From IMG/VR virus record IMGVR_UViG_3300005264_000005, positions 1-64,000 of that record: 64,000 nt of DNA; one strand, 5' to 3'. Below, piece after piece: positions 1 to 64,000 of the stretch. Origin of the DNA: a virus. Every line of letters begins with the position of its first letter. Position 1 is the first letter of the stretch. The position numbers were made by a program, and so were the translations under genes. The notes beneath the pieces were generated by a model, which saw nothing but the letters and a program-made list of their open reading frames with translations, was not told where the DNA came from and did not search any database.

Positions 1-90
1 GATGCAGTAGTTAAGGGTGATGAGGAAGCAAGGCAATCATACATCGACAAATGTAAACAAGTTAAAGCAGACAATCCGAAGGAGGATTAA
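1..90 (+). CDS. C-terminal fragment of a small protein (possibly tail-fibre assembly protein)
   Basis: Open frame DAVVKGDEEARQSYIDKCKQVKADNPKED* ending just before the ATG at 91; tail-module context. Confidence 0.4.
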   Translation, partial: DAVVKGDEEARQSYIDKCKQVKADNPKED

Positions 91-687
91 ATGATTTTTG
101 TATATATAATTCTGGGTATTATACTGTTGCCTATGGTCGCTGTAGCTATTGGTTTACCTTTCAAGAAACCAGTTAAGTATATTGAGTTTACTCAGTACAA
201 GGAACCTGCGGAGGGCGTATATCAATACCGATTACCTGACTGGCTAAAGTGGTTCAGCAACCCAGAGGATTTTTTGTCTGGCGACTCGCGTGGTTGGTAT
301 TGGAATACTTATTTTCCTACATGGGTTCCTTCGTGGTTCAAGATGTGGTGGTGGTCGGGTGTACGTAATCCTTATAACTACCTGAAGCGTATTGTCATAG
401 GCGTTGATATTCGTAAGTTCACATTCCACAAATTAGTCGGGCAAGATTATGTTAGGGATGACTTCGATAACTGCGGCTTTCAGATTCTATATGCAAAACC
501 AAAAAGCGGTTGGCTACCAAGACCTATGCTATACTGGGTTCGCAGGTGGGGAACATCAGATAGAGCCATAGTTGTTCAGATAGGTTGGAAGATTAAGCTG
601 AGTCACGATGGTTTAGTTGAAAAAGATGAGTGGGATTACTTTAAGGGATGTACTTGTGAAATAAATCCTGGGAAGTCGATCAACTAA
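91..687 (+). CDS. Phage membrane-anchored Trp-rich protein
   Basis: N-terminal hydrophobic helix; WF-x-N-x-D and WWW..RNP motifs; SD GGAGG upstream. Confidence 0.6.
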   Translation: MIFVYIILGIILLPMVAVAIGLPFKKPVKYIEFTQYKEPAEGVYQYRLPDWLKWFSNPEDFLSGDSRGWYWNTYFPTWVPSWFKMWWWSGVRNPYNYLKRIVIGVDIRKFTFHKLVGQDYVRDDFDNCGFQILYAKPKSGWLPRPMLYWVRRWGTSDRAIVVQIGWKIKLSHDGLVEKDEWDYFKGCTCEINPGKSIN

Positions 688-688
688 C

Positions 689-1654
689 ATGACCTATCAA
701 AATATTTATAATGATATTATTACTAGAGGTACCCGTAGGGGTTTAGATAAAAAGAAACTCACAGGGTACTATGAAAAGCATCACATAGTACCAAAGTGTC
801 TTGGTGGACTGAACGATAAAGCAAATTTAGTATTACTGACGGGTAGAGAGCATTTCATAGTACACAGGTTGTTAGTAAAAATGCATAAGGGTAACAAGAG
901 TTTATTTTTCGCTGTGTACCAAATGTCTATAGACAAAACCAAAAACAGGGATCTGGGGATATCCTCAAGAACCTATGAACTACTTAAAAAGCAGTTTTCA
1001 CTGGGTCAGAGAGGTAAAAATAATCCGGCATGCAGACCTGAAATACGTAAAAAGATGTCAGACATGCGTATAGGACAAGTATCGTTTTTCAAAGGTAAAA
1101 AGCATACAGAAGAGGCAAAGAGGGCAATGTCGGTTAGTTCGTCTGTCAGGTGTAAAGGGGAAGGTAACTCGAGGTACGGGGTAACCTTAACAGATGAAAC
1201 TAAGAAGAAAATATCTGATTCTTTGACCGGCCGTACAAGTGCCCTAAATGGTATACCAAGAACCAAAGAAGATTGCCGGAAAATAGCGAAAGGAATACAA
1301 GAGTTCTACTTAACAGATAAAGGTGCTGACCACAGGGCAAAGATTGGTACTAGAATAAAGTCTTATAATATACGTCCTTGGCAGACACCAAGGGCTAGGG
1401 CCAGTGAGACTGTGTTAGCACTTTGGGCTAAGGCAGATGTGCTGTACACATTATGGATAGAAAACAATAAACCAAAAGAGGTATGTTTTAGTAATATTTA
1501 TAACACTATTACAGGCTATCCAGAGAGACCTAGTAGATTTAAGAATATATTGAAAAAGTTTATAGCTGGGTGGGTTCCAATAGATGACCCTGACTGGGTG
1601 GCTTTTTCTACTGGCGCTACATTCGAGCCAAACCCCTGCAAGGATATATCATAA
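689..1654 (+). CDS. Free-standing HNH homing endonuclease with NUMOD3 repeats
   Basis: EKHHIVPKCLGG..NLV.LT.REHF..H motif; FKGKKHTEEAKRAMS and YGVTLTDETKKKIS NUMOD3-like repeats. Confidence 0.9.
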   Translation: MTYQNIYNDIITRGTRRGLDKKKLTGYYEKHHIVPKCLGGLNDKANLVLLTGREHFIVHRLLVKMHKGNKSLFFAVYQMSIDKTKNRDLGISSRTYELLKKQFSLGQRGKNNPACRPEIRKKMSDMRIGQVSFFKGKKHTEEAKRAMSVSSSVRCKGEGNSRYGVTLTDETKKKISDSLTGRTSALNGIPRTKEDCRKIAKGIQEFYLTDKGADHRAKIGTRIKSYNIRPWQTPRARASETVLALWAKADVLYTLWIENNKPKEVCFSNIYNTITGYPERPSRFKNILKKFIAGWVPIDDPDWVAFSTGATFEPNPCKDIS

Positions 1655-1681
1655 TAATGCAAGTAATATAAGGAGATTACA

Positions 1682-2107
1682 ATGAATACAAATGTAAAGA
1701 AAATTAAAGAACAGGCAATGCAATTCTTCACAGAGGGATCTGAGCTTATTGAATCAATAGATGAGTTTAAGGAATGGAACTCCCTATCAGACATACAAAG
1801 AAACATACCAAAGGTTAGTGAGCTAGCATCAAACTTACTCTTGGCTGTCGACGTAGTGGTTGCTGACTTAGATGCAGACCTAAAAGACTTTAAGACAGAG
1901 GAAGGCTTAGATGCAGCAGCATTAATGTTAGATGAGATAATTAAGCTACCACTATACTTAGAGTGGCTTGATGGTCCAGTAATAAAAATTATCCTTGCAC
2001 TAGTTAGAGACTTATTAACAGAGAGACTAGGTGAAGACTTTGATCTGAGTGAAGCTAGGGCTACACTGCAGGCTGGCAAGAAATATATTGATAGACTAAA
2101 TGGTTAA
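1682..2107 (+). CDS. Hypothetical acidic helical protein
   Basis: 141-aa ORF with SD AAGGAG. Confidence 0.6.
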   Translation: MNTNVKKIKEQAMQFFTEGSELIESIDEFKEWNSLSDIQRNIPKVSELASNLLLAVDVVVADLDADLKDFKTEEGLDAAALMLDEIIKLPLYLEWLDGPVIKIILALVRDLLTERLGEDFDLSEARATLQAGKKYIDRLNG

Positions 2108-2122
2108 TTTTAAGGAGTTTAT

Positions 2123-4162
2123 ATGTTAGTAAAGTCAGTAAAAATAGATTGGAACTGGGCAGGAGATACTGTTTTCCTGAAAGGATTTAATATAGCAGTA
2201 TGTCAAGATGCGGATCTTCCAGATGTACAGTCTGTATCAAAAACATTTGCTAACGTACAAGGCTCGAATAATGCATACTCCTTCATCTTCAAGGATGTCA
2301 TTCTTCAGGATGGAGGAGATTACACTGCATATATACAAGCAGTATATGCCAACAAGGATTCTAGTTGGATTAGTAGTGGTGGTTTTTTAGTAGAAGACGA
2401 TGGCCTAGCCACTATATCAAATGCAAATTTAACAATAGAGGACGTTAAGGCTGGCGCTGGATGGACTAACTTGCCTTTAGATGGCGCTACTAATAATACT
2501 ACTATATATCAAGAGAATGAACCTCTAGAGATTAACTCTAAGTTTGGTTTTATATGGATAAGGGATTCTGACAAACAAATATTTACATACAATGGTACAA
2601 GCTGGATAGAAGGTAAGTCAGGAGAGAGTCCGATAGCTTGCATCTTATCAAATGAGTCTCATACTGTTCCAGCTCTAAATGACGGTACTGTAACCTCATA
2701 TACTGGATCAGGTACAGAAATATACGTATACGAAGGACTAACAGCATTGCAATATGATGGAGTTGGTACATCAAATGGCACATGGAAAATAATCTCAACA
2801 GGCTCTGATGTGACTACAGGCTCTTTGTCTGACCAAGGCGTGAGTGCGTTCGCTGGAACTGTATCTTCAATGACTGCTGATGTTGCATCTGTCTCTTTTA
2901 GGGTTATAGGCAAGACTATACATGGAGAATCATTTGACTTCAATAGAGTCCAGTCTCTCACAAAATCTAAGGCTGGTATAATTGGTGTTGACGGTCAGGA
3001 TGGATCAATTGGCATAGACGGATTGCCAGGACCTGTTATATCGCTAGTTACTTCAAAACAAGCATTTACCTTCACAGATGACATATTAGATGGTGGTCAG
3101 TCTGATATTATATTAGATGTAGTAAGACAAAATACATCAGAAACAGTTACGTGGACATCTGTTCCATCTATTATTACTGGTACTGGAAATCAAAAAATAT
3201 TAACAGCTGCTTCTTTTGGATCTAATACGCAGTTAGCTATAACTATTACAACTCCTGCTGGATTGACAGATAAGACAACTATAGTAAAACTAAATCAATC
3301 TACAGCAGAAGCAGGAGCTGATATAACAAGCAGCAATAAGGCTGCAGGACTATCAAGTCCTGATACAAGATCCGTCAACTCTCCTCCTTCATTTTACTAC
3401 ACTAAAGGCTCAGGTGTATATACAGAGTTTAAGCAATCAAGCGTCATAGGAGCACCTACAGGAACTACATATTGTCAGCTGGTTAATAATGTTCCATGGA
3501 GTTCAGTGTCAGGCGGCGCAATTGTTCAGACTGCATATTCTGGAGACAACTACTATAAGAGAAAGAGCACAAGCACCACTACATGGGGAGCATGGACTAC
3601 AGTAGCAGATGGTTCAGATAATACTAAGACTTCATTTGAGACTGGATTTACAGGTGACACTGGTGGTATAATACTAGGGGCAAACGCATCGATACGTACA
3701 ACCGGTAAGGATAGTTATATAGATACTACTAGCGGTGTATACATGGGGAATGTATCAGGAGTAGCTAAATTCGGGATAGGCAATGGAACTAATTACATAT
3801 CATGGGATGGTGCTTTGCTGGATATTAAAGGAAAGCTTACTGCTTCAGAAGTAGACGCGCCAACTATAACAGGAGGCACGCTTAGTGCATCAAGCATAAG
3901 TGCATCAAGCATAAGTGCCTCGAATATCAGTGCATCAAGCATAAGTGCATCAACAATGAGTGCATCGACAATGAGTGGCGGAGCAATATCTGGATCTAGT
4001 ATAAATATACCAGGGGTTTCACCTAAATTTTCTGTAGATTCATTTGGCAACGTAACAATTAAATCTGCACTCAGTGGAGCTAGAATGGAAATAAGCAATA
4101 GCACTGTAAAAGTATATGATGTAGCAGGCAGACTCAGAGTACAGTTAGGAGACTTATCGTAA
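2123..4162 (+). CDS. Tail tip / host-specificity (fibre) protein
   Basis: Ser/Thr/Gly-rich; collagen-like GxDG stretch; SASSI pentapeptide repeats; C-terminal KVYD..GRLRVQLGDLS resembling lambda-J-like tail-tip ends. Confidence 0.8.
   Translation: MLVKSVKIDWNWAGDTVFLKGFNIAVCQDADLPDVQSVSKTFANVQGSNNAYSFIFKDVILQDGGDYTAYIQAVYANKDSSWISSGGFLVEDDGLATISNANLTIEDVKAGAGWTNLPLDGATNNTTIYQENEPLEINSKFGFIWIRDSDKQIFTYNGTSWIEGKSGESPIACILSNESHTVPALNDGTVTSYTGSGTEIYVYEGLTALQYDGVGTSNGTWKIISTGSDVTTGSLSDQGVSAFAGTVSSMTADVASVSFRVIGKTIHGESFDFNRVQSLTKSKAGIIGVDGQDGSIGIDGLPGPVISLVTSKQAFTFTDDILDGGQSDIILDVVRQNTSETVTWTSVPSIITGTGNQKILTAASFGSNTQLAITITTPAGLTDKTTIVKLNQSTAEAGADITSSNKAAGLSSPDTRSVNSPPSFYYTKGSGVYTEFKQSSVIGAPTGTTYCQLVNNVPWSSVSGGAIVQTAYSGDNYYKRKSTSTTTWGAWTTVADGSDNTKTSFETGFTGDTGGIILGANASIRTTGKDSYIDTTSGVYMGNVSGVAKFGIGNGTNYISWDGALLDIKGKLTASEVDAPTITGGTLSASSISASSISASNISASSISASTMSASTMSGGAISGSSINIPGVSPKFSVDSFGNVTIKSALSGARMEISNSTVKVYDVAGRLRVQLGDLS
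3884..3973 (+). repeat. Six tandem 15-bp units (AGTGCATCAAGCATA consensus) encoding SAS(S/N/T)(I/M)
   Basis: Directly visible in-frame tandem repeat in the tail protein. Confidence 0.9.
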
Positions 4163-4163
4163 T

Positions 4164-4454
4164 ATGAATTTTGGTTTATTAATTAAAAATTCAGATGGTG
4201 ACATTAAAATGGATCCAAGTACTCATTTACTCAGGGTACACACAGAGGGATCTATGACTTTTAGTAATGTATTAACCTCACAGCAAACACATACATTTGA
4301 AGCCCTACCTTATGTTCCTAGGGTCCATTTAGAGTATAGTGCAGTGCCTTTTGGAGGAGTATGGTCTACAGTGACTAAAAACTCGATAACTATACATATT
4401 GCTGCTGCCTTCACGTATAGTCACGTTGTGAGTTATCATATACTAAGGAGATAG
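4164..4454 (+). CDS. Small tail-tip accessory protein
   Basis: MNFGLLIKN..G N-terminus typical of proteins following J-like tail genes. Confidence 0.65.
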   Translation: MNFGLLIKNSDGDIKMDPSTHLLRVHTEGSMTFSNVLTSQQTHTFEALPYVPRVHLEYSAVPFGGVWSTVTKNSITIHIAAAFTYSHVVSYHILRR

Positions 4455-4456
4455 CT

Positions 4457-5158
4457 ATGAGTTTTGGTTTACGCGTTACTAATGATGCAGGAGATGAGAC
4501 GTTAAACATTAACAATAAAGTTTTACATCTTGAGGAGATTATAAACACTACCACTACAACAGAATATTCCCATGATTACAGCTGGGGAACAACAACAATA
4601 TCAATAGATAACTATGCTATAAAGCCATTAGTATTTGTTTCTAATACTGATGAATATAACTATACAAGCTGTAGTGTATGGAAGTCAGGTCCTACATATT
4701 GGGATAGAATCTCTATAAGTCGTGCACCTATTCCGCCAGGTACTTTTGCTCATAAGGTATTTATTTTCTCGCAAGGAGGTAAGAAGAGTGCTGAAACTCA
4801 TGGTCTAAGAATATGGGATGAGAATAAAGACTTGGTATTTGATAGTGGCGTTAAGACTTTAAAATATGTGAAGTCATTTTCCGGAACATTAAAAACTAGC
4901 GTAACTTTAAACTTTGATACTCCATTGGTAAATACGCCTGTTATTAGCATTAATAACTCTGTAATAAATTCTTTTATGCCTGAAGGAGCCTGTCCGTATC
5001 AAGCTTTTTACGGTGTAAATCATAAGGTCGATAATGCTAGCTTGTATTTAAGAAATTATTGCTTAGGAGCTTGGGGCGTAGGGACTAAGTACGCTATTCC
5101 TCCGCAATATTCGCCTGTTGCTAGTGCTTACGATATAGATGTTTATGAATATTTCTAA
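4457..5158 (+). CDS. Tail-tip accessory protein
   Basis: Duplicated (F/H)GLR(V/I)..D..G...FDS motif typical of tail-tip proteins. Confidence 0.7.
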   Translation: MSFGLRVTNDAGDETLNINNKVLHLEEIINTTTTTEYSHDYSWGTTTISIDNYAIKPLVFVSNTDEYNYTSCSVWKSGPTYWDRISISRAPIPPGTFAHKVFIFSQGGKKSAETHGLRIWDENKDLVFDSGVKTLKYVKSFSGTLKTSVTLNFDTPLVNTPVISINNSVINSFMPEGACPYQAFYGVNHKVDNASLYLRNYCLGAWGVGTKYAIPPQYSPVASAYDIDVYEYF

Positions 5159-5167
5159 GGAGATAAA

Positions 5168-6646
5168 ATGATAACTACAGCTGAATATATTTTAATGAAT
5201 CAGGTAACTCACAATAAGCCTGAGCTATATAACTCTTTTGGAGGAGCTCACTGTCTGCGAGAGACAGTCTTAGATACAGGCTTTCAGGAATTTTGTAGCT
5301 GGAGTGAAATACTAGATACGATAACTGAGAAGATGGGAGAAGAGTATGTAACTGCATCTTTTAAAAATAGGCACTTTGTACCAAACACTAGCTTTTTTGC
5401 AAACTTAAAACTCAATAAACAGCTTTTTGCTTTCTATACAATTGATACAAATAATGAAGTAATAAAAATGCTTAGAGTTGGAGAGCTTTTGCAGAACTTC
5501 TCTGGAGCATCTTTCAATGCTCCTTTAACTGCATCAGTCCCATTAAAAGCATTTGGCTTGGCAGATATGATTCCAATAATGCAAAGTTTAGTATGGTTCA
5601 CTCCGCATAAAAAAGGAGTTAGAGGAGTTAGAAATGGTGCAGTAGCTGTAACTATTGATATTGATTCCCCTGGTGCAATTGAGTCTATAATATGCTTAAA
5701 GGGGATTGAAACTTTAGTTGGAATGCCTGAGGTAAAGCTAAACTCATCATTCTTCGATAAAGTTAGAAATGATGAGCATATGTTGATTGAGACCGAAGGT
5801 CAAAATCCTTTCAGCATAGCAGCCAGGAAGATATTAGAAATAATATCAGAGATAATATCGAAACATTCGAGGCCTGGTCTAATCTTTGAAATTGAAGAAG
5901 ATCATATAATAGCACCTTGTGGAGAAATCACTTGTGTTAAGGATGAGGGCATACCAGAAGCTTCTCTAAATTTAACAAAATTTATTGTTAATTCTGAGTT
6001 TGACTACAGCTTATTAAGGCAAAGTTTTTATGATGCTGTAAGTTTCTTAAATAGAGTGATTGACATAAATCCATATATAACAGAAGAGCAGAGATCTGTA
6101 TGCCTAAGTAGGAGATCTATTGGTGTAGGACTAATGGGGTTAGCTGATTTATGTTGCATGCTTAAGATAGATTTTCCATCAAAAGAGGCTTTAGATTTAC
6201 TGGGCAACATATTAGATAAGCTAAAAGAGTATTCAAATGAGGCAGAGATTTTGAAGTTTAATAATGTCAAAATTTTTGCCTTCTCACCAACTGGCACTAG
6301 AAGTGCGGTTGGGAAATGTAGTCCTACTCTATTTTCATATTTTGATAAACTTACTACTTCCTGCTTAACTCAAACAGAGAAAGACAATCTTATAAAATCA
6401 GGAAACGTAAAAGTTGATAGTGATTGGAGCTTCACAGATTTCGTTGAAATCGTTAAGCTTGTTGAAGACAAACTAGACGCAAGGGTGAGTTATAACGTGA
6501 CTCTTACTTCGCCAACTACAAAAGAAATATATGACTATATAATCAAGGCACACAGTTATGGCGTTAAGCAAATATCATTTTTTGCCGACTATGGTCAAAC
6601 GAGTAATGTAGCTAAGACGTTGATGATGCCTGATCAGGATATTTAG
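5168..6646 (+). CDS. Degenerate class II ribonucleotide-reductase-like protein
   Basis: Recognisable barrel motifs FVPN, GVRNGA, RPGLIF, APCGEI, RRSIGVGLMGLAD, SPTGT, GVK; the redox Cys pair and the Asn of NPCxE appear substituted. Confidence 0.75.
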   Translation: MITTAEYILMNQVTHNKPELYNSFGGAHCLRETVLDTGFQEFCSWSEILDTITEKMGEEYVTASFKNRHFVPNTSFFANLKLNKQLFAFYTIDTNNEVIKMLRVGELLQNFSGASFNAPLTASVPLKAFGLADMIPIMQSLVWFTPHKKGVRGVRNGAVAVTIDIDSPGAIESIICLKGIETLVGMPEVKLNSSFFDKVRNDEHMLIETEGQNPFSIAARKILEIISEIISKHSRPGLIFEIEEDHIIAPCGEITCVKDEGIPEASLNLTKFIVNSEFDYSLLRQSFYDAVSFLNRVIDINPYITEEQRSVCLSRRSIGVGLMGLADLCCMLKIDFPSKEALDLLGNILDKLKEYSNEAEILKFNNVKIFAFSPTGTRSAVGKCSPTLFSYFDKLTTSCLTQTEKDNLIKSGNVKVDSDWSFTDFVEIVKLVEDKLDARVSYNVTLTSPTTKEIYDYIIKAHSYGVKQISFFADYGQTSNVAKTLMMPDQDI

Positions 6647-6655
6647 GAGGATAAG

Positions 6656-6913
6656 ATGAGAATTTTTACTACTAGCATTATCATAATTGCTTTACTTTTA
6701 ATTTCAGGCTGTAGCGTGACAGGCTTAAGCTTCAGTAAAGATAACTACAACTATCAGAGCGGTTCTTTTAGCTCTGACATAAGAAATTGTGTTAATGAAA
6801 ACAATGGAAGCATTATAAGCTGGACTAAAGACACTGTAGTATACAAGGTTAGCGCTAGCAATCTCGAGCAGACCAGGAGATGCATTAAGCTTAAGGGCTG
6901 GAATTTAAATTAG
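6656..6913 (+). CDS. Small lipoprotein
   Basis: Signal peptide with lipobox ISGC. Confidence 0.65.
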   Translation: MRIFTTSIIIIALLLISGCSVTGLSFSKDNYNYQSGSFSSDIRNCVNENNGSIISWTKDTVVYKVSASNLEQTRRCIKLKGWNLN

Positions 6914-6965
6914 GCTTAACAGTAGCATAAGCTAAGAATGGAGAGGTTGACTTATTAACTTAAAT

Positions 6966-7006
6966 AAAAAAGGGGCCGGAGAATTACTCTCCAGTCCCTT
7001 TTTCTT
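6966..7006. terminator. Bidirectional intrinsic terminator between convergent modules
   Basis: AAAAAAGGGGCCGGAG-aatta-CTCTCCAGTCCCTTTTT hairpin flanked by A and T tracts. Confidence 0.7.
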
Positions 7007-7334
7007 TATTATGCTCAATAGCTTGGTTATTTATTACTTCGATGGTTGTTTGATTTGTTATCCCCCACTTTACAACTCTTATTGTATTACGTTGTATAGC
7101 TTTTACATCATTCTCTTTAATCCCACCAATAATATTAGGTTCATCTAATGGGTATATGGTTATTTGTTCAAGAGGTTCTAGGGGTTCTATAGGGTAAATC
7201 TTATATTCAGGTTCGATTATAATGATCTCAGGGGGAAGGGGATCTAGGCAAGGCTTCTTTAGGCACCCCGCCAGGGATAACAATATAAGGCTCACTAATA
7301 GTGCCTTTAGTATTTGTTGGAATAACTGCATCAT
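6984..7334 (-). CDS. o-spanin (Rz1-like lipoprotein)
   Basis: Lipobox LAGC, Pro-rich mature region, start overlaps the 3' end of the i-spanin gene in another frame. Confidence 0.8.
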   Translation of the reverse strand: MMQLFQQILKALLVSLILLSLAGCLKKPCLDPLPPEIIIIEPEYKIYPIEPLEPLEQITIYPLDEPNIIGGIKENDVKAIQRNTIRVVKWGITNQTTIEVINNQAIEHNKEKGTGE

Positions 7335-7671
7335 TTACCTCCTCAAGCAAGCCATTGTACTTGATTTGTAATTCGTTTCTTTTTACTTGTAGTAGCTGGA
7401 ATAGCTCTACATAATCAGCTAAGCTATCTTTAGTTATATCATTAGCTAATTTAAGTGTTTTGATTCTCTCATCTCTTGCGAGAATCTTTTGGTTTTTTTG
7501 TTCTAGTGTTGACTCTAGTGATACTATCTTTTGTCCTAGTAATTCTTTCTGGCCTTTGAGTGACTGATATCTCATACCAAATCCTATTAGCCCAGCACAT
7601 AGTGCTAAGATTATTACTCCGATCAAGATAGGTTTCCAGTTACGTGCAAAGAATAAGGCTATGCTGCTCAT
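7228..7671 (-). CDS. i-spanin (Rz-like)
   Basis: Single N-terminal TM helix followed by coiled coil; overlaps the lipoprotein gene. Confidence 0.8.
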   Translation of the reverse strand: MSSIALFFARNWKPILIGVIILALCAGLIGFGMRYQSLKGQKELLGQKIVSLESTLEQKNQKILARDERIKTLKLANDITKDSLADYVELFQLLQVKRNELQIKYNGLLEEVNDAVIPTNTKGTISEPYIVIPGGVPKEALPRSPSP

Positions 7672-7684
7672 GTTAGTCTCCTTA

Positions 7685-7720
7685 ATAAAACAGGGAAGCA
7701 GATTTCTCTACTCCCCTGTT
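7685..7720 (-). terminator. Intrinsic terminator after nrdJ
   Basis: Minus strand AACAGGGGAGTAGAGAAATCTGCTTCCCTGTTTTATT. Confidence 0.6.
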
Positions 7721-7725
7721 AATAA

Positions 7726-8397
7726 CTACCTAAAGTCGCAATTGCCGCCAGAGCAAGCATATTCTTGACTACCTTGAGTAGTATCCTTCTCTTCATATTC
7801 AGAGAGTTCAGTAAAATCAATTACAGGCATATCAGCAGTTAACTTATCATACATGCCTTCATTAATTTCCTCGTAAGGAGCTAATGGATATGTGCCGCCA
7901 TCATGTGGTAAGAAACTAAGTCCTCCTACATAATCCCAGTTCTTGTAGACCCATGCTCCTACTTCCATCCACTCATGTTCTTTTACGTAAATAGTTACAG
8001 AAGGATTGTGATCACACCACTCTTCCTTAAACATTTTCCAGTAATTCAACTGTTGTATCGCATCTCTATCGTTACGTTCAATAGAGCCGCTCTCAGGCCC
8101 CTTAACAGGGAATTCAAAGACTAGCGTATTACACGTTGCTAAAGTTTGATTAACCTCAGGATTGTAAGGTACGCCTTTGCTGATTAGGAATGTAGCAATT
8201 GGATCACCAGCTGTAACACGTACTCTTCTGATATAGAATTGACTGTAGCGAGGATGTAATCCAGATGCACAGTTTACTAATTGAGACACTGTGTTGTGAG
8301 AGACGCATCCGTTATCGAGCTGGTATGTATGCGTATCTTCAACTTCAATATCAACAGTGAGCTCGGGATCTAGCTTTTTAATTGATTTTATTTTCAT
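7726..8397 (-). CDS. nrdJ: NrdJ C-terminal part with N-terminal split-intein C-fragment (35 aa, 8293-8397)
   Basis: MKIKSIKK..TVDIEVEDTHTYQLDNGCVSHN|TVSQLVNCASGLHPR; ends with ACSGGNC typical of class II RNR. Confidence 0.93.
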   Translation of the reverse strand: MKIKSIKKLDPELTVDIEVEDTHTYQLDNGCVSHNTVSQLVNCASGLHPRYSQFYIRRVRVTAGDPIATFLISKGVPYNPEVNQTLATCNTLVFEFPVKGPESGSIERNDRDAIQQLNYWKMFKEEWCDHNPSVTIYVKEHEWMEVGAWVYKNWDYVGGLSFLPHDGGTYPLAPYEEINEGMYDKLTADMPVIDFTELSEYEEKDTTQGSQEYACSGGNCDFR

Positions 8398-9022
8398 TAT
8401 TTTTTAATCTACCTCTTTTGAAATTACTATTTTCTCTAAGAAAGTCTTCAGTTGACTTATCTTGCTGCATCTTAGCGGTATACTTTATTGAAATTTTCTT
8501 ATTACTTAGCCAAACAAAGCCTTTATTGTTAGCTCCACCTTTTTTTCCATTGGCTCTTTGAATTTCAGGCATCGTAAAGGCACCAACCTTTCCTCCAGCA
8601 GAAGCGGCCTTTAATCTAAGTTCAGGATTATAAAAAGAGCTTAATTGCTTTTCTTTTAAGGTAGCCTGAGCTGCCTTACCACCAAGAGAGGCCCATTTAA
8701 TTCTTTCATCTTTATATTTAGGATCCAATATTCCGACTTGAATTTCCTTAACTTTATTACCGCCTACTTTACCGTCAAAGCTTGATGATATCTTATGTGC
8801 CTCAGAAAAATTATACCCTATCATGTGATAGGCACATAAATCCCTAAAGTCACCAAGCTTATTATATCTATCTAAATGAAATGCCTTATGCATTTCTTTT
8901 GATAAAGGTATAAGATTATTCATATCATCAGTACCGCCATCATGCCTAGGTACAATATGATGCACTTCATAGTCATTTGGTATATCACCATAAGAATCAG
9001 TAAATTTCTTTCTTAAAGACAT
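8378..9022 (-). CDS. Free-standing HNH homing endonuclease between the split-intein halves
   Basis: EVHHIVPRHDGGTDD..NL..L....H...H motif; GGK repeats. Confidence 0.9.
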   Translation of the reverse strand: MSLRKKFTDSYGDIPNDYEVHHIVPRHDGGTDDMNNLIPLSKEMHKAFHLDRYNKLGDFRDLCAYHMIGYNFSEAHKISSSFDGKVGGNKVKEIQVGILDPKYKDERIKWASLGGKAAQATLKEKQLSSFYNPELRLKAASAGGKVGAFTMPEIQRANGKKGGANNKGFVWLSNKKISIKYTAKMQQDKSTEDFLRENSNFKRGRLKNNENKIN

Positions 9023-9053
9023 AAGCCCTCCAATAGTAGTTTAGTTAATAATA

Positions 9054-9064
9054 TGTTAATAACT
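9054..9064 (-). promoter_or_regulatory. Putative phage late promoter AGTTATTAACA (representative copy)
   Basis: Same or near-identical motif about 25-55 nt upstream of several endonuclease and spanin genes (see findings). Confidence 0.6.
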
Positions 9065-9083
9065 AGTACCAGAGGGCTTAACA

Positions 9084-9731
9084 TTAAAAGCCTACAATTT
9101 CATCGTCTTCAGTTAATTTATCACATCTCTTCCAGCCACTAGTAGTCTTGAGCTTATGCTCAGCTGTAAATCTATATGAATTACCATCTTCAAACTCAAT
9201 CTCATACACTTCAGACATGCCGTTAACAAAAAGGCTTGTAACTAATTTCTTATCATTATTCTCGTCATACACATAAGTATTAATTGTAGGCTTAATCCAA
9301 GTACCAGCCTCAATGCTTTCTAAGTTATCAATGCCGTTCTCAGTAAAGATATCAGCCATAGACTTAACACCTTCACTTGTAAGAACTTTAGTCCTAGGAG
9401 ATGTACACCCGCTAGGCTTGACTACAGTAATAGCTACTGGACAATTAATACCAAGAGCTTCTGCCCATACAGCAGCAGTGCTATGAGTAATGCCTTTGAT
9501 TTCCTTTAGCCATCTTCTAGCATCAAGATCATCAACTTGAAGGATTGGATGATCACACGTACCAGTAATGCTAACGCCTAGTAAACGCTCTTCTTCACAA
9601 TTATCTTTCCATTGCTTGCGAAGAAACCCAAAGTCAGTAAGAGTGGACTGCAAGACACCGAGAATAGTGGCATGCTTAGCCTTAAGCTTCAAGTCATCTA
9701 GCGTGTCAGATGCAGAAACAACAATTTCGCT
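9084..9731 (-). CDS. nrdJ: NrdJ N-part exon 2, ending in split-intein N-fragment (9087-9407, 107 aa)
   Basis: SEIVVS..ILGVLQSTLTDF..EERLLGVSITG..VKPSG|CTSPRTKVLT..FTAEHKL..W...L..DDEIVGF*. Confidence 0.92.
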   Translation of the reverse strand, partial: SEIVVSASDTLDDLKLKAKHATILGVLQSTLTDFGFLRKQWKDNCEEERLLGVSITGTCDHPILQVDDLDARRWLKEIKGITHSTAAVWAEALGINCPVAITVVKPSGCTSPRTKVLTSEGVKSMADIFTENGIDNLESIEAGTWIKPTINTYVYDENNDKKLVTSLFVNGMSEVYEIEFEDGNSYRFTAEHKLKTTSGWKRCDKLTEDDEIVGF

Positions 9732-10507
9732 CAGTTATATTCAATGGAAGTCGTTAGGTTCCACCAGGGACTAGGAATAAAAATTATTAATCCATTTTGC
9801 AAATTGTAATAGCTCATCTTTACTAGCAGCACCCTTCATTGAGTTTGCTAGCTGAGAGATAACTTGGATATTATCTTTAGTATATCCTTTATCATTATCA
9901 ATTCTATCTAAGGATGGTGAGTTTTTATAGACTCCAGACCTTCCAGAATTCATATTTATATTGATTCCTAACACAGGACACTTATTTGGTATCACTATAT
10001 CAGCAACTTCTATATTAAATTCTAGTCCTGATTTCTTGCATCGCATTTTAGCTCTTTGATGCATTTTCCACTCAGGAGTCAAAGACTTAACTCTATTGCT
10101 ATTACACACTTTACACATAGTCATCTTACTTGTAATTTCAAATATCATTCCACAACTAGTACATTGTCGATGAGTTTTTGAAACAAGATAACCTTCTCGA
10201 TTTTTAATTAATTCCATTATAAGCTCCTGTTAGTTAATTATGTAATTTTACATTGTTACATAGTGCTAATAACTACAAATAGCTTATAACCCATCTATAT
10301 GTTTCCATATAGCTTAGACTATATCATCACCCCATTGCTGGGGGCTAGGCGCTTCCGCTCACTTGAGCGTACTCCCTGTCGGGATAGTCGTTGAACCTTC
10401 CTCTTTCGAGGCTTGGATGCTGATTGCCTTCGTCTTTAAACGGTCAGGGTTTCCAGCAGTTCACCTAGTTTTCGACATACATTACTGTATGAAGTCTCTG
10501 CAAGTTA
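9732..10507 (-). mobile_element. Group I intron in nrdJ (776 nt)
   Basis: Exon ends ..TGT AAT CTT (U), intron ends ..ATAACTG (G); splicing restores QFCNL-SEIV; R element GTTCAACGACTA and S element GATATAGTCT present. Confidence 0.92.
9771..10217 (-). CDS. Intron-encoded HNH-type endonuclease
   Basis: CxxC zinc motifs, CPVLG, SPSLDRIDNDKGYTKDN. Confidence 0.88.
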   Translation of the reverse strand: MELIKNREGYLVSKTHRQCTSCGMIFEITSKMTMCKVCNSNRVKSLTPEWKMHQRAKMRCKKSGLEFNIEVADIVIPNKCPVLGININMNSGRSGVYKNSPSLDRIDNDKGYTKDNIQVISQLANSMKGAASKDELLQFAKWINNFYS

Positions 10508-12412
10508 AAGATTACAAAATTGTTTAGATTTAAGGATTACCTCACCACAAGGATTAACTCCATAGCTTGCCAATGGATCTCTACCTAGTAGTGCTGCAGT
10601 TTTCTGCAATCCTTCACGGTTAACGATTCCTCGCTCACCATTACCAGATCTCATAAGAGCCATCCACTCATCCATAAACGTAGCCATTTCAGGCTTCTCA
10701 GTATATGCTACAGAGTTATTAGATAGAGCACGTTGAGGTTGATGTATCCAGAACTCTCCGTCTTTAGCTCCACGCATGCGGATATCAGATAGGTTAGATA
10801 GACTAATGCCAGCACTACGCCTAACACCGCCTACAACTACGCAATTAGCAATCATGCATGCAATATCATGACACTCAATGGATGTAAGCTTACGACCAGC
10901 AGCATTAACAAAGATATTAGAAGTAAACTTCATTAATTGAATGAGAGGCTCAGGACCGCTTGCTCGTCCGCCAAATGTTTTCAGTCTTGCATTCTTAGGG
11001 CGGATCTTATCTGTATTAATATGAGGAATAATTCCTCTATATAAATGGTCAATTAGTTTACGATAGCCTTCAGCCCATCCTTTTTTACTATCAGCAAAAA
11101 CAATAGTATCATGTTCAGGGTTATCGCTAAGGTCAATAAAGCCATCAGGTACAAGCGGAAGCTTGCAGACTTCCTGTCTCTCAACGCTAAATCCACAGCC
11201 AGTACCATTCATTAAGATGTATAGTATCTCACTAAATGCACGAGCATCATCAATAGCTACATATGCACAGTTACCTGTCAATATACCGTTAGCTAAAGTA
11301 AAGGTGCTAGTTACAGGTTCAGTAACACAAAACACTTCATCAGTATCAAGTTCTTCTATGTTGGTAACGTAGAATTTAGTGTCTGCTCTCAGTGTCAACC
11401 TTATGAGAGGATTTTTTCTAATGCCGAAATTGGTCTCCATCGAAGATAATGTATTTCTACCAGTAACTACATATCCACACAAAGGCGCAATCTTATCAAC
11501 AAAGTTTATTGCTTCAATATCCTGAGATGCTAAGACTGGCTGAACACTATTCATAGAGGCATCTGCAGCCAAGTATCCCATGAGCCAATAATGTAGATAG
11601 TTAACATCACTTAACTTATCGTACGGAAGCTTTTTCCAGTCTTCAAAATAGCCTTTATGAAAAACAACTAAAGCATCACCGTCCATGTATCCCGGGTACC
11701 ACAAAGAAGAGTGTCCATATTCTTTAAACTTATCTATATAAGCTAAGTCTTTTTCTCCGCACAGTCTAATTTTAGCACGACCTCTAGAGTCTAGCGTACC
11801 ATCACCAAAACCAAATCCACGAATAAATGCTTCAGTATTAAAGCTTCTATATTCACAGTCTATTACATTAGAAGGAATAACATCTCCAACCTTTAAATCC
11901 GTTACCTCTCCTCTATTACTAGTAATCCATCTGTGATCAGGTGTAGTTGAAATGCTTCTTCTTACATTAGTTCTAGCTCCAGGGCGTAGTGTAACCTTCT
12001 GCAAAGCTTGACTGCCAAACGATCTAACAGTGGCCTCTTTAAAATCTCCAAGCTTAGTTAAGACATTTACCTTATCTCCATCTTCAAACTCAGAAAATGA
12101 TCTTAATCCACTTAGCGTAATAAACTCTGTGTCTGAGCTGAAGCAGTTATATCCTGCAATGTTTTCACGTTCAAGAGCTGGGCCAGCAGCCCATAGAGAT
12201 CTCATGGAAGGCATGTTCTCAAAGCATCTAATGCCTTCAATAGCAGCTAGAAACTCTGCCCGTAGATCTCCGTCAGGAGTACGGCCAATAAAGAAATCTT
12301 TATATCTATCTACAGTTTCATCCCAAACTTCTCTGCGCCCTTCTTTTTCAAGCCATCTGCTATATGTTCTAGTGTAGATGAACTCTTCGTACTGACTAGG
12401 AAACTTAGACAT
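10508..12412 (-). CDS. nrdJ: Class II (B12-dependent) ribonucleotide reductase exon 1, intein-containing
   Basis: RTYSRW, PSMRSLW, GYNC, GTGCGFSVE, FGGRASGP, GGVRRSA, NPCGE. Confidence 0.95.
11270..12145 (-). mobile_element. Contiguous intein in NrdJ (292 aa) with LAGLIDADG-like endonuclease
   Basis: GYN|CFSSDTEF ... TPDHRW ... GFGFGDG ... GYLAAD ... VFCVT ... GILTGN|CAY. Confidence 0.92.
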
Positions 12413-12414
12413 AA

Positions 12415-12693
12415 TTACTCCTCTGTATCAATTGCATCATCAGCCGCTGTTACAGTTGGGAAGCAAACCATTTCAATTATTTGTGCTTTTTCACGATCAA
12501 CAACAGTAAATTTTGATTGATCTTTAAGAAAAGTCTCATATTCTTTCAGGGAATCATTGATAGACTTCTTATCCATACCATGCTTCTCTGCAAATATATC
12601 TTTAGCTGCTTTAATCTCAGCTGACAGTGCAGACTTCTCATTCTTCTTGCCAATAACTTCTGCTGCGAAATCAATAAAGTCACTTCTATTCAT
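12415..12693 (-). CDS. Small dsDNA-binding protein (DsbA/GapR-like)
   Basis: 92 aa; coiled coil then EIK....FAEKHGMDKK pattern. Confidence 0.45.
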   Translation of the reverse strand: MNRSDFIDFAAEVIGKKNEKSALSAEIKAAKDIFAEKHGMDKKSINDSLKEYETFLKDQSKFTVVDREKAQIIEMVCFPTVTAADDAIDTEE

Positions 12694-12705
12694 TTTATTC
12701 TCCTG

Positions 12706-12898
12706 TTACTTAGATCCGCTCTCGCCAAAACCTGACTTATTGCGGATAGTTTCTGGAAGTACATCGACTAATACTAGGTCAGCTTGTGTATACTGGCAAA
12801 ATACTAGTTGTGCTATTCTATCATTAGGCTCAATCCGAAATGGACGCTTACCTAAGTTCATTAAGATGACACCAATTTCTCCTCTGTATCCATTATCT
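12706..12898 (-). CDS. dut: dUTPase exon 2
   Basis: (V)DNGYRGEIGVIL..N...DRIAQLV...RNKSGFGESG motifs III-V; not in the ORF track. Confidence 0.92.
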
Positions 12899-13923
12899 CA
12901 ATTATGTTAACCTATAGGCTCTTTATCCCATAGTTCTGCATATTCATTTTGTTATACATGCAGTTCGGACTATATCATCACTCAAATAATCTGTTAACGT
13001 TGTACATGCTTTATAGTCACACAGTATGCCATCTATATGTGAGCAGCCAGTATTTATATATACATTACAATATTTAACGGGATCTTTATCTAAGCGTTGG
13101 GCGCTCGTGGATGGGTTATTGGTTTGACAATCCTCACCATCTAGTCTCTGAACCTTCATAGATACATATTTGTCATTCTCTATGCTTGGCTGCTGATCAT
13201 CCTCTTCAGGGTTTTCCAGCAATTCACCCAATTTTACAACGGCAGATTGTTGTAAGATGTTTAAATCTAAAAGTCGTCTTGCTCTTTCTGGATCATTACT
13301 CCATTCACATAATATATCAGTAGTAATTTTGCTATAGTAGTGTGCATATAAGGTTGCATTGCCAAATTGCTTATGTAGCCACCTATGATCTGAGCTAATT
13401 ATTAATGCTAAATTAGTAGATACATTATTTAGGCGGTTACAGTCACGATGATGGACATGATATCCTTCTGGCAATTTATCTATTTTTAAAACTTCAAAAA
13501 CAACAGCGTGGTGCTCTTTTATGCTGCCATATGTAGGAGTGTGGATTATTCTATATCCATCCTCATTATATTCTCTGTTTCTGAAATTAGGATTATTGCT
13601 ACCCCTTTGGTTTTCACTTTCCCAAGACGCATGACAAGCAATAGAGCAGAAATTATTAGAAGCTCTATTCTTTCTGTGCTTTTTCAAATGAAACTCTTTC
13701 TCGCAATATTCACACTTACTATTTAACTCTCCAGAATGTAGCTTACCAATGCATTCTCAGCTGCAAGTCTTGAAAGACTTTGCTCTGCTAGGATAAACCT
13801 CAACTTCTTTTTCACAAACTAAACATCTTACGACTACTTTCATATAAACTACTTCTTAATCATGATCCTAGTAATATTACTAAGTATCTGTTAGTAACGT
13901 AGGAACTATAGAAAAGTTAGTTT
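12899..13923 (-). mobile_element. Group I intron in dUTPase (1025 nt)
   Basis: Junction ACG GT|A GAT restores NSPGTVDNGYRG; 5' U and terminal G; R (GTTCAGAGACTA) and S (GATATAGTCC) elements. Confidence 0.92.
12944..13843 (-). pseudogene. Intron-encoded HNH endonuclease with in-frame TGA at 13757-13759
   Basis: ATG 13843 MKVVVRCLVCEK..TCS*ECIGK.. is in frame with the 12944..13687 ORF (HVHHRDCNRLNN..NL); the ORF tail reads through the intron core. Confidence 0.75.
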
Positions 13924-14207
13924 ACCGTTCCAGGTGAGTTAAGTACAACTACCTGGTTCTTTAATGTAATGCCACTTCTAGAGCGTACTTGACACTCGTA
14001 GCCTTCAGGCATTGCAAAATGTAATCCAGTAGGACACATCCAGCACTCGCCAGGCGCCATAATCTTAGGCTCTTCTATGTATGCCATCGCATCCATACCA
14101 GAATCTAAAGGCTTATTATATTTTGGAAGCTTTGGGCCCTTAGTTACCTTGCCCATTCTGTCTACATAACTTGTATCTAAAATTTCTACTTTAATTTTAT
14201 TAGTCAT
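13924..14207 (-). CDS. dut: dUTPase exon 1
   Basis: SGMD, PTGL, QVRSRSG, NSPGT motifs; spliced product 158 aa. Confidence 0.93.
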
Positions 14208-14228
14208 AACACCTCTCCACAGGGCACA

Positions 14229-14262
14229 AAAGGGGAGCCCTTTTAACAGAGCTCCCCTTTAT
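14229..14262 (-). terminator. Intrinsic terminator
   Basis: AAAGGGGAGC..GCTCCCCTTT hairpin. Confidence 0.65.
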
Positions 14263-14286
14263 TTATAACGCTTTGTTGCTATTTAG

Positions 14287-14559
14287 CTATTCAGTTACTT
14301 CAGAATCTACGGCTTCATCAACTGCTTCTGCAGCTTCATCTGTCTGACTAATTACATCACTAGTAACTTTAAAGATCTCAGCATTGAGATCGTCCATTTC
14401 CTTAGTTACTTCTTCATGAGTAACAACTCCTTTATCAAGCATAAGCTTAGTAATAGCATTGGCTTGTAAGTAGATAACATATAGCTGATTCTCTAGTGCA
14501 GAGATGCGCTGCTCATATGTAAGATCTGGATTTGATGCTGGTACTTGTTGCTCTGTCAT
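14287..14559 (-). CDS. Hypothetical acidic protein
   Basis: 90-aa ORF. Confidence 0.55.
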   Translation of the reverse strand: MTEQQVPASNPDLTYEQRISALENQLYVIYLQANAITKLMLDKGVVTHEEVTKEMDDLNAEIFKVTSDVISQTDEAAEAVDEAVDSEVTE

Positions 14560-14560
14560 G

Positions 14561-14938
14561 TCAATCTCCTTCGTTAGCGATTAGTTCGCTTTTCATTTTG
14601 ATGTCAGAGAGCCTCTCTTCGAGCTCTTCATTGTTTTCAAATCTTAATATACTTAAGATCTGTCTATTTGTCAACCCCATAGTGTCATGCAGGTAAATTA
14701 AATACCTTTCATACGGAGCAAAACATTTCCATATATCTTCATTGCAATTCAATATAGATATATCATTATAGTTATGCAGTTTACGAATAAGATTATCTTC
14801 ATATCTGATATTCTCAGGACTAAAACTTAACCTGTCGAGCACATCTTCCATAGACTCTTCAGGGTCACTATAGTTAGTAGGAACATCAATAACATTTACA
14901 CCAGCATCTTTTGCTGTTTTTATTACAAGATCATGCAT
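14561..14938 (-). CDS. Putative sigma-factor-like protein, C-terminal part (region-4-like HTH)
   Basis: PYERYLIYL...GLTNRQI HTH-like motif; frame stays open upstream of the ATG. Confidence 0.45.
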   Translation of the reverse strand: MHDLVIKTAKDAGVNVIDVPTNYSDPEESMEDVLDRLSFSPENIRYEDNLIRKLHNYNDISILNCNEDIWKCFAPYERYLIYLHDTMGLTNRQILSILRFENNEELEERLSDIKMKSELIANEGD

Positions 14939-14952
14939 TTTAAATCTAGCTA

Positions 14953-15270
14953 TTAATTGTATCGAGCGATAGCCTTGTGGAATGTTTCAGCAGATGTGTT
15001 AGACGTACGCTCTTCTGGAGCAAGAAACATGCCTAAGAATTTAGCCATAAATGGATTAATGTGAATTTGCTGATAAGTATTACTAGGAGTAATTATTATG
15101 GTAAATGAATTAATTATACCTTCTAGGTTTTTAATTACTTCAAGTAAGTCATCTTCACTATTAGTTTTCTTGTATTTCTTAACCAAATTAGTTACAACGC
15201 TAAACTCATTCTTTTCACGCTTTTTACTTCTTCGTTTGTTTGCTGCTACGTTCTTTAGTTCCACTGACAC
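14953..15270 (-). CDS. Putative sigma-factor-like protein, N-terminal part
   Basis: LVKKYK...DDLLEVIKNLEGII resembles the N-terminus of phage sigma-like proteins. Confidence 0.4.
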   Translation of the reverse strand: MSVELKNVAANKRRSKKREKNEFSVVTNLVKKYKKTNSEDDLLEVIKNLEGIINSFTIIITPSNTYQQIHINPFMAKFLGMFLAPEERTSNTSAETFHKAIARYN

Positions 15271-15820
15271 GTTTAGCTACCTTTCTGCCAATACGCTTGA
15301 CTGCTTTTCGTCTAGCTGGTACGGTCTTCTTAGGTAATTTAACTAAGCCAGCTTCTTTATCAATCAGCGTTTTAACGTTTACCATCTCATGACTTCCATT
15401 ATACTCTTTAACGAATATTTCTATTCGAGGATTCTCCTTAGCATACGTCTTAGTACATATGCAAGAAATAATCTGTCTATCGTCATAGTATACAACGTCA
15501 CTTAGGGCATCGCAAATACTCTTTGAAAGATTAGGTGCATCAAACACGCGCCTGTCCTTAAAGTAGCCATCTATTTGCATAAACAGTGGACCGGAATATT
15601 TAGATAAACCATGTTCACCCATCACTCTGGCGCATTCAGCAGCAACAATTCTATCACTCACTGCCATTCGCTCAGGTGTATAAGCACCGTTCTTGCCCCA
15701 TTTAGTAAAATTAGATTTACTATAAGGCTCCACTTTTATAACAGCATAGATTAAAGATTTATCTTTACCAAGCTTCTTAATTTCTTTATTAAGTGTTTGT
15801 AGAATAGTTATTTTATTCAT
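15224..15820 (-). CDS. rusA: RusA-family Holliday junction resolvase
   Basis: DAPNLSKSICDAL..VVYYDDRQI catalytic motif. Confidence 0.85.
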   Translation of the reverse strand: MNKITILQTLNKEIKKLGKDKSLIYAVIKVEPYSKSNFTKWGKNGAYTPERMAVSDRIVAAECARVMGEHGLSKYSGPLFMQIDGYFKDRRVFDAPNLSKSICDALSDVVYYDDRQIISCICTKTYAKENPRIEIFVKEYNGSHEMVNVKTLIDKEAGLVKLPKKTVPARRKAVKRIGRKVAKRVSGTKERSSKQTKK

Positions 15821-16175
15821 CCATGAAGTCCATTAGTTTACAGTAGATATCTAGATGAGTAACATTTTCTGTGTAAGGGATTTCAACATAATTTAATTTA
15901 TATTGATCACACAACTTTACTAATTTAGAATCTCTATTCATTTGCTTATTAAAGTCGACTAAAGTTTGTACTTTATCCTTACCAAAACTACTAGGCTTAT
16001 AGTGCTGGACCCCATGCACCTCAATAACGCAATTAAGAGAAGGGATCCAGTAATCTACAACAATACCTTTATGGAGAAGGCTACTACAAATGGTGCTAAA
16101 GTCTACTTGAGATTTCGTGTCACTTGCTATTTTTTTTAGTAGTTGTCCTACTAATTTTTCCTGCTGACTTGCCAT
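15813..16175 (-). CDS. PD-(D/E)XK / Vsr-like endonuclease
   Basis: VDYWIP..VIEVHGVQHY...D..L. Confidence 0.7.
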   Translation of the reverse strand: MASQQEKLVGQLLKKIASDTKSQVDFSTICSSLLHKGIVVDYWIPSLNCVIEVHGVQHYKPSSFGKDKVQTLVDFNKQMNRDSKLVKLCDQYKLNYVEIPYTENVTHLDIYCKLMDFMDE

Positions 16176-16575
16176 TAGTTTTTACCTCCAAGATTAAAGC
16201 ATTCACTTCTTCCTTAGTGTAATAATCAGGAACAAACTCTTTTAAGGCTATTCCTTCAATTTCTGGAGGCTTAAGCCAGTCTTCAACCTGGCGGATCGCA
16301 TCGTTATGTTTAGTAATTACATTTATTAAACGAGCATACATCTGCACTTCAGGATCAAGTCTATTCCTGCCAGCAAAGCTAGTGCGAGTAGCTAGGAGTC
16401 GGCCACAAACTAAGCATTCTAATACAGGAACAGTAGAAGTCGAGCCATATCTTAAAGTTGAACGAGAATTATATACAGTTAATGCACCCTCTTCAATTTC
16501 AACTGGCTGAGTCTCAGTAAACATAGTGCTGCCACAGGCACACGTTTCTAAATTTACATCTTTCATTATAAACAA
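16120..16575 (-). CDS. Zinc-ribbon hypothetical protein
   Basis: CxCG and CxxCG pairs. Confidence 0.55.
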   Translation of the reverse strand: MFIMKDVNLETCACGSTMFTETQPVEIEEGALTVYNSRSTLRYGSTSTVPVLECLVCGRLLATRTSFAGRNRLDPEVQMYARLINVITKHNDAIRQVEDWLKPPEIEGIALKEFVPDYYTKEEVNALILEVKTNGKSAGKISRTTTKKNSK

Positions 16576-17255
16576 CTCTCTTTTCTCTCACAGCTAACAC
16601 AATTATAAAGATTTCTAACTAGTGATGGCGCTGACATCGCAGCTCCGAGGTCACGAAGTTGCGATAAGTCATCATCGAATCTATCTGGTAGATAGGTTGC
16701 ATCTATAACACTAAAAGTAACTGGATCAATTATCTTTAACGTAACTTTCTTGTTAAACTGAGCAGCAAGATAACTATAAGGAGTAAAATACTGAGGCCAA
16801 TACTTAAGCTTATGCTTAAATTTATCAAAGTCATCAATATTTTCTATTTCAACAACAGTTATGTTACCATCCTCATCAGAAAGAATAAAATCAACTATAT
16901 CTCTAAATGTAACAGATGTACCTGGCAAACTAATATCTATAGGAGTATTATATCCTATAAATGTATTATTTGCAAATGCTTCAAAGATAGTATTAAGCTT
17001 AGGTACAATCCTTTCAGCTGTAGGAGCTTGAGATGGTCTCTTGTAATGCTTATTTGTAAATTTAGTTCTATACTCAATAATACTAAACTTACTATTGTTT
17101 TGCATTTCAAAACACGCTAGCTCAATAATATGTTTCTTGAGCTTGGAAGACATATCACTAAGCTTTATGATGTTCTGTTTGCTTGACAGTATATTAGCAC
17201 CAAATAGATAAGGACACATAATATATTCATCAATATGTTTTTTATAAACTATCAT
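16566..17255 (-). CDS. PD-(D/E)XK exonuclease-like protein (Cas4/AddB-type Cys cluster), possibly degenerate
   Basis: N-terminal CP, IVDFIL..VVE, C-terminal CxxC....C. Confidence 0.55.
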   Translation of the reverse strand: MIVYKKHIDEYIMCPYLFGANILSSKQNIIKLSDMSSKLKKHIIELACFEMQNNSKFSIIEYRTKFTNKHYKRPSQAPTAERIVPKLNTIFEAFANNTFIGYNTPIDISLPGTSVTFRDIVDFILSDEDGNITVVEIENIDDFDKFKHKLKYWPQYFTPYSYLAAQFNKKVTLKIIDPVTFSVIDATYLPDRFDDDLSQLRDLGAAMSAPSLVRNLYNCVSCERKESCL

Positions 17256-19762
17256 ATGTTTATAGCTACTTTCTGGCTGCCAGAAGGCTTACTATCGGCA
17301 GAACCTTTATCTGTTTTATTTTGCTCAGCAACTTCTAAAATTTCTCTAACATCATCTCTTGAAATCTCATCATATAGAGCAAGCTCAGGATGAAACTTAA
17401 AGTACAGAGAGTCTTTAAACTCAGATAGCTTATTTTTTAAGATTAATGCTTCAATAATAGGCTTCTTCACTGTTTTATATACATATCCGTCATCAGGATA
17501 GAACTCTGGAACTTTAGAATCAAAGGTTAAGTCAGCTTCTTCACGCTCACAGTTCATTTCATTCCATAGGTATATTATCAAATTAGCATCGAATTGTAAA
17601 GCTGCAGCCTCGGAAATACCAGAAGCATTAGTAGGCTTAGTATACATATCTTGCTTAGTCATCTCTACAGTACAGAATAAAGAGCAGTCATACCTAGTAG
17701 TGTACGATTTCATTAAAGAAGACATAGCTCTAAACTTATGACGACCTTCCATTTCCTGACTAGCCTCATACTGTAATCTATGAAAGTTATCACAGAAAGA
17801 CACAATGTTTCTATTAGGATATCTCTCTCGATAGTGTCCAATTAGATTACCATGATATTCTGCACTCACGCCATGTGTAATATCTTTAACGATCAATCTT
17901 TCGTCTTTGATATACTCAGCAATTTTTCTAAATGCTTGAGATCTAATCTTAGACTTATCGCTATCTAAATAATACTTAGGTCTCTTAATCCAGTTAATTT
18001 TGATTCTAGATAGAGCTGCTACCATTCTATTCAGATAGATATCACGACTATCATCGATAGTATGAATAATGACTGTTAAGTCATCATTCTCTTCAAGCAT
18101 TCTTAAAGCGAGAGAGTCAAATAAAGCAGTCTTACCAGTGTTAGGAGGTCCCATAACAAGGGCGAATGCTTCATTAAATGGTATTGGAATATGATTATCA
18201 AAGTCTGTAAATCCTGTCTTTATAACTGGCTCATCATCCTCACACTCTTGCTTATCTTGCATGTTAACGAGAGCTTTAAGTGTTTCATTTGCTGAGAATA
18301 ACTCTTCAGTATTTTCATTCTCTTTTAACGCATTTAGCTTTGTTTCAATCAAGGAGAATGCGCCACCAATATTTTCAGGATTCATAAGGAGTAACTCCTT
18401 AGCTTCATCCATAACCTTAATTGCAAACTCACCTTGACGCTCAGTGCTACAAGAAATCTTTTGATCAATCTCTTCAGAGATAAGTGATCTATCTATGCCT
18501 GTAAGCTCAGACACTAAATTAATAGTCTTCTGTCTTTGAAGAGGAGATCTCTGTAATGCAATTAACGGAGTAATATCTTGGAGAATAGTATAAGGATCAG
18601 CATCCTGTACACTAAGCTCATCCATTACAATCCATTCAAGGCAGTCTTTCTCTACGATAGTCTTAAAGGCTTCCTTACTATACTTACGCAAGAATTCATC
18701 TGGATCCTTTACGTCAGGAGCGACTGCAGACATATCCATAACGGAGAACTCAGCACTGGATTTACCAAAATACTTTCGTACAATATTCTTGATTTTCTCT
18801 TTGCCTTTTTCATCGTTGTCGAGCAGAAGGACGATATTCGTAACGCCAAGTGATGACATTTTTCCAATAGTAACATCATTTAATTCCAATCCTCCCAAAG
18901 CAAACACATTATCAATACCTGATAGCTTAAGGGAATGTTTACAGCCATGGCCTTCGACAGCAATAACTTTGTGAAAATTGCGACAATCATGAATACCATA
19001 AGGGAACTGTGGTTTTTCATATACACCAGTAAAGTTAGCAGTGCTATTATACTTCATTGGTGGCTTCCCTGGAGCCATTTCAAGATTACTTAATCTCTTC
19101 TTGTGCTCAGCCTTCTTCTCTTCAAATCTAACGTCTCTTGAATAGAATGCTATTGGGCGACTATACTCATCGTAAACAGTAAATATGAGACCGTCTTGAT
19201 TGAAGATATCTCCTCTATTGAGTCCTACCATATCAATAAAGTCAGCAGTAAATCCATTAGATTTTAAGTGAGCAATAAAGTTACTAAAACTATCAGCACA
19301 ACCGAGTCCAAGCTTAATAGACTCTTTCAGCGCCCATCTTCTGCGCTTAACCTCTTTATCAAATCCAACATTAGGATTTTCATTAGCCACATGAATAAGA
19401 TACTCAGAGGCAATCTTATAAGCTCTAAGGTAGGCATACTTCATTGCAACTTTTGCATCATCGCTTCTAATAATATTATACTTTAAGCTGAACTTATCAG
19501 CTAAGTAGAAGATATTATCCTGAATAAATTCAGGCCCGAGCAAAGGCTTATCTTCGATCCAGTTAGCAACGCTAAAGATATCTCCTGAACTGCCACATGA
19601 ATGGCATTTAACATACAGCCCATCCTTATGCATATTCATTGATGGACTCTTATCGTCATGTCCTGGGTGCAGACATTTAAAATGCTTTTCTGGTCTTTCA
19701 ATTCCATTTTGCTCAAGATAATCAGCTAACTTGAGACGCAATGTGTCGACTAATTCTTCCAT
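17252..19762 (-). CDS. DNA primase-helicase fusion
   Basis: CHC2 zinc finger (CLHPGH.D..PS..CHSCG), TOPRIM (VEG, DND..G, KDPD), Walker A GPPNTGKT, DnaB-like C-terminus. Confidence 0.92.
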   Translation of the reverse strand: MEELVDTLRLKLADYLEQNGIERPEKHFKCLHPGHDDKSPSMNMHKDGLYVKCHSCGSSGDIFSVANWIEDKPLLGPEFIQDNIFYLADKFSLKYNIIRSDDAKVAMKYAYLRAYKIASEYLIHVANENPNVGFDKEVKRRRWALKESIKLGLGCADSFSNFIAHLKSNGFTADFIDMVGLNRGDIFNQDGLIFTVYDEYSRPIAFYSRDVRFEEKKAEHKKRLSNLEMAPGKPPMKYNSTANFTGVYEKPQFPYGIHDCRNFHKVIAVEGHGCKHSLKLSGIDNVFALGGLELNDVTIGKMSSLGVTNIVLLLDNDEKGKEKIKNIVRKYFGKSSAEFSVMDMSAVAPDVKDPDEFLRKYSKEAFKTIVEKDCLEWIVMDELSVQDADPYTILQDITPLIALQRSPLQRQKTINLVSELTGIDRSLISEEIDQKISCSTERQGEFAIKVMDEAKELLLMNPENIGGAFSLIETKLNALKENENTEELFSANETLKALVNMQDKQECEDDEPVIKTGFTDFDNHIPIPFNEAFALVMGPPNTGKTALFDSLALRMLEENDDLTVIIHTIDDSRDIYLNRMVAALSRIKINWIKRPKYYLDSDKSKIRSQAFRKIAEYIKDERLIVKDITHGVSAEYHGNLIGHYRERYPNRNIVSFCDNFHRLQYEASQEMEGRHKFRAMSSLMKSYTTRYDCSLFCTVEMTKQDMYTKPTNASGISEAAALQFDANLIIYLWNEMNCEREEADLTFDSKVPEFYPDDGYVYKTVKKPIIEALILKNKLSEFKDSLYFKFHPELALYDEISRDDVREILEVAEQNKTDKGSADSKPSGSQKVAINI

Positions 19763-19795
19763 AGAAGTAATAATAGTACACCTACCTTTCTTAGA

Positions 19796-20110
19796 TTAAT
19801 ACTTACGGTTTAGAATAGCAGATTGCTGTCCCATACTTGGCATGACTAGGTTGGAAAAAACACTTGAGCATGCTTCCTTGTAGCCTCCCGTGAAAGCTTC
19901 AGCACATTCAACTTGAACTGCGCTGCTGGGCATGATGGCCCATTCTTCTTTAATAATCATTGGCTTATAAGCAATAGTCTCATTAGACTCCATGGCCATC
20001 TTAAGAGGATTGGAGATTTTTACTCTACCGCCCTCTAAGTCTTCAACAAACTCACCAATAACATGGCCAATTGGCGTAATAAAAACACGTATATCATTTG
20101 TCTTAATCAT
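19796..20110 (-). CDS. Hypothetical (Sm-like beta fold?) protein
   Basis: 104-aa ORF with G.VIG...I.NP pattern. Confidence 0.5.
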   Translation of the reverse strand: MIKTNDIRVFITPIGHVIGEFVEDLEGGRVKISNPLKMAMESNETIAYKPMIIKEEWAIMPSSAVQVECAEAFTGGYKEACSSVFSNLVMPSMGQQSAILNRKY

Positions 20111-20246
20111 TATACTTCCTTATTTCTTTAAAGCTATCAATATTCCTTTTCGCTGAGTCCGTTAACAGTACAAACGAAATAATTCCTCCAGCAACTCTTA
20201 ATAGAATAGATAGTTGTTTTAGTTTTAAATTATTCATAATCACCAA

Positions 20247-21305
20247 TTAAAATAGATAGTTAATATTTCTAGCTGCACCATTTAAATCTAATGCTTCAAG
20301 TAATCGCAGAGCCTCTTCTTTATTGGGCTCAACATTAATGTTGCGATACTCAGCCTTATAGTCTAATGTTGCAATCTTTAAGCTAAGCTCAAGATCTGTT
20401 TTTTTATCTGATTTCATATACTTACAACCAGTACAAGCCTTACTTGGACACTTAACTGGACGCTTACCTTCTTCAGGAGCAGGCTTAGTGCAGTTGACTA
20501 GTTTTTTTTGATATTTAAATGGAGCTTCATCTAGGCTATCAAAGATTTCTATACAAGACTTCTTTGTGTTGCTAATGATCCATTCAGCAGCTTTTGGGCC
20601 TAATCCACTGAGCAAATTAAAGTTATCAGCCGCATCACCACAGATAGCAAGGAATTCATTAAAGCGACCAGGGTCTTTTACTTCTATTCCTTCTTTCTTA
20701 GCTAAATGAGAATGAAAATCTTTAGATGTAAACATCTTCCTCTGTCTATAAATATCTATATTTTTATGACTAAGAACAGGGAATAAGTCTTTATCATCAG
20801 TTGATACAACAACATAATGACCTTCATCAGCAAGCTTAAATGCTATTGCAGCCATAACATCATCTGATTCAGCGTGATCTGAATAATAACAATCAACACC
20901 AGTCATTGGAAGTAAGTTTTCGCCATATCGCATTTGATATGTAATAAACTCAGGAACAGAAGGTCTACCGCCTTTATATGTATCAAGCAGTTTCATTCTA
21001 TCAAGCTGATCTTTTGGAGGATCAAATACTGTAATAACTTCAAATCCCTGCCTAGCTCTTTCAATTATCTGTGCAAAGATTGTATATAAACCACCAATTG
21101 GATGCCCGGATTTAGATTGCATATATGTAAATCCGTCACCTTTACACTTACTGCATGACGGATCAGGCTCTCCATTGTTCTTATCTCGACATGCACACTT
21201 GGACCTATAAGCAAATGATCCATTATACATATAAAAGGAATAATCTATAATCCAGTACTTCTTTTTTTCTTTCTTCTTAGGTGTGCTACTCCATGGTAGA
21301 CTCAT
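20247..21305 (-). CDS. 5'-3' exonuclease / flap endonuclease with zinc-finger insertions
   Basis: IID, VFD, YKGGR, ESDD, DKD, GD.ADN...GLGPK.A motifs. Confidence 0.9.
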   Translation of the reverse strand: MSLPWSSTPKKKEKKKYWIIDYSFYMYNGSFAYRSKCACRDKNNGEPDPSCSKCKGDGFTYMQSKSGHPIGGLYTIFAQIIERARQGFEVITVFDPPKDQLDRMKLLDTYKGGRPSVPEFITYQMRYGENLLPMTGVDCYYSDHAESDDVMAAIAFKLADEGHYVVVSTDDKDLFPVLSHKNIDIYRQRKMFTSKDFHSHLAKKEGIEVKDPGRFNEFLAICGDAADNFNLLSGLGPKAAEWIISNTKKSCIEIFDSLDEAPFKYQKKLVNCTKPAPEEGKRPVKCPSKACTGCKYMKSDKKTDLELSLKIATLDYKAEYRNINVEPNKEEALRLLEALDLNGAARNINYLF

Positions 21306-22176
21306 AGTTAACTCTCAATCCGCTATAAAAAGCATTAGCATTACTAAACTGACAGCAATTGTCTTCAGCTACTAAGCTATTTAAAAAATGATTACCGCAT
21401 ACAGAAAGACTAGTGTTATTCTTAGTTGCTACTTCGACTACCTCAGCAAAAGAGTCTAGAAGTATGTCATTGCTATATGTCCAGTGGTTTACAATAGGTA
21501 TATTAAGCATTGCCCCAAACCTGCGACTAACAGTAAAGCTAATCCAGTCCTTAAACTTACTTGTTGCAAATAGCTGCCTTAAGATAGCTTTGCTTGGCTT
21601 AAACTCACTTATAAGCTGCTCAAGGTCTTTATTGTTTATACCAACTATATATGGATCAAAATACATAGCCACGTCAATAAATTCAGATGCCTTTTCCATT
21701 GTACATATCAAATCAGACGCAGAACTAAAATTAGGAGCCAGCATTTCTCTAACTACATTGCCAGTATTAGTTGATGCAGCCATAAACCGAGCTTGATACT
21801 GTATATTACTTGAATACCTTTTGTCTTTTATTAGCTCCCATATCTCACCTGGCAAAACTGCTTGCGATGATCTAAGAATAACCTGTCCACCATTTTCAAG
21901 TATATGCTTCATTGCATATATTGAATGTTTAGTAGAAGTCTTATTATAGAATGGCTCACAATACCTAGATAGAGTAACAGGCACTTCATAAAGACTAGGA
22001 CTTATCTTTCCTTCTAATTCAAGCATAGAAGCCAACCTCCTCTTTTCAGGAGGCTGACTCTCTATGTCTTTATAACAAAAGAGACACCCAAGGCATTTGC
22101 CATTAGCTATATAGCTGTAGTCTTTCCTGAAGACACATGCGCTATAAGAACTTGTTGTCCCATAGTTTCTAGACAT
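21286..22176 (-). CDS. Radical-SAM-like protein (SPL/DUF1848-like)
   Basis: KCLGCLFCY cluster motif (shortened spacing), S..CEPF, C-terminal CC. Confidence 0.55.
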   Translation of the reverse strand: MSRNYGTTSSYSACVFRKDYSYIANGKCLGCLFCYKDIESQPPEKRRLASMLELEGKISPSLYEVPVTLSRYCEPFYNKTSTKHSIYAMKHILENGGQVILRSSQAVLPGEIWELIKDKRYSSNIQYQARFMAASTNTGNVVREMLAPNFSSASDLICTMEKASEFIDVAMYFDPYIVGINNKDLEQLISEFKPSKAILRQLFATSKFKDWISFTVSRRFGAMLNIPIVNHWTYSNDILLDSFAEVVEVATKNNTSLSVCGNHFLNSLVAEDNCCQFSNANAFYSGLRVNYESTME

Positions 22177-22445
22177 TAATCCCTCAGCATTGCTAAAACG
22201 TCAGATTCATCTAGTGAGAAATATGCTTTATCATCTACCTTCATAGGAAAGGACTTACCTCTCTTAAAGAACACAACATCAAGAGGCTGAACAAAGCTAG
22301 TCTCAGGCCCAACAGAAATAACAACGCCTTTAATAGATGGAGACTCAGTAGAGTCACCAGTTAAGATGATTCCAGAATCTGTTGTCTTGTCTTCTTCTTT
22401 ATATAATTCAATGATTAATTTATTGCCTGCTGATAATAGTTTCAT
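22176..22445 (-). CDS. groES: Co-chaperonin GroES
   Basis: TTDSGIIL mobile loop, G.VISVGP, ESDVLA. Confidence 0.9.
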   Translation of the reverse strand: MKLLSAGNKLIIELYKEEDKTTDSGIILTGDSTESPSIKGVVISVGPETSFVQPLDVVFFKRGKSFPMKVDDKAYFSLDESDVLAMLRD

Positions 22446-22456
22446 TTTATATTTCC

Positions 22457-23530
22457 TTAAACTTCAGATGGAAGAATGCCATCATCGACTAGAATCTCAC
22501 CTTGAGACTCACATACGATAGATGATACATCAATTACTTTTTCATACACATCAACACGTAGCTGACTTAGAAATTCTGGTGAAGACTTTAGTTTTTCAAG
22601 AAGATTATCTACTCCTTGCACTTTTTCTCCGCCATGCTCAATCCATCCGCCGCCACCAACCTTAATAAAGTTGTTAGCAATAGCTAGATCAACAAGATCT
22701 CTAGTCATATCAAATCCACATTCCCCTTGAGGAATCTGTAGCGTAAGCCCCATGCGAGCAGACCTAGTCTTCTCTGCTTTAATTTGAATAGGAGTATAGC
22801 TAAGGTTGCGATTAGACATACGCTTCAAGATGAAAATAGTATCAGCAAAGTGACGAAGAGCCTTGCCTCCATTAAATGTAATGATTTCACCTTTCGACAT
22901 GACACCCATCTTAACACGAGCTTGCTTAATAAAGATAGAGGTAATACCATTCTCAGTCATTCTGCTATAGAGGCTAGGTAAATGCATAGCTAGCGCTCCA
23001 GCTTGCGACCCCATTGTATTGCCATAGGAATTATCATCCTGCTTACGAGGAATCAATCCGTCTAAGGAATCAATAACTAGTGCAGCAATAAAGCCCATAG
23101 ATATTAATTCATCAGCTCTTTCAAATGCATCCTCAAGAACTTTAATTTTATCTTCGATGATAACATAGTCCTGATCAACACCTAAGGCCTTAGCATATTC
23201 AGGATCCCATGAATTTTCTGGATCAAACCATAGAACAAACTTATGTTGTTCGCTAGCTTTAATCTCATTAATTAAAGACTTTAAAATGTGCATAGAAGTT
23301 GTGGATTTACATGCACTAGGATTGCCTGCTAAGATAGTAAGCTTACCTAGTGAGATTCCACCGCCTAGCAAGTAGTCGATAGTTGGTACTCCAGTACGGA
23401 TCTTTTGCACTGATCTTAACTCAGTAATCTCTTGTTCACCTATAAGACAACTGTTTTTGCTTACTTTCTTGATCATCTTGATGATTTGTTCACGAGTAAG
23501 CGAGCTTGTTGCTTCTGGTTTTTTAGCCAT
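22457..23530 (-). CDS. recA: RecA/UvsX recombinase
   Basis: TG..TIDYLLGGG, GNPSACKST, D.EN, VIDS, GGKALRHFA. Confidence 0.92.
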   Translation of the reverse strand: MAKKPEATSSLTREQIIKMIKKVSKNSCLIGEQEITELRSVQKIRTGVPTIDYLLGGGISLGKLTILAGNPSACKSTTSMHILKSLINEIKASEQHKFVLWFDPENSWDPEYAKALGVDQDYVIIEDKIKVLEDAFERADELISMGFIAALVIDSLDGLIPRKQDDNSYGNTMGSQAGALAMHLPSLYSRMTENGITSIFIKQARVKMGVMSKGEIITFNGGKALRHFADTIFILKRMSNRNLSYTPIQIKAEKTRSARMGLTLQIPQGECGFDMTRDLVDLAIANNFIKVGGGGWIEHGGEKVQGVDNLLEKLKSSPEFLSQLRVDVYEKVIDVSSIVCESQGEILVDDGILPSEV

Positions 23531-23536
23531 AAAATT

Positions 23537-24618
23537 TTACCTCTTTAAAATATAAGACAGATGTGAATTAACTGCCACGCCAAGCTCATCGCCCTTTTTA
23601 GGCTTAGAGCTTACAACTTTATCAATATCAATCCAGTTAATGAAATTATCAACCTTCGCCTCTTTTACAAGCAGGTAACTCTCATAGTTTTCAAAGATTT
23701 GATTAGCAATAAAGGTTTTAGATTCCTCTTCTTCCTTCACTGATCCTTTTACAACTACCACTTTCCCTTCTTCAATTAGATCCATAAAGTCTGCATATGA
23801 TCTTGGGAATATAGTACACCTTATTGATTCTTCTGCTGTAGTTAAATCGAATGTAGCCATGTTAGTCTTAGCTCTTGTTTTACGTATATCAATAGAACAG
23901 ATGGCTCCAACAGCAAGAAATCTATTATCATGATATAGATTTGTAATACCTGTAAGACTCATAGCTTTAGATGTATCAAGAGTAGTGTCCTCTAATGGAT
24001 GCTTAGTTATATAAAATCCTAATGTTTCAATCTCATACAGCAAATCATCTGGTACATCTGTTTGGATAATTTTACAGCTATCAACATAGCGAGCAAGATC
24101 TATCTTCTTAACCATGTCAAAGATTGTATTATATTCAGACACAGCTTTTTGTCTATCCATAAATTCTAGCACAGCCCTTACACTATTAAGTGCAGACTCT
24201 TTATTTACGTCAAATGATGAGAACAAGCCAGCCTTAGCATACTGTTCGAGAACTTTCTTATTCAACACATCAAGATTACGCATAACAAAATGACCTAAAC
24301 CTTTATAGCCATTCTTCTTAGGACGTCTTCTTAATATTTTATTTGACACAGTTTTACCAACTCCCTTTACACCAGATACGCCAAAGATAATATTATCACC
24401 ATCAATTGTAAAATCTACAGTTGAGCGATTAATATCAGGAGCAAGGACATTAAATCCTCTTTTCTTAACAGCACTGATGTATCTTCTTACGTCATCTGTA
24501 TTACCAGAATCAATAGTAAGCAAGGTAGTATAAAATTCAAGGGGATAATAATTGGCAAGGAAAGCAGTGCGAGCTGTAATAAAGCTATAGCAAACAGCGT
24601 GCGACCTATTGAAACCAT
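23537..24618 (-). CDS. dnaE: DNA polymerase III alpha part B, exon 5
   Basis: (Y)GFNRSHAVCY..YPLEFY..PDINRS..GVKGVG..ETLGFYITKHPL; C-terminal OB fold. Confidence 0.93.
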
Positions 24619-25024
24619 CGTTTCATACCCTCGGTTTCCCGATATTTATTAGGGGTCTAGACTATACAATAATCTACAGCATTATCTGTTTAGATTTCCC
24701 TTGGTAGTCGTTGAGAGCTTATCCTCATAAAGGATCTATCTCTGCGGATCATCCAATCTGATAGAATTTTTACTATACCGAAACGCATTACCGTTCGCCA
24801 CTTACAAATTACTCTGTAAGCTTAGTATCTATCAGCTCTAAGGACTTTCCCGCATATTCAGGATTGTTCAAAAATAATTTCTTACCTAGGGGGCATGAAA
24901 TAATTTTGAAATACTTGATGTTTTCTTTCAAGAAATACGTCTGATTTACATCAATCATTACGCTATCTCCTAAGACTTAATTGTCTATTTGTTGATAGCA
25001 TAACCTTCAAATTATTAGTAGTTT
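24619..25024 (-). mobile_element. Group I intron 4 of dnaE-B (406 nt, no intact ORF)
   Basis: Junction GGG T|AT GGT restores FCGYGFNRSH; R (CTCAACGACTA) and S (GTATAGTCT) elements. Confidence 0.9.
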
Positions 25025-25145
25025 ACCCGCAAAACCCTTCAATCTGGTTAAATAATTCGCCAAGATCTTTTTCATTATAACCTTTAATTTTTCCACCGCT
25101 AATAAAATCTAGCTTCAACTCTCTCATTACATCTTCTTTTTTCTT
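25025..25145 (-). CDS. dnaE: dnaE part B, exon 4
   Basis: KKKEDVMRELKLDFISGG..LFNQIEGFCG; not in the ORF track. Confidence 0.88.
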
Positions 25146-26414
25146 CAATTTTGTTATCCTAAGGGCTTTTTATCCCCTAGTTCTTATAGTCATTAGCTGC
25201 TATAAGTTCGGCATACATTTTCACCCTGGATTTATATCGGGTGCCGGAAACTCGTGCGAACATTTTTGCTCAGAATTAGTGCTCAGTTCGTATGCTCTAC
25301 AAGGACACTTTCCTTTAGTGCCCTCTCGGTATTGACTAGATAATAATCAAACTTATTTTTCTTTCTGGTTAGAAATATTGAAGCAACACTGTAAATGTAG
25401 TTATAAAATTTTGGAGTTCTATCTTTTGAGTGCAAATAAATCATACTAATGGAACCTTTATTGAATACTGAATTTTTACTAAAGCTTAATTGCTCTGCAA
25501 GATAATCTTGTATTTGATTACAGATTAAATTTGAGCCATAAAACCCCCAGTTAAAGTTTTCATTCTTATCCATGTAAACGGTACCATCTCCATCGAATAT
25601 TCCACGAATTAAATGAGGCATTAAGCTATTTTTTAATTCAGGAAGATAGGTACCAATGTATGTTTTATTATTTACAACTCCATATTTCTTTAAATCATTA
25701 GACATTTTTTGAGATGAAAAAGCAATTACATAACCACACTTAGTTTTTGTAATTGTTCCAGTGAAACCGAGTTGATCAGCTAGGAAATCTATAATATATC
25801 TGTCACATTCCTGCAATTCAAGCCTTATAGAATCACTTCTGCCGTCCCTGTTATTTATGACAGAGCCATCTGCTATTAAAAATCCAAGAAAGTATGCCTT
25901 ATGTTCAGAGTCTATACTCTCAAAATAATTATGATGTTTTATAACAGAGCGTCTTTTTGCATCTCGTCTATTGATATTATTTTTCTTAAGTAGGTGCAAG
26001 ATAGAGTCGCATGACTTAAGCTTAAGTGAGAAATCTTTATATATTTCATCAGCTGTTTCACCTAAGAGATATCTTCCAACAATAACTTCAACATCTTGTC
26101 TAGATATTTCAATTCTTCTTGGACTTTTAAAAATGCCTTCTCTTTTTAAGTATCTCTCAATTCCACTTTGAGATTTACCTACAGCACTACTTATACTTAC
26201 AGTGTTTAATCCTTCTTCAATATACAGCTTTTTTATAAGCTCTTTTTCTGCGTTACTATATTTCATATTAGCTCCAAGATTTTAATGCTATCTTATGATA
26301 ACTACTTGTTAATAACTATTTCTACTATATAGCAAGGCTATTATTATCGTACTACGCTTTCACCGATTTTTCCCAGTTCATATGCAGTATTTATACTGCA
26401 GCGGGCAAGAATTT
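25146..26414 (-). mobile_element. Group I intron 3 of dnaE-B (1269 nt)
   Basis: Junction ATG GGT|AAG AAA restores RRAMGKKK; P1 TGGGT/GCCCG with U.G pair; terminal G. Confidence 0.9.
25283..26266 (-). CDS. Intron-encoded LAGLIDADG endonuclease with N-terminal HTH
   Basis: AYFLGFLIADGS and HLIRGIFDGDG motifs. Confidence 0.92.
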   Translation of the reverse strand: MKYSNAEKELIKKLYIEEGLNTVSISSAVGKSQSGIERYLKREGIFKSPRRIEISRQDVEVIVGRYLLGETADEIYKDFSLKLKSCDSILHLLKKNNINRRDAKRRSVIKHHNYFESIDSEHKAYFLGFLIADGSVINNRDGRSDSIRLELQECDRYIIDFLADQLGFTGTITKTKCGYVIAFSSQKMSNDLKKYGVVNNKTYIGTYLPELKNSLMPHLIRGIFDGDGTVYMDKNENFNWGFYGSNLICNQIQDYLAEQLSFSKNSVFNKGSISMIYLHSKDRTPKFYNYIYSVASIFLTRKKNKFDYYLVNTERALKESVLVEHTN

Positions 26415-26735
26415 ACCCATCGCTCTTCGAGCAAGATCAGAATCTATCTCATTAAATCCACCAATCTCAGCAAAGCACTTAATTACATGCTCTTGATATA
26501 CCATGAGACCGTATGAAGATTTACAAATTTCCCACACCTTATCAATTAACTTTTGATCGCTGAGTTTATATTTATATTTATTAGAATGAAACTTTGCATC
26601 TATGTACTGCTCAAGCATGCCCATTGATAATGGCCCAGGACGTAACAAGGAAGTTAAGTCACTGATTTCATTAATGTTCATAGGTTTAACATTCTTAACA
26701 GCACCTGCAAAGATATCAGACTCAAACTGAAAAAT
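26415..26735 (-). CDS. dnaE: dnaE part B, exon 3
   Basis: IFQFES..SLLRPGP..SYGLMVYQE..RRAMG. Confidence 0.92.
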
Positions 26736-27993
26736 CTTTTTTGTTACTATAATTTTAACTTATTCTTAACGTAGTCTTCATCGACTACATCATCATACTT
26801 AACTCTAATTATTTTTATTCCCATCTTAGACAATAAGCTATTTTTAATTTTATCACGATTTTGCCTATAGATAAAGTTATCATAAGTCTTATGCATAAAT
26901 GGTATGTATTCGTAATGTTGGATGCTATCGTATTCAAGAGCAATGTTATTTAAAGGAAAATATGCATCTACGAATAAGTTATTTGTAGTTTCTGGATTTT
27001 TTAACCCAGGACACGTCCACTCTTGCAGCGGCTTTTCCTTTAAATAATCTGAAAATATCTTTATCACATTGCTTGCTCTCCAGAAATAACAATTTGAATT
27101 TGGATCTACTTCTATGTCAAGTAATTGATATATAGTAGACATGTTTCCAAATCTTTTTATTAATGTAGTTAATGAAACTGAATACTCTTTTTTTATTAAA
27201 GTACAATTTAAAAAATTGAACTTATCATAAAGTAGCTTTAATTCATCTAAGATTTCAATATCAGTTAGATCTTTTGCACGATGTACTCTGCTTGTTTTAA
27301 TGCCAGTTGCTTTTATAAATTTTGAAAATGACTTAAATTCTCTATCTATAGTTTTTTGTGAGTACTTTGAATTTTTACGATGAAGCTCTGAGTTTAAATA
27401 CCCGAACCTCTCAAAGATTACATTCGCTTCTTTAATTAAGTCATTTTTTGTAACATTTAAAGAAGGATTACTTAATGGTATCTCACATTCATTGAGTGTT
27501 TTATTCCATCCACCCATGATTTTATATATCCTTGATCCACTAAAATTACCATTTTTCAAGTAGTATTTATGAGTAAAATTTACATCACAATTAGCATAGC
27601 ATTGTTTTACGTCTTCAATAATTAAATTTTTCATACGATTAGCCTCCTTAGCTTATTTATTAATAACGACAGAGGCTTCAAAGTTAAAACTAAGGCTAGG
27701 TCATTTCTGCCTAGCTCTTACAGATTTCCTGTAAGAACGGACTATATCTTATATCAAATAAGTTTAACTTTGATACTCACATGTTAGTAAGGCTTTATCC
27801 ATATTTATAAACTTAGGATGTACCTTTAGTCTCTGAACCTTCTCCATCCTTTCAGAACAGGAGCTTGGCTGCTGATCGTCACACTAATAATATATTTTCA
27901 AGCATTCACGCTCACCATTTCTAGTCACGTTGTAGTTATATTATCTTACGCGAGTTTCCAGCAATTTATGCGATTTTACACGAGCAATACTTT
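26736..27993 (-). mobile_element. Group I intron 2 of dnaE-B (1258 nt)
   Basis: Junction ACG GGT|ATT TTT CAG restores TGIFQFES; P1 ACGGGT/GCTCGT; R/S elements. Confidence 0.9.
26747..27634 (-). CDS. Intron-encoded endonuclease (N-terminal helical repeats + PD-(D/E)XK/Vsr-like domain)
   Basis: Repeated GGWN/RFG units; LFVDAYFP..IALEYDSIQHY. Confidence 0.8.
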   Translation of the reverse strand: MKNLIIEDVKQCYANCDVNFTHKYYLKNGNFSGSRIYKIMGGWNKTLNECEIPLSNPSLNVTKNDLIKEANVIFERFGYLNSELHRKNSKYSQKTIDREFKSFSKFIKATGIKTSRVHRAKDLTDIEILDELKLLYDKFNFLNCTLIKKEYSVSLTTLIKRFGNMSTIYQLLDIEVDPNSNCYFWRASNVIKIFSDYLKEKPLQEWTCPGLKNPETTNNLFVDAYFPLNNIALEYDSIQHYEYIPFMHKTYDNFIYRQNRDKIKNSLLSKMGIKIIRVKYDDVVDEDYVKNKLKL

Positions 27994-28150
27994 ACCCGTA
28001 TTGTGACCAGCATTGATTACTTTATAGATTCCACGATCATTTACATCAATATTTTCTATATCAATGTCTATATTACGTGTCTTCTTTACAAGATCAACAG
28101 TGCCTTTTATAACGTCGAGAGTCTTTAATCCAAGCAAGTCCATCTTTAAG
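27994..28150 (-). CDS. dnaE: dnaE part B, exon 2
   Basis: LKMDLLGLKTL (third catalytic Asp) ..NAGHNTG; not in the ORF track. Confidence 0.9.
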
Positions 28151-29081
28151 CATTTTTGTTACTTAGTTTTTTTTCTAAAGAATTTTTATCAACAGATTCA
28201 TCATATCTTATTCTTATCATATTAATACCCATAGTATCCATTACCGCATCTTTAAATCTATCTAAAGATTGCTGATACCTAAAGCTACTTATGTCCTTAT
28301 GAAAATGTGGAGTAAATTCATAGTGCTGTACTCCATCATACTCAATAGCAATTTGTGAGTCAGGAAAATAGCCATCTATAAATAAACTCATTCCTGTTTT
28401 AGGATTTTTTAACTGAGGACAAGTCCATTCTTTAATAGGTTTTTCTTTTATGATTTTAGAAATTAAATTTACTACAGCATTTCCTGGGGCTGAGCTAGAA
28501 GGAGGATCAATATCAAGTTCTTGATATATCACATCCATATGACCAACCTTACTATAGACAGTAGGTAATGATATATAAAAATCTGTATCAATTAACGTAC
28601 TGTTTATAAATCCATGCTTATCGTAAAGGGCTTTTAAGCCTTTTATGATCTGCTGCTTAGGCATACCTACTCCAGGGTAGAGAGGAGGAAGCCCTGCGCT
28701 AGCAACAAGATTTGTATATGAACCAAATAACCGATCAACAATAGCCTGAGAGTACTTACCATGTTTTCTATATATCTTAGCATTAATTTCGTTATGACAA
28801 CTCATAACTGAAGCTAAGTCTGCAACTACATCATCACAAGTAGCGTCCATCCTGGAGCAGTTTATATTGAGGTTTAAATCTTTCAATAAAGCATTCCATC
28901 CGCCAAACAATCTCTTAATTGGTGCTCTAGAAAACTTCCCCTTAGATAGATACTCTTCTCTGGTTAATCTATTTCCATTATCCCTATAGACATCTAAGAC
29001 ATCTGATATAATTTCTTCTTTAGAGATACCATATAGCTTCTTACCAGTAACTCTGTTTGCACCTTTTAATTCTTTATTCAT
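28146..29081 (-). CDS. Intron-encoded endonuclease, paralogue of 26747..27634; stop codon lies in the downstream exon
   Basis: FGGWN repeats; LFIDGYFP..IAIEYDGVQHY. Confidence 0.8.
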   Translation of the reverse strand: MNKELKGANRVTGKKLYGISKEEIISDVLDVYRDNGNRLTREEYLSKGKFSRAPIKRLFGGWNALLKDLNLNINCSRMDATCDDVVADLASVMSCHNEINAKIYRKHGKYSQAIVDRLFGSYTNLVASAGLPPLYPGVGMPKQQIIKGLKALYDKHGFINSTLIDTDFYISLPTVYSKVGHMDVIYQELDIDPPSSSAPGNAVVNLISKIIKEKPIKEWTCPQLKNPKTGMSLFIDGYFPDSQIAIEYDGVQHYEFTPHFHKDISSFRYQQSLDRFKDAVMDTMGINMIRIRYDESVDKNSLEKKLSNKNA

Positions 29082-29443
29082 TGCATATCCCTATAAGTTA
29101 GATTTTAATCCCAATGGATTATTTGTTAATAACTTAAGTCCAAGCAATTCCAAACTAAGGCTAGGTCATTTCTGCCTAGCTCTCTAGGTTTTCCCTAGAT
29201 GATCGGACTATATCTTTAGCTAAATTAATAGCTAGTTGGAGCCGCTAGCAATATTACTATTACTAGCTTTAGTCTCTGAACCTTCTCCATATTATATAAT
29301 AACTTAGGAGCTCGGCTGCTGATTTTCCATATATCTAATTAATTTTCAAGCATTCACGCTCACCATTTCTAGTCACGTTGTAGCTTAATTAGCTTTAGGT
29401 TGTTCCAGCAATTTCCCAACTTTTAAGGGAGCCTTAAACGTTA
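28151..29443 (-). mobile_element. Group I intron 1 of dnaE-B (1293 nt)
   Basis: Junction GGG GT|C TTA AAG restores QGVLKMD; P1 GGGGGT/GCTCCC; R/S elements. Confidence 0.9.
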
Positions 29444-31101
29444 ACCCCCTGTTCTTCAACATCATAATACTCATACTGAGTTAAGACTGAAGCACCATCT
29501 TTCTTAGTTGAGATCATAGATGGAACATACTCTGTAGTTGGCTTGTCTGAAATAACAAACGCACAATTATGAACTAGTATGCCATCAATGTAACCATTTC
29601 GACTTTCTTCTTCTTTAGTAATAACTGAAAAGTCATATACCTTATCGGTTCTTTCGTACTTAATGTCTTGATAAAAACAATCTTTAATTTTATCATTCTT
29701 GTAAGGCTGAAGAAAACCTATTAGATATTTATATAGAAAAGAAGATGTGCGCGTTAATTCTAATTGATAAGAATCATTGCATTGATATTCTCCATTTGGA
29801 AACTTACGCTTCACACCTTTTTTAGTTACAATACTACCAGTTATGCCTAAAAGTTCTAATTCTGTTAGAATAAAGCATATTAATTTAAAGGATGATATTT
29901 TTATTCTAATAGAATTCTCTTGTACAGATGCATTGGCTGATAAAAATCCTTTTAACCAAGATAGCTTATTTTGCATATCTTTAAATATAGGAATATCTTT
30001 ATCTACTGTCTTAAATTTAAATCCTGATCCATGTAATAATTCAATGTTATTCGTAGCTTTTTTCGATAAATGAAACATATCACTTCTAGATCTAGGAGTA
30101 ATAATATCAAGATTATCACAAAGAGACTTCATTTCTTTATCTTTTTCTGGAGTAAAGTAAATAAAGGATGATCTATCATCATAATTACCATCATTCCAAA
30201 ACCACCCTGAAACAATAGACATATCATTTAGATTATTAAAATTATAATATCCTAGATTTTTACCTACAGATTCTCCAGCATTACATACTCCTTTGTCATA
30301 AAAAAACTTATGATCTTCAGTAAAGTATAGCTTTCTTTTATTGCCACTATATTTAGAAGTTGAATAACTTATTGAGTATATACGCTTAATGCCAGAGCAA
30401 AAAACTAAAGCTTTTTTTATTCCGACTTTAGTAAGAATTTCAACTTCTGTGCCATCTAAAGAATCAATTCTTTTATAGCCATCAACAGTTAAAAGATTGC
30501 CTTCTCCTGCTGAGCAAGCATGCACACCGAGAGCTTGAGGCAATCCCTCAAACTTAATTGCAATTCTCCAGATCTCCTTGGCATCATCATTCTCTCTGAT
30601 AGCTTCTTGTAGTTGCTTACTTGCATCAAATGCTTCTTGTAATTTAATACCAGGAACATCAGGAATATGCTTAGCAATATCCGCACCAGACTGAATTGCT
30701 TTACCTAGTGCTCTAGCAGCACTTCTTACTGCAGCCTTAGCAGCCAACGTATTAAAGGTTACGACATCAGATACGCGATCTTCACCAAACTTACCTTTCA
30801 GATACTGCTTTACTTCACCTCTAAGCTCCTTAGAGAAATCGATATCAAAGTCAGCATAAGAGCCAGGCGAAGCAACCTTTTGAGCAACAGTAGCTTTGTT
30901 ATCAGAAAGACCTAGTACCCAATGTAAGAGAGAGTTAACGCTTGTATCAACTTCTCCTTTAAGTTTATCTTCTATTTTTTGAAGTACGACATTACGTACT
31001 TCTGAATACAGTCTCTTGTGTTCAAGATCAGTAAGTTCATTAAATCTATCTTTAGATCTAACTAGCTTAGTGAAATCATTATCTATATGCCACTTAACCA
31101 T
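29444..31101 (-). CDS. dnaE: DNA polymerase III alpha part B, exon 1 (catalytic palm, intein-containing)
   Basis: ADFDIDF catalytic motif, YLKGKFG, GLP..LGVHA|intein|CAFVIS, TQY. Confidence 0.93.
29566..30516 (-). mobile_element. Intein in DnaE (317 aa) with LAGLIDADG-like domain
   Basis: GVHA|CSAGEG..FTEDHKF..GWFWNDG..WLKGFLSAN..VYDFSV..GILVHN|CAF. Confidence 0.92.
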
Positions 31102-31103
31102 TA

Positions 31104-31397
31104 TTATTCGCTTTCAGTGTTAAGATTAACTACTCCAAGAACTTGTAACGTGCCAACAGAGCCATTGTTGCATTTGTGAAGACTTGCAGAGTTAAGTGAC
31201 TTTTCTTTCTCAATAATTTCAAGCTCATCTAGTATCAGCCCATTGAGAAATCTAGTTCTTACAACATACTCTCCACAGATATTACACTGAGAGATAATTG
31301 CTCGGCCAGCTTTAATTAATTCTTCTTCATAGTCTTTTAATAGCTCAGCAATTCTCATTCGAATATCATTAAGACATTTTTCAGTTATCTTATCCAT
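31104..31397 (-). CDS. Hypothetical zinc-binding protein
   Basis: CxxC and HxC motifs. Confidence 0.5.
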   Translation of the reverse strand: MDKITEKCLNDIRMRIAELLKDYEEELIKAGRAIISQCNICGEYVVRTRFLNGLILDELEIIEKEKSLNSASLHKCNNGSVGTLQVLGVVNLNTESE

Positions 31398-32068
31398 TAT
31401 CCTACTCCTACTATGTCATCAAATACTACGGGAATTTTAGTGTGTAATTCTGTTAATAACGGATGCATGATCTCTCTGATCTGCGGATGAGCAGGTAACG
31501 CATCTCTTAAGCTAAAGATATGACGCCAATCTCTAAGGTTAGTAGTCATAACAATCTCAGTTTTAAGACTATTAGGAAGCACAGAACGAGCCTGCTGAGG
31601 CTTCCAGCCTTTATCCAAAAGATCCACATATCTATCTGCTGATTCAACTACAGACCTGACCCATATTCGCTCCTCGTCACTATAGTAGTCATAGTGATCT
31701 TTACTGGTATTAAATTCAATTGGTGTAATATTTTCACACCACCTAGGAATAATAAACTCAGCAATATCTCCATACCCTACATATCGAGTAGACTCTTGAC
31801 TATATGAAGCCATTCGATGACGCACAAGCTCGTGAGTAACACCGCGATCACAAATAAATCTTACAGAGAAAGAAAAATGCTCAAGCACAGATTCGTGAGA
31901 ATTTTTAATAATCATTTTAATAAACTTCTCTGCACTTTCATCTGTAACCTTAGCTTCACTTTTATAGCATGTACGTCCTGCAGCTTCAATATGCTTTAGG
32001 ATTTCCATACCAGTAGGATTACCTATCATAATAAGTTCATGGCTTGGCTTAACGAGCTTAATCTTCAT
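31397..32068 (-). CDS. thyX: FAD-dependent thymidylate synthase (probable start 32068)
   Basis: HESVLEH, RGVTHELVRHRMASYSQESTRY, ARSVLP, AHPQIR. Confidence 0.95.
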   Translation of the reverse strand: MKIKLVKPSHELIMIGNPTGMEILKHIEAAGRTCYKSEAKVTDESAEKFIKMIIKNSHESVLEHFSFSVRFICDRGVTHELVRHRMASYSQESTRYVGYGDIAEFIIPRWCENITPIEFNTSKDHYDYYSDEERIWVRSVVESADRYVDLLDKGWKPQQARSVLPNSLKTEIVMTTNLRDWRHIFSLRDALPAHPQIREIMHPLLTELHTKIPVVFDDIVGVG

Positions 32069-32516
32069 CCAGAGTCTCCGTAGTAGTGTTATTATAAGAT
32101 TCATTTATGACATAGCCAGCTACAGCTACAGGAGTACTACCAAAAGAAGATACTGTCTTACGTACGCTAGCATTTCTAAACATAGTCTGAGCAAGACTCT
32201 CAATGGACGTAGCTCGCTTCTCAGCTTCTTCTACTCTCATTTCAGCCATTTGTACACGAAGGTCACGTTCTTTCTCAAGAACTTCCTCATGTTTAGTCTT
32301 GAATGGTACTAGGTCACGAACACGAGCTTTAAGAGAAGTGATTTCTTCATCTTGCTTATTGTGATCAGCTCTCAGTGTATCAATTGACGACTGAGCTGAC
32401 TTAAGATTCTTCTTATCTTTCTCTGCCTGCTCAATGTATTCCTGCATAGCCTGAGCTTGAATGCCAGGCATATTTGCATTAATTAATTCAATAAGTTGAT
32501 TATTCATATTATTCAT
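32058..32516 (-). CDS. Coiled-coil hypothetical protein
   Basis: 152-aa ORF. Confidence 0.55.
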   Translation of the reverse strand: MNNMNNQLIELINANMPGIQAQAMQEYIEQAEKDKKNLKSAQSSIDTLRADHNKQDEEITSLKARVRDLVPFKTKHEEVLEKERDLRVQMAEMRVEEAEKRATSIESLAQTMFRNASVRKTVSSFGSTPVAVAGYVINESYNNTTTETLDED

Positions 32517-32769
32517 TTTAATATAGCCCTAACTCTTCAATAGCCCGCTCGAGATTTTCAATAGCCTCATCAATATACGGGATAGGCCCATATTTATCTC
32601 CATCCTCAAGATTTGCTTTTACTTTATTTAGCTTCTTAATTACATCTTTTATTTTAGGTATTGCCATATTACCCCATAAGCGTAGCAACTAGAACTAATC
32701 CTAGTTGGAGCATAAAGCTCAATGATCTCTTAGAAAACATAGTTTTAATAAACGCTTTCATTTGTTCTC

Positions 32770-33336
32770 CTATATAATTTCATCTACAAGACCAAGCTCA
32801 ATAGCTTCTTCTGGAAAGAAATACCAGTCAATATTGACATACTTATTCTGAAACTCAGTCTTTGTAATGTTTATTTTATCTACAATAATATCAACAGCAA
32901 TGTTCTGTAACTTATCCATATAGTCAGTGTCTACTTTAATATCAGTCAATGAGCCACGTCTACCGCCAGAAATTTCATGCCACATAAGTGATGTATATTT
33001 TTGACAAACAGCCTTAGTAGCTGCAGCAAGAATTATAATGCCTGCTGACATACACTTACCTAGAGCTATTACTATTACTGGCGTACTAGACGACTTTATA
33101 GCAGAGACAAGAGACAGTGCTGCTGTAGTATCTCCGCCACTTGTATCGAGATAGATTTGGATTGGATCTGAGTTGCGATCAAAAGAATTGAGATCCTCTA
33201 GCGCATCATCTTCCTCGTTCCACTCTATGATTTTCATCACAACTTTCTCGATAATATCATCAGTAATATCATCATTAATTAATATTTTTCTTTGCTCTAA
33301 TAATTCGAGATATAATTGATCTTTAATTTTATTCAT
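32770..33336 (-). CDS. clpP: ClpP-like protease subunit
   Basis: IQIYLDTSGGD, G.CMSAG (catalytic Ser), MWHE, DWYF.PEEAIELGLVDEI. Confidence 0.88.
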   Translation of the reverse strand: MNKIKDQLYLELLEQRKILINDDITDDIIEKVVMKIIEWNEEDDALEDLNSFDRNSDPIQIYLDTSGGDTTAALSLVSAIKSSSTPVIVIALGKCMSAGIIILAAATKAVCQKYTSLMWHEISGGRRGSLTDIKVDTDYMDKLQNIAVDIIVDKINITKTEFQNKYVNIDWYFFPEEAIELGLVDEII

Positions 33337-33538
33337 TTATTAGTACCTTATCAAGTAAGTCTTGTAATGAATATCTACATTTCAATACTTTATTAGTGTT
33401 AATATTAATAACAATCTCTGCTAATTGCATAAGCTTGGCGTTAAATGAAAAATTTAAATCCAAACTCTTCTTATGCTCAATGTTTATATAATAAGCTAAA
33501 TTCTCATGTCTAATTTTTATATATTTATCAGTCATTAG

Positions 33539-34579
33539 CTATATTCCAAACGAATACTGTAATGCTCGCCCCGAATTCACGCACCTAGAAAACAATAAAT
33601 CATACTCAATAGGATCCACACCCGTCACACCGATAAGATAAGACACAAGTGATCCTGCAGCAGAGCCACGACCAGGACCAACAGGAATACCATTCTCTTT
33701 AGACCATTTAACATAATCATAAACAACAAGAAAATAATGTTCTAGCTCAGTAAGGTGTAGTTGCTCCATCTCAAGCCTAACACGTTCAATATAGACAGGA
33801 TCTTCTTCTTTACCAATGCGAGCCAGTCCCTCATTAGATAGCTGATACAAGTACTCATACTCATCCAGTCCATCAGGTAGATCAGCTTCAGGTAAGTGAT
33901 ACCCTTCAAAGTTAAACTCTACGTTACACTTATCAGCAATTTCATTGGTAACATCAACCTCAGCCTGAGTAAACTTCTCAAGCATAAGCTCAAGAGGCCA
34001 GACGTGATAATTTCTGCCATCAAATCCATCATCTCCTTTACCTACAGCATTATATGCTAATTGCTTAAAAACATTGTGAAACTCTTGATCTTCAGGTAAT
34101 AAATAGTGTGAGTCAGTAGCAGGAACACACTTAATTCCTAAGTCTACTCCAGTTAATCTAAAGAAGTCTTTAATTTTATCTTCTTCTTCAAGATTATGAT
34201 CTGCAATCTCAAGATAAAAGTCATCATTAAAGATAGACTTAAACTTTTTAATAACACCAATAGCTTCATCAACCTCGTTATTTAAATATAGTTGTTGAGG
34301 ATACCCAAAACAGCACGCAGTGGTGCAAATTAGCCCCTCAGAGAACTCTTCTAGTGATTTCCAATCAATCCTAGGCTTGCGGTAAAAGCCATTAACATAA
34401 GAGAACCTCGAGAGCTTATTGAGATTTTTAAATCCTTCTTGATTCTTAGCAAGTAAGATTAGATGGTAGTGAGACTCTTTAGCGTCAGCATCAGGAGTAA
34501 AATAGAATTCACATCCAATGATAGGCTTGATACCTTTCTCTTTAAAAACTTTGTACTGCTTAAATGAACCACCACAAAA
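33539..34579 (-). CDS. dnaE: DNA polymerase III alpha part A (PHP domain), exon 2
   Basis: GIKPIIGCEFY, HLILLAKNQEG, KPRID, FYLE, ATDSHY, GPGRGSAAGSLVSY..DP..YDLLF.R. Confidence 0.92.
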   Translation of the reverse strand, partial: FCGGSFKQYKVFKEKGIKPIIGCEFYFTPDADAKESHYHLILLAKNQEGFKNLNKLSRFSYVNGFYRKPRIDWKSLEEFSEGLICTTACCFGYPQQLYLNNEVDEAIGVIKKFKSIFNDDFYLEIADHNLEEEDKIKDFFRLTGVDLGIKCVPATDSHYLLPEDQEFHNVFKQLAYNAVGKGDDGFDGRNYHVWPLELMLEKFTQAEVDVTNEIADKCNVEFNFEGYHLPEADLPDGLDEYEYLYQLSNEGLARIGKEEDPVYIERVRLEMEQLHLTELEHYFLVVYDYVKWSKENGIPVGPGRGSAAGSLVSYLIGVTGVDPIEYDLLFSRCVNSGRALQYSFGI

Positions 34580-34727
34580 CGGTATGTTATCCTAAGGGCT
34601 TTTTATCCCCTAGTTCTATAGATTGATTTCTCTATAGCCCAGCATATCTTTTCACCCTCAATAGGGTGTCGCGGCCTCGTGGAAATCCTTAAAGGATTGA
34701 CTAATTAAAATAGTCCACATTATATTC

Positions 34728-35213
34728 TTAATTAATATATTCAAAATAATAACCTTTATGCATGTTTCGCTTGCCAATAAGAACTCTATGAATTGACCCT
34801 TTGTTTGTATTGAAATACACAGAGCATTCACCTATGCTAAAGAATGACATTTTTTCACCAGTCTTACTATCGATTGCTCTAACTTCTCTGTTATCAAATT
34901 TAAGATTACAGTTCTGAGCATGGATAGTATTTTCTGACTTAGTACACCATTCTAAATTAGAGATATGATTATTATCTTTATCTCCATCAAGGTGATTGAC
35001 ATCAGGCTTACATTCTTTATTTTCAATGAAATAAAAAGCTACAAGCCTATGTACTCTAAAAGATTTCTTATTATTATTTTGACATAAATGACAATGCAAA
35101 TAACCATTATATTCATTTTGCTTTAACAGGTTTTTTGTTTTGATATTTTTAATGTTTCCATAGTTAGAAACAGCATAATTATCAAAATCATTTAAGATGA
35201 TATATTTTTCCAT
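34728..35213 (-). CDS. NUMOD4-HNH endonuclease (intron-encoded)
   Basis: YAVSNYG, VHRLVA..F, VNHLDGDK.NN...NLEW.T..EN..HA. Confidence 0.92.
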   Translation of the reverse strand: MEKYIILNDFDNYAVSNYGNIKNIKTKNLLKQNEYNGYLHCHLCQNNNKKSFRVHRLVAFYFIENKECKPDVNHLDGDKDNNHISNLEWCTKSENTIHAQNCNLKFDNREVRAIDSKTGEKMSFFSIGECSVYFNTNKGSIHRVLIGKRNMHKGYYFEYIN

Positions 35214-35355
35214 TATTTATACCTCACTAGGTTTATAATTAAATTAAGTTTCAGTTTGTCTATGCGTTGCCCCTGACTATATTATTACATATAGCCTTCG
35301 GTTCGGATTGGCATCTCAGCGTTCCCGTTTAATTCCGCGATAATAATCCTAAAAA

Positions 35356-36063
35356 TTACTTTCTAGGACGGCCTCTGTTAATCAGCTTTAATCCTTTGTT
35401 CCAAGGATCTTTGCTTCCATTTGTTATTAAATTAAATTTTTCTTTTTTCCGCTCAAGATATATAGTTGCATCTCTGTATAACCATTCTCGTATAGATATA
35501 AGCTTATTAGTTCCACCCCACCTTACTTTGTAAACTGGAACAATTCCGTTACCGAATTTCTCTACAATCTTAGTAGGCTTAGCATTAATAGCTTCGCAAA
35601 TAATGCTTCTAATTACCTCAGCATGCTCAATCTGATTGAGTAATATAAAGAAATCACCAGCAACAAATTTCCAATTTTCATTTTCCAGGGAACGCTTATC
35701 TATACTTATACATCCATCTCCATCAAATATTCCTCTAACAAAATGATGTAATAGATCTTTTTGTATATTAGGCAGAATGTCCTTTTTAGCATAATCTTTA
35801 AGATTATCCCACTCTCTCCCTAAATGTAAAGAGAACTGTCCTTTTGTAGAATATCTATTAGCCTGAGGAGCAGTATAAACTGGCTCATTACATTCAATTA
35901 TAGAAGACATTTTTTCCAATAGAGATAAATCATCTTCACATAACCTAATTATAACTTGTTTATATTTCTTTTCCTCAGTACTGATATGTCCATCTGCAAA
36001 AAGCAATCCTAGGAAATAAGCCTTTTCTTCAGTATCTATCTCTTTAAAAAATTTACCATACAT
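35356..36063 (-). CDS. LAGLIDADG endonuclease (intron-encoded)
   Basis: AYFLGLLFADG and HFVRGIFDGDG, YLERK. Confidence 0.92.
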   Translation of the reverse strand: MYGKFFKEIDTEEKAYFLGLLFADGHISTEEKKYKQVIIRLCEDDLSLLEKMSSIIECNEPVYTAPQANRYSTKGQFSLHLGREWDNLKDYAKKDILPNIQKDLLHHFVRGIFDGDGCISIDKRSLENENWKFVAGDFFILLNQIEHAEVIRSIICEAINAKPTKIVEKFGNGIVPVYKVRWGGTNKLISIREWLYRDATIYLERKKEKFNLITNGSKDPWNKGLKLINRGRPRK

Positions 36064-36135
36064 AATATTTCTCCAAAATTTATTATAGTATTATACTATG
36101 CATGTTAACAACTAACGGTTACTGATTAACCCTTA

Positions 36136-36264
36136 ACCATGGTCTGTGATTGCGCAAGCAGTTATTCCTAATTCTACACACTTATCAGCCAGTTGATCTA
36201 TTTTTATTACGGCATCTCGTATTGAATAAGATGAATGTAAGTGGGTTGGGGTATAGGTTGCCAT
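36136..36264 (-). CDS. dnaE: dnaE part A, exon 1
   Basis: MATYTPTHLHSSYSIRDA...AITDHG (PHP motifs); ATG overlaps the upstream TAA; not in the ORF track. Confidence 0.9.
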
Positions 36265-36575
36265 TAATCTACTCTATTAATATTATTAGGCAAGGAATTC
36301 TTATCTTGCTTTCCAAACTGCAGTACTTGCAATGCATGAACGAGGAGTTTAAGTGTCTCTTCTGCGTACGCAATAGGTTTACCTACCTCAAAAGCAACAC
36401 TGGAATATATCTCTTCATCTGCAATTGTATCTTTAGCGAAAATGATAAGCTCTTGTTTACCGTTGTCATTTTCAGTAATCTCTATACGGGTTGTAATTAA
36501 TGTTTCAGTCATTACTATCTCCTTAAATGCACTGATTAAATCGCCAGCCTTCATGTCTCTGTCCCGTGAAAGCAT
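36264..36575 (-). CDS. Hypothetical protein
   Basis: 103-aa ORF translationally coupled to dnaE-A. Confidence 0.55.
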   Translation of the reverse strand: MLSRDRDMKAGDLISAFKEIVMTETLITTRIEITENDNGKQELIIFAKDTIADEEIYSSVAFEVGKPIAYAEETLKLLVHALQVLQFGKQDKNSLPNNINRVD

Positions 36576-36623
36576 TAGTCGGTCTCCAAAATTTATATAG
36601 CAGGGCTTTCGCCCTACTAAAAA

Positions 36624-36782
36624 TTACTTGTTTTTACGAGTCCAACTAGCTTTCACTGCAGCTACTTGTCCAGGCTTAATTTGTAAACCATCGAAATCAT
36701 TAATTATATTAGCAATTTCTTTAGAGGTATTAGTAGATCCAAGTTCACATAATTTATAAACAAAGTCTTTCCAATCTTTCAT
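36624..36782 (-). CDS. Small HTH-like protein (52 aa)
   Basis: MKDWKDF..SKEIANII..QVAAVKASWTR; SD AAGGA; below the ORF-track cutoff. Confidence 0.55.
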   Translation of the reverse strand: MKDWKDFVYKLCELGSTNTSKEIANIINDFDGLQIKPGQVAAVKASWTRKNK

Positions 36783-36959
36783 AACTATCATCCTTCTAAG
36801 TTTTTAATAATTTGTTCAGCTTCTTCGTAAGAGTTAGCGAAGGCTACAAGCATAGCATTAAATGCAATGTTGTCAACCAACAAGGCACCTTCTTCTGGAT
36901 CTATGGCTCTAGCAACCATGATCTTATTCTTACTTGGCTGAGCAATAATTATAAGTTCA

Positions 36960-37835
36960 TTATTCATATATAAACCTCACAGCAAAATTATTTATTACAA
37001 CTGGCTGTACATTACTACTTCTCAGTTCTAATTTAGCACCATTAGTTTTAGTATATGTTCTTATCAATCTTGTTTGCAGCTTAGTAATATCTACATCTCC
37101 CCATTTAAAATTATTGAGAGCATTAAAATATACTGAATTATCTCGGCTATATAATAACTGAAAGATCCAATATGAAGACATAGGAACTTCAATAGACTCA
37201 TTAGTACCATTAAACTTCTTACCTCCAAATATGTATGGAATAAGAAGTCTATTGCAAATAAGCTTATGTGTTAAATATACATCCATGGGACAGTCATATA
37301 TATTATCTAGGTAGTCCATTAATAAGATATCAATGTTATCAATATACTTAGCATAATTAAATGTCTTCCCATTTAAGGTGACATTAGCGCTATTCGTACT
37401 GACAATACTACTCATAAGCAATCTATAGAGACTAAGCTTTTTAGTTCTATCTTTACCTTTTATTTCAAAGTTCTTCACAAAACTAGATGCAATAGTGCCA
37501 AATATCTTTTCTTTCAAGGAGCTGCCAGCAGAATCAAAGAACCCTCTTGGTAGCGTTACAAACTTAAGGCCAATAGCTTGCTTAGGTGCTTTGAAGCTAA
37601 GGCCTCTTTTGTTTGTAAGTATGTTTTGAGTAGATGTTTCAATATCAAAATGAACAGATTTAATCTTACTCCACCCATACATTTTATTAGCCCTATAAGA
37701 AAGAGCATCTACAGTTGTGCCAGCAGGGAATTTTGCAATCATATTATTGTAATCATTTAAAGCTATCTTCTGATAAGTACAAGACTTACGATAGTTTATC
37801 CTACACATCAAGCTAAAGTCTGCTGGCAATATCAT
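36960..37835 (-). CDS. Hypothetical protein
   Basis: 291-aa ORF in operon. Confidence 0.55.
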   Translation of the reverse strand: MILPADFSLMCRINYRKSCTYQKIALNDYNNMIAKFPAGTTVDALSYRANKMYGWSKIKSVHFDIETSTQNILTNKRGLSFKAPKQAIGLKFVTLPRGFFDSAGSSLKEKIFGTIASSFVKNFEIKGKDRTKKLSLYRLLMSSIVSTNSANVTLNGKTFNYAKYIDNIDILLMDYLDNIYDCPMDVYLTHKLICNRLLIPYIFGGKKFNGTNESIEVPMSSYWIFQLLYSRDNSVYFNALNNFKWGDVDITKLQTRLIRTYTKTNGAKLELRSSNVQPVVINNFAVRFIYE

Positions 37836-38398
37836 ACAACAACTTTCTTAATTTTATAACCAAACTTATCAACAAGATTAGCAATCTTACCCATAACAAT
37901 AAGATCAGATTTGCCTAAGCATACATCTTTACCTTCTATATTAATTACAACTTCAGTACATTTGAATCTCGCAACTTCTTCCTCAGTTATTTCATAACCA
38001 AGATCAACTATGTCAATCGCGGAATTAGACACAGCAAGCTTTTCAGACTCCGGTGTGTTATTATTAATCCAAGGCGGATCTACCCACTCTTTCTTGCCAA
38101 ACATATAAGAAGCAAGCTCCTGCACCTTAGAGGCTATGCTATCGTTATCGTCCTCAAGAGAGTCTATATGAATGAAAGGCTTGCCAAGATACTCTGCATT
38201 AGTATCAATATAAATATATGCATCATACCCTTCTGTCCTAGCACCTTCAATGCGAGACTTCTCCCATGTTACACCAGCATCCTTAGCTCCATCTAGCATA
38301 TCCCAAAGCTCGGCGTACTTATCGCCTAAATTTACTATATTGCTTGCTAGTACTAAAATATCCATATTACATTCCATTCGTTCTGCTAGACTTATCAT
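37832..38398 (-). CDS. Hypothetical protein
   Basis: ORF in operon. Confidence 0.55.
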   Translation of the reverse strand: MISLAERMECNMDILVLASNIVNLGDKYAELWDMLDGAKDAGVTWEKSRIEGARTEGYDAYIYIDTNAEYLGKPFIHIDSLEDDNDSIASKVQELASYMFGKKEWVDPPWINNNTPESEKLAVSNSAIDIVDLGYEITEEEVARFKCTEVVINIEGKDVCLGKSDLIVMGKIANLVDKFGYKIKKVVV

Positions 38399-38894
38399 AC
38401 ATTCTATCAGATTGATTAATAGAATAAGACAAGCTGTTAGTTAAGAGCATTAAATCTTTGAGCTTATTTTTATGATTCTCAAAGTAAGTTTTAAGTATGC
38501 TAATTTGCACAAGCTTGTCTTCATGTCTCTGAATAGCCTTATATTTATTCCTAGCTATATCTTCTAGTCTCTCACGTCCAGGGATACGAACCTTGTTTGT
38601 TGTATATGTTTCACATAGCTCTTCAGTTTTAGCTATCATGACACGCCTAGTTTTTGATTCAAGATCCTTGTATGAAATAAACAAATTATTGTATAAGTTA
38701 TATGCTATCTGATACTTATTGTTTAATATAGCACAAGTTTTATCTATTTCAACACTAGAGCATGGCATAGAAGGCATGGTAACTGATAGCTCTTGCTGCC
38801 ATTCAAATAATGTCTTGCCAGCATAATCAATCATGCTGTAGTCCATAGTCTGTATAGGAGTTTCCTCTACTGGCTTTTCTTCTTGTTTATCCAT
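38367..38894 (-). CDS. Helical hypothetical protein (UvsY-like possible)
   Basis: Coiled-coil character only. Confidence 0.4.
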   Translation of the reverse strand: MDKQEEKPVEETPIQTMDYSMIDYAGKTLFEWQQELSVTMPSMPCSSVEIDKTCAILNNKYQIAYNLYNNLFISYKDLESKTRRVMIAKTEELCETYTTNKVRIPGRERLEDIARNKYKAIQRHEDKLVQISILKTYFENHKNKLKDLMLLTNSLSYSINQSDRMYDKSSRTNGM

Positions 38895-39706
38895 AGCTTC
38901 ACCGTATCGCTCTTGTAAAAGTCAGCATCACCACCAGCATACATATTAATAGTATCACCCAAACACTTTGTCAGATGCTTGAATAGACTATCTTTATCTT
39001 TACCATAGCTTATCCGATCAACAGTACTCTTAGAAGCTGCGACTTCTAGTCCTACATACATTTCAGTTATAGCATTAAAAGACTTAAGCTTTTCATTATA
39101 TTCCGGATGACTACGAGGAACAATAACTACATACTGGCACTCATCGGAATCTTCTTTCAGATATAAATTATCATCATCAAAAGCTACTTTAAGTACACGA
39201 GGCTTAGTTTTTGTAACACTCTTAAACATCTGATTCATATAATAGCAAACATTATGATCAATGTTAAAGCTAATACCATGCTCGGAAGCCCACTCCACTA
39301 TTTTAGGCATACTATACTCTATATAATACACAAAGCCAGCAGCAGTAAGGGACCATGATTTCTTATTGAAGCTTAAATTTCCATGCCAAAAAATAGCATC
39401 ACCAGCTGAGGCAATAGAATTAAACACATTAACATCAATTAAATTGATTGGAATAGTATTCCATGTTAAATCAGGTACATACATAGCAGGCCTATCATTC
39501 TTACTGATAGCTGAAGCATTCTCTAACTCCATATTAAATAAACTCTTAATTGAAATCTTAGAAGCTTGATAGTTAGTGCTAATACCATTAGGCATCAGTA
39601 CTTTACAGGTATCCAGATCTAGCAAGCAAGCACTGCCTTCAAGAAACGCATCTCGATTACTAGACAGGGTTTTAGGTCTTATCTGTTGTAACCGATGCAT
39701 TAACAC
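38867..39706 (-). CDS. Hypothetical protein
   Basis: 279-aa ORF. Confidence 0.55.
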   Translation of the reverse strand: MLMHRLQQIRPKTLSSNRDAFLEGSACLLDLDTCKVLMPNGISTNYQASKISIKSLFNMELENASAISKNDRPAMYVPDLTWNTIPINLIDVNVFNSIASAGDAIFWHGNLSFNKKSWSLTAAGFVYYIEYSMPKIVEWASEHGISFNIDHNVCYYMNQMFKSVTKTKPRVLKVAFDDDNLYLKEDSDECQYVVIVPRSHPEYNEKLKSFNAITEMYVGLEVAASKSTVDRISYGKDKDSLFKHLTKCLGDTINMYAGGDADFYKSDTVKLWINKKKSQ

Positions 39707-40046
39707 CTACCTTATAAGAGTTAAGTTTATAGAAATCAAGAGAAATAGGATTATGAATAACAAACTCTTTTGCTCTGATTTCACGAAGCTCTGCCTCAAT
39801 ATTAACAAGCACTACGTTCTTGTCTGTGCTTAAACTCTTACATTTAGCTAATTCATTTACCCAGATATCTTTTGCTGTATCACCTTTAAGTATCACCTTA
39901 ACTGGAACAGCACTACCTTCTACTCTCATAGAAAATGCACACACAGGAATAGCCACGGCTTTCTCTACGCTACCTTTTTCTACAGATATAATTGCAGCTT
40001 CCTTAATAGATATAGATCCATTAATATTAAATTTTCGTTCACTCAT
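39672..40046 (-). CDS. Hypothetical beta-rich (OB-fold-like?) protein
   Basis: 124-aa ORF. Confidence 0.45.
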   Translation of the reverse strand: MSERKFNINGSISIKEAAIISVEKGSVEKAVAIPVCAFSMRVEGSAVPVKVILKGDTAKDIWVNELAKCKSLSTDKNVVLVNIEAELREIRAKEFVIHNPISLDFYKLNSYKVGVNASVTTDKT

Positions 40047-40064
40047 AGTAATTTTCTCTTTACT

Positions 40065-40631
40065 TTACTTAGATTTAGGAGTGTTACCTTTATATTTTTT
40101 AATAACACTCGCTTTATTAAAATCAGGCACAGGCTTATTCCCAGCCCGCTTAACTCTCTTTAAAACAGTATACTCGAACTTACCAGGAGCCAAGCCTTTC
40201 TCAACTAGAGGCCAGCTATTATACATCCATTGCCAGCCTTCTTTTTCTAACACTGGAAGCATGTCAAGCTTCCATATATTATCACGAATGCTTAAATGTT
40301 CATACTGTATTGATAGCTCGGCAGCAACCTCAAGTCTAAGTTGATCAAGTTTTTTATCAAAAATTTCCTTAACAAGACTTGCAACTAGCTCAGATATAAC
40401 CTTATTAGCCTCAGCCTTATGCTCTTTTGTGAGTTTTACTTCAGGCTTAACAGGCACCTCTATGGCTGGCTGTGCAACGCCTGGCTGACTAAGTGCACCT
40501 TTATTTACTTGTGTGTCTTTTTTAATTACAGTCTTAGCTTTTTGGTTCTTATTATATACTTCCCAGCAACCCCTGCAGTCAGTTCTGGGTTTACGAACCC
40601 CACCATAACCTGGATGATCTTTACATGCCAT
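40065..40631 (-). CDS. Hypothetical protein with N-terminal C-H-CxxC zinc motif
   Basis: CKDHPGY...PRTDCRGCW. Confidence 0.55.
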   Translation of the reverse strand: MACKDHPGYGGVRKPRTDCRGCWEVYNKNQKAKTVIKKDTQVNKGALSQPGVAQPAIEVPVKPEVKLTKEHKAEANKVISELVASLVKEIFDKKLDQLRLEVAAELSIQYEHLSIRDNIWKLDMLPVLEKEGWQWMYNSWPLVEKGLAPGKFEYTVLKRVKRAGNKPVPDFNKASVIKKYKGNTPKSK

Positions 40632-40633
40632 TT

Positions 40634-41386
40634 CTATTCTCCTACCAAGCAGTTACTACAATAACTTTTACCACCTATTTCGCCACACATATGATCAGAG
40701 CTACAAAGCCAGCTAGTGTTAATATTAATAGGCTTATAATATCCACCAGTCCACCTATAAAGCTCTTTATTTGCTTTGTATTCATTTAGCTGCTCCATAC
40801 TTGCAAATCTTATTGGTGTAAGTATAATTCTGTCCCCAGGCAAGTCTTGATATTCACTAGGCATGCGAGCAGTTACATCATCAGTAATTCTCCAATAAGA
40901 ATTAACTCCTACTGCATGATACTTAGACCCAACATCCTTACGAATATAGTTAAGTGGAGCCTTAGTAATCATACCAAGACTTACATGCAAGATATGATTA
41001 CCGCTCTTTAAGACTTCTGCGAACTCTTTGTTGTATTCAAGAGACTTTGTGACGAAGACAACTCGTAAGTTTTCTTTTGTTGCTGCTTCAAGTATCTTAA
41101 TAGCATCTCTGCGGACAGCAGGATCCCCAGGGTCAGAAAACTTTCCGAAGCGGACATATTTAATCCCTTTCTTTTTAGCTGCCTTACAGCTCGCTCTAAA
41201 TATATCATCATTATATTCCTTTGAGATAATGTCGCTATAAAACTGACCTCCTCTTCGGCTAGCTTTAGATCCATAGCATCCAACGCATTTATTTCTGCAT
41301 CCGATTTCAAGATCTATACTAGCCTGATCAGCAATTCCTTGCTGCTTACCTCCAATATTAATTTTAACAAAATTCGCCTTGTTCAT
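40634..41386 (-). CDS. Radical-SAM-fold protein
   Basis: CRNKCVGCY (CxxxCxxC), VRFG..SDP, VTK. Confidence 0.7.
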   Translation of the reverse strand: MNKANFVKINIGGKQQGIADQASIDLEIGCRNKCVGCYGSKASRRGGQFYSDIISKEYNDDIFRASCKAAKKKGIKYVRFGKFSDPGDPAVRRDAIKILEAATKENLRVVFVTKSLEYNKEFAEVLKSGNHILHVSLGMITKAPLNYIRKDVGSKYHAVGVNSYWRITDDVTARMPSEYQDLPGDRIILTPIRFASMEQLNEYKANKELYRWTGGYYKPININTSWLCSSDHMCGEIGGKSYCSNCLVGE

Positions 41387-41445
41387 AATATCATTTCCTC
41401 TAAAAGTTTTACTTCTACCGCCTAAGCTTAAACTTAACGAGCCAC

Positions 41446-41667
41446 TTAGTCATTGCGAGCTATGCTAGCGTTGGCCCACATAACGCACTCTTCAAGTCCA
41501 GTTAAGGCCTGCATTCTTTCTCTGCTATTAGGACACAGTTCAACCATCATAGCGGCTAGCTCCTTAGCCTTCTCTCTCAAGGCAGTATACTTTTCAGGCT
41601 GACCAGGCTTAGGCGTATGATACATAAAAATATTATCTACATTGTAATCATCAATTACTTTTATCAC
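41446..41667 (-). CDS. Acb2/Tad1-like cyclic-nucleotide sponge (anti-defence)
   Basis: F.YH.P...Q...Y..LR...CP.SRE...A.T.LEE.VMWANASIAR. Confidence 0.75.
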   Translation of the reverse strand: MIKVIDDYNVDNIFMYHTPKPGQPEKYTALREKAKELAAMMVELCPNSRERMQALTGLEECVMWANASIARND

Positions 41668-41775
41668 ATCTTAACCTTTCTTTTTAATAGCTCAACTTCT
41701 TTTCTTAACTCATCTAACTCATGCCCCATCTCTAACAGCAGGGGCTCAAGCTTAGATAGAGTTCTTTTTTGTTGT

Positions 41776-42084
41776 TTAATCTTTGAGTTCTTGCTCATGC
41801 TTTGCCTTACCCCATAAGAAAAAGTTAGTTATAGCTCCAAGTAACCAAGAGATACCAGCAGCAGATAACCATAAGCAAGTAAAGTTAAGCCCAACTGCAT
41901 ATGCAAGCGATAATAGCACTGCAAACCAAAAACTACAACACAGCTGACAATAAGCTAATGGTGCAAATTCTCCAGTGTTCTCAAGCCACCAAGTACGAGC
42001 GTCTTCAAATCCAGGACTGTAAAGCCAAGCAGAACTAAGGCCAAATGTTCCAAATACAATTAAGAAAATAAACATTAAATCCAT
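41776..42084 (-). CDS. Membrane protein with CxxC (DUF1360-like)
   Basis: Hydrophobic helices; YCQLCCSFW. Confidence 0.55.
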   Translation of the reverse strand: MDLMFIFLIVFGTFGLSSAWLYSPGFEDARTWWLENTGEFAPLAYCQLCCSFWFAVLLSLAYAVGLNFTCLWLSAAGISWLLGAITNFFLWGKAKHEQELKD

Positions 42085-42407
42085 TACAGAGCTCCTGACT
42101 TATTGAAAGGTAAATCTAACCGCTCTCCATTTTCATTAAGTGTAGTCGCAGGCTTAAGTACATCTGGTACGTCATCATCTCTAAAATAGGTACCCTTAGG
42201 GAATACTGGCTTAGTTGGCACGATTTGATCATAGGGATCACTGGATAAGCTTTTGTACCAGTCTGTCATCATTTCAAATTGCGTGGTAGTGAGTGTTACC
42301 TCACCAAGAAAGTCGTCTTTAATTAATAATCTTTCAGTACCAACAAATTCAATGGTTGGACATTTACATATTGGAGGAGAACAGGCCGTGAATTTATTCT
42401 GACTCAT
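42084..42407 (-). CDS. Hypothetical protein
   Basis: C....CKCP..IKDDF.G motif. Confidence 0.55.
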   Translation of the reverse strand: MSQNKFTACSPPICKCPTIEFVGTERLLIKDDFLGEVTLTTTQFEMMTDWYKSLSSDPYDQIVPTKPVFPKGTYFRDDDVPDVLKPATTLNENGERLDLPFNKSGAL

Positions 42408-42660
42408 TAGTTATTCCTTTATCTAGATATTGTTGTAGTGCTTGTGCAAGTTGATCTACACAGCTAGTATCTCTACTCCCACACTTAACATCTTTAAGCA
42501 TGGAGATAGCTACGGATATATTTGAACCTTCTATAAAGCGAGCAACAGTAGAAAGTGCGCCAGGACAACCGCCGTTGAATTTTACATCAACGACAGTCCC
42601 ATTATCTTCTACGTCAAACTCGATACTCTTAGCGCAAGTTCCAGTTGTTTTAAAGTTCAT
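42394..42660 (-). CDS. TSCPD-domain protein (TIGR03905-like; probable start 42660)
   Basis: GTCAK.I.F...V.F.GGCPG...CG.R.TSCVDQLA.AL. Confidence 0.85.
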   Translation of the reverse strand: MNFKTTGTCAKSIEFDVEDNGTVVDVKFNGGCPGALSTVARFIEGSNISVAISMLKDVKCGSRDTSCVDQLAQALQQYLDKGITNESE

Positions 42661-43087
42661 CAACACTATCTTTTCTCTTATTAGTAAAGTCAGGAAAGTC
42701 ATCATATTCTGCAGGAACAGAGCCTCGCTCTATCATCTCAAGTAAATGAACGATAGAGGTTAAGTTCCAAATAGCTTGAACTAAATGGTCCTCATCTCTA
42801 TACCCTTCCAAGAATTGATTCATATGACGCTTAGCTGAATTATAGAATCGAGAAAGAGGCATGCCTTTCTCCCAATTTCTATCGGCATACTTGGCTACGC
42901 CACCCTCATACAACACTGCAAGTCTCCGCTCTAATATTGGAGAAATAAGATCAAATCTACCTCGCCCAATGTCAGGCTCGCGCATCATGCCAGTTTCAGT
43001 AGTAGCTCTGTCGCCACCATCTTTTAATATGTGCTTCACTGGCGGTACAAGTACTCGTGCTGGATGTATTTTCATATTATTCTCCAC
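42650..43087 (-). CDS. dATP/dGTP diphosphohydrolase-domain (DUF5664-like) protein
   Basis: GRFDLI.P..G..KY..RNWEKG.P......A.RH...EDHL..A.WN. Confidence 0.8.
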   Translation of the reverse strand: MENNMKIHPARVLVPPVKHILKDGGDRATTETGMMREPDIGRGRFDLISPILERRLAVLYEGGVAKYADRNWEKGMPLSRFYNSAKRHMNQFLEGYRDEDHLVQAIWNLTSIVHLLEMIERGSVPAEYDDFPDFTNKRKDSVDEL

Positions 43088-43303
43088 CTTTAATCATATG
43101 TTTCACCATCTCGCTCATAAATTTCCCCGTCATCTAAAGGGCACCATTTAGGGAAGCCAAATTCCTCACAGTCATCATCTTTATCATAAATCATATATTT
43201 AGAGTAAATATGCTTATTGGTGATAGAACAAATATCCTCTACCGCTCCACCATCTCTACGACAAGGACAATTTCTACATGACTTAACTATCTTATAAAAA
43301 ACT

Positions 43304-43951
43304 TTACTCATTATCTTTCCTATCTGCTTCACTAAAAAAGTCAAAGTTAGTTCCTTTTAAGCTTACATCAACACTACTGCGATACTCAGATACACTAGCT
43401 GATACAGAGGCAAACATAGTTTGAGTTCCAATAGAATCACTATTATAGCTCATGGCCTTACCGCTCTTGATACCAAATTTAGCACCTGTAGCAATAGCAT
43501 CTTGACCTGCGCCTAGATAAATAAAGTCCCACTTACACTCGTCCTCTTTAAAGTCAATCATTTCCTTGATAGTTGCACCATCAAATCCAGTAGACTTATT
43601 CTCATGTCCATCGGTTTGAATGACAAAGATAACATTGTCAGGCTTATTATCATCATCTAAGCCATCAATATAATCTGAAGTATCATGGATTGTATTACCT
43701 ATAGCATCGAATAATGCCGTCATGCCACGAGGCACATAAGTTTTATTGTTAAGTTCAGGGATAGACATGATATCTTTTGTACGGTGTAAAGTTTCAATTT
43801 CATGATCAAACTGCACGAGAGTCATGGTACAGAAACCATTAGCTTCCTTTTGATCGTTTAGAAATTGATTAAATCCACCAATAGTATCTTTCTTAACATT
43901 GCCCATTGATCCAGAGCGGTCGATTATAAATGCGATGTGAGTTTTTGACAT
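43304..43951 (-). CDS. vWA-domain protein
   Basis: MIDAS DRSGSM, TALFDAIG, TDG.EN.S. Confidence 0.88.
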   Translation of the reverse strand: MSKTHIAFIIDRSGSMGNVKKDTIGGFNQFLNDQKEANGFCTMTLVQFDHEIETLHRTKDIMSIPELNNKTYVPRGMTALFDAIGNTIHDTSDYIDGLDDDNKPDNVIFVIQTDGHENKSTGFDGATIKEMIDFKEDECKWDFIYLGAGQDAIATGAKFGIKSGKAMSYNSDSIGTQTMFASVSASVSEYRSSVDVSLKGTNFDFFSEADRKDNE

Positions 43952-44338
43952 ATTATGTCTCCTATAAATTAAAATGTTTTATTAGCATAACGTAAGTAGC
44001 CTTAAGAAGCCATAGCCTCCAATGCCATCATCAATTCTTTGCTTAATTGCTAAAATTCTATTGTATAATACAGATCCCTCAACCATAAGTTCCTCGAATA
44101 TAGGAATAAAGTCATCTGAACGAAGCTTAGATATAAGAATAGGGTCTCCTGAGCCATCGGTCTTGATTACATAGCTAGACCATATACCAGAATTAGGATG
44201 TGTATGTGCATAGTGAATAAATTCATCATATGAATATACTCTAGTCCCCATAGCCGTAGCTCCATGACAACCAGTTCCAAATTTAATAAAGGCTATATTT
44301 TCTCTAATCATATTGTGTTTCCTGTAAGTTATTGTCCA

Positions 44339-44647
44339 TTATGTTGCTTTCTTAGCCATGCTGTTGTTTTTTTGATCAAATAAAGAATAAGTTCTATTGC
44401 CTATAACTGAGTTAGTCATACGCTTAAACAAATCATTATGAATATGATTAGAGAGGTAGGTTTCAAAGTGAGTTTTCTTTAAAGATTTAATTTTTACTGG
44501 AATAAAGTCTATATTAACGCCAATGAGATAGTCATCATGTGTATCAGTTAGTCTTCCGCTATTTTGTAGGTCTAGATAAGTTTCTATAGTAAAAAGCCTA
44601 CAGTCCCTAAAGAATCTACTCTTTTTAATTCTTGCTATCATGAACAT
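44339..44647 (-). CDS. Hypothetical protein (probable start 44647)
   Basis: SD AAGGA before MFMIARIKK; the longer ORF call extends into a structured non-coding region. Confidence 0.45.
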   Translation of the reverse strand: MFMIARIKKSRFFRDCRLFTIETYLDLQNSGRLTDTHDDYLIGVNIDFIPVKIKSLKKTHFETYLSNHIHNDLFKRMTNSVIGNRTYSLFDQKNNSMAKKAT

Positions 44648-44684
44648 ACTATGTGTCCTTAGTTTTAATAATGTATTGTTTTGG

Positions 44685-44850
44685 TGTGTTGAGTCGCACA
44701 AAGGGTATTTCAAAAAGGATGGCATGAGAGGAGTGTCCAAATGGACAAAAGGATAAAGCACTGAGCCCCTACAAAATGCAGAGGCCCAGAATAGCAGATC
44801 CGAAAAATACCACTAAGAGGTTTTCAAGCTCTAGTGTGTGATTATAATTC
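44685..44850 (-). ncRNA. Putative structured RNA
   Basis: 13-bp hairpin CTGGGCCTCTGCA-TTT-TGTAGGGGCTCAG with 3 G.U pairs only on the minus strand; nested stems GGTATTT/AAATACC and GGAT/ATCC. Confidence 0.45.
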
Positions 44851-44890
44851 AGATAACGTTATTAACACATAGATACCAAAAGGAGGTAAT

Positions 44891-45142
44891 ATGACATCAC
44901 GTAACGCAGGATCCAATCACCCATTATATGGGAAAAGTGGAAAATTTTTAATTACACATATAAAGACTGGTAAGTCTTTTGAGGTAACAGGCATATATCA
45001 CTGGGCTAAACTAAAAGGCTTAAATGCCACAGCTCTACTAGAGATAGCAAATAATAAGCCTATTATAAAACCAAACGGTAAGATTACATTTAGAAGACAA
45101 CATAAAGGATATGTATGTAAAAGAATTATTCAGGAAGAATAA
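44891..45142 (+). CDS. Homing-endonuclease DNA-binding remnant (NUMOD-like, no nuclease domain)
   Basis: GSNHPLYGK and HKGY motifs; lone + strand gene with SD AGGAGG. Confidence 0.6.
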   Translation: MTSRNAGSNHPLYGKSGKFLITHIKTGKSFEVTGIYHWAKLKGLNATALLEIANNKPIIKPNGKITFRRQHKGYVCKRIIQEE

Positions 45143-45726
45143 TATTAAACTTATCGCCATATCCCATAAGCATATCTAAAACATCATTGCCATAGTTAAC
45201 ATATTCGATTTCTCCAATATAACTAGACAGTGAATCCAATACAATCTTCTCTCTCCATGCCGATTCTAGCTGCCACCAGCACAGAGACATATTAAGATTA
45301 GAATGTCCTTCTGTAATTTGTAATCTAGAAATAGACAATGCTAAGTTAAAAGGATCACGAGATTCAATTATATTAATATCTGTACCTATTTGATAAAAAT
45401 CACACAGCTCAGATATATGAACACCATTAATTGTTGTAATACTAGTTAATTCAATACTAAAGGCATCTTCTATTTTGCTAGCTATTAATACAGTATCTTC
45501 AAATAAGGTTTTATAATAAGAACAAGTCTCTGGTCCACGCATAGATTTAACATTAATCCAGCTATCTCGTAAAATATGCTTAACTTCACTAAAATTTTGA
45601 TTGAAGGACTTTAGGTCACTAACTTCAAGCTGAATTAAAGTACCTTGATCAGCTAAGTATCTTAGCTTATTTGCGTCGAATTTATTGCCTATATTAATCT
45701 TAGTAATGGTCTCCATGTTAAGCCTC

Positions 45727-46194
45727 TTAGTTTTTAGGTATTACATCACTGTAGTCTTCTAAATACTGTACATTATCTGCAATCTTTAATAATTCAAGGG
45801 AAGTGAAATCTCTAGCACCGATAACTGTAGTAATAGCACCTTGCTTAGAGCATAAATCTAAAGCATATGCAAAGTGGCCGTCTCCTGAAACGATAATAAC
45901 TGCATCTGGTTTTAAATTCTTATAGTCATTCGTTAAGTCTGCAATTAAGATATGATCTACATTAGTATCTTGACCAATATCAATTGTGACACACTTGTAA
46001 CCATTATTACATAAGTATGTAATAAAACCTTTTTGTGAATCTGAATCTTGATCAAGCGCCATATACGATGTAGCTTTAATTACATCGTACTTTTTATTTA
46101 CTTCATCTAACAGACATTTAAAATTTAACTTCTTATATCTGAAAAAAATATTGTTCTGATCAATACACATAATAGCTGTTGGCTTATTTGCCAT
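45727..46194 (-). CDS. NYN-domain (PIN-like) protein
   Basis: IDQNN, VD..L..D, VSGDGHF, S..L...AD. Confidence 0.85.
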   Translation of the reverse strand: MANKPTAIMCIDQNNIFFRYKKLNFKCLLDEVNKKYDVIKATSYMALDQDSDSQKGFITYLCNNGYKCVTIDIGQDTNVDHILIADLTNDYKNLKPDAVIIVSGDGHFAYALDLCSKQGAITTVIGARDFTSLELLKIADNVQYLEDYSDVIPKN

Positions 46195-46204
46195 AAATTA
46201 CTCC

Positions 46205-46828
46205 TTAAGAATATGTTACTTTAAATGCTAGGTTCAACATAGTAGTTGGCCTACTGGCTTTATATGTAAATGTATGAACATGCTCAACTTTACAGTTATG
46301 ACTCTCCGCTATCTCGGAAATTGCATGAGAAATATCATCTTGATTCTTAATTGCAAGCCTATGCATATTAACACCAATGCCAGTTATTTGAAATGTGAAA
46401 AACACTAAGCCACCGTTAGCGACATGTTGCTTTTCAAAAACTTTGTCAATTAAGGAAGCCGTACAATTAGGCTTACCGTTATCATAGAAAAAAGTACAGA
46501 AATCTAGGTTTACTACATCATAGAAACGCTTATGATCAAACTCACAAAAGTGCTTATATGCATCAATTGGAACAAGATGCTTAAATTGAACTTTCAACTT
46601 CTCATATTCGCCTGATTCATTCCAGCTTTTAAGTTTAGGAAGATTATTTTCACAAATAGTCATGAATTTAACATCTAAATTATCAGCATAGTAATTAGCA
46701 CCAATACCGCCACCTAAAAATTCAAAAAAACGAAGATCTTTATTATCTATATAGCTCTTAATTACAGCAACATTTTGAGGCCTTGAATACTTTTCTTTAT
46801 TATCATTATTATCTTCAGTTTTGCTCAT
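46205..46828 (-). CDS. SAM-dependent methyltransferase-like protein
   Basis: EFLGGG.G, YDVVNLDFC. Confidence 0.5.
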   Translation of the reverse strand: MSKTEDNNDNKEKYSRPQNVAVIKSYIDNKDLRFFEFLGGGIGANYYADNLDVKFMTICENNLPKLKSWNESGEYEKLKVQFKHLVPIDAYKHFCEFDHKRFYDVVNLDFCTFFYDNGKPNCTASLIDKVFEKQHVANGGLVFFTFQITGIGVNMHRLAIKNQDDISHAISEIAESHNCKVEHVHTFTYKASRPTTMLNLAFKVTYS

Positions 46829-46842
46829 AAATAACTCCGTTT

Positions 46843-46868
46843 AAAAGCCCCCGGTTTCCCAGGGGCAA
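46843..46868 (-). terminator. Intrinsic terminator
   Basis: Minus strand GCCCCTGG-GAAA-CCGGGGGCTTTT. Confidence 0.65.
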
Positions 46869-46874
46869 TCAAAT

Positions 46875-47357
46875 TTACTTACTCTTGTTCATTGCAGCTT
46901 CTCGAGCACGCTCTTCTGACTCAAGCGCCTCCTCTACAGCAAAACGCTGTGCATGAACCTCAAACCACTTAGCAATAGCATAAGCTTCGTCAGACTCTAG
47001 GCTGATATTAGCTTTCTTATCACCCTCTCTCATCATGATAGAAACCTTACCATTATAGATATTAGCAGTGAGCTGCTTTTTAGCATCGCCTTTGCCTACA
47101 CTTTTGCTCATATCAGCAAATTTCTTCAGCTCAACTTCAACTCCCTGAGACATTCCCAAGAACTTAAAAGATGCTTGAAACATTTCAAGGGTTCTAAAAG
47201 AAATACTACAAGTTTTATCATAATCAAATCTTACTTCGCCAGCTTGTGGCTGACCCTTGCTTGCTCCTGCAATGCCTGGAGTGATACGGATAAAAGCTCT
47301 TTTCTCTGCGCCCCATATAGACAGCTCGATTACTGAATTAGTGCGATAAATTCTCAT
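46875..47357 (-). CDS. Hypothetical (possible ssDNA-binding) protein
   Basis: 160-aa ORF next to SpoVG-like gene. Confidence 0.45.
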   Translation of the reverse strand: MRIYRTNSVIELSIWGAEKRAFIRITPGIAGASKGQPQAGEVRFDYDKTCSISFRTLEMFQASFKFLGMSQGVEVELKKFADMSKSVGKGDAKKQLTANIYNGKVSIMMREGDKKANISLESDEAYAIAKWFEVHAQRFAVEEALESEERAREAAMNKSK

Positions 47358-47377
47358 ACTTGTTCTCCTAGTTTAAA

Positions 47378-47788
47378 TTAACCCCAGGTAATTGTCTTTT
47401 TACCTGGGCTCTTTTCTGCCGTTTCAACAGAATCCTTTTTAGCTTCCTCAGCGTCTTTGACAACAGGATTAGTGGCCATAACAACATCAACCTTCTTTTC
47501 AGAGGCTTTTCCGCCATTAGTAATGCCCATCTTCTTATTAAATTCAGAAACGATATGGTCCCCAATCTTATCTTTTGCTTCCATAGATGTAAAGGTAACT
47601 AATGCTACGTAATCACCATCAGCCTTTTTCTTTTGAGGCCAAGAGATAAAAAGTCTACCGTCTTTACCTGACTTTATAATAGTAAATTTTACAACAAGAG
47701 CTTCATTGAATGTAATCATTCCATATCCAACGCCACTGCCTGTATCAAAATTTGAAACAAAAACTTTAGTTTCAGTAATTTTTAACAT
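47378..47788 (-). CDS. SpoVG-like nucleic-acid-binding protein
   Basis: KITE.KV..ITFNE.LVV...II...G.LFISWP.KK..DG.Y. Confidence 0.7.
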   Translation of the reverse strand: MLKITETKVFVSNFDTGSGVGYGMITFNEALVVKFTIIKSGKDGRLFISWPQKKKADGDYVALVTFTSMEAKDKIGDHIVSEFNKKMGITNGGKASEKKVDVVMATNPVVKDAEEAKKDSVETAEKSPGKKTITWG

Positions 47789-48074
47789 ACTTTCTCCTTA
47801 TTAAATACGTACAACAGCGCCTTTTTTGGCTTCATACATACCTGGCTTCTCATCTGATAAGCTATTAAATAGCTCAAAAATAATATCACTTAATTGGTCA
47901 ATAAGGCTTCCGCTAAATAACATAGTACCTTCATGCTTCAATACTGAAACAGGACCTTCACCGCTATTGAGATCAATTTGAAACTTATTTAAAACAAGAG
48001 CAATATCAGGACCATCTTCAATTTTCACTGAAGCAGACCCAGAAGACTCTCCTGTTTTGCTTATGATAATCTTT

Positions 48075-48560
48075 TTAATTATAAATGACATAACTATAAA
48101 CTAACTCCTTTATTTCATCAAGATTACTATGATTATATATACAGTACTTAGACTTCGGAAGCTTAACAGACTGTCTTAGTTTCTTTAAACTAAATCCGCC
48201 AATTCTATTACGATTAGCTTCACTGCCAAACAGAGATATAAATCTATCTTTATTCTTTTCATGCATAACTAAAGAAGGACTAACTGCAATATTTAAGCAA
48301 TCTAGCCTATTAAGACTAGGACAATCAGACTTATTATAGCCAATCCTGCTATTAACAGATTCTGCAATTACAGTATGTCCAAGATCAGAAAGCCTAATAA
48401 CTTCTGTATAGAAGCCCATGTAGCCACCGTTGCCGTAAAATAGTTCATAATTAACAATCTTACATTCACCTATCTTATCCGCTAATTGAGCCACTAGATA
48501 TGTTTTGCCTGAATACGGAGCACCATTTACAAATATAATCTTACCACTAGAATGGTTTTG
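48075..48560 (-). CDS. P-loop kinase-like protein (start uncertain)
   Basis: IIFVNGAPYSGKT. Confidence 0.6.
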   Translation of the reverse strand, partial: QNHSSGKIIFVNGAPYSGKTYLVAQLADKIGECKIVNYELFYGNGGYMGFYTEVIRLSDLGHTVIAESVNSRIGYNKSDCPSLNRLDCLNIAVSPSLVMHEKNKDRFISLFGSEANRNRIGGFSLKKLRQSVKLPKSKYCIYNHSNLDEIKELVYSYVIYN

Positions 48561-48768
48561 GGCTAGATCCGTCATAAGACAATTCTTCCCTTGAATAACC
48601 GTTAGCTTCTGAGTAGCCATTAATTTTACCTTGGCAAACAGTAGGTACAGTTGCAATAGATGATCCACATTCTTTACACTTAAGTGTTTCTATTAAGCTA
48701 TAGCTACATAATTTAGTAAACTCATATTTACACTCTTCGTTTACACATCTTAATAGATATTGTGGCAT
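48547..48768 (-). CDS. FmdB-like zinc-ribbon protein
   Basis: MPQY..RC....C...F...C..CGS. Confidence 0.7.
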   Translation of the reverse strand: MPQYLLRCVNEECKYEFTKLCSYSLIETLKCKECGSSIATVPTVCQGKINGYSEANGYSREELSYDGSSPKPF

Positions 48769-48770
48769 AT

Positions 48771-49955
48771 CTATTCTCCTTCCAAGTAAGCAATAACATC
48801 AACTTTCGCCTTTGCTATCTCATCTCTAATCGTAACATTCTCATTTTCATACGAATATTTCTTTTCATGAGCGGCCCATATTTTCAATATACCATACTTT
48901 AATATGCCCTTGCCATTAGCTACTTCTAGAATTTTTTGCGATGAAACCCTACTTACCAATTCGCTGAAGAAATGACCAGAATAGCTATCACAAAAAGCAA
49001 TAGTTGACTCATTGCAGAATCCAAATATACTAGTTATATATAGATTCCTCAATGCATACAAGCTAGAGATATAGCTAGTAGAAAAAGTATTATTAATGTC
49101 ACACTTAACCATATTGTAATTTAAAGGCTTGCCAGAAACTATATCATAAAATACATTATATGCAATCTGAGCAACCAGCATATTAATAGGCATTGATTGA
49201 TCGTTCTGTAAAGTCATGTCCGTACAGCTTAAGACCTCAGTATCTTTAAAGTTTAAGTACAGATTAAGCAAAGAAGGCAGGCAAGGAGTTTTGTATTTAG
49301 GCTTAATACTAAAATCACAATTTAAATCAGCATTAATCGTACTAATAATAGTACCGATTTCAGACTCAGGTGTAGCTGATTGAGAATAACTAACTCTTGA
49401 TTCTGATGAAACTAAAACTTGCCCAAACGTATCTTCGTTACCACAGCTAATAATAGTAATACAGCCTCTATTGATTCCATTATCTTCAATAGACTTACGA
49501 GCATTTAAATTATCAGTACAGTCAAAGATAATGTAATTTGCATCAGAGCCACCATGCAGATTCTTACCAGTCTTAAATCCACACTCATCAAAACGATTAT
49601 TAAAATACTCAATATCGAAACCGAATAAAGCAGAATATCTCTCTGCCATAACCTCAGCTTTACCTTTGCCTATATCGAAACTAAAGAAATTCTGTCTCTT
49701 TAGATTTTTATGTTCTACTGTATCCATATCAATTAAGATTAATTCCATCTTATGTTTGATATATTCAGTATTGCGAATATTACTTTCTATTTCATTGTTA
49801 TGATTTGAAATATGCTGTGCAATATTAGGAATTATCCTGCCGCCAGTACCACCGCATCCAACAACAATAATTTTCGTTACACCGTAGCTGCGAGAAAAAT
49901 TCTTTAAGTTTGGTTTAAATTCCACTGATCTTAATTTTAATAAATCAACATTCAT
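48771..49955 (-). CDS. ThiF/E1-like ubiquitin-activating enzyme (PRTRC-type)
   Basis: VVGCGGTGG, D.D.VE.KNLKRQNF, KA, DCTDN..AR, GN...GQV, SC (catalytic Cys) ..Q...IN. Confidence 0.9.
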   Translation of the reverse strand: MNVDLLKLRSVEFKPNLKNFSRSYGVTKIIVVGCGGTGGRIIPNIAQHISNHNNEIESNIRNTEYIKHKMELILIDMDTVEHKNLKRQNFFSFDIGKGKAEVMAERYSALFGFDIEYFNNRFDECGFKTGKNLHGGSDANYIIFDCTDNLNARKSIEDNGINRGCITIISCGNEDTFGQVLVSSESRVSYSQSATPESEIGTIISTINADLNCDFSIKPKYKTPCLPSLLNLYLNFKDTEVLSCTDMTLQNDQSMPINMLVAQIAYNVFYDIVSGKPLNYNMVKCDINNTFSTSYISSLYALRNLYITSIFGFCNESTIAFCDSYSGHFFSELVSRVSSQKILEVANGKGILKYGILKIWAAHEKKYSYENENVTIRDEIAKAKVDVIAYLEGE

Positions 49956-49967
49956 ATAAATATCCTT

Positions 49968-50735
49968 TTAAATTCTATCTCTAACGCTGTTCCATAAACC
50001 TGCATATCCACTTCGTGCAGAAGGAATTCCGTATTGAGAATATGAACTTCTATTATTAATTCTAGGACCAGCATTATCGGTTGCTGGTTTTGGTGTTTGA
50101 ATAGAAATATTCTGCATACTTTTTTCAAAATCGAGACTGAATGATTCAGTTGATTCGCAAAATAAGTCATCAAAATCAGCATCTACATGAGTACCCATAG
50201 TGCTAAACCTAGCTTTAAATTGAGGTATAACTTTATTAATTCTACCCATAACGCCAGAATATCGATCTCTATTGTCATCAGCGTTATCTGTACTAGACCA
50301 GAATGCATTCATGTTACTTGTATGAGAATGTACATCCATAATAAGCTTACAGTTAGGGAAGTCAGTCCATAAATTAGATAAATCATACTTAGCTGACCCT
50401 GCACCAATAGCTTGTATCGGTACATGTAGGAAATATTTATCAGTTTCAGTATTATACATAATTAAAATATATGCTTCTAATTGCTTATTAGCATTATCTA
50501 ATTCAACATACCTAAAGAATTTTTGTATCTCCCAAAACAGAAGAGCTGGTATCTTCCTTGGCAGAACAGCAATATCAGACTCGCCTACTGGCAATCCAAC
50601 AATACCGTTAATTTTTACTGTAATATAGCCACAGCCACAAGCCTTGACTAAATAAATGCCATCCGAGCACAGGCAATACGTAGCTAATCCAAGCCCAGTT
50701 TTGTCTTCCGGAATTCCTTTAATAATATCAAACAT
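49968..50735 (-). CDS. JAB/MPN metallopeptidase (PRTRC protein A-like)
   Basis: E...DVHSH...AFWSSTDNADD. Confidence 0.88.
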   Translation of the reverse strand: MFDIIKGIPEDKTGLGLATYCLCSDGIYLVKACGCGYITVKINGIVGLPVGESDIAVLPRKIPALLFWEIQKFFRYVELDNANKQLEAYILIMYNTETDKYFLHVPIQAIGAGSAKYDLSNLWTDFPNCKLIMDVHSHTSNMNAFWSSTDNADDNRDRYSGVMGRINKVIPQFKARFSTMGTHVDADFDDLFCESTESFSLDFEKSMQNISIQTPKPATDNAGPRINNRSSYSQYGIPSARSGYAGLWNSVRDRI

Positions 50736-51397
50736 TAAATAGTTCCTAACGTATAGTTACGACCAGAATCAACATATAGCTGATCAGGAAATTCTTCTTT
50801 TCCTTTTAGGAAATTAAATAAACCTAAAGGAGTATCAAATCCAACATGACGAAATAATGACCCTTGGAATAAATCATTATTAAATGGTGCATTAAACAAT
50901 CTATTGATATAATTACCAAGACCACAAAGTGATTGAAATTCACCAGATAAAACAGATCCACCACCCCAACACACCCAGCCACTATCACTTACATTTGGAA
51001 ATGGAAGATTGTATAAAATAGTATTGTCATTAAAAAACATAGGAGCATCTTTAACTGCCCATGCAAAAGTCTGACTTAGTGTAAAGTTTTTTTTATTTAC
51101 CTGTAATTCAAACTTCATAATTACACCAGGACGAATACAGTCAGTAATTACTTCGGACTTATAATTGGCATCAAACTTAACAGGAGGCGAATAAAGGAAT
51201 AAGAATGCTCTATTACCTTTTTCTTGCCATTTAATAGTTCCAACAGGTAAAACAGGAGTATTAATACCAGTACCTTTGTCTTGGAATGCCTTTACTAAAG
51301 ACTCAATCTTAACAGTTTTCTTAAATAAGCTATCGCCACCATTTCCATGAGTAACAATAGCTGCATTTTCTCTTATTTCAATTAAAACATTTGACAT
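50735..51397 (-). CDS. Prokaryotic E2-like protein (PRTRC protein B-like)
   Basis: T.LY.LPFPNV...G.VCWG...F..PFN.D. Confidence 0.85.
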   Translation of the reverse strand: MSNVLIEIRENAAIVTHGNGGDSLFKKTVKIESLVKAFQDKGTGINTPVLPVGTIKWQEKGNRAFLFLYSPPVKFDANYKSEVITDCIRPGVIMKFELQVNKKNFTLSQTFAWAVKDAPMFFNDNTILYNLPFPNVSDSGWVCWGGGSVLSGEFQSLCGLGNYINRLFNAPFNNDLFQGSLFRHVGFDTPLGLFNFLKGKEEFPDQLYVDSGRNYTLGTI

Positions 51398-51402
51398 AAA
51401 TA

Positions 51403-52323
51403 TTACTCCCGGAGTGTGCTAGAGACAAATTCTATATAAGTTTGCAGCTCAAGCATAAATGCATTTGTGTTTCGAATTCTGGCTTCATTAACGCTATATT
51501 CAAATACATAATGCATAGACATAAGAATATCAGTAATCGCACAAGTAGCCTCTTCTAAATCGCTGACCTTATCATTAGCCATGGCATACAAGTATAAAGT
51601 TTCAGCTGCACTGCTAAGTGTATCAAAGCCGCCTCTAAAGCTGTTAATATAAATACTATGACCAACACATCCCTTTAATAGTAAGCATACTTCAAAAGCA
51701 GTGAATCTGTAGTCAGCATTTATATTACAATTAATTAAAATATCATCCTTAATATGCTTTTTAAATTCAGTAAAAGGCTTGGCTAAATTTTTAAGTTTAA
51801 TTAAATCAATAAATGCCTGATCAAACATCTCTTTAAAAAAACTCTTATTGCTATTAACCTCTGTACTATCAAGTTCAAGATAAGCACTTCTTTCTGACAT
51901 TGCTTCAGTTAATAATCTATGAACATTTAAGTATACGCTTAATTCTGATGCAGTGTGACTTAAATTAGATTTGCCAATAAGCATTTCATTGTTACAGTCA
52001 AGAATTTTACTTAAATGACTATAGTATCCTTTTTCCAATCTCTGTATAGAGGCTGCCCAATTGTTCCACTTAGAATAAGAATACGTAATCGTAACAGATC
52101 CATTACTTATCCTTATATTATCAGTGTGCTCAAACAGATTAGCAGCCTTTAGCTCTCTTATCCAATGAGTTTTAATAAAGAAAGAAAGCTTTCTCTCCAT
52201 ATCAGAACTAGTATGAGCAGAAGATAAAGAAGAAGACTTAATGACTTTGTTTGTATATAAAAGGTATTGCAAATATGCATTTGATAATAAAAGTAAGCTA
52301 CTATGCACTTGTTGATCATTCAT
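51403..52323 (-). CDS. Hypothetical protein in Ubl operon
   Basis: 306-aa ORF between the Ubl and E2 genes. Confidence 0.55.
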   Translation of the reverse strand: MNDQQVHSSLLLLSNAYLQYLLYTNKVIKSSSLSSAHTSSDMERKLSFFIKTHWIRELKAANLFEHTDNIRISNGSVTITYSYSKWNNWAASIQRLEKGYYSHLSKILDCNNEMLIGKSNLSHTASELSVYLNVHRLLTEAMSERSAYLELDSTEVNSNKSFFKEMFDQAFIDLIKLKNLAKPFTEFKKHIKDDILINCNINADYRFTAFEVCLLLKGCVGHSIYINSFRGGFDTLSSAAETLYLYAMANDKVSDLEEATCAITDILMSMHYVFEYSVNEARIRNTNAFMLELQTYIEFVSSTLRE

Positions 52324-52651
52324 TAATGCTACCTCCTAGCATAGACATGAAGTAATCAAACTCAATGTCAGTTTTCATTTGTTTAAAAATTATTTTAAGA
52401 TTTTTTTCGGACTCCGTAAACTCTTGATATCGCTCAATGCTTAAGAAAGCTGTCTTAATCTTTGATTCAACATCTTCTATGACAGACAGTCTTTTAGTCG
52501 TTGTTGCTCTGGCTATTTCTTTACATACATCATCAACCTTAGACATATCAATTGATATAATAGACTCAGATTCATCAGGTAGATCAATAATTAAATCACA
52601 TAGAGATTTATCTTCTAAAGAAGTTTCAATAACTTCTACAGCTTCTTCCAT
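52316..52651 (-). CDS. Hypothetical acidic protein in Ubl operon (probable start 52651)
   Basis: SD AAGGAG before MEEAVEV. Confidence 0.55.
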   Translation of the reverse strand: MEEAVEVIETSLEDKSLCDLIIDLPDESESIISIDMSKVDDVCKEIARATTTKRLSVIEDVESKIKTAFLSIERYQEFTESEKNLKIIFKQMKTDIEFDYFMSMLGGSINE

Positions 52652-52709
52652 AATAACTCCTTTGAGAATTGAAAATAATGGGGGAGTATAACCTCCCCCA
52701 TAGAGCAAT

Positions 52710-52910
52710 CTATCCTTTTGTGCCAAGGCGCTCAGCGAAAGTAATGTATCGTACACCGTCTTCGACAGTGGTTGTAGAAGTACAGTTTAGGATATATGGA
52801 AACAATCCAGACATTTGATTTTTTACTGTTTCAGCATCAAAATCACCCTTAAGCTCAGATACTTCTTCAACATTCGCAATAGACACTACAGTTTTAATAA
52901 TTTCAGACAT
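52710..52910 (-). CDS. Ubiquitin-like protein (PRTRC protein C-like)
   Basis: 66 aa; FP.I.N...ITF....GTKG C-terminus ending in Gly. Confidence 0.85.
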   Translation of the reverse strand: MSEIIKTVVSIANVEEVSELKGDFDAETVKNQMSGLFPYILNCTSTTTVEDGVRYITFAERLGTKG

Positions 52911-52995
52911 GTTATTCTCCTTATCCCTTTTCTCTAGGGAAGTTAAAATGACTCACACGGGAGTCTAGTTTAGCTAAACCTTTTCTAGGTTAGCA

Positions 52996-53970
52996 TTATT
53001 GGTAATGATCAGCATTGAACTCAAAATCTTCTCTGTTTATAAACTGATTATGGACTCTGTATAAATATCCTATATTAGTAAGTAGCCCAAATGATGCTAA
53101 AGCCCAATCTCCTAATTGAATAGACCAGCCTCTTTTAATAAATTTTTCTACTCTAAGAAACTGATTAATCTTATCTGGTAAGATTTGAAATATAAGAACC
53201 TTATCGCGAATAGCATGTAGCGTACCTTTATGCCAATATATCTGACTTCCATCATATGCAATAGAGCTATGCTTAAAATCAAACTGACTTATTAAGTCTT
53301 CAGGACAAGCATAAATTTTTTTCATTATCTGGAACCTTAAACCAGTATCTTTTTGACAATACTCAATAAGATGTTCCTTCTCGGTACCAGTATAGTTATC
53401 GTTTTTCTTGAAGTATTGATTTACACTTTCAAAGTCATGATCACTGCTAAAGAATAAATCAAAATCACTTTCAATTGTATCAACACCAGCAAACCAATTA
53501 ACCATTTTGCCACCAGCTAATATAAAATTTAACCCTTGACCATAAAGCCCATCAATGACCTCCATGATAGCGGTAGTTGTATGGTTATTCATCTTAAATT
53601 TGCGGATAAAAACTTCACGCTCACAACTCAAGCAAATATTATCAAATCTTAATAACTTGCACAACATAGGCTTATAAAACTCTGTCATAAGTCCTTTGAT
53701 GTCACTGGGCTTAATATTTACCAGCTTCTTGTGCTCTACTTTAGTTGATGTAGAAAATAAATCTTTACCAGTGAAGTCAAGGTTTTTTAGGTTTTTAACT
53801 TCAGCAAAATCCGTAGATACTCTATTAGCCTTAAGCGTAGTGATCTGAGTATTAGACCAGTCATCAGCAGCTGACATAGCATAGCTTGAAATAGTAGTTA
53901 TATTATTACCACATGGAACAGTTAAGATAGGCTCTACTCCAAGAGCCGTACCCATAAAACTAGCTGACAT
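52996..53970 (-). CDS. Nucleotidyltransferase (class II/poly(A)-CCA head-like) with N-terminal extension
   Basis: ILAGG...SDFDLFF...FQI...FDF...R..K...RGW. Confidence 0.75.
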   Translation of the reverse strand: MSASFMGTALGVEPILTVPCGNNITTISSYAMSAADDWSNTQITTLKANRVSTDFAEVKNLKNLDFTGKDLFSTSTKVEHKKLVNIKPSDIKGLMTEFYKPMLCKLLRFDNICLSCEREVFIRKFKMNNHTTTAIMEVIDGLYGQGLNFILAGGKMVNWFAGVDTIESDFDLFFSSDHDFESVNQYFKKNDNYTGTEKEHLIEYCQKDTGLRFQIMKKIYACPEDLISQFDFKHSSIAYDGSQIYWHKGTLHAIRDKVLIFQILPDKINQFLRVEKFIKRGWSIQLGDWALASFGLLTNIGYLYRVHNQFINREDFEFNADHYQ

Positions 53971-53984
53971 AATATCTCCAGAAT

Positions 53985-54312
53985 AAATTGTAAAAAAAGT
54001 CAGACAGTAGCTTTCTCATAGATACTAACTACTGCCTAACACAAAACATGTATAAAAACCAAGAATATCATTCGCCATATTCTCAGCCCCCATACTTGCA
54101 CGCACGCGGGCCAATTGACCCGGATCCTGACGGCGTAATTCGGCTGGGTTTTACCCAGCTTTATTTGTCGCCTGCAGATCCATGGTCAGATCTCGTGTGT
54201 TTATCGATCGAGATTTTGGCCTGCTTAGTGCCCGGATCTCCCCGTGCGGAGCTCGAGGAGATTAAGGACCATAATCTCAGACCAAAGGTCGGTTAAGGGT
54301 TATGGTCCTTTT
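53985..54312 (-). ncRNA. Structured non-coding units downstream of the RT
   Basis: GC-rich island with hairpins AAGGACCATAA/TTATGGTCCTT, GCTGGGT/ACCCAGC, ATCTCG/CGAGAT; linker motifs at 54043-54058 and 53985-53998. Confidence 0.65.
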
Positions 54313-54322
54313 CTATCATAGA

Positions 54323-55099
54323 CTACCGATTCAGCAGTCTTTTAGCATCACAAGTCTTCTTGTAACGCATTAGTTTCAAATATTGCTCTGGATTGACACT
54401 ATTTAAGTATGCCAAGTATCCCATCTCTTCACTTGAAACATTTCCACTATAGATAGCAGCTCTCAATTTCTTGCGAGTCTCTCTGTTCATGGAAACTTTC
54501 TCATTGACCGTCATGCCGAGAACTTTTTGTGATGAATTCTTATATGAATATTGAATCTTATCGTTCCTAACTCTAAATCCACTATATCTAAGTCTCGATC
54601 TAACTGTATCAATTAAAGCTTTAATATCAGGCTTATCATAACCAGATATTGTAATATCATCAGCATACCTAGAATAATCTAGATTGCCTGTATCTAAAGA
54701 TTGATTTAAATCTTCATCAAATTCTCTTAAAATAATGTTTGAAATAATAGGACTACAAGGACTACCTTGAACTAGCTTATTCTCATAAGTAGATACTTCA
54801 CTCTCATATTCATCTAGAAAATACAAATCACTTTTCCTTATAGATGGAAAAAAATCAGCTATATCTATATTGAGAATCCAGTCTTTTTGAGTATGCATAA
54901 CAGCAGCGTTACTTGCACTAGACCCCTTTCTGAATCCATGACAAAAGCTTGATATCCACTCATCTTCCTCTAGCCTATTTTTAATTCTTCTTTGCTCTAG
55001 CTTCAACTCCTCACATGGAGCATGTATAATTCTTTTCTTGCCATTCTTTTTCTTACGATAATATATTTCATACAAAGACTTCTTATCGCTTAAAATCAT
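54323..55099 (-). CDS. Retron-class reverse transcriptase (258 aa from the ATG at 55099)
   Basis: KKNGKKR.I.AP, HGF, NA..H (region X), DIADFFPSI, QGSPCSP.ISN, YSRYADD, VLG (region Y VTG variant); SD GGAGGGAG. Confidence 0.9.
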   Translation of the reverse strand: MILSDKKSLYEIYYRKKKNGKKRIIHAPCEELKLEQRRIKNRLEEDEWISSFCHGFRKGSSASNAAVMHTQKDWILNIDIADFFPSIRKSDLYFLDEYESEVSTYENKLVQGSPCSPIISNIILREFDEDLNQSLDTGNLDYSRYADDITISGYDKPDIKALIDTVRSRLRYSGFRVRNDKIQYSYKNSSQKVLGMTVNEKVSMNRETRKKLRAAIYSGNVSSEEMGYLAYLNSVNPEQYLKLMRYKKTCDAKRLLNR

Positions 55100-55109
55100 T
55101 TTACTCCCT

Positions 55110-55740
55110 CCTATAGCAAGAGGCCGAAGCCTCCTACAATAGCACTTACTCGGCCAGGTTTTAAACCTGGCAACGAAAGGCTGAACTCGCAGAGTCAGAG
55201 CTCTTGAGTTCAGTTTAATTAATTGCCGAAACAGCAATTATGAATAACAAAAATTGTATAAAAAGAAATTTCTTTCTTAGAATACCAATTAAATTGACAG
55301 AGGAGATTGAAAACGAATAGAAATTTGTATCCTTTGGATACTAAATTTTCTTTCGTAGCGTAAGTTTTGCTGTCACCTTTGGTGTCTGCAATTTTTAATC
55401 CCCGCCAGTCAATTGTAATATTCTGAACCGCGAGTGTGAAGCACGAGCTTCAACACGTACATAGACAACCGAAACGATTGTCAAAAAAATTGTATAAAGA
55501 ACTTGCATAGCATTAACTAGTTAACATACAAGGATATACTTTCTTAAACTCAAGTAGTAGTTATGTCTACTTGAGTTTAAGAAATACTTCACTGAACTTT
55601 AGGTTTATTTCAAGTCAGAGTGAAGTCGTACTACATTCTTGCCGAAACAGCAAGAGCGCTAAGGAATAAGCAAATACAGTATGGTTAGGCATCGGTTTCA
55701 TTGTGAGTGAAGTAATTGTATTTTACACCATTAGCTTAAA
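55110..55740 (-). ncRNA. Array of three structured non-coding units upstream of the RT
   Basis: Repeated G-TTT-CG hairpin at 55637-55655, 55464-55482 and 55220-55240; TTTATACAATTTTT linkers at 55483-55500 and 55249-55264; 18-bp perfect stem 55540-55584; cUUCGg hairpin before the SD. Confidence 0.7.
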
Positions 55741-55742
55741 TC

Positions 55743-56228
55743 TTACATTACTACTGTATAGGAATTGCATCCAAAGATAGCAAGTTCTTCTGCTGTAGGC
55801 CTTTCTATTTTTCTAGCCATATTATAAATAACAGATTCTGGCACTTTTCTATGCCTACTTCTCTGCCTTAGAATACAAGTTTCAGGACTAGCATCAAAGT
55901 AATATAAGTGAAACTTACATTCCACATCTAATTCCTCTGCAAATCTTCGATATTGAGAACGCATTTCTTTAGTAAGAGACGTATTATCAATAACAATATG
56001 CTGATGATTAGGGAGCGGAGATAGCAAGATTTTCTTATATATTTCATGATGAGCTTTAAACACATACTTATTAGATGATTGTACCATGGCATCACCGGTA
56101 AACGCTTCTCTAATAATATCAGCATTAAGATTAGCATAAGACTCTAAAGAAAGCACTGTCATGTGCTTTTTCATAAACGTAGACTTACCACAACTCGGAA
56201 GCCCTATTGTTATGTATACATTTTTCAT
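55743..56228 (-). CDS. Polynucleotide-kinase-like P-loop protein (AAA_33)
   Basis: GLPSCGKST, D.IR, IDNT, R...R.R.VPE.VI..M. Confidence 0.82.
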   Translation of the reverse strand: MKNVYITIGLPSCGKSTFMKKHMTVLSLESYANLNADIIREAFTGDAMVQSSNKYVFKAHHEIYKKILLSPLPNHQHIVIDNTSLTKEMRSQYRRFAEELDVECKFHLYYFDASPETCILRQRSRHRKVPESVIYNMARKIERPTAEELAIFGCNSYTVVM

Positions 56229-56788
56229 AGGCTAAACTTCACTAGTATTTTAATTAAAAATAATAACTCTTCATCACTACTTGCAAACATTACACCTTTA
56301 ACATGCTCATTATAAAGATATTTAATACTCATGCAAGGAATGCTCTCACCAATAGCAAGCCCAAGGCTACTAGGAGAATCGTCTATGAATAGCAGTACGT
56401 TATAAGTATTAAATAACTCTTCCTTACCGCTCTCGCCAATCCATAAATCATCAAACGGTATATTGTTTTCACTTAGCCACCTTAATGTTGCACCGCAACT
56501 ATCAGGATGTCTATGAGAAGCTATAATTACACAGTAGCCAGCATCACGTAATGTCTTTACCATATTAGCGGCGCACTTAAACGGCTTATGCTCATACTGG
56601 TACATGTGAACTTTCTTAGCAGCAAGTAAAGCTTCTTCTTTAGTCATGTAATTTGTATAAAAGCCCCAATCGCCATTATTACCAGGCTTTGGACAATTAG
56701 GATTGATCTTCTTTAACTCTTTCCACCAAGGCTCACTTAAAGACCATAGCGTAGCATCTATATCTACAACAATGACATCTTTTTTCAC
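56225..56788 (-). CDS. HAD-family 5'-nucleotidase-like phosphatase
   Basis: VDIDATL, SHR, T..WL, K, FIDDS. Confidence 0.8.
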   Translation of the reverse strand: MKKDVIVVDIDATLWSLSEPWWKELKKINPNCPKPGNNGDWGFYTNYMTKEEALLAAKKVHMYQYEHKPFKCAANMVKTLRDAGYCVIIASHRHPDSCGATLRWLSENNIPFDDLWIGESGKEELFNTYNVLLFIDDSPSSLGLAIGESIPCMSIKYLYNEHVKGVMFASSDEELLFLIKILVKFSL

Positions 56789-56994
56789 GGGGCCAGTCCT
56801 TTGTCATGTTCAGAGTTAGATAAATCTATTTCTAGCATCTTAGCAATCTCTTCTAAATACCACTGCTTATGATGAGCTCCATCTGTTTCAAGAGCATCGA
56901 GAACAAAGTTTTCAATTTCATTAGCTGCATTTTGCGTAAGTTTCTTCTTCACATTATCTCCAAGAACAGAAAAGCCCCACAAATAGCAGGGCTC

Positions 56995-57657
56995 TTAATT
57001 ATACATTAGCTTTCTCATCCACTGCTTTTTAACTCTTGATCTTTTCCAGCTACGTCCTCTGTATCTAGGATGACTATACTCAATCCTTTTTGAGCACTTA
57101 AATGTAGCACCATACTCTAATAGAGTTTCACTAGATTCAATTTGAGCAGCATACCACTCACGCTTATACGGAGTAATGCCACAGTGATTACCTCTGTGCT
57201 TTTGCCAGCCGCCACACCATCCTTGACCGCCAGCTCCAGGTACATAATTAGCAGGTCGCCAATGATAAAGATTTTTCTTTTTAACAACGAAAGGCTTAGT
57301 ATTCCGTATATCAAACCATAAATCTTTAGCATTTAAGATTCTGCCTAGTTCATCTGTAACTCGTAGTTCATTTGGCTCAAATACTGGATCAAGCCAAACA
57401 TAATATGGGATGGTAATTGGTTCCCATCTTCGAGTTTCTTCATTCCATCTATTTTCATATCTGTACCTAGTAACATTTCGGCCTTTTATATAAATGCCAT
57501 CATTGTCACTATGGCTATATTTCTGACAGAATTCTTTTAGTGAAATTGAATGAGATCCACCGCTCCATATAGAAACAACGGTACCATAATGACATCTGAG
57601 GCAGTTAATCATTTCATCATAAGAGTCATAGCTAAACCCATTAACAAAATACTTCAT
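56995..57657 (-). CDS. Hypothetical basic protein
   Basis: C-terminal RSWK..R.KKQW motif. Confidence 0.55.
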   Translation of the reverse strand: MKYFVNGFSYDSYDEMINCLRCHYGTVVSIWSGGSHSISLKEFCQKYSHSDNDGIYIKGRNVTRYRYENRWNEETRRWEPITIPYYVWLDPVFEPNELRVTDELGRILNAKDLWFDIRNTKPFVVKKKNLYHWRPANYVPGAGGQGWCGGWQKHRGNHCGITPYKREWYAAQIESSETLLEYGATFKCSKRIEYSHPRYRGRSWKRSRVKKQWMRKLMYN

Positions 57658-57879
57658 AATTTTCTCCTTTAGATTAAAATATCTATAGCATACTCATTAC
57701 AGGCCTTCACTTATTAGTGTTAACTTACTCGTGCCAATCCATCCATGCAACTTTAGCATGGCGATACAGCTTTTTAAATGAATACTTTTCCCATAATTCA
57801 GGATTAGCATCAACCATTGATCGTGTTTCTTTTCTAATTAACTTTGCTCTTGTACCACGCATATAACATCCTTTGTTTT

Positions 57880-57964
57880 TGGAGACAGAAATGGAACTCA
57901 AACCCGAAATGCTTTACAGTAACAACTTTACAGATCGTTTCCTTGTCATTCGGATCATTCTGTC
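57880..57964 (-). tRNA. Degenerate tRNA-Tyr(GUA)-like gene
   Basis: Acceptor GACAGAA/TTCTGTC + T-CCA; anticodon arm ACGAT-CTGTAAA-GTTGT; long variable arm; D-loop lacks GG and T-loop reads TTTGAGT. Confidence 0.65.
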
Positions 57965-57967
57965 AAT

Positions 57968-58234
57968 AAGCTTTTTCTTAAATCCTGAATCCACTTAGAT
58001 TGATTAGCACAACGCTCTTGCTTCTCTTTAGTTAATGATAGAAAGGCTTTTTCTTTTCTTCTGCTTAGCTAAACTATCTTTATAGTACTTATCAGGCTCA
58101 AATTCTTCAGATACTGCAGCATCACTAGGATCATCTCTCATATTAATATACGCACTAAACGCACAAGCGCAACCAATAGCAAACTCCTCGAAGCTGACAC
58201 CAGCTTTAATACAAGCAGTATGTCCTGTAAGCAT
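57968..58234 (-). pseudogene. Internally deleted phage hypothetical gene
   Basis: N-terminus MLTGHTACIK.G.SFEEF...C..AF...MRDDP, then an out-of-frame C-terminal piece (..SKWIQDLRKSL). Confidence 0.4.
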
Positions 58235-58486
58235 AATTATTTCCTTTGCGCCATACGAGTTTTATGTGAAGCTTTACGCTTAGCACGGTTCTTAGCTTTT
58301 AATTTAGTATTCATACGATTCTTGTTAAAAGTACGATTCACTTCAACAACAAGCTTCTTATGTTCACTAAGAGTAAGCTTAGAGCTTTTTGTCTCTTCCA
58401 CAACAGCTGATTCGTTCTCGTTGGAAATTATTTTTTCTGGCTCATTCATAATATCTAATAGTCTTTCATCAGGGTTAATAGTCACT

Positions 58487-59090
58487 TTAATGCTCCTTTA
58501 GTCCGTATGTAGCACCAAATTCTTTAGCTGCATTAGGATCTAGTTTCATGTGAAATTTCTTAGTATCACTTAAAAGTATAAACATATCAGCTTCACTTAC
58601 AGGAGTATAATTACGAACATCAACGCCTGCATTAACACAGTTATTCATTTTATCAAATTGTTGATGCAAGTGTCCACAAATCCAGGGGACATCCAAGTCA
58701 AGGATGCAACAGCTGGGATCATGAGCAAGACCAACGGGGCCAATACCTGGAAAATCAATAAAAGAAAATCTTTGAACAGAACTAAAGCCCGCTCTAATGT
58801 AATCGCTCCACTTATAATCTGTATCATGATTACCTAAAATTAAAATGTGCTGTCCATTAAGTTGCTTAATAATTGATTCTATTCTTTCAAGACTACCAAA
58901 ACAAAAGTCTCCTATGTGATATGTAGTATCAGAATCTTTTACAACTGAATTGTGATTTTTAATTAATGTTTTATTCATTTGAGGTGCATTAGAAAATGGC
59001 CTCTTTGCATAGCTAATAATATTAGTATGAAAAAAGTCAATGCTGGTCGGCAGTAAAAAACCGCCGACCAAAAGTACCTTTATTTAACAT
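58487..59090 (-). pseudogene. Calcineurin-like metallophosphoesterase disrupted by a 4-nt insertion
   Basis: ATG 59090 gives FFTADQH* ; removing TGAC (59036-59039) gives TADQHFFHTNII..GD..GNHD..H..GHLH. Confidence 0.75.
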
Positions 59091-59234
59091 TTTTAGAATT
59101 CCTTCCAGTAAATGTATTAATTAGCTTAAGTGCGATAACTAAAACGAAAAATTTAAATTATTAATTTTATCACCACGTAGATTGCCATTTATATTATCTA
59201 TAACTTAAGGCACTCTCCTCAATTCTGTTTATTT

Positions 59235-59861
59235 CTACCGATTCATATTAGCCTTATAAGCACGAACCTGGTTAGATGTAATGCAATGTCCATCTGCTAC
59301 AAGAATAGCAGCAATTTCATCAGACATAAGACCTGGATTCTCATTAAGGCAAGCATACACTACTTCAGCAAAAGTAACAATAGCTTCTACTTCTTCCTCG
59401 TAATCTTCATCGTAATCTTCATTACAGTCATCATAGTGATCACATCCAGCACATTCATCATAATCTTCTTCGAGATCCACATCAATAGCAGGTGTAAGAT
59501 TCTCAAACAAAGAAGTTAAAGTATCTGCTAAGCTGGGCTCAGTTTCAACAATTGGAGCTATTGGCCCAAATGAATATATAAAATATTCAACACCATTGCT
59601 AGCAGTTTTCTTTGACTGTACAATCTTAGACTTTACACCGTTAATTGTTGGAGTAATGCCATGAGCATCAACCATCTCATAAATCTGATCCATAATATCG
59701 CTAACCTCATTAAGAGGCGCATCGTATCCAGCACCAGTAAGATAGTTTGTAATCTCTGACGCACAAACTTCACCATTATCTAACATGGCCCAATTCATAG
59801 TAATTCCAACAACATCAATGCTAATTTTTTTCATAAACTTATCCTTAATTATAAGTATCAC
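59235..59861 (-). CDS. Acidic hypothetical protein with C-terminal HTH-like motif
   Basis: D/E-rich CxxC region; SDEIAAIL..QVRAYKANMNR. Confidence 0.55.
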   Translation of the reverse strand: MILIIKDKFMKKISIDVVGITMNWAMLDNGEVCASEITNYLTGAGYDAPLNEVSDIMDQIYEMVDAHGITPTINGVKSKIVQSKKTASNGVEYFIYSFGPIAPIVETEPSLADTLTSLFENLTPAIDVDLEEDYDECAGCDHYDDCNEDYDEDYEEEVEAIVTFAEVVYACLNENPGLMSDEIAAILVADGHCITSNQVRAYKANMNR

Positions 59862-59866
59862 TTTAC

Positions 59867-61366
59867 TTAAAGTGAGCTAATATTAAAATCTTCACCTAGC
59901 ACATCTTGCCAAGTTTTATCGTCACGCCAACAGTTAAACCTTGGAATAATAGCAGCCTTCTTAGTAAATTTCTGCGCAAGGATCTTCATTACACGTAATT
60001 TATAAACACTATCAAAGTTTTCTAGCGCCTCAGTATAGAACTTTTCCGTCCACCCCTTGCCAGTTCCAACTTCAAAGACTCTTCCTTCCGAGTCTCGAAC
60101 GATGAACTTTCCAAGCATAGCTGGTTTCTTAGTACCATCACTATTATACTTTTGCTTTTGTATAAGATAACCAATAATAACAACATCAGTTTCAACTTCT
60201 TCCTTAGACTTAATCCAAGACTTAGAACGAGTCCATTCATACTTATGTTTAGGGCGTTTAATGATGATTCCTTCGTATCCAGAGGCGATAACTTCCTTAG
60301 ACCATACATTGGCCACACTATAAGTTTTAAATCGCTTAGAATCAAGAATATCAAGCTTAGTAGACAGGCTGTAAGCATGAATCATATTCTTAAGAACTAC
60401 AAGATCAGCTCGACGCTCTTCATAGTTTTTCTTGCAGTCTTTTGCTTTCCATTCATTAATTGGCATAAGATCGAAAATAGTAAACTTAAGACGAGATAAG
60501 AACTCAGTGCATCTTACGTGATCAGCCTGATATTTTTCCCATCCCTTACCTACCTTACCACTCTTGCCACGATAGTCGTCTTCAGTCTTAGTAAAATCAA
60601 ATCCATAAACACTCATGGTGTCTTCAAGATTATCATCTACACTGCATTCGCCCTCGAACATATAGTCTTCAAAGCTAGTACCGCTAACAACTTTTGCAAT
60701 TAGCTTAGTAACATCTTTAAAGTTATATAATGGCAGACCTTTACGACTAACAGGAACCTTAGCTAAGGTAAACTTCCCTCCTAGGACATCACTGCATTGT
60801 TCAACTTCCTGGAAGGTACGCATGCCATTTTTCTTTAATTCACCATAAGCATAACCATCAATAAAAGTATCAAGATCTTCTTTCAGAATTTTACCGATCT
60901 GATCTTCTGGAGTAGCTAACATGCATTGCCAATACAGCACAGATCCAGGCCACACAGTATCCATAATCTTACGGCCTACCTTAGTAGATGCAATATCTTT
61001 TTTAATGCAGCGCTCATACCATTTCTTCTCAAGGTCAGATAGTAAATTACTCTGAAGAAAACTATTTATTGTAGCAATAGCAGAATGTCCAGTAATAACC
61101 TCATTAACAAGAGCATCAGTAAGTCGAATAAAAGTATCCCAAGTAGATGAGCTAAGCTTGTGACTGCAACTTGAAACTGGATTAGCATCAACCTCTTTAA
61201 GTTCTTTAATATTAAACTTCACAGTATCACATACAGCTAGAACTAAAAATTCCTTAAGATGAGGTGTTATTTCATTAACTTTAAGGAGCTTAATTTTATC
61301 ATTAGTTTTAGGTGTACATTCTAAGAGCTCAAGAATTTGAATAAACTCAGGAATTCTTTCACTCAT
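59867..61366 (-). CDS. ATP-dependent DNA ligase
   Basis: ELKKNGMR (motif I), SRKG, FEGE, FDL, EGIIIK, W.K.K, VGTG, PRF...R.DK. Confidence 0.88.
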   Translation of the reverse strand: MSERIPEFIQILELLECTPKTNDKIKLLKVNEITPHLKEFLVLAVCDTVKFNIKELKEVDANPVSSCSHKLSSSTWDTFIRLTDALVNEVITGHSAIATINSFLQSNLLSDLEKKWYERCIKKDIASTKVGRKIMDTVWPGSVLYWQCMLATPEDQIGKILKEDLDTFIDGYAYGELKKNGMRTFQEVEQCSDVLGGKFTLAKVPVSRKGLPLYNFKDVTKLIAKVVSGTSFEDYMFEGECSVDDNLEDTMSVYGFDFTKTEDDYRGKSGKVGKGWEKYQADHVRCTEFLSRLKFTIFDLMPINEWKAKDCKKNYEERRADLVVLKNMIHAYSLSTKLDILDSKRFKTYSVANVWSKEVIASGYEGIIIKRPKHKYEWTRSKSWIKSKEEVETDVVIIGYLIQKQKYNSDGTKKPAMLGKFIVRDSEGRVFEVGTGKGWTEKFYTEALENFDSVYKLRVMKILAQKFTKKAAIIPRFNCWRDDKTWQDVLGEDFNISSL

Positions 61367-62524
61367 ACTTTACTCCCAGCTAACTGCAGACTGGGCAGGA
61401 ATAGCAGCAATGCCTTCCACGTACAGTACAATAAACTTCTTACTAGAATCATTTGCAGCAAGACGCTCAGCTTCAGCTACCGCTAAATTACGAGCGAAGT
61501 GAAAGGCGGGGTGATTAGACGCTGAAAACTCATTGTTGCTTTTCTTAACAGAAGCTACGATATAGCCTCCTGATTTAATTGTCGTATTAATATGTGTACA
61601 ATTCATTATTTGCCTCTTTTTTTCTTTTTTTCGACTATTAGCAATTTTAAAAAATACCTTTCGATATTCTTCACTTGAAACTGGCCAAATATCATTATTC
61701 ATAATTTAGTTTTCTTTTTGAAGTAGTAAGAATGAAATAATTCAAACCCTTTTACATTTTAATTATCTAATCACAAAATCCACAAACAACATTAAAATTA
61801 TGCCAGATTACTTCATATCGATCATTATCTTCTTGTCGCTTAAGAACATGAGCAGTGAATCCAGCTTTCTTTTGAGTAGCCTCAATAGTTTTTGCTACAA
61901 GAAGTTGCTTAATATTAGCTCGTAAATGAATTACACCATTCATTGCTTCCATTTTATTTCCCCTTAAACTTATCATAATCTAATTTAGATTCGCATTCTT
62001 CAGGATAACATCTTTGACTACCACAATTAGTGCAAGGATCAGGTTCAAAAACTATGACTGTATCGCAATGCCTACATTTCCATTCAGCTTGACAGTCCAT
62101 ATACCCTATCAGTTGAACTTGGTCAGTTCCGCATATCAGGCATTTAGGAGAATTTTTACAAAGAAACTCTCTCCTATTTGTATAGGATTTAGCTTTATTA
62201 TCAGTCAGCATCTTAGTAATAATAGCATCGGAAGCAATATCATCACCATCAATACGTTCATACTCTAAGTTACTATTCATAGCTTCTGATTTAGTTTGTA
62301 TTCTACTTTTAAGGCTATACATCACGAATCATATCTATGTATAGTAGTAGCTATAAAAAGAAAACCAACTACAAGCGAAAGCATAATAGTTAAAAAAACT
62401 AAAAAGCTAAAGCCTGGCATAAACCATAATATGCCTAAAAATACAAAGAATATACCTGTAAAAATTCCAATAATAACTGGGAATACATCAAATAATGATC
62501 TTTTCCACTGGTTTAATTCGTTCA

Positions 62525-62986
62525 TTATAATAACTTAGCTCCTAACTCAGCAAGCTCACTTCTTTCGCCTTTAGTCAATGTTATGTGACCAGCTATACTA
62601 AGATTTTTAAACTTATCAACAACATAAGTTAATCCATTGCTACTAGAGTCAACATAAGGATTATCAATCTGCTCAGGATCGCCAGTAAAGACGACTTTAG
62701 TGCCTTCGCCTGCTCGAGTAATAATAGTTTTTGCTTCATGAGGTGTTAAGTTTTGAGCTTCATCTACAATGAGATATTGATCAGGAATAGAACGACCACG
62801 AATATAAGTAAGCGGAGCAACTTCAAGCTTACCCGCTTTTACAAGATAATCAGCAGGAGACATAGATACATCATTTTTATCTAAACTACCCTTGTGATCT
62901 CTTTTATTATCAGCCTTGCCAAGTAGAACTTCAATATTATCCCAGATAGGTTGCATCCAAGGAGCCATCTTTTCATCCATTGTACC
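62525..62986 (-). CDS. phoH: PhoH-family ATPase, last exon
   Basis: GT..EKM.PW, YIRGRS, DEAQNLT, TR.GE..K...TGD..Q.D, RS.LA. Confidence 0.92.
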   Translation of the reverse strand, partial: GTMDEKMAPWMQPIWDNIEVLLGKADNKRDHKGSLDKNDVSMSPADYLVKAGKLEVAPLTYIRGRSIPDQYLIVDEAQNLTPHEAKTIITRAGEGTKVVFTGDPEQIDNPYVDSSSNGLTYVVDKFKNLSIAGHITLTKGERSELAELGAKLL

Positions 62987-63010
62987 CAAACTAATGTTCA
63001 ATGCAAGTCG

Positions 63011-63706
63011 TTAATTCGCATCCGCAATCTCATACCTAACAGAATAGCCATTCTTTTTACCAACTTCTTTTTTGATATTGGTCATATCTAAACTGGTCTT
63101 CACGCCAAGATTATTTTTAATCCAGGTTTCACAGTCAGTTTTTATGCCAATAAAAAGTAGCTTTTCTGTTAAGTTGTCAATTAAATTATATACAAAATTA
63201 TTATTTTTATTACGTTGGTTTTCACTTCTAGTAACAATCCTAATATTTCCAGGCTTATAGTTACTATTATTATTAATTCTATCAAGCTCGTAATTAAATG
63301 GTTCATCTAATAATAATTCAATCTTAGAATCATTTTTAATAGAAAACCACAACTCATAAACATTATTAAATTCACACCTAATGCCTCGACCACCATATCT
63401 TTCAAAGTCTTTTGCTTTAGGATTATTGCATCTCTGCAAAATAAACTCATAACGCTTATATATTGTTTTGTATCTATTGCTTTGATTATTTCCTTGTGAA
63501 AATGTAATCGGATATTTAAACTTACCGTTTGTTAAATTATCAGATGCTATCCTACTAATAGAACCATCCTCAAATTCACAAAAATAAAATTTTGATCTTT
63601 TATCTTTAAGATCCTTGCCGACTATTTTTACAATCAAGTTACTAGAATTAATAAATTTTCTTCCAACGTAATATTTTTTACTTTTATAATTTGTACTAAT
63701 TTTCAT
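63011..63706 (-). CDS. Intron-encoded HNH-type endonuclease
   Basis: RC.NP....YGGRGI, LDRINN..NY.P.N.R..T..EN.RNK. Confidence 0.88.
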   Translation of the reverse strand: MKISTNYKSKKYYVGRKFINSSNLIVKIVGKDLKDKRSKFYFCEFEDGSISRIASDNLTNGKFKYPITFSQGNNQSNRYKTIYKRYEFILQRCNNPKAKDFERYGGRGIRCEFNNVYELWFSIKNDSKIELLLDEPFNYELDRINNNSNYKPGNIRIVTRSENQRNKNNNFVYNLIDNLTEKLLFIGIKTDCETWIKNNLGVKTSLDMTNIKKEVGKKNGYSVRYEIADAN

Positions 63707-63768
63707 GACATAACTTCTTGAGATTACTGCTATATGTCTCCATATAGATCAGACTATATCTTGTTTAA

Positions 63769-64000
63769 TTAATTATTTTTATGAGGACAAATGCCATTAT
63801 TCTTGTGCTTGCCCACATTGCAATTCATGCAAAGAGTTTGAAATCCTAAAGGAAAGTTGTTTTTAACTAACCAATAATAAATATTATTATGTGATGTATC
63901 ATTGCCTTTTCTATGCAAGTTGCCATCATTATTTATATGATCTATGGTTAGAAATAAAGGTTCTGTTTCGCCACAACAAGCGCATTCCCATCCATAATGG
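63769..64000 (-). CDS. HNH endonuclease, C-terminal part (truncated by window edge)
   Basis: CACCGETE..FLTIDHINNDG..HR...FQTLCMNCN..K...G.CPH; not in the ORF track. Confidence 0.8.
   Translation of the reverse strand, partial: HYGWECACCGETEPLFLTIDHINNDGNLHRKGNDTSHNNIYYWLVKNNFPLGFQTLCMNCNVGKHKNNGICPHKNN

Follow-up and report, generated by a model that had tools for sequence, protein, structure and literature searches.

A large marine-sediment phage carries a diverged PRTRC-type cassette predicted to conjugate a ubiquitin-like protein

Can a phage run a protein-tagging pathway of its own, and to which known kind would such a pathway belong? The question arises from a 64,000-nucleotide stretch of viral DNA (positions 1 to 64,000 of IMG/VR record IMGVR_UViG_3300005264_000005; here, the window), in which a preliminary description had seen a complete operon for a ubiquitin-like protein (Ubl), two unknown proteins, and the enzymes E2, JAB, and E1. 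It had matched the operon to the systems called PRTRC (ParB-Related, ThiF-Related Cassette) and had taken the carrier for a lytic phage. We propose that the cassette is very probably functional and represents a form of PRTRC-type Ubl conjugation (operon type 6d, E2 family D) that is specific to phages. Sequence and comparison ground this reading: they show intact catalytic motifs, homology for each of the core parts, Ubl precursors, a hairpin kept across loci, and a cassette stably inherited by phages. The chemistry, in each of its steps, and what the cassette does for the phage we infer.

Layout of the cassette and its carrier

The source record originates from marine sediment and comprises 103,737 bases of a large phage (~65% complete) with many genes for phage replication. 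These 103,737 bases yielded no integrase or resolvase, and a large phage that shows no signs of lysogeny agrees with the lytic carrier described earlier. The cassette (48547 to 52910, minus strand) holds every feature previously listed for a set of Ubl, family D E2, JAB, and E1 of the PRTRC kind, in the order Ubl, unkA, unkB, E2, JAB, E1, zinc ribbon. Since these genes overlap or stand 1 to 12 nt apart, we treated them as one operon. Every catalytic motif of E1, E2, and JAB is intact.

48075 to 48575, minus strand: P-loop (kinase-like) protein, Walker A GAPYSGKT
48547 to 48768, minus strand: zinc-ribbon protein, Zn_ribbon_8 E 2.6e-4
48771 to 49955, minus strand: ThiF-type E1 adenylating enzyme (ThiF, PRTRC_ThiF)
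49968 to 50735, minus strand: JAB/JAMM metallopeptidase (PRTRC_A, Prok-JAB)
50735 to 51397, minus strand: E2-like conjugating enzyme (Prok-E2_D, Pfam PF14460)
51403 to 52323, minus strand: unkB, 306 aa, mostly helical, directly upstream of E2
52316 to 52651, minus strand: unkA, acidic 111-aa protein, ATG behind AAAGGAG
52678 to 52701, minus strand: terminator-like hairpin (candidate attenuator or 3' stabilizer), 9-bp stem, U-rich tail
52710 to 52910, minus strand: Ubl, 66 aa, C-terminus RLGTKG-COOH (AF2 model, VIA-align, hhalign)
52996 to 53970, minus strand: Pol-beta-type nucleotidyltransferase (NTase), phrog_4400 E 9e-18, DUF2204 E 2e-3
54323 to 55237, minus strand: retron-type reverse transcriptase (RT), RVT_1 E 5e-29

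The window cassette and its relatives, including loci L003, L043, L142, and L143, are referred to as the window clade. In this clade, the cassette is set among replication and RNA-metabolism genes.

The modifier and the hairpin behind its gene

The AF2 model of the 66-aa protein (pLDDT, 83.9) has the order strand-strand-helix-strand-strand, and its structural matches (VIA-align) are mostly beta-grasp proteins, including GB1, MoaD, SUMO, Fubi, ISG15, and 8tyz_B, which is the Ubl chain in a solved bacterial complex of E1, E2, and Ubl; the scores are modest (Z, 4 to 5.7; Foldseek E no better than 0.01). The beta-grasp-like fold on which the earlier reading of this small ORF depended is therefore what the predicted structure gives. 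The PRTRC_C model of NCBIfam did not match the window Ubl, and profile-profile comparison with the PRTRC_C profile (hhalign) gave 96.6%, E 6e-10. Both proteins have the G-x-K-G end in common: it is C-terminal in five plasmid PRTRC_C proteins, as in the window, and internal in the longer PRTRC_C protein of phage Dina. Among relatives of the window Ubl, the end [RK]TG[TN]KG is conserved. Of 46 loci, most have the stop codon directly behind the glycine, and the remainder carry tails of 1 to 3 residues or 2 to 5 tandem repeats, each ending in RTGTKG. From the modeled fold and the profile comparison, we consider the protein to be a genuine ubiquitin-like modifier, with a predicted beta-grasp fold and homology to PRTRC protein C. 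The tandem copies of the relatives resemble polyubiquitin.

The hairpin 52701-52678 of the preliminary description is real: it separates the stop codon of the Ubl gene from the ribosome-binding site of unkA, and its 9-bp stem, with 6 G-C pairs, is followed by UAUUUUC. The idea that it could allow an excess of Ubl over the enzymes gained strong comparative support, because a terminator-like hairpin stands 3' of the Ubl gene in all 36 distinct related loci, compared with 31% of other genes in the same scan (16% after E2 and 79% after E1). The equivalent hairpins of other loci differ in sequence from that of the window.

The conjugation enzymes and the middle genes

The E2 scored 30.1 bits against PF14460 Prok-E2_D (gathering score, 25), and its motif is LPFPNVSDSGWVCWGG. 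Residues C143, N135, and G145 do not vary across 42 sequences, and the protein can be aligned with PRTRC_B around the cysteine. The window E2 has F-N-N versus F-T-H in canonical type 6d E2s and lacks the histidine after the catalytic cysteine; because this histidine is absolutely conserved in canonical type 6d, the chemistry may differ. The JAB matched NCBIfam PRTRC_A (E 6e-14) and Prok-JAB (22.9 bits, E 8e-5, slightly below the gathering score of 25). It carries the motif HSH..S..D, its residues E87, H136-x-H138, S147, and D150 are kept across 41 sequences, and it is predicted to act in precursor processing and/or deconjugation. The E1 matched ThiF (54.8 bits, E 1e-14) and PRTRC_ThiF (71.9 bits, E 5e-20), and GCGGTGGR, R87-Q88, D148, and C244 are invariant in 27 sequences. 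Homing endonucleases are inserted in the JAB and E1 genes of some relatives.

Between the Ubl and E2 lie two rapidly changing genes. The unkA ORF (52316-52756) encodes 146 aa from a GTG, but the likely start is the ATG at 52651, which is preceded by the ribosome-binding site AAAGGAG. The resulting protein is acidic (pI 4.35; net charge, -13), and has no match in Pfam, NCBIfam, PHROG, or PADLOC; its only homologues come from L043, L003, and L143 of the window clade (27 to 31% identity). For unkB, only 4 relatives were found among 1.84 billion representatives; conservation covers the N-terminal ~60 residues, among which K29, S30, K45, and K51 are invariant. Its AF2 model is helical (pLDDT, 69.5), structure searches returned no informative fold match, and neither PRTRC_F nor the middle genes of the Arash/Vibrio lineage described below showed homology to it. 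By position, unkB stands where PRTRC protein F does. Within the clade, unkA and unkB are 23 to 31% identical, compared with 39 to 55% for the enzymes and 38 to 60% for the Ubl, and they evolve at ~2 times the rate of the enzymes.

A diverged branch of PRTRC

The PRTRC cassette (NCBIfam TIGR03734-03742) corresponds to operon type 6d of Iyer, Burroughs, and Aravind 2006 (PMC1779556). We compared the window with examples from the Polaromonas naphthalenivorans plasmid pPNAP01 and the temperate Ralstonia phage Dina. Both kinds of cassette have the core order Ubl, helical protein, E2, JAB, ThiF, and both E2s belong to Pfam family D with a P-[FY]-x-N ... C-x-G site. The best NCBIfam matches of the window E2, JAB, and E1 are PRTRC_B, PRTRC_A, and PRTRC_ThiF, and, as in type 6d (PMC1779556), the cassette includes a rapidly diverging alpha-helical protein. 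The PRTRC match claimed earlier, for which a search with family models had been suggested, thus holds for the kind of system and fails for membership: the three scores lie far below the equivalog cut-offs (20.8 versus 131, 52 versus 102, and 72 versus 145), the PRTRC_C, PRTRC_E, PRTRC_F, and ParB models match nothing, and the family histidine of the E2 is replaced. Further, the window has two middle genes where PRTRC has one, its E1 is ~130 residues longer than the PRTRC counterpart, and its clade adds the NTase, the zinc ribbon, and the P-loop protein to the core. Its carrier is a large phage without lysogeny genes, whereas PRTRC is carried by plasmids, integrative and conjugative elements (ICEs), and temperate phages. 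By these comparisons, the window cassette is best described as a diverged, phage-specific branch of PRTRC rather than canonical PRTRC. The literature searched yielded no biochemical data on any PRTRC-type cassette.

A possible mechanism and role

In the mechanism that we propose, the 66-aa protein would leave the ribosome with the reactive glycine free at its C-terminus (...GTKG-COOH), and would be produced in excess, because the terminator-like hairpin would pass only part of the transcripts on to the enzyme genes. E1 would adenylate this glycine with ATP and probably load the Ubl onto Cys244; E2 would accept it on Cys143 and transfer it to lysines of target proteins. The JAB would trim precursors and/or remove the tag, and trimming would be needed in those relatives whose Ubl is short-tailed or a polyprotein of 2 to 5 units. 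The products of unkA and unkB would most likely choose or present targets, or themselves be the first targets. Searches for a target, an E3, or a recognizable substrate domain of the cassette found none. By analogy, we tentatively suggest that the cassette may serve host take-over or counter-defense early in infection. Canonical PRTRC carriers (plasmids, ICEs, and temperate phages) face the same problem at cell entry.

Distribution and a possible link to the virion

We found the cassette in over 46 large viral contigs, and its carriers include Salmonella phage Arash (OQ632216), Vibrio phages D69, D148, and D181, and ~40 IMG/VR contigs; it had so far gone unrecognized in these culturable Salmonella and Vibrio phages, and the annotation of Arash puts the Ubl gene in a wrong frame. 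In the Arash/Vibrio lineage (38 to 100% terminase identity), the cassette lies beside the terminase gene in 35 to 37 of 38 loci; in the sister lineage, none of 13 loci has it. Like the window cassette, this version consists of a Ubl (here with an RTGTKG end), a pair of middle genes, E2, JAB, and E1, with a hairpin 3' of the Ubl gene and all catalytic residues kept. The two differ in that the Arash/Vibrio E1s form a separate clade (window clade, 95% SH-aLRT in a quick tree), in that the middle genes run large then small with no detectable homology to unkA or unkB, and in that the NTase, zinc ribbon, and P-loop partners are missing. Near-universal retention beside virion genes is equally compatible with a morphogenetic role.

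A virion-linked role, in which structural proteins receive the Ubl or are chaperoned by it in head or tail assembly, or the enzymes are packaged and injected, thus deserves consideration, but we regard it as unlikely. Every cassette of the Arash/Vibrio lineage lies between the large terminase gene and the virion-gene block (which in Arash includes a PAAR spike). Such a role would also parallel lambdoid tail assembly, where protein I is a Ubl with a C-terminal glycine and protein K combines JAB with NlpC/P60 (PMC1779556); the lambdoid pair, however, sits in a tail gene cluster, has no E1 or E2, and has not been proposed to conjugate. The Arash homologues of E1 and E2 are annotated as 'structural protein', a label that denotes LC-MS/MS detection in particle preparations (PMC10585845); this also points to expression of the two enzymes in a cultured phage. 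Because the 116 proteins of that 'structural proteome' include ribonucleotide reductases and kinases (PMC10585845), detection there is no proof of packaging. Moreover, the Arash/Vibrio cassette is transcribed opposite to the adjoining virion genes, and the window clade has it in the replication and RNA-metabolism region instead.

Comparison with bacterial defense systems

Bil (BilABCD) and type II CBASS Cap2/Cap3 are experimentally studied bacterial systems that conjugate a Ubl or Ubl-like protein, and both act in anti-phage defense. The bacterial Bil system, which tags phage tail proteins, provides the model for a phage-carried defense, in which the cassette would tag proteins of competing phages or mobile elements and so shield the infected cell and the resident phage. 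Both systems share with the window the logic of E1 adenylation, an E2 cysteine, and JAB deconjugation, and Bil shares the beta-grasp modifier. We consider a defense role rather improbable here. Bacterial E1/E2/JAB/Ubl systems such as Bil and type II CBASS are antiviral (PMC10557695, PMC10097602), the middle genes evolve fast, and a retron-type RT is close by. The E1 matches the CBASS E1-E2 and BilD models of PADLOC weakly (E 1e-4 to 3e-3) and through the shared ThiF core only, and the PADLOC defense models match neither E2, JAB, nor Ubl. The window E2 belongs to family D, differing from the Bil/CBASS E2 family, and its E1 and E2 are separate proteins, unlike those of Bil and CBASS. The window system is virus encoded, whereas Bil and CBASS are host encoded; with clade-specific patterns, 185,579 prokaryotic species genomes gave one weak match only. 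Finally, a whole phage lineage has inherited the cassette vertically and stably at a single fixed site, unlike the patchy occurrence of defense islands.

Neighboring genes

The zinc-ribbon gene begins 2 nt past the E1 stop, and its homologues directly follow E1 in L003, L142, and L143, where homologues of the P-loop protein come next; the latter has weak AAA and kinase matches, and its start at 48575 was inferred from the L143 homologue. Upstream, the NTase gene directly precedes the Ubl gene in the window, L003, L043, and L143 (all four members with upstream sequence). By this comparison, the zinc ribbon is a conserved cassette member within the window clade, with the NTase upstream and the P-loop protein downstream as conserved neighbors.

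The RT scored 182 bits against the retron St85 family (cut-off, 235). Of 50 loci, 19 have an RT within 8 kb of the cassette; in L022 and L046, it comes immediately behind E1. The adjacency to which the preliminary description drew attention does not, however, amount to a link: in L143, NTase and cassette are present with no RT, and in a terminase-anchored census, the sister lineage of the Arash/Vibrio phages had the RT in 10 of 13 loci and the cassette in none. The RT is thus a variable neighbor and no partner of the cassette. These results also make it improbable that the cassette is an effector or regulatory arm of an RT/NTase module, tagging or activating the NTase as CBASS Cap2 does a CD-NTase, even with the constant NTase-Ubl adjacency and with type II CBASS pairing a pol-beta NTase with E1-E2 and JAB (operon type 6b, PMC1779556). 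A terminator-like hairpin (52965-52950) and promoter-like sites part the NTase gene from the Ubl gene, the NTase sequence does not resemble that of CD-NTases and has no C-terminal glycine, and no such NTase stands beside the Arash/Vibrio cassette.

Least probable is a sulfur carrier or other non-protein acyl transfer, in which a ThiS/MoaD-like Ubl thiocarboxylate would feed a cofactor or nucleic-acid modification: the E1 is of the ThiF/MoeB type, MoaD is among the best structural matches of the Ubl, and nucleic-acid modification is common in large phages, but the cassette and its flanks contain no rhodanese, cysteine desulfurase, or biosynthetic partner, and the invariant E2 catalytic cysteine, the JAB, and the polyprotein precursors are hallmarks of protein conjugation.

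The cassette as a single operon

The window covers the initial 64 kb of an IMG/VR virus record of 103,737 bases, judged to be ~65% complete. The stretch was present in marine-sediment metagenome DNA runs of one study only, one of which may be its source, and no RNA run was listed as containing it. Every ORF named in the preliminary description was recovered, all co-oriented on the minus strand. Neighboring cassette genes overlap by 1 to 8 nt or are separated by gaps of 2 to 12 nt, and the cassette therefore constitutes one translationally coupled operon. Its genes are, in order of transcription:

52710-52910, minus strand, Ubl, predicted ubiquitin-like modifier of 66 aa with C-terminus RLGTKG
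ATG at 52651, minus strand, unkA, 111 aa, RBS AAAGGAG
51403-52323, minus strand, unkB, 306 aa
50735-51397, minus strand, E2, Pfam Prok-E2_D
49968-50735, minus strand, JAB, Prok-JAB and PRTRC_A matches
48771-49955, minus strand, E1, ThiF and PRTRC_ThiF matches
48547-48768, minus strand, zinc ribbon, followed by an overlapping P-loop protein

For unkA, the 111-aa form is likelier than a 146-aa ORF with a GTG start; it is strongly acidic (pI 4.35; net charge, -13). Replication genes typical of large phages surround the cassette; they encode DNA polymerase, primase-helicase, ligase, exonuclease, a UvsX-like recombinase, ribonucleotide reductase, and homing endonucleases. Because neither a tyrosine integrase nor a serine recombinase was found in the 103.7-kb record, a virulent lifestyle of the phage is plausible.

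A putative ubiquitin-like modifier

Four lines of evidence (a fold model, a conserved C terminus, precursor forms, and homology to the PRTRC Ubl, PRTRC_C) identify the small protein as a predicted ubiquitin-like modifier. The preliminary description had made this reading depend on a beta-grasp fold, and the AlphaFold2 model (23-sequence alignment; pLDDT, 83.9) shows one, running strand-strand-helix-(helix)-strand-strand and ending in a flexible tail. Foldseek searches with this model returned nothing below an E value of 0.01, the best rows being protein L/G domains and Ubls. In VIA-align, which is independent of Foldseek, the best 50 rows were mostly beta-grasp proteins (Z, 4 to 5.7; rmsd, 2.1 to 4; 51 to 66 residues); such Z scores are modest, as expected for 66 residues. 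Structural matches included GB1, MoaD, SUMO, Fubi, FAT10, ISG15, and ubiquitin, as well as 8tyz_B, the Ubl chain from a bacterial E1-E2-Ubl complex.

The C terminus, [RK]-T-G-[TN]-K-G, is the best-conserved part of the family. Its terminal G-x-K-G is invariant in the 23-sequence alignment, and in most genes the stop codon comes right after the glycine. Some relatives carry a tail of 1 to 3 residues beyond the glycine, and others consist of 2 to 5 head-to-tail Ubl repeats, each with an RTGTKG end (e.g., Vibrio phage D69 gene 0307), exactly like the arrangement of polyubiquitin genes. Tailed and tandem forms require cleavage after KG, which explains the presence of the JAB peptidase.

The same G-x-K-G ends the PRTRC_C proteins of five plasmids from five bacterial phyla or classes and is internal in the longer protein of phage Dina; the Deinococcus PRTRC_C ends in KKRLGTKG and the window Ubl in AERLGTKG. 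When a six-sequence PRTRC_C profile was compared with the phage Ubl alignment, hhalign gave a probability of 96.6% (E value, 6e-10). The curated PRTRC_C model, TIGR03738, had no match in the window genome even at an E value of 10.

In two loci with a divergent cassette in which the reverse transcriptase (RT) gene directly follows E1 (L022, at 3473-3673, and L046), the 66-aa Ubl ends in NRTGSKA, with alanine replacing the terminal glycine. The poly-Ubl precursors of three other loci (L014, L039, and L053 [Vibrio phage D69 gene 0307]) have strongly acidic spacers with D/E runs between the repeats. Acidic stretches also occur in unkA of the window clade (the cassette-bearing group that includes the window) and in parts of PRTRC protein E, and an acidic segment seems to be recurrent in cassettes of these kinds.

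Conserved catalytic residues in the enzymes

In Pfam, the E2 matched Prok-E2_D (PF14460) with 30.1 bits (gathering score, 25), the JAB matched Prok-JAB with 22.9 bits, slightly under the gathering score, and the E1 matched ThiF with 54.8 bits. The best NCBIfam match was in each case a PRTRC family: PRTRC_B for the E2 (20.8 bits; cutoff, 131), PRTRC_A (TIGR03735) for the JAB (52 bits; E value, 6e-14; cutoff, 101.8), and PRTRC_ThiF (TIGR03736) for the E1 (71.9 bits; cutoff, 144.75). The cassette was not recognized by PHROGs.

Residues of the E1 that are kept without exception in its relatives are GCGGTGGR, R87-Q88, D148, and C244. In the E2, C143, N135, and G145 are invariant across 42 sequences; N135 lies within P-F-P-N, which is reminiscent of the HPN motif. 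The JAMM residues of the JAB (E87, H136-x-H138, S147, and D150) are conserved across 41 sequences, and the conserved Arg and Trp of the JAB-N domain are not evident among the JAB residues that are at least 80% conserved. A predicted complex of E1 and Ubl scored 0.12, against a mark of 0.32, a result that speaks neither for nor against their association.

One E1 homologue of the window clade (P0015, 507 aa) has a C-terminal BRCT domain (E value, 2e-9), a module associated with phosphopeptides and DNA damage, which might point to a connection with proteins of replication or repair. LAGLIDADG homing-endonuclease genes interrupt the reading frames of JAB (L013, L016, and L043) or E1 (L046) in some loci, presumably as introns or inteins. 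The E1 of L143, a window-clade locus, is also split, into 8895-9158 and 9502-10311, and no ORF separates the two segments.

Relationship to the PRTRC cassette

The PRTRC or type 6d cassette was predicted in 2006 by Iyer, Burroughs, and Aravind as an operon of Ubl, JAB, E1, E2, and a "rapidly diverging alpha-helical protein" (PMC1779556). A Polaromonas plasmid shows the canonical order, ParB, E, C (Ubl), F, B (E2), A (JAB), and ThiF. Phage Dina, a temperate phage of Ralstonia, has the same order without ParB, and its PRTRC genes are already labeled by automatic annotation. The window cassette has the core genes and core order in common with canonical PRTRC. Its Ubl is homologous to PRTRC_C, with the C-terminal glycine conserved; its E2 belongs to Prok-E2_D and has the invariant catalytic cysteine C143; its JAB has an intact JAMM motif and a PRTRC_A match below the cutoff; and unkB fits the 2006 description of the helical protein, in the same position.

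The cassette differs from PRTRC in other respects. The E1 scores under the PRTRC_ThiF cutoff, and there are two middle genes rather than one. In type 6d E2s, a histidine C-terminal to the cysteine is "absolutely conserved" (PMC1779556); in contrast to the canonical F-T-H, the window E2 and 12 other phage E2s have F-N-[N/D/S], with N173 (98%) and D175 (93%) conserved among phage E2s instead of the histidine. No ParB_N match was found in the 103.7-kb, ~65% complete record, and none adjoins the cassette. For PRTRC_E and PRTRC_F, neither unkA, unkB, nor the middle genes of the second cassette-bearing group (the Arash/Vibrio lineage) had an NCBIfam match, and hhalign gave probabilities of <1%. Thus, of the PRTRC match proposed in the preliminary description, the core set, the order, and the best HMM matches held, but all NCBIfam scores are below the cutoffs, ParB was not found in the ~65% complete record, E and F were not found by HMM or profile comparison, the E2 histidine is missing, and strict membership fails.

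Taken together, the sequence evidence, structure prediction, and comparative genomics give good support to the reading of this operon as a PRTRC-type cassette that is functional in Ubl conjugation, a reading that we consider likely. Full-text literature searches located neither functional work on PRTRC or E2 family D nor any article describing an E1/E2/JAB/Ubl pathway encoded by a phage; the mechanistic work that they located concerns the host defense systems Bil, Bub, and CBASS.

Fast-changing proteins in the middle slot

Within the window clade, identity is 39 to 55% for the enzymes and 38 to 60% for Ubl, versus 23 to 31% over partial lengths for unkA and unkB. Only 4 relatives of unkB were detectable among 1.84 billion representatives. 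Its N-terminal 60 residues are conserved, with K29, S30, K45, and K51 invariant, and the remainder is variable. The AlphaFold2 model of unkB is mostly helical, with moderate confidence; with it, Foldseek found nothing, VIA-align found only generic helical bundles (Z up to 10), and the ESM Atlas had no usable match.

The middle slot of the Arash/Vibrio lineage holds a protein of ~300 aa, often basic, followed by one of ~85 aa. Homology of unkA and unkB to these proteins or to PRTRC_E/F was rejected at the sequence level (hhalign, 0 to 1.2%); a structural analogy is possible. Because a conserved slot holds fast-changing proteins, we suggest that the middle-slot proteins are specificity factors or substrates.

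A conserved hairpin after the Ubl gene

The Ubl stop codon and the unkA RBS flank a stem-loop at 52701-52678 (9 bp, 6 of them G-C; tail, UAUUUUC). We scanned the 110 nt downstream of each Ubl gene and found a terminator-like hairpin in 36 of 36 distinct loci, which are related and hence not fully independent samples. The stem sequences are unrelated between clades. The same criteria were applied to Ubl and control positions.

Hairpins after Ubl and control genes (strong, at most -14 kcal/mol)
After the Ubl gene (clustered gene set): hairpin, 23/23; strong, 87%
After other genes: hairpin, 31%; strong, 10%
After E2: hairpin, 16%; strong, 8%
After E1 (operon end): hairpin, 79%; strong, 50%

The contrast between 36 of 36 loci and 31% after other genes lends weight to the earlier proposal that the hairpin would allow Ubl to be made in excess over the enzymes. 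The hairpin could equally be a 3' stabilizer of a short Ubl transcript.

Distribution and inheritance

In a collection of 5.8 billion proteins, the E1 had ~50 relatives, ~40 of them at 36 to 54% identity and several on contigs of 100 to 400 kb. The operon DNA had no match in 50,697 phage records, and a locus search of viral contigs with a single protein returned none. An alignment-based scan of IMG/VR recovered 50 loci, mostly on contigs of 100 to 200 kb; ORF calling and iterative HMM searches placed Ubl, two genes, E2, JAB, and E1 in this order in 46 of them. A pattern-limited scan of one genome per species (185,579 prokaryote species) gave a single weak match, and this branch of the cassette therefore seems to be confined to viruses.

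In the Arash/Vibrio lineage, the cassette lies between the large terminase gene and the virion genes and is transcribed in the opposite direction to them. We anchored a census on this large terminase. Where the terminase was 38 to 100% identical to the query and enough flank was available, 35 of 38 loci had the cassette within 9 kb, and in 2 of the 3 others it lay just beyond the fetched flank. A sister group (terminase 30 to 34% identical) had it in 0 of 13 loci. These counts indicate that a whole phage lineage has inherited the cassette stably and that it is not a sporadic island gene. A terminase of this type was not found in the 103.7 kb of the window's partial record.

E1 sequences fell into separate groups in a quick, unrooted IQ-TREE, which gives no direction of transfer: canonical E1s, those of the Arash/Vibrio lineage, and a window clade of 25 sequences (SH-aLRT, 95). 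The window E1 was apart from those of Dina, Polaromonas, and Stanieria.

Possible roles of the cassette

We favor, tentatively and at less than even odds, a role in host takeover or counterdefense. A further reading is speculative: large virulent phages would use their own tagging pathway as an infection tool, attaching Ubl early to host proteins (defense or housekeeping) or preemptively to phage proteins, with the fast-evolving unkA and unkB as host-specific targeting subunits. If so, the pathway would provide the first example in prokaryotes of a viral "writer" that places a Ubl mark, and the usefulness of PRTRC to plasmids and integrative elements would also be accounted for.

A virion-linked role is unlikely. 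Among GenBank phages, tblastn identified as cultured carriers Salmonella phage Arash (OQ632216) and three Vibrio phages, D69, D148, and D181. In Arash, the E2 is gp248c, the JAB is gp247c, and the E1 is gp246c (HMM E values, 7e-82 to 1e-122), and the E1 and E2 carry the GenBank label "structural protein." This label denotes at least 2 unique peptides by LC-MS/MS in particle preparations, and the particle list comprises 116 proteins, metabolic enzymes included (PMC10585845). We take the labels as evidence of expression, not of packaging; they are used for E1 and E2 only, as the numbering of the MS table does not map cleanly to GenBank locus tags. The Arash Ubl gene (L052:1-400, the right end of OQ632216) is unannotated, GenBank having instead an overlapping ORF in another frame (gp251c); it encodes 66 aa with an RRTGTKG end, the same as the Ubl of locus L041.

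Experimental work on bacterial Ubl conjugation has so far dealt with the antiphage defense of the host (Bil and CBASS Cap2/3), and a phage-borne defense role was also weighed; we regard it as distinctly unlikely. The ThiF core of the E1 had weak PADLOC matches to CBASS E1-E2 and BilD models (E values, 1.5e-4 to 2.8e-3). PADLOC made no defense-system assignment, and Ubl, E2, and JAB, without any PADLOC match, differ in this from Bil and CBASS Cap2-Cap3.

A diverged branch of the cassette is kept stably in large virulent phages, of which it is apparently an important component; the modifier bears the family signature G-x-K-G and exists as polyubiquitin-like precursors; its expression is seemingly uncoupled from that of the enzymes via a conserved hairpin; and the cassette is present, without annotation, in phages that can be cultured and whose hosts are tractable (Arash, D69, D148, and D181). 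These four results make the targets of the cassette, and the reason that mobile elements carry it, directly testable.

Coupling of the cassette to the neighboring RT (54323-55237) or nucleotidyltransferase (NTase; 52996-53970) is improbable. Gene contexts in the window clade were covered for L002, L003, L043, L142, and L143. RT, NTase, and Ubl are adjacent in the window, L003, and L043. The RT is missing from L143, where NTase, Ubl, unkA, unkB, E2, JAB, E1, zinc ribbon, and P-loop genes are all present, and it is therefore a variable neighbor; JAB, E1, zinc ribbon, and P-loop genes are present in L142. In the cassette-free sister lineage (L119 to L141), 10 of 13 loci have the RT at a distance of 5 to 8 kb from the terminase; the RT is therefore a backbone gene in its own right, widespread among these large phages. 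The adjacency to the RT locus pointed out earlier is thus not conserved. In the few loci that could be compared, the cassette has the NTase, zinc ribbon, and P-loop protein as its constant partners. Sulfur transfer by this operon of Ubl, E2, JAB, and E1 genes is highly improbable.

In addition to the retron-type RT and the NTase, RNA-related genes lie near the cassette in the window (45727-48091 and 55743-56788), among them:

45727-46194, NYN nuclease
47378-47788, SpoVG
55743-56228, PNK-like AAA_33 kinase

In L143, a Ro60-like gene (4671-6095; TROVE E value, 3e-18, plus a Ro60 vWA domain) lies between the Ubl gene and unkA. The downstream order, P-loop, 96 to 99 aa, SpoVG, ~165 aa, ~210 aa, and NYN, is identical in the window and L143.
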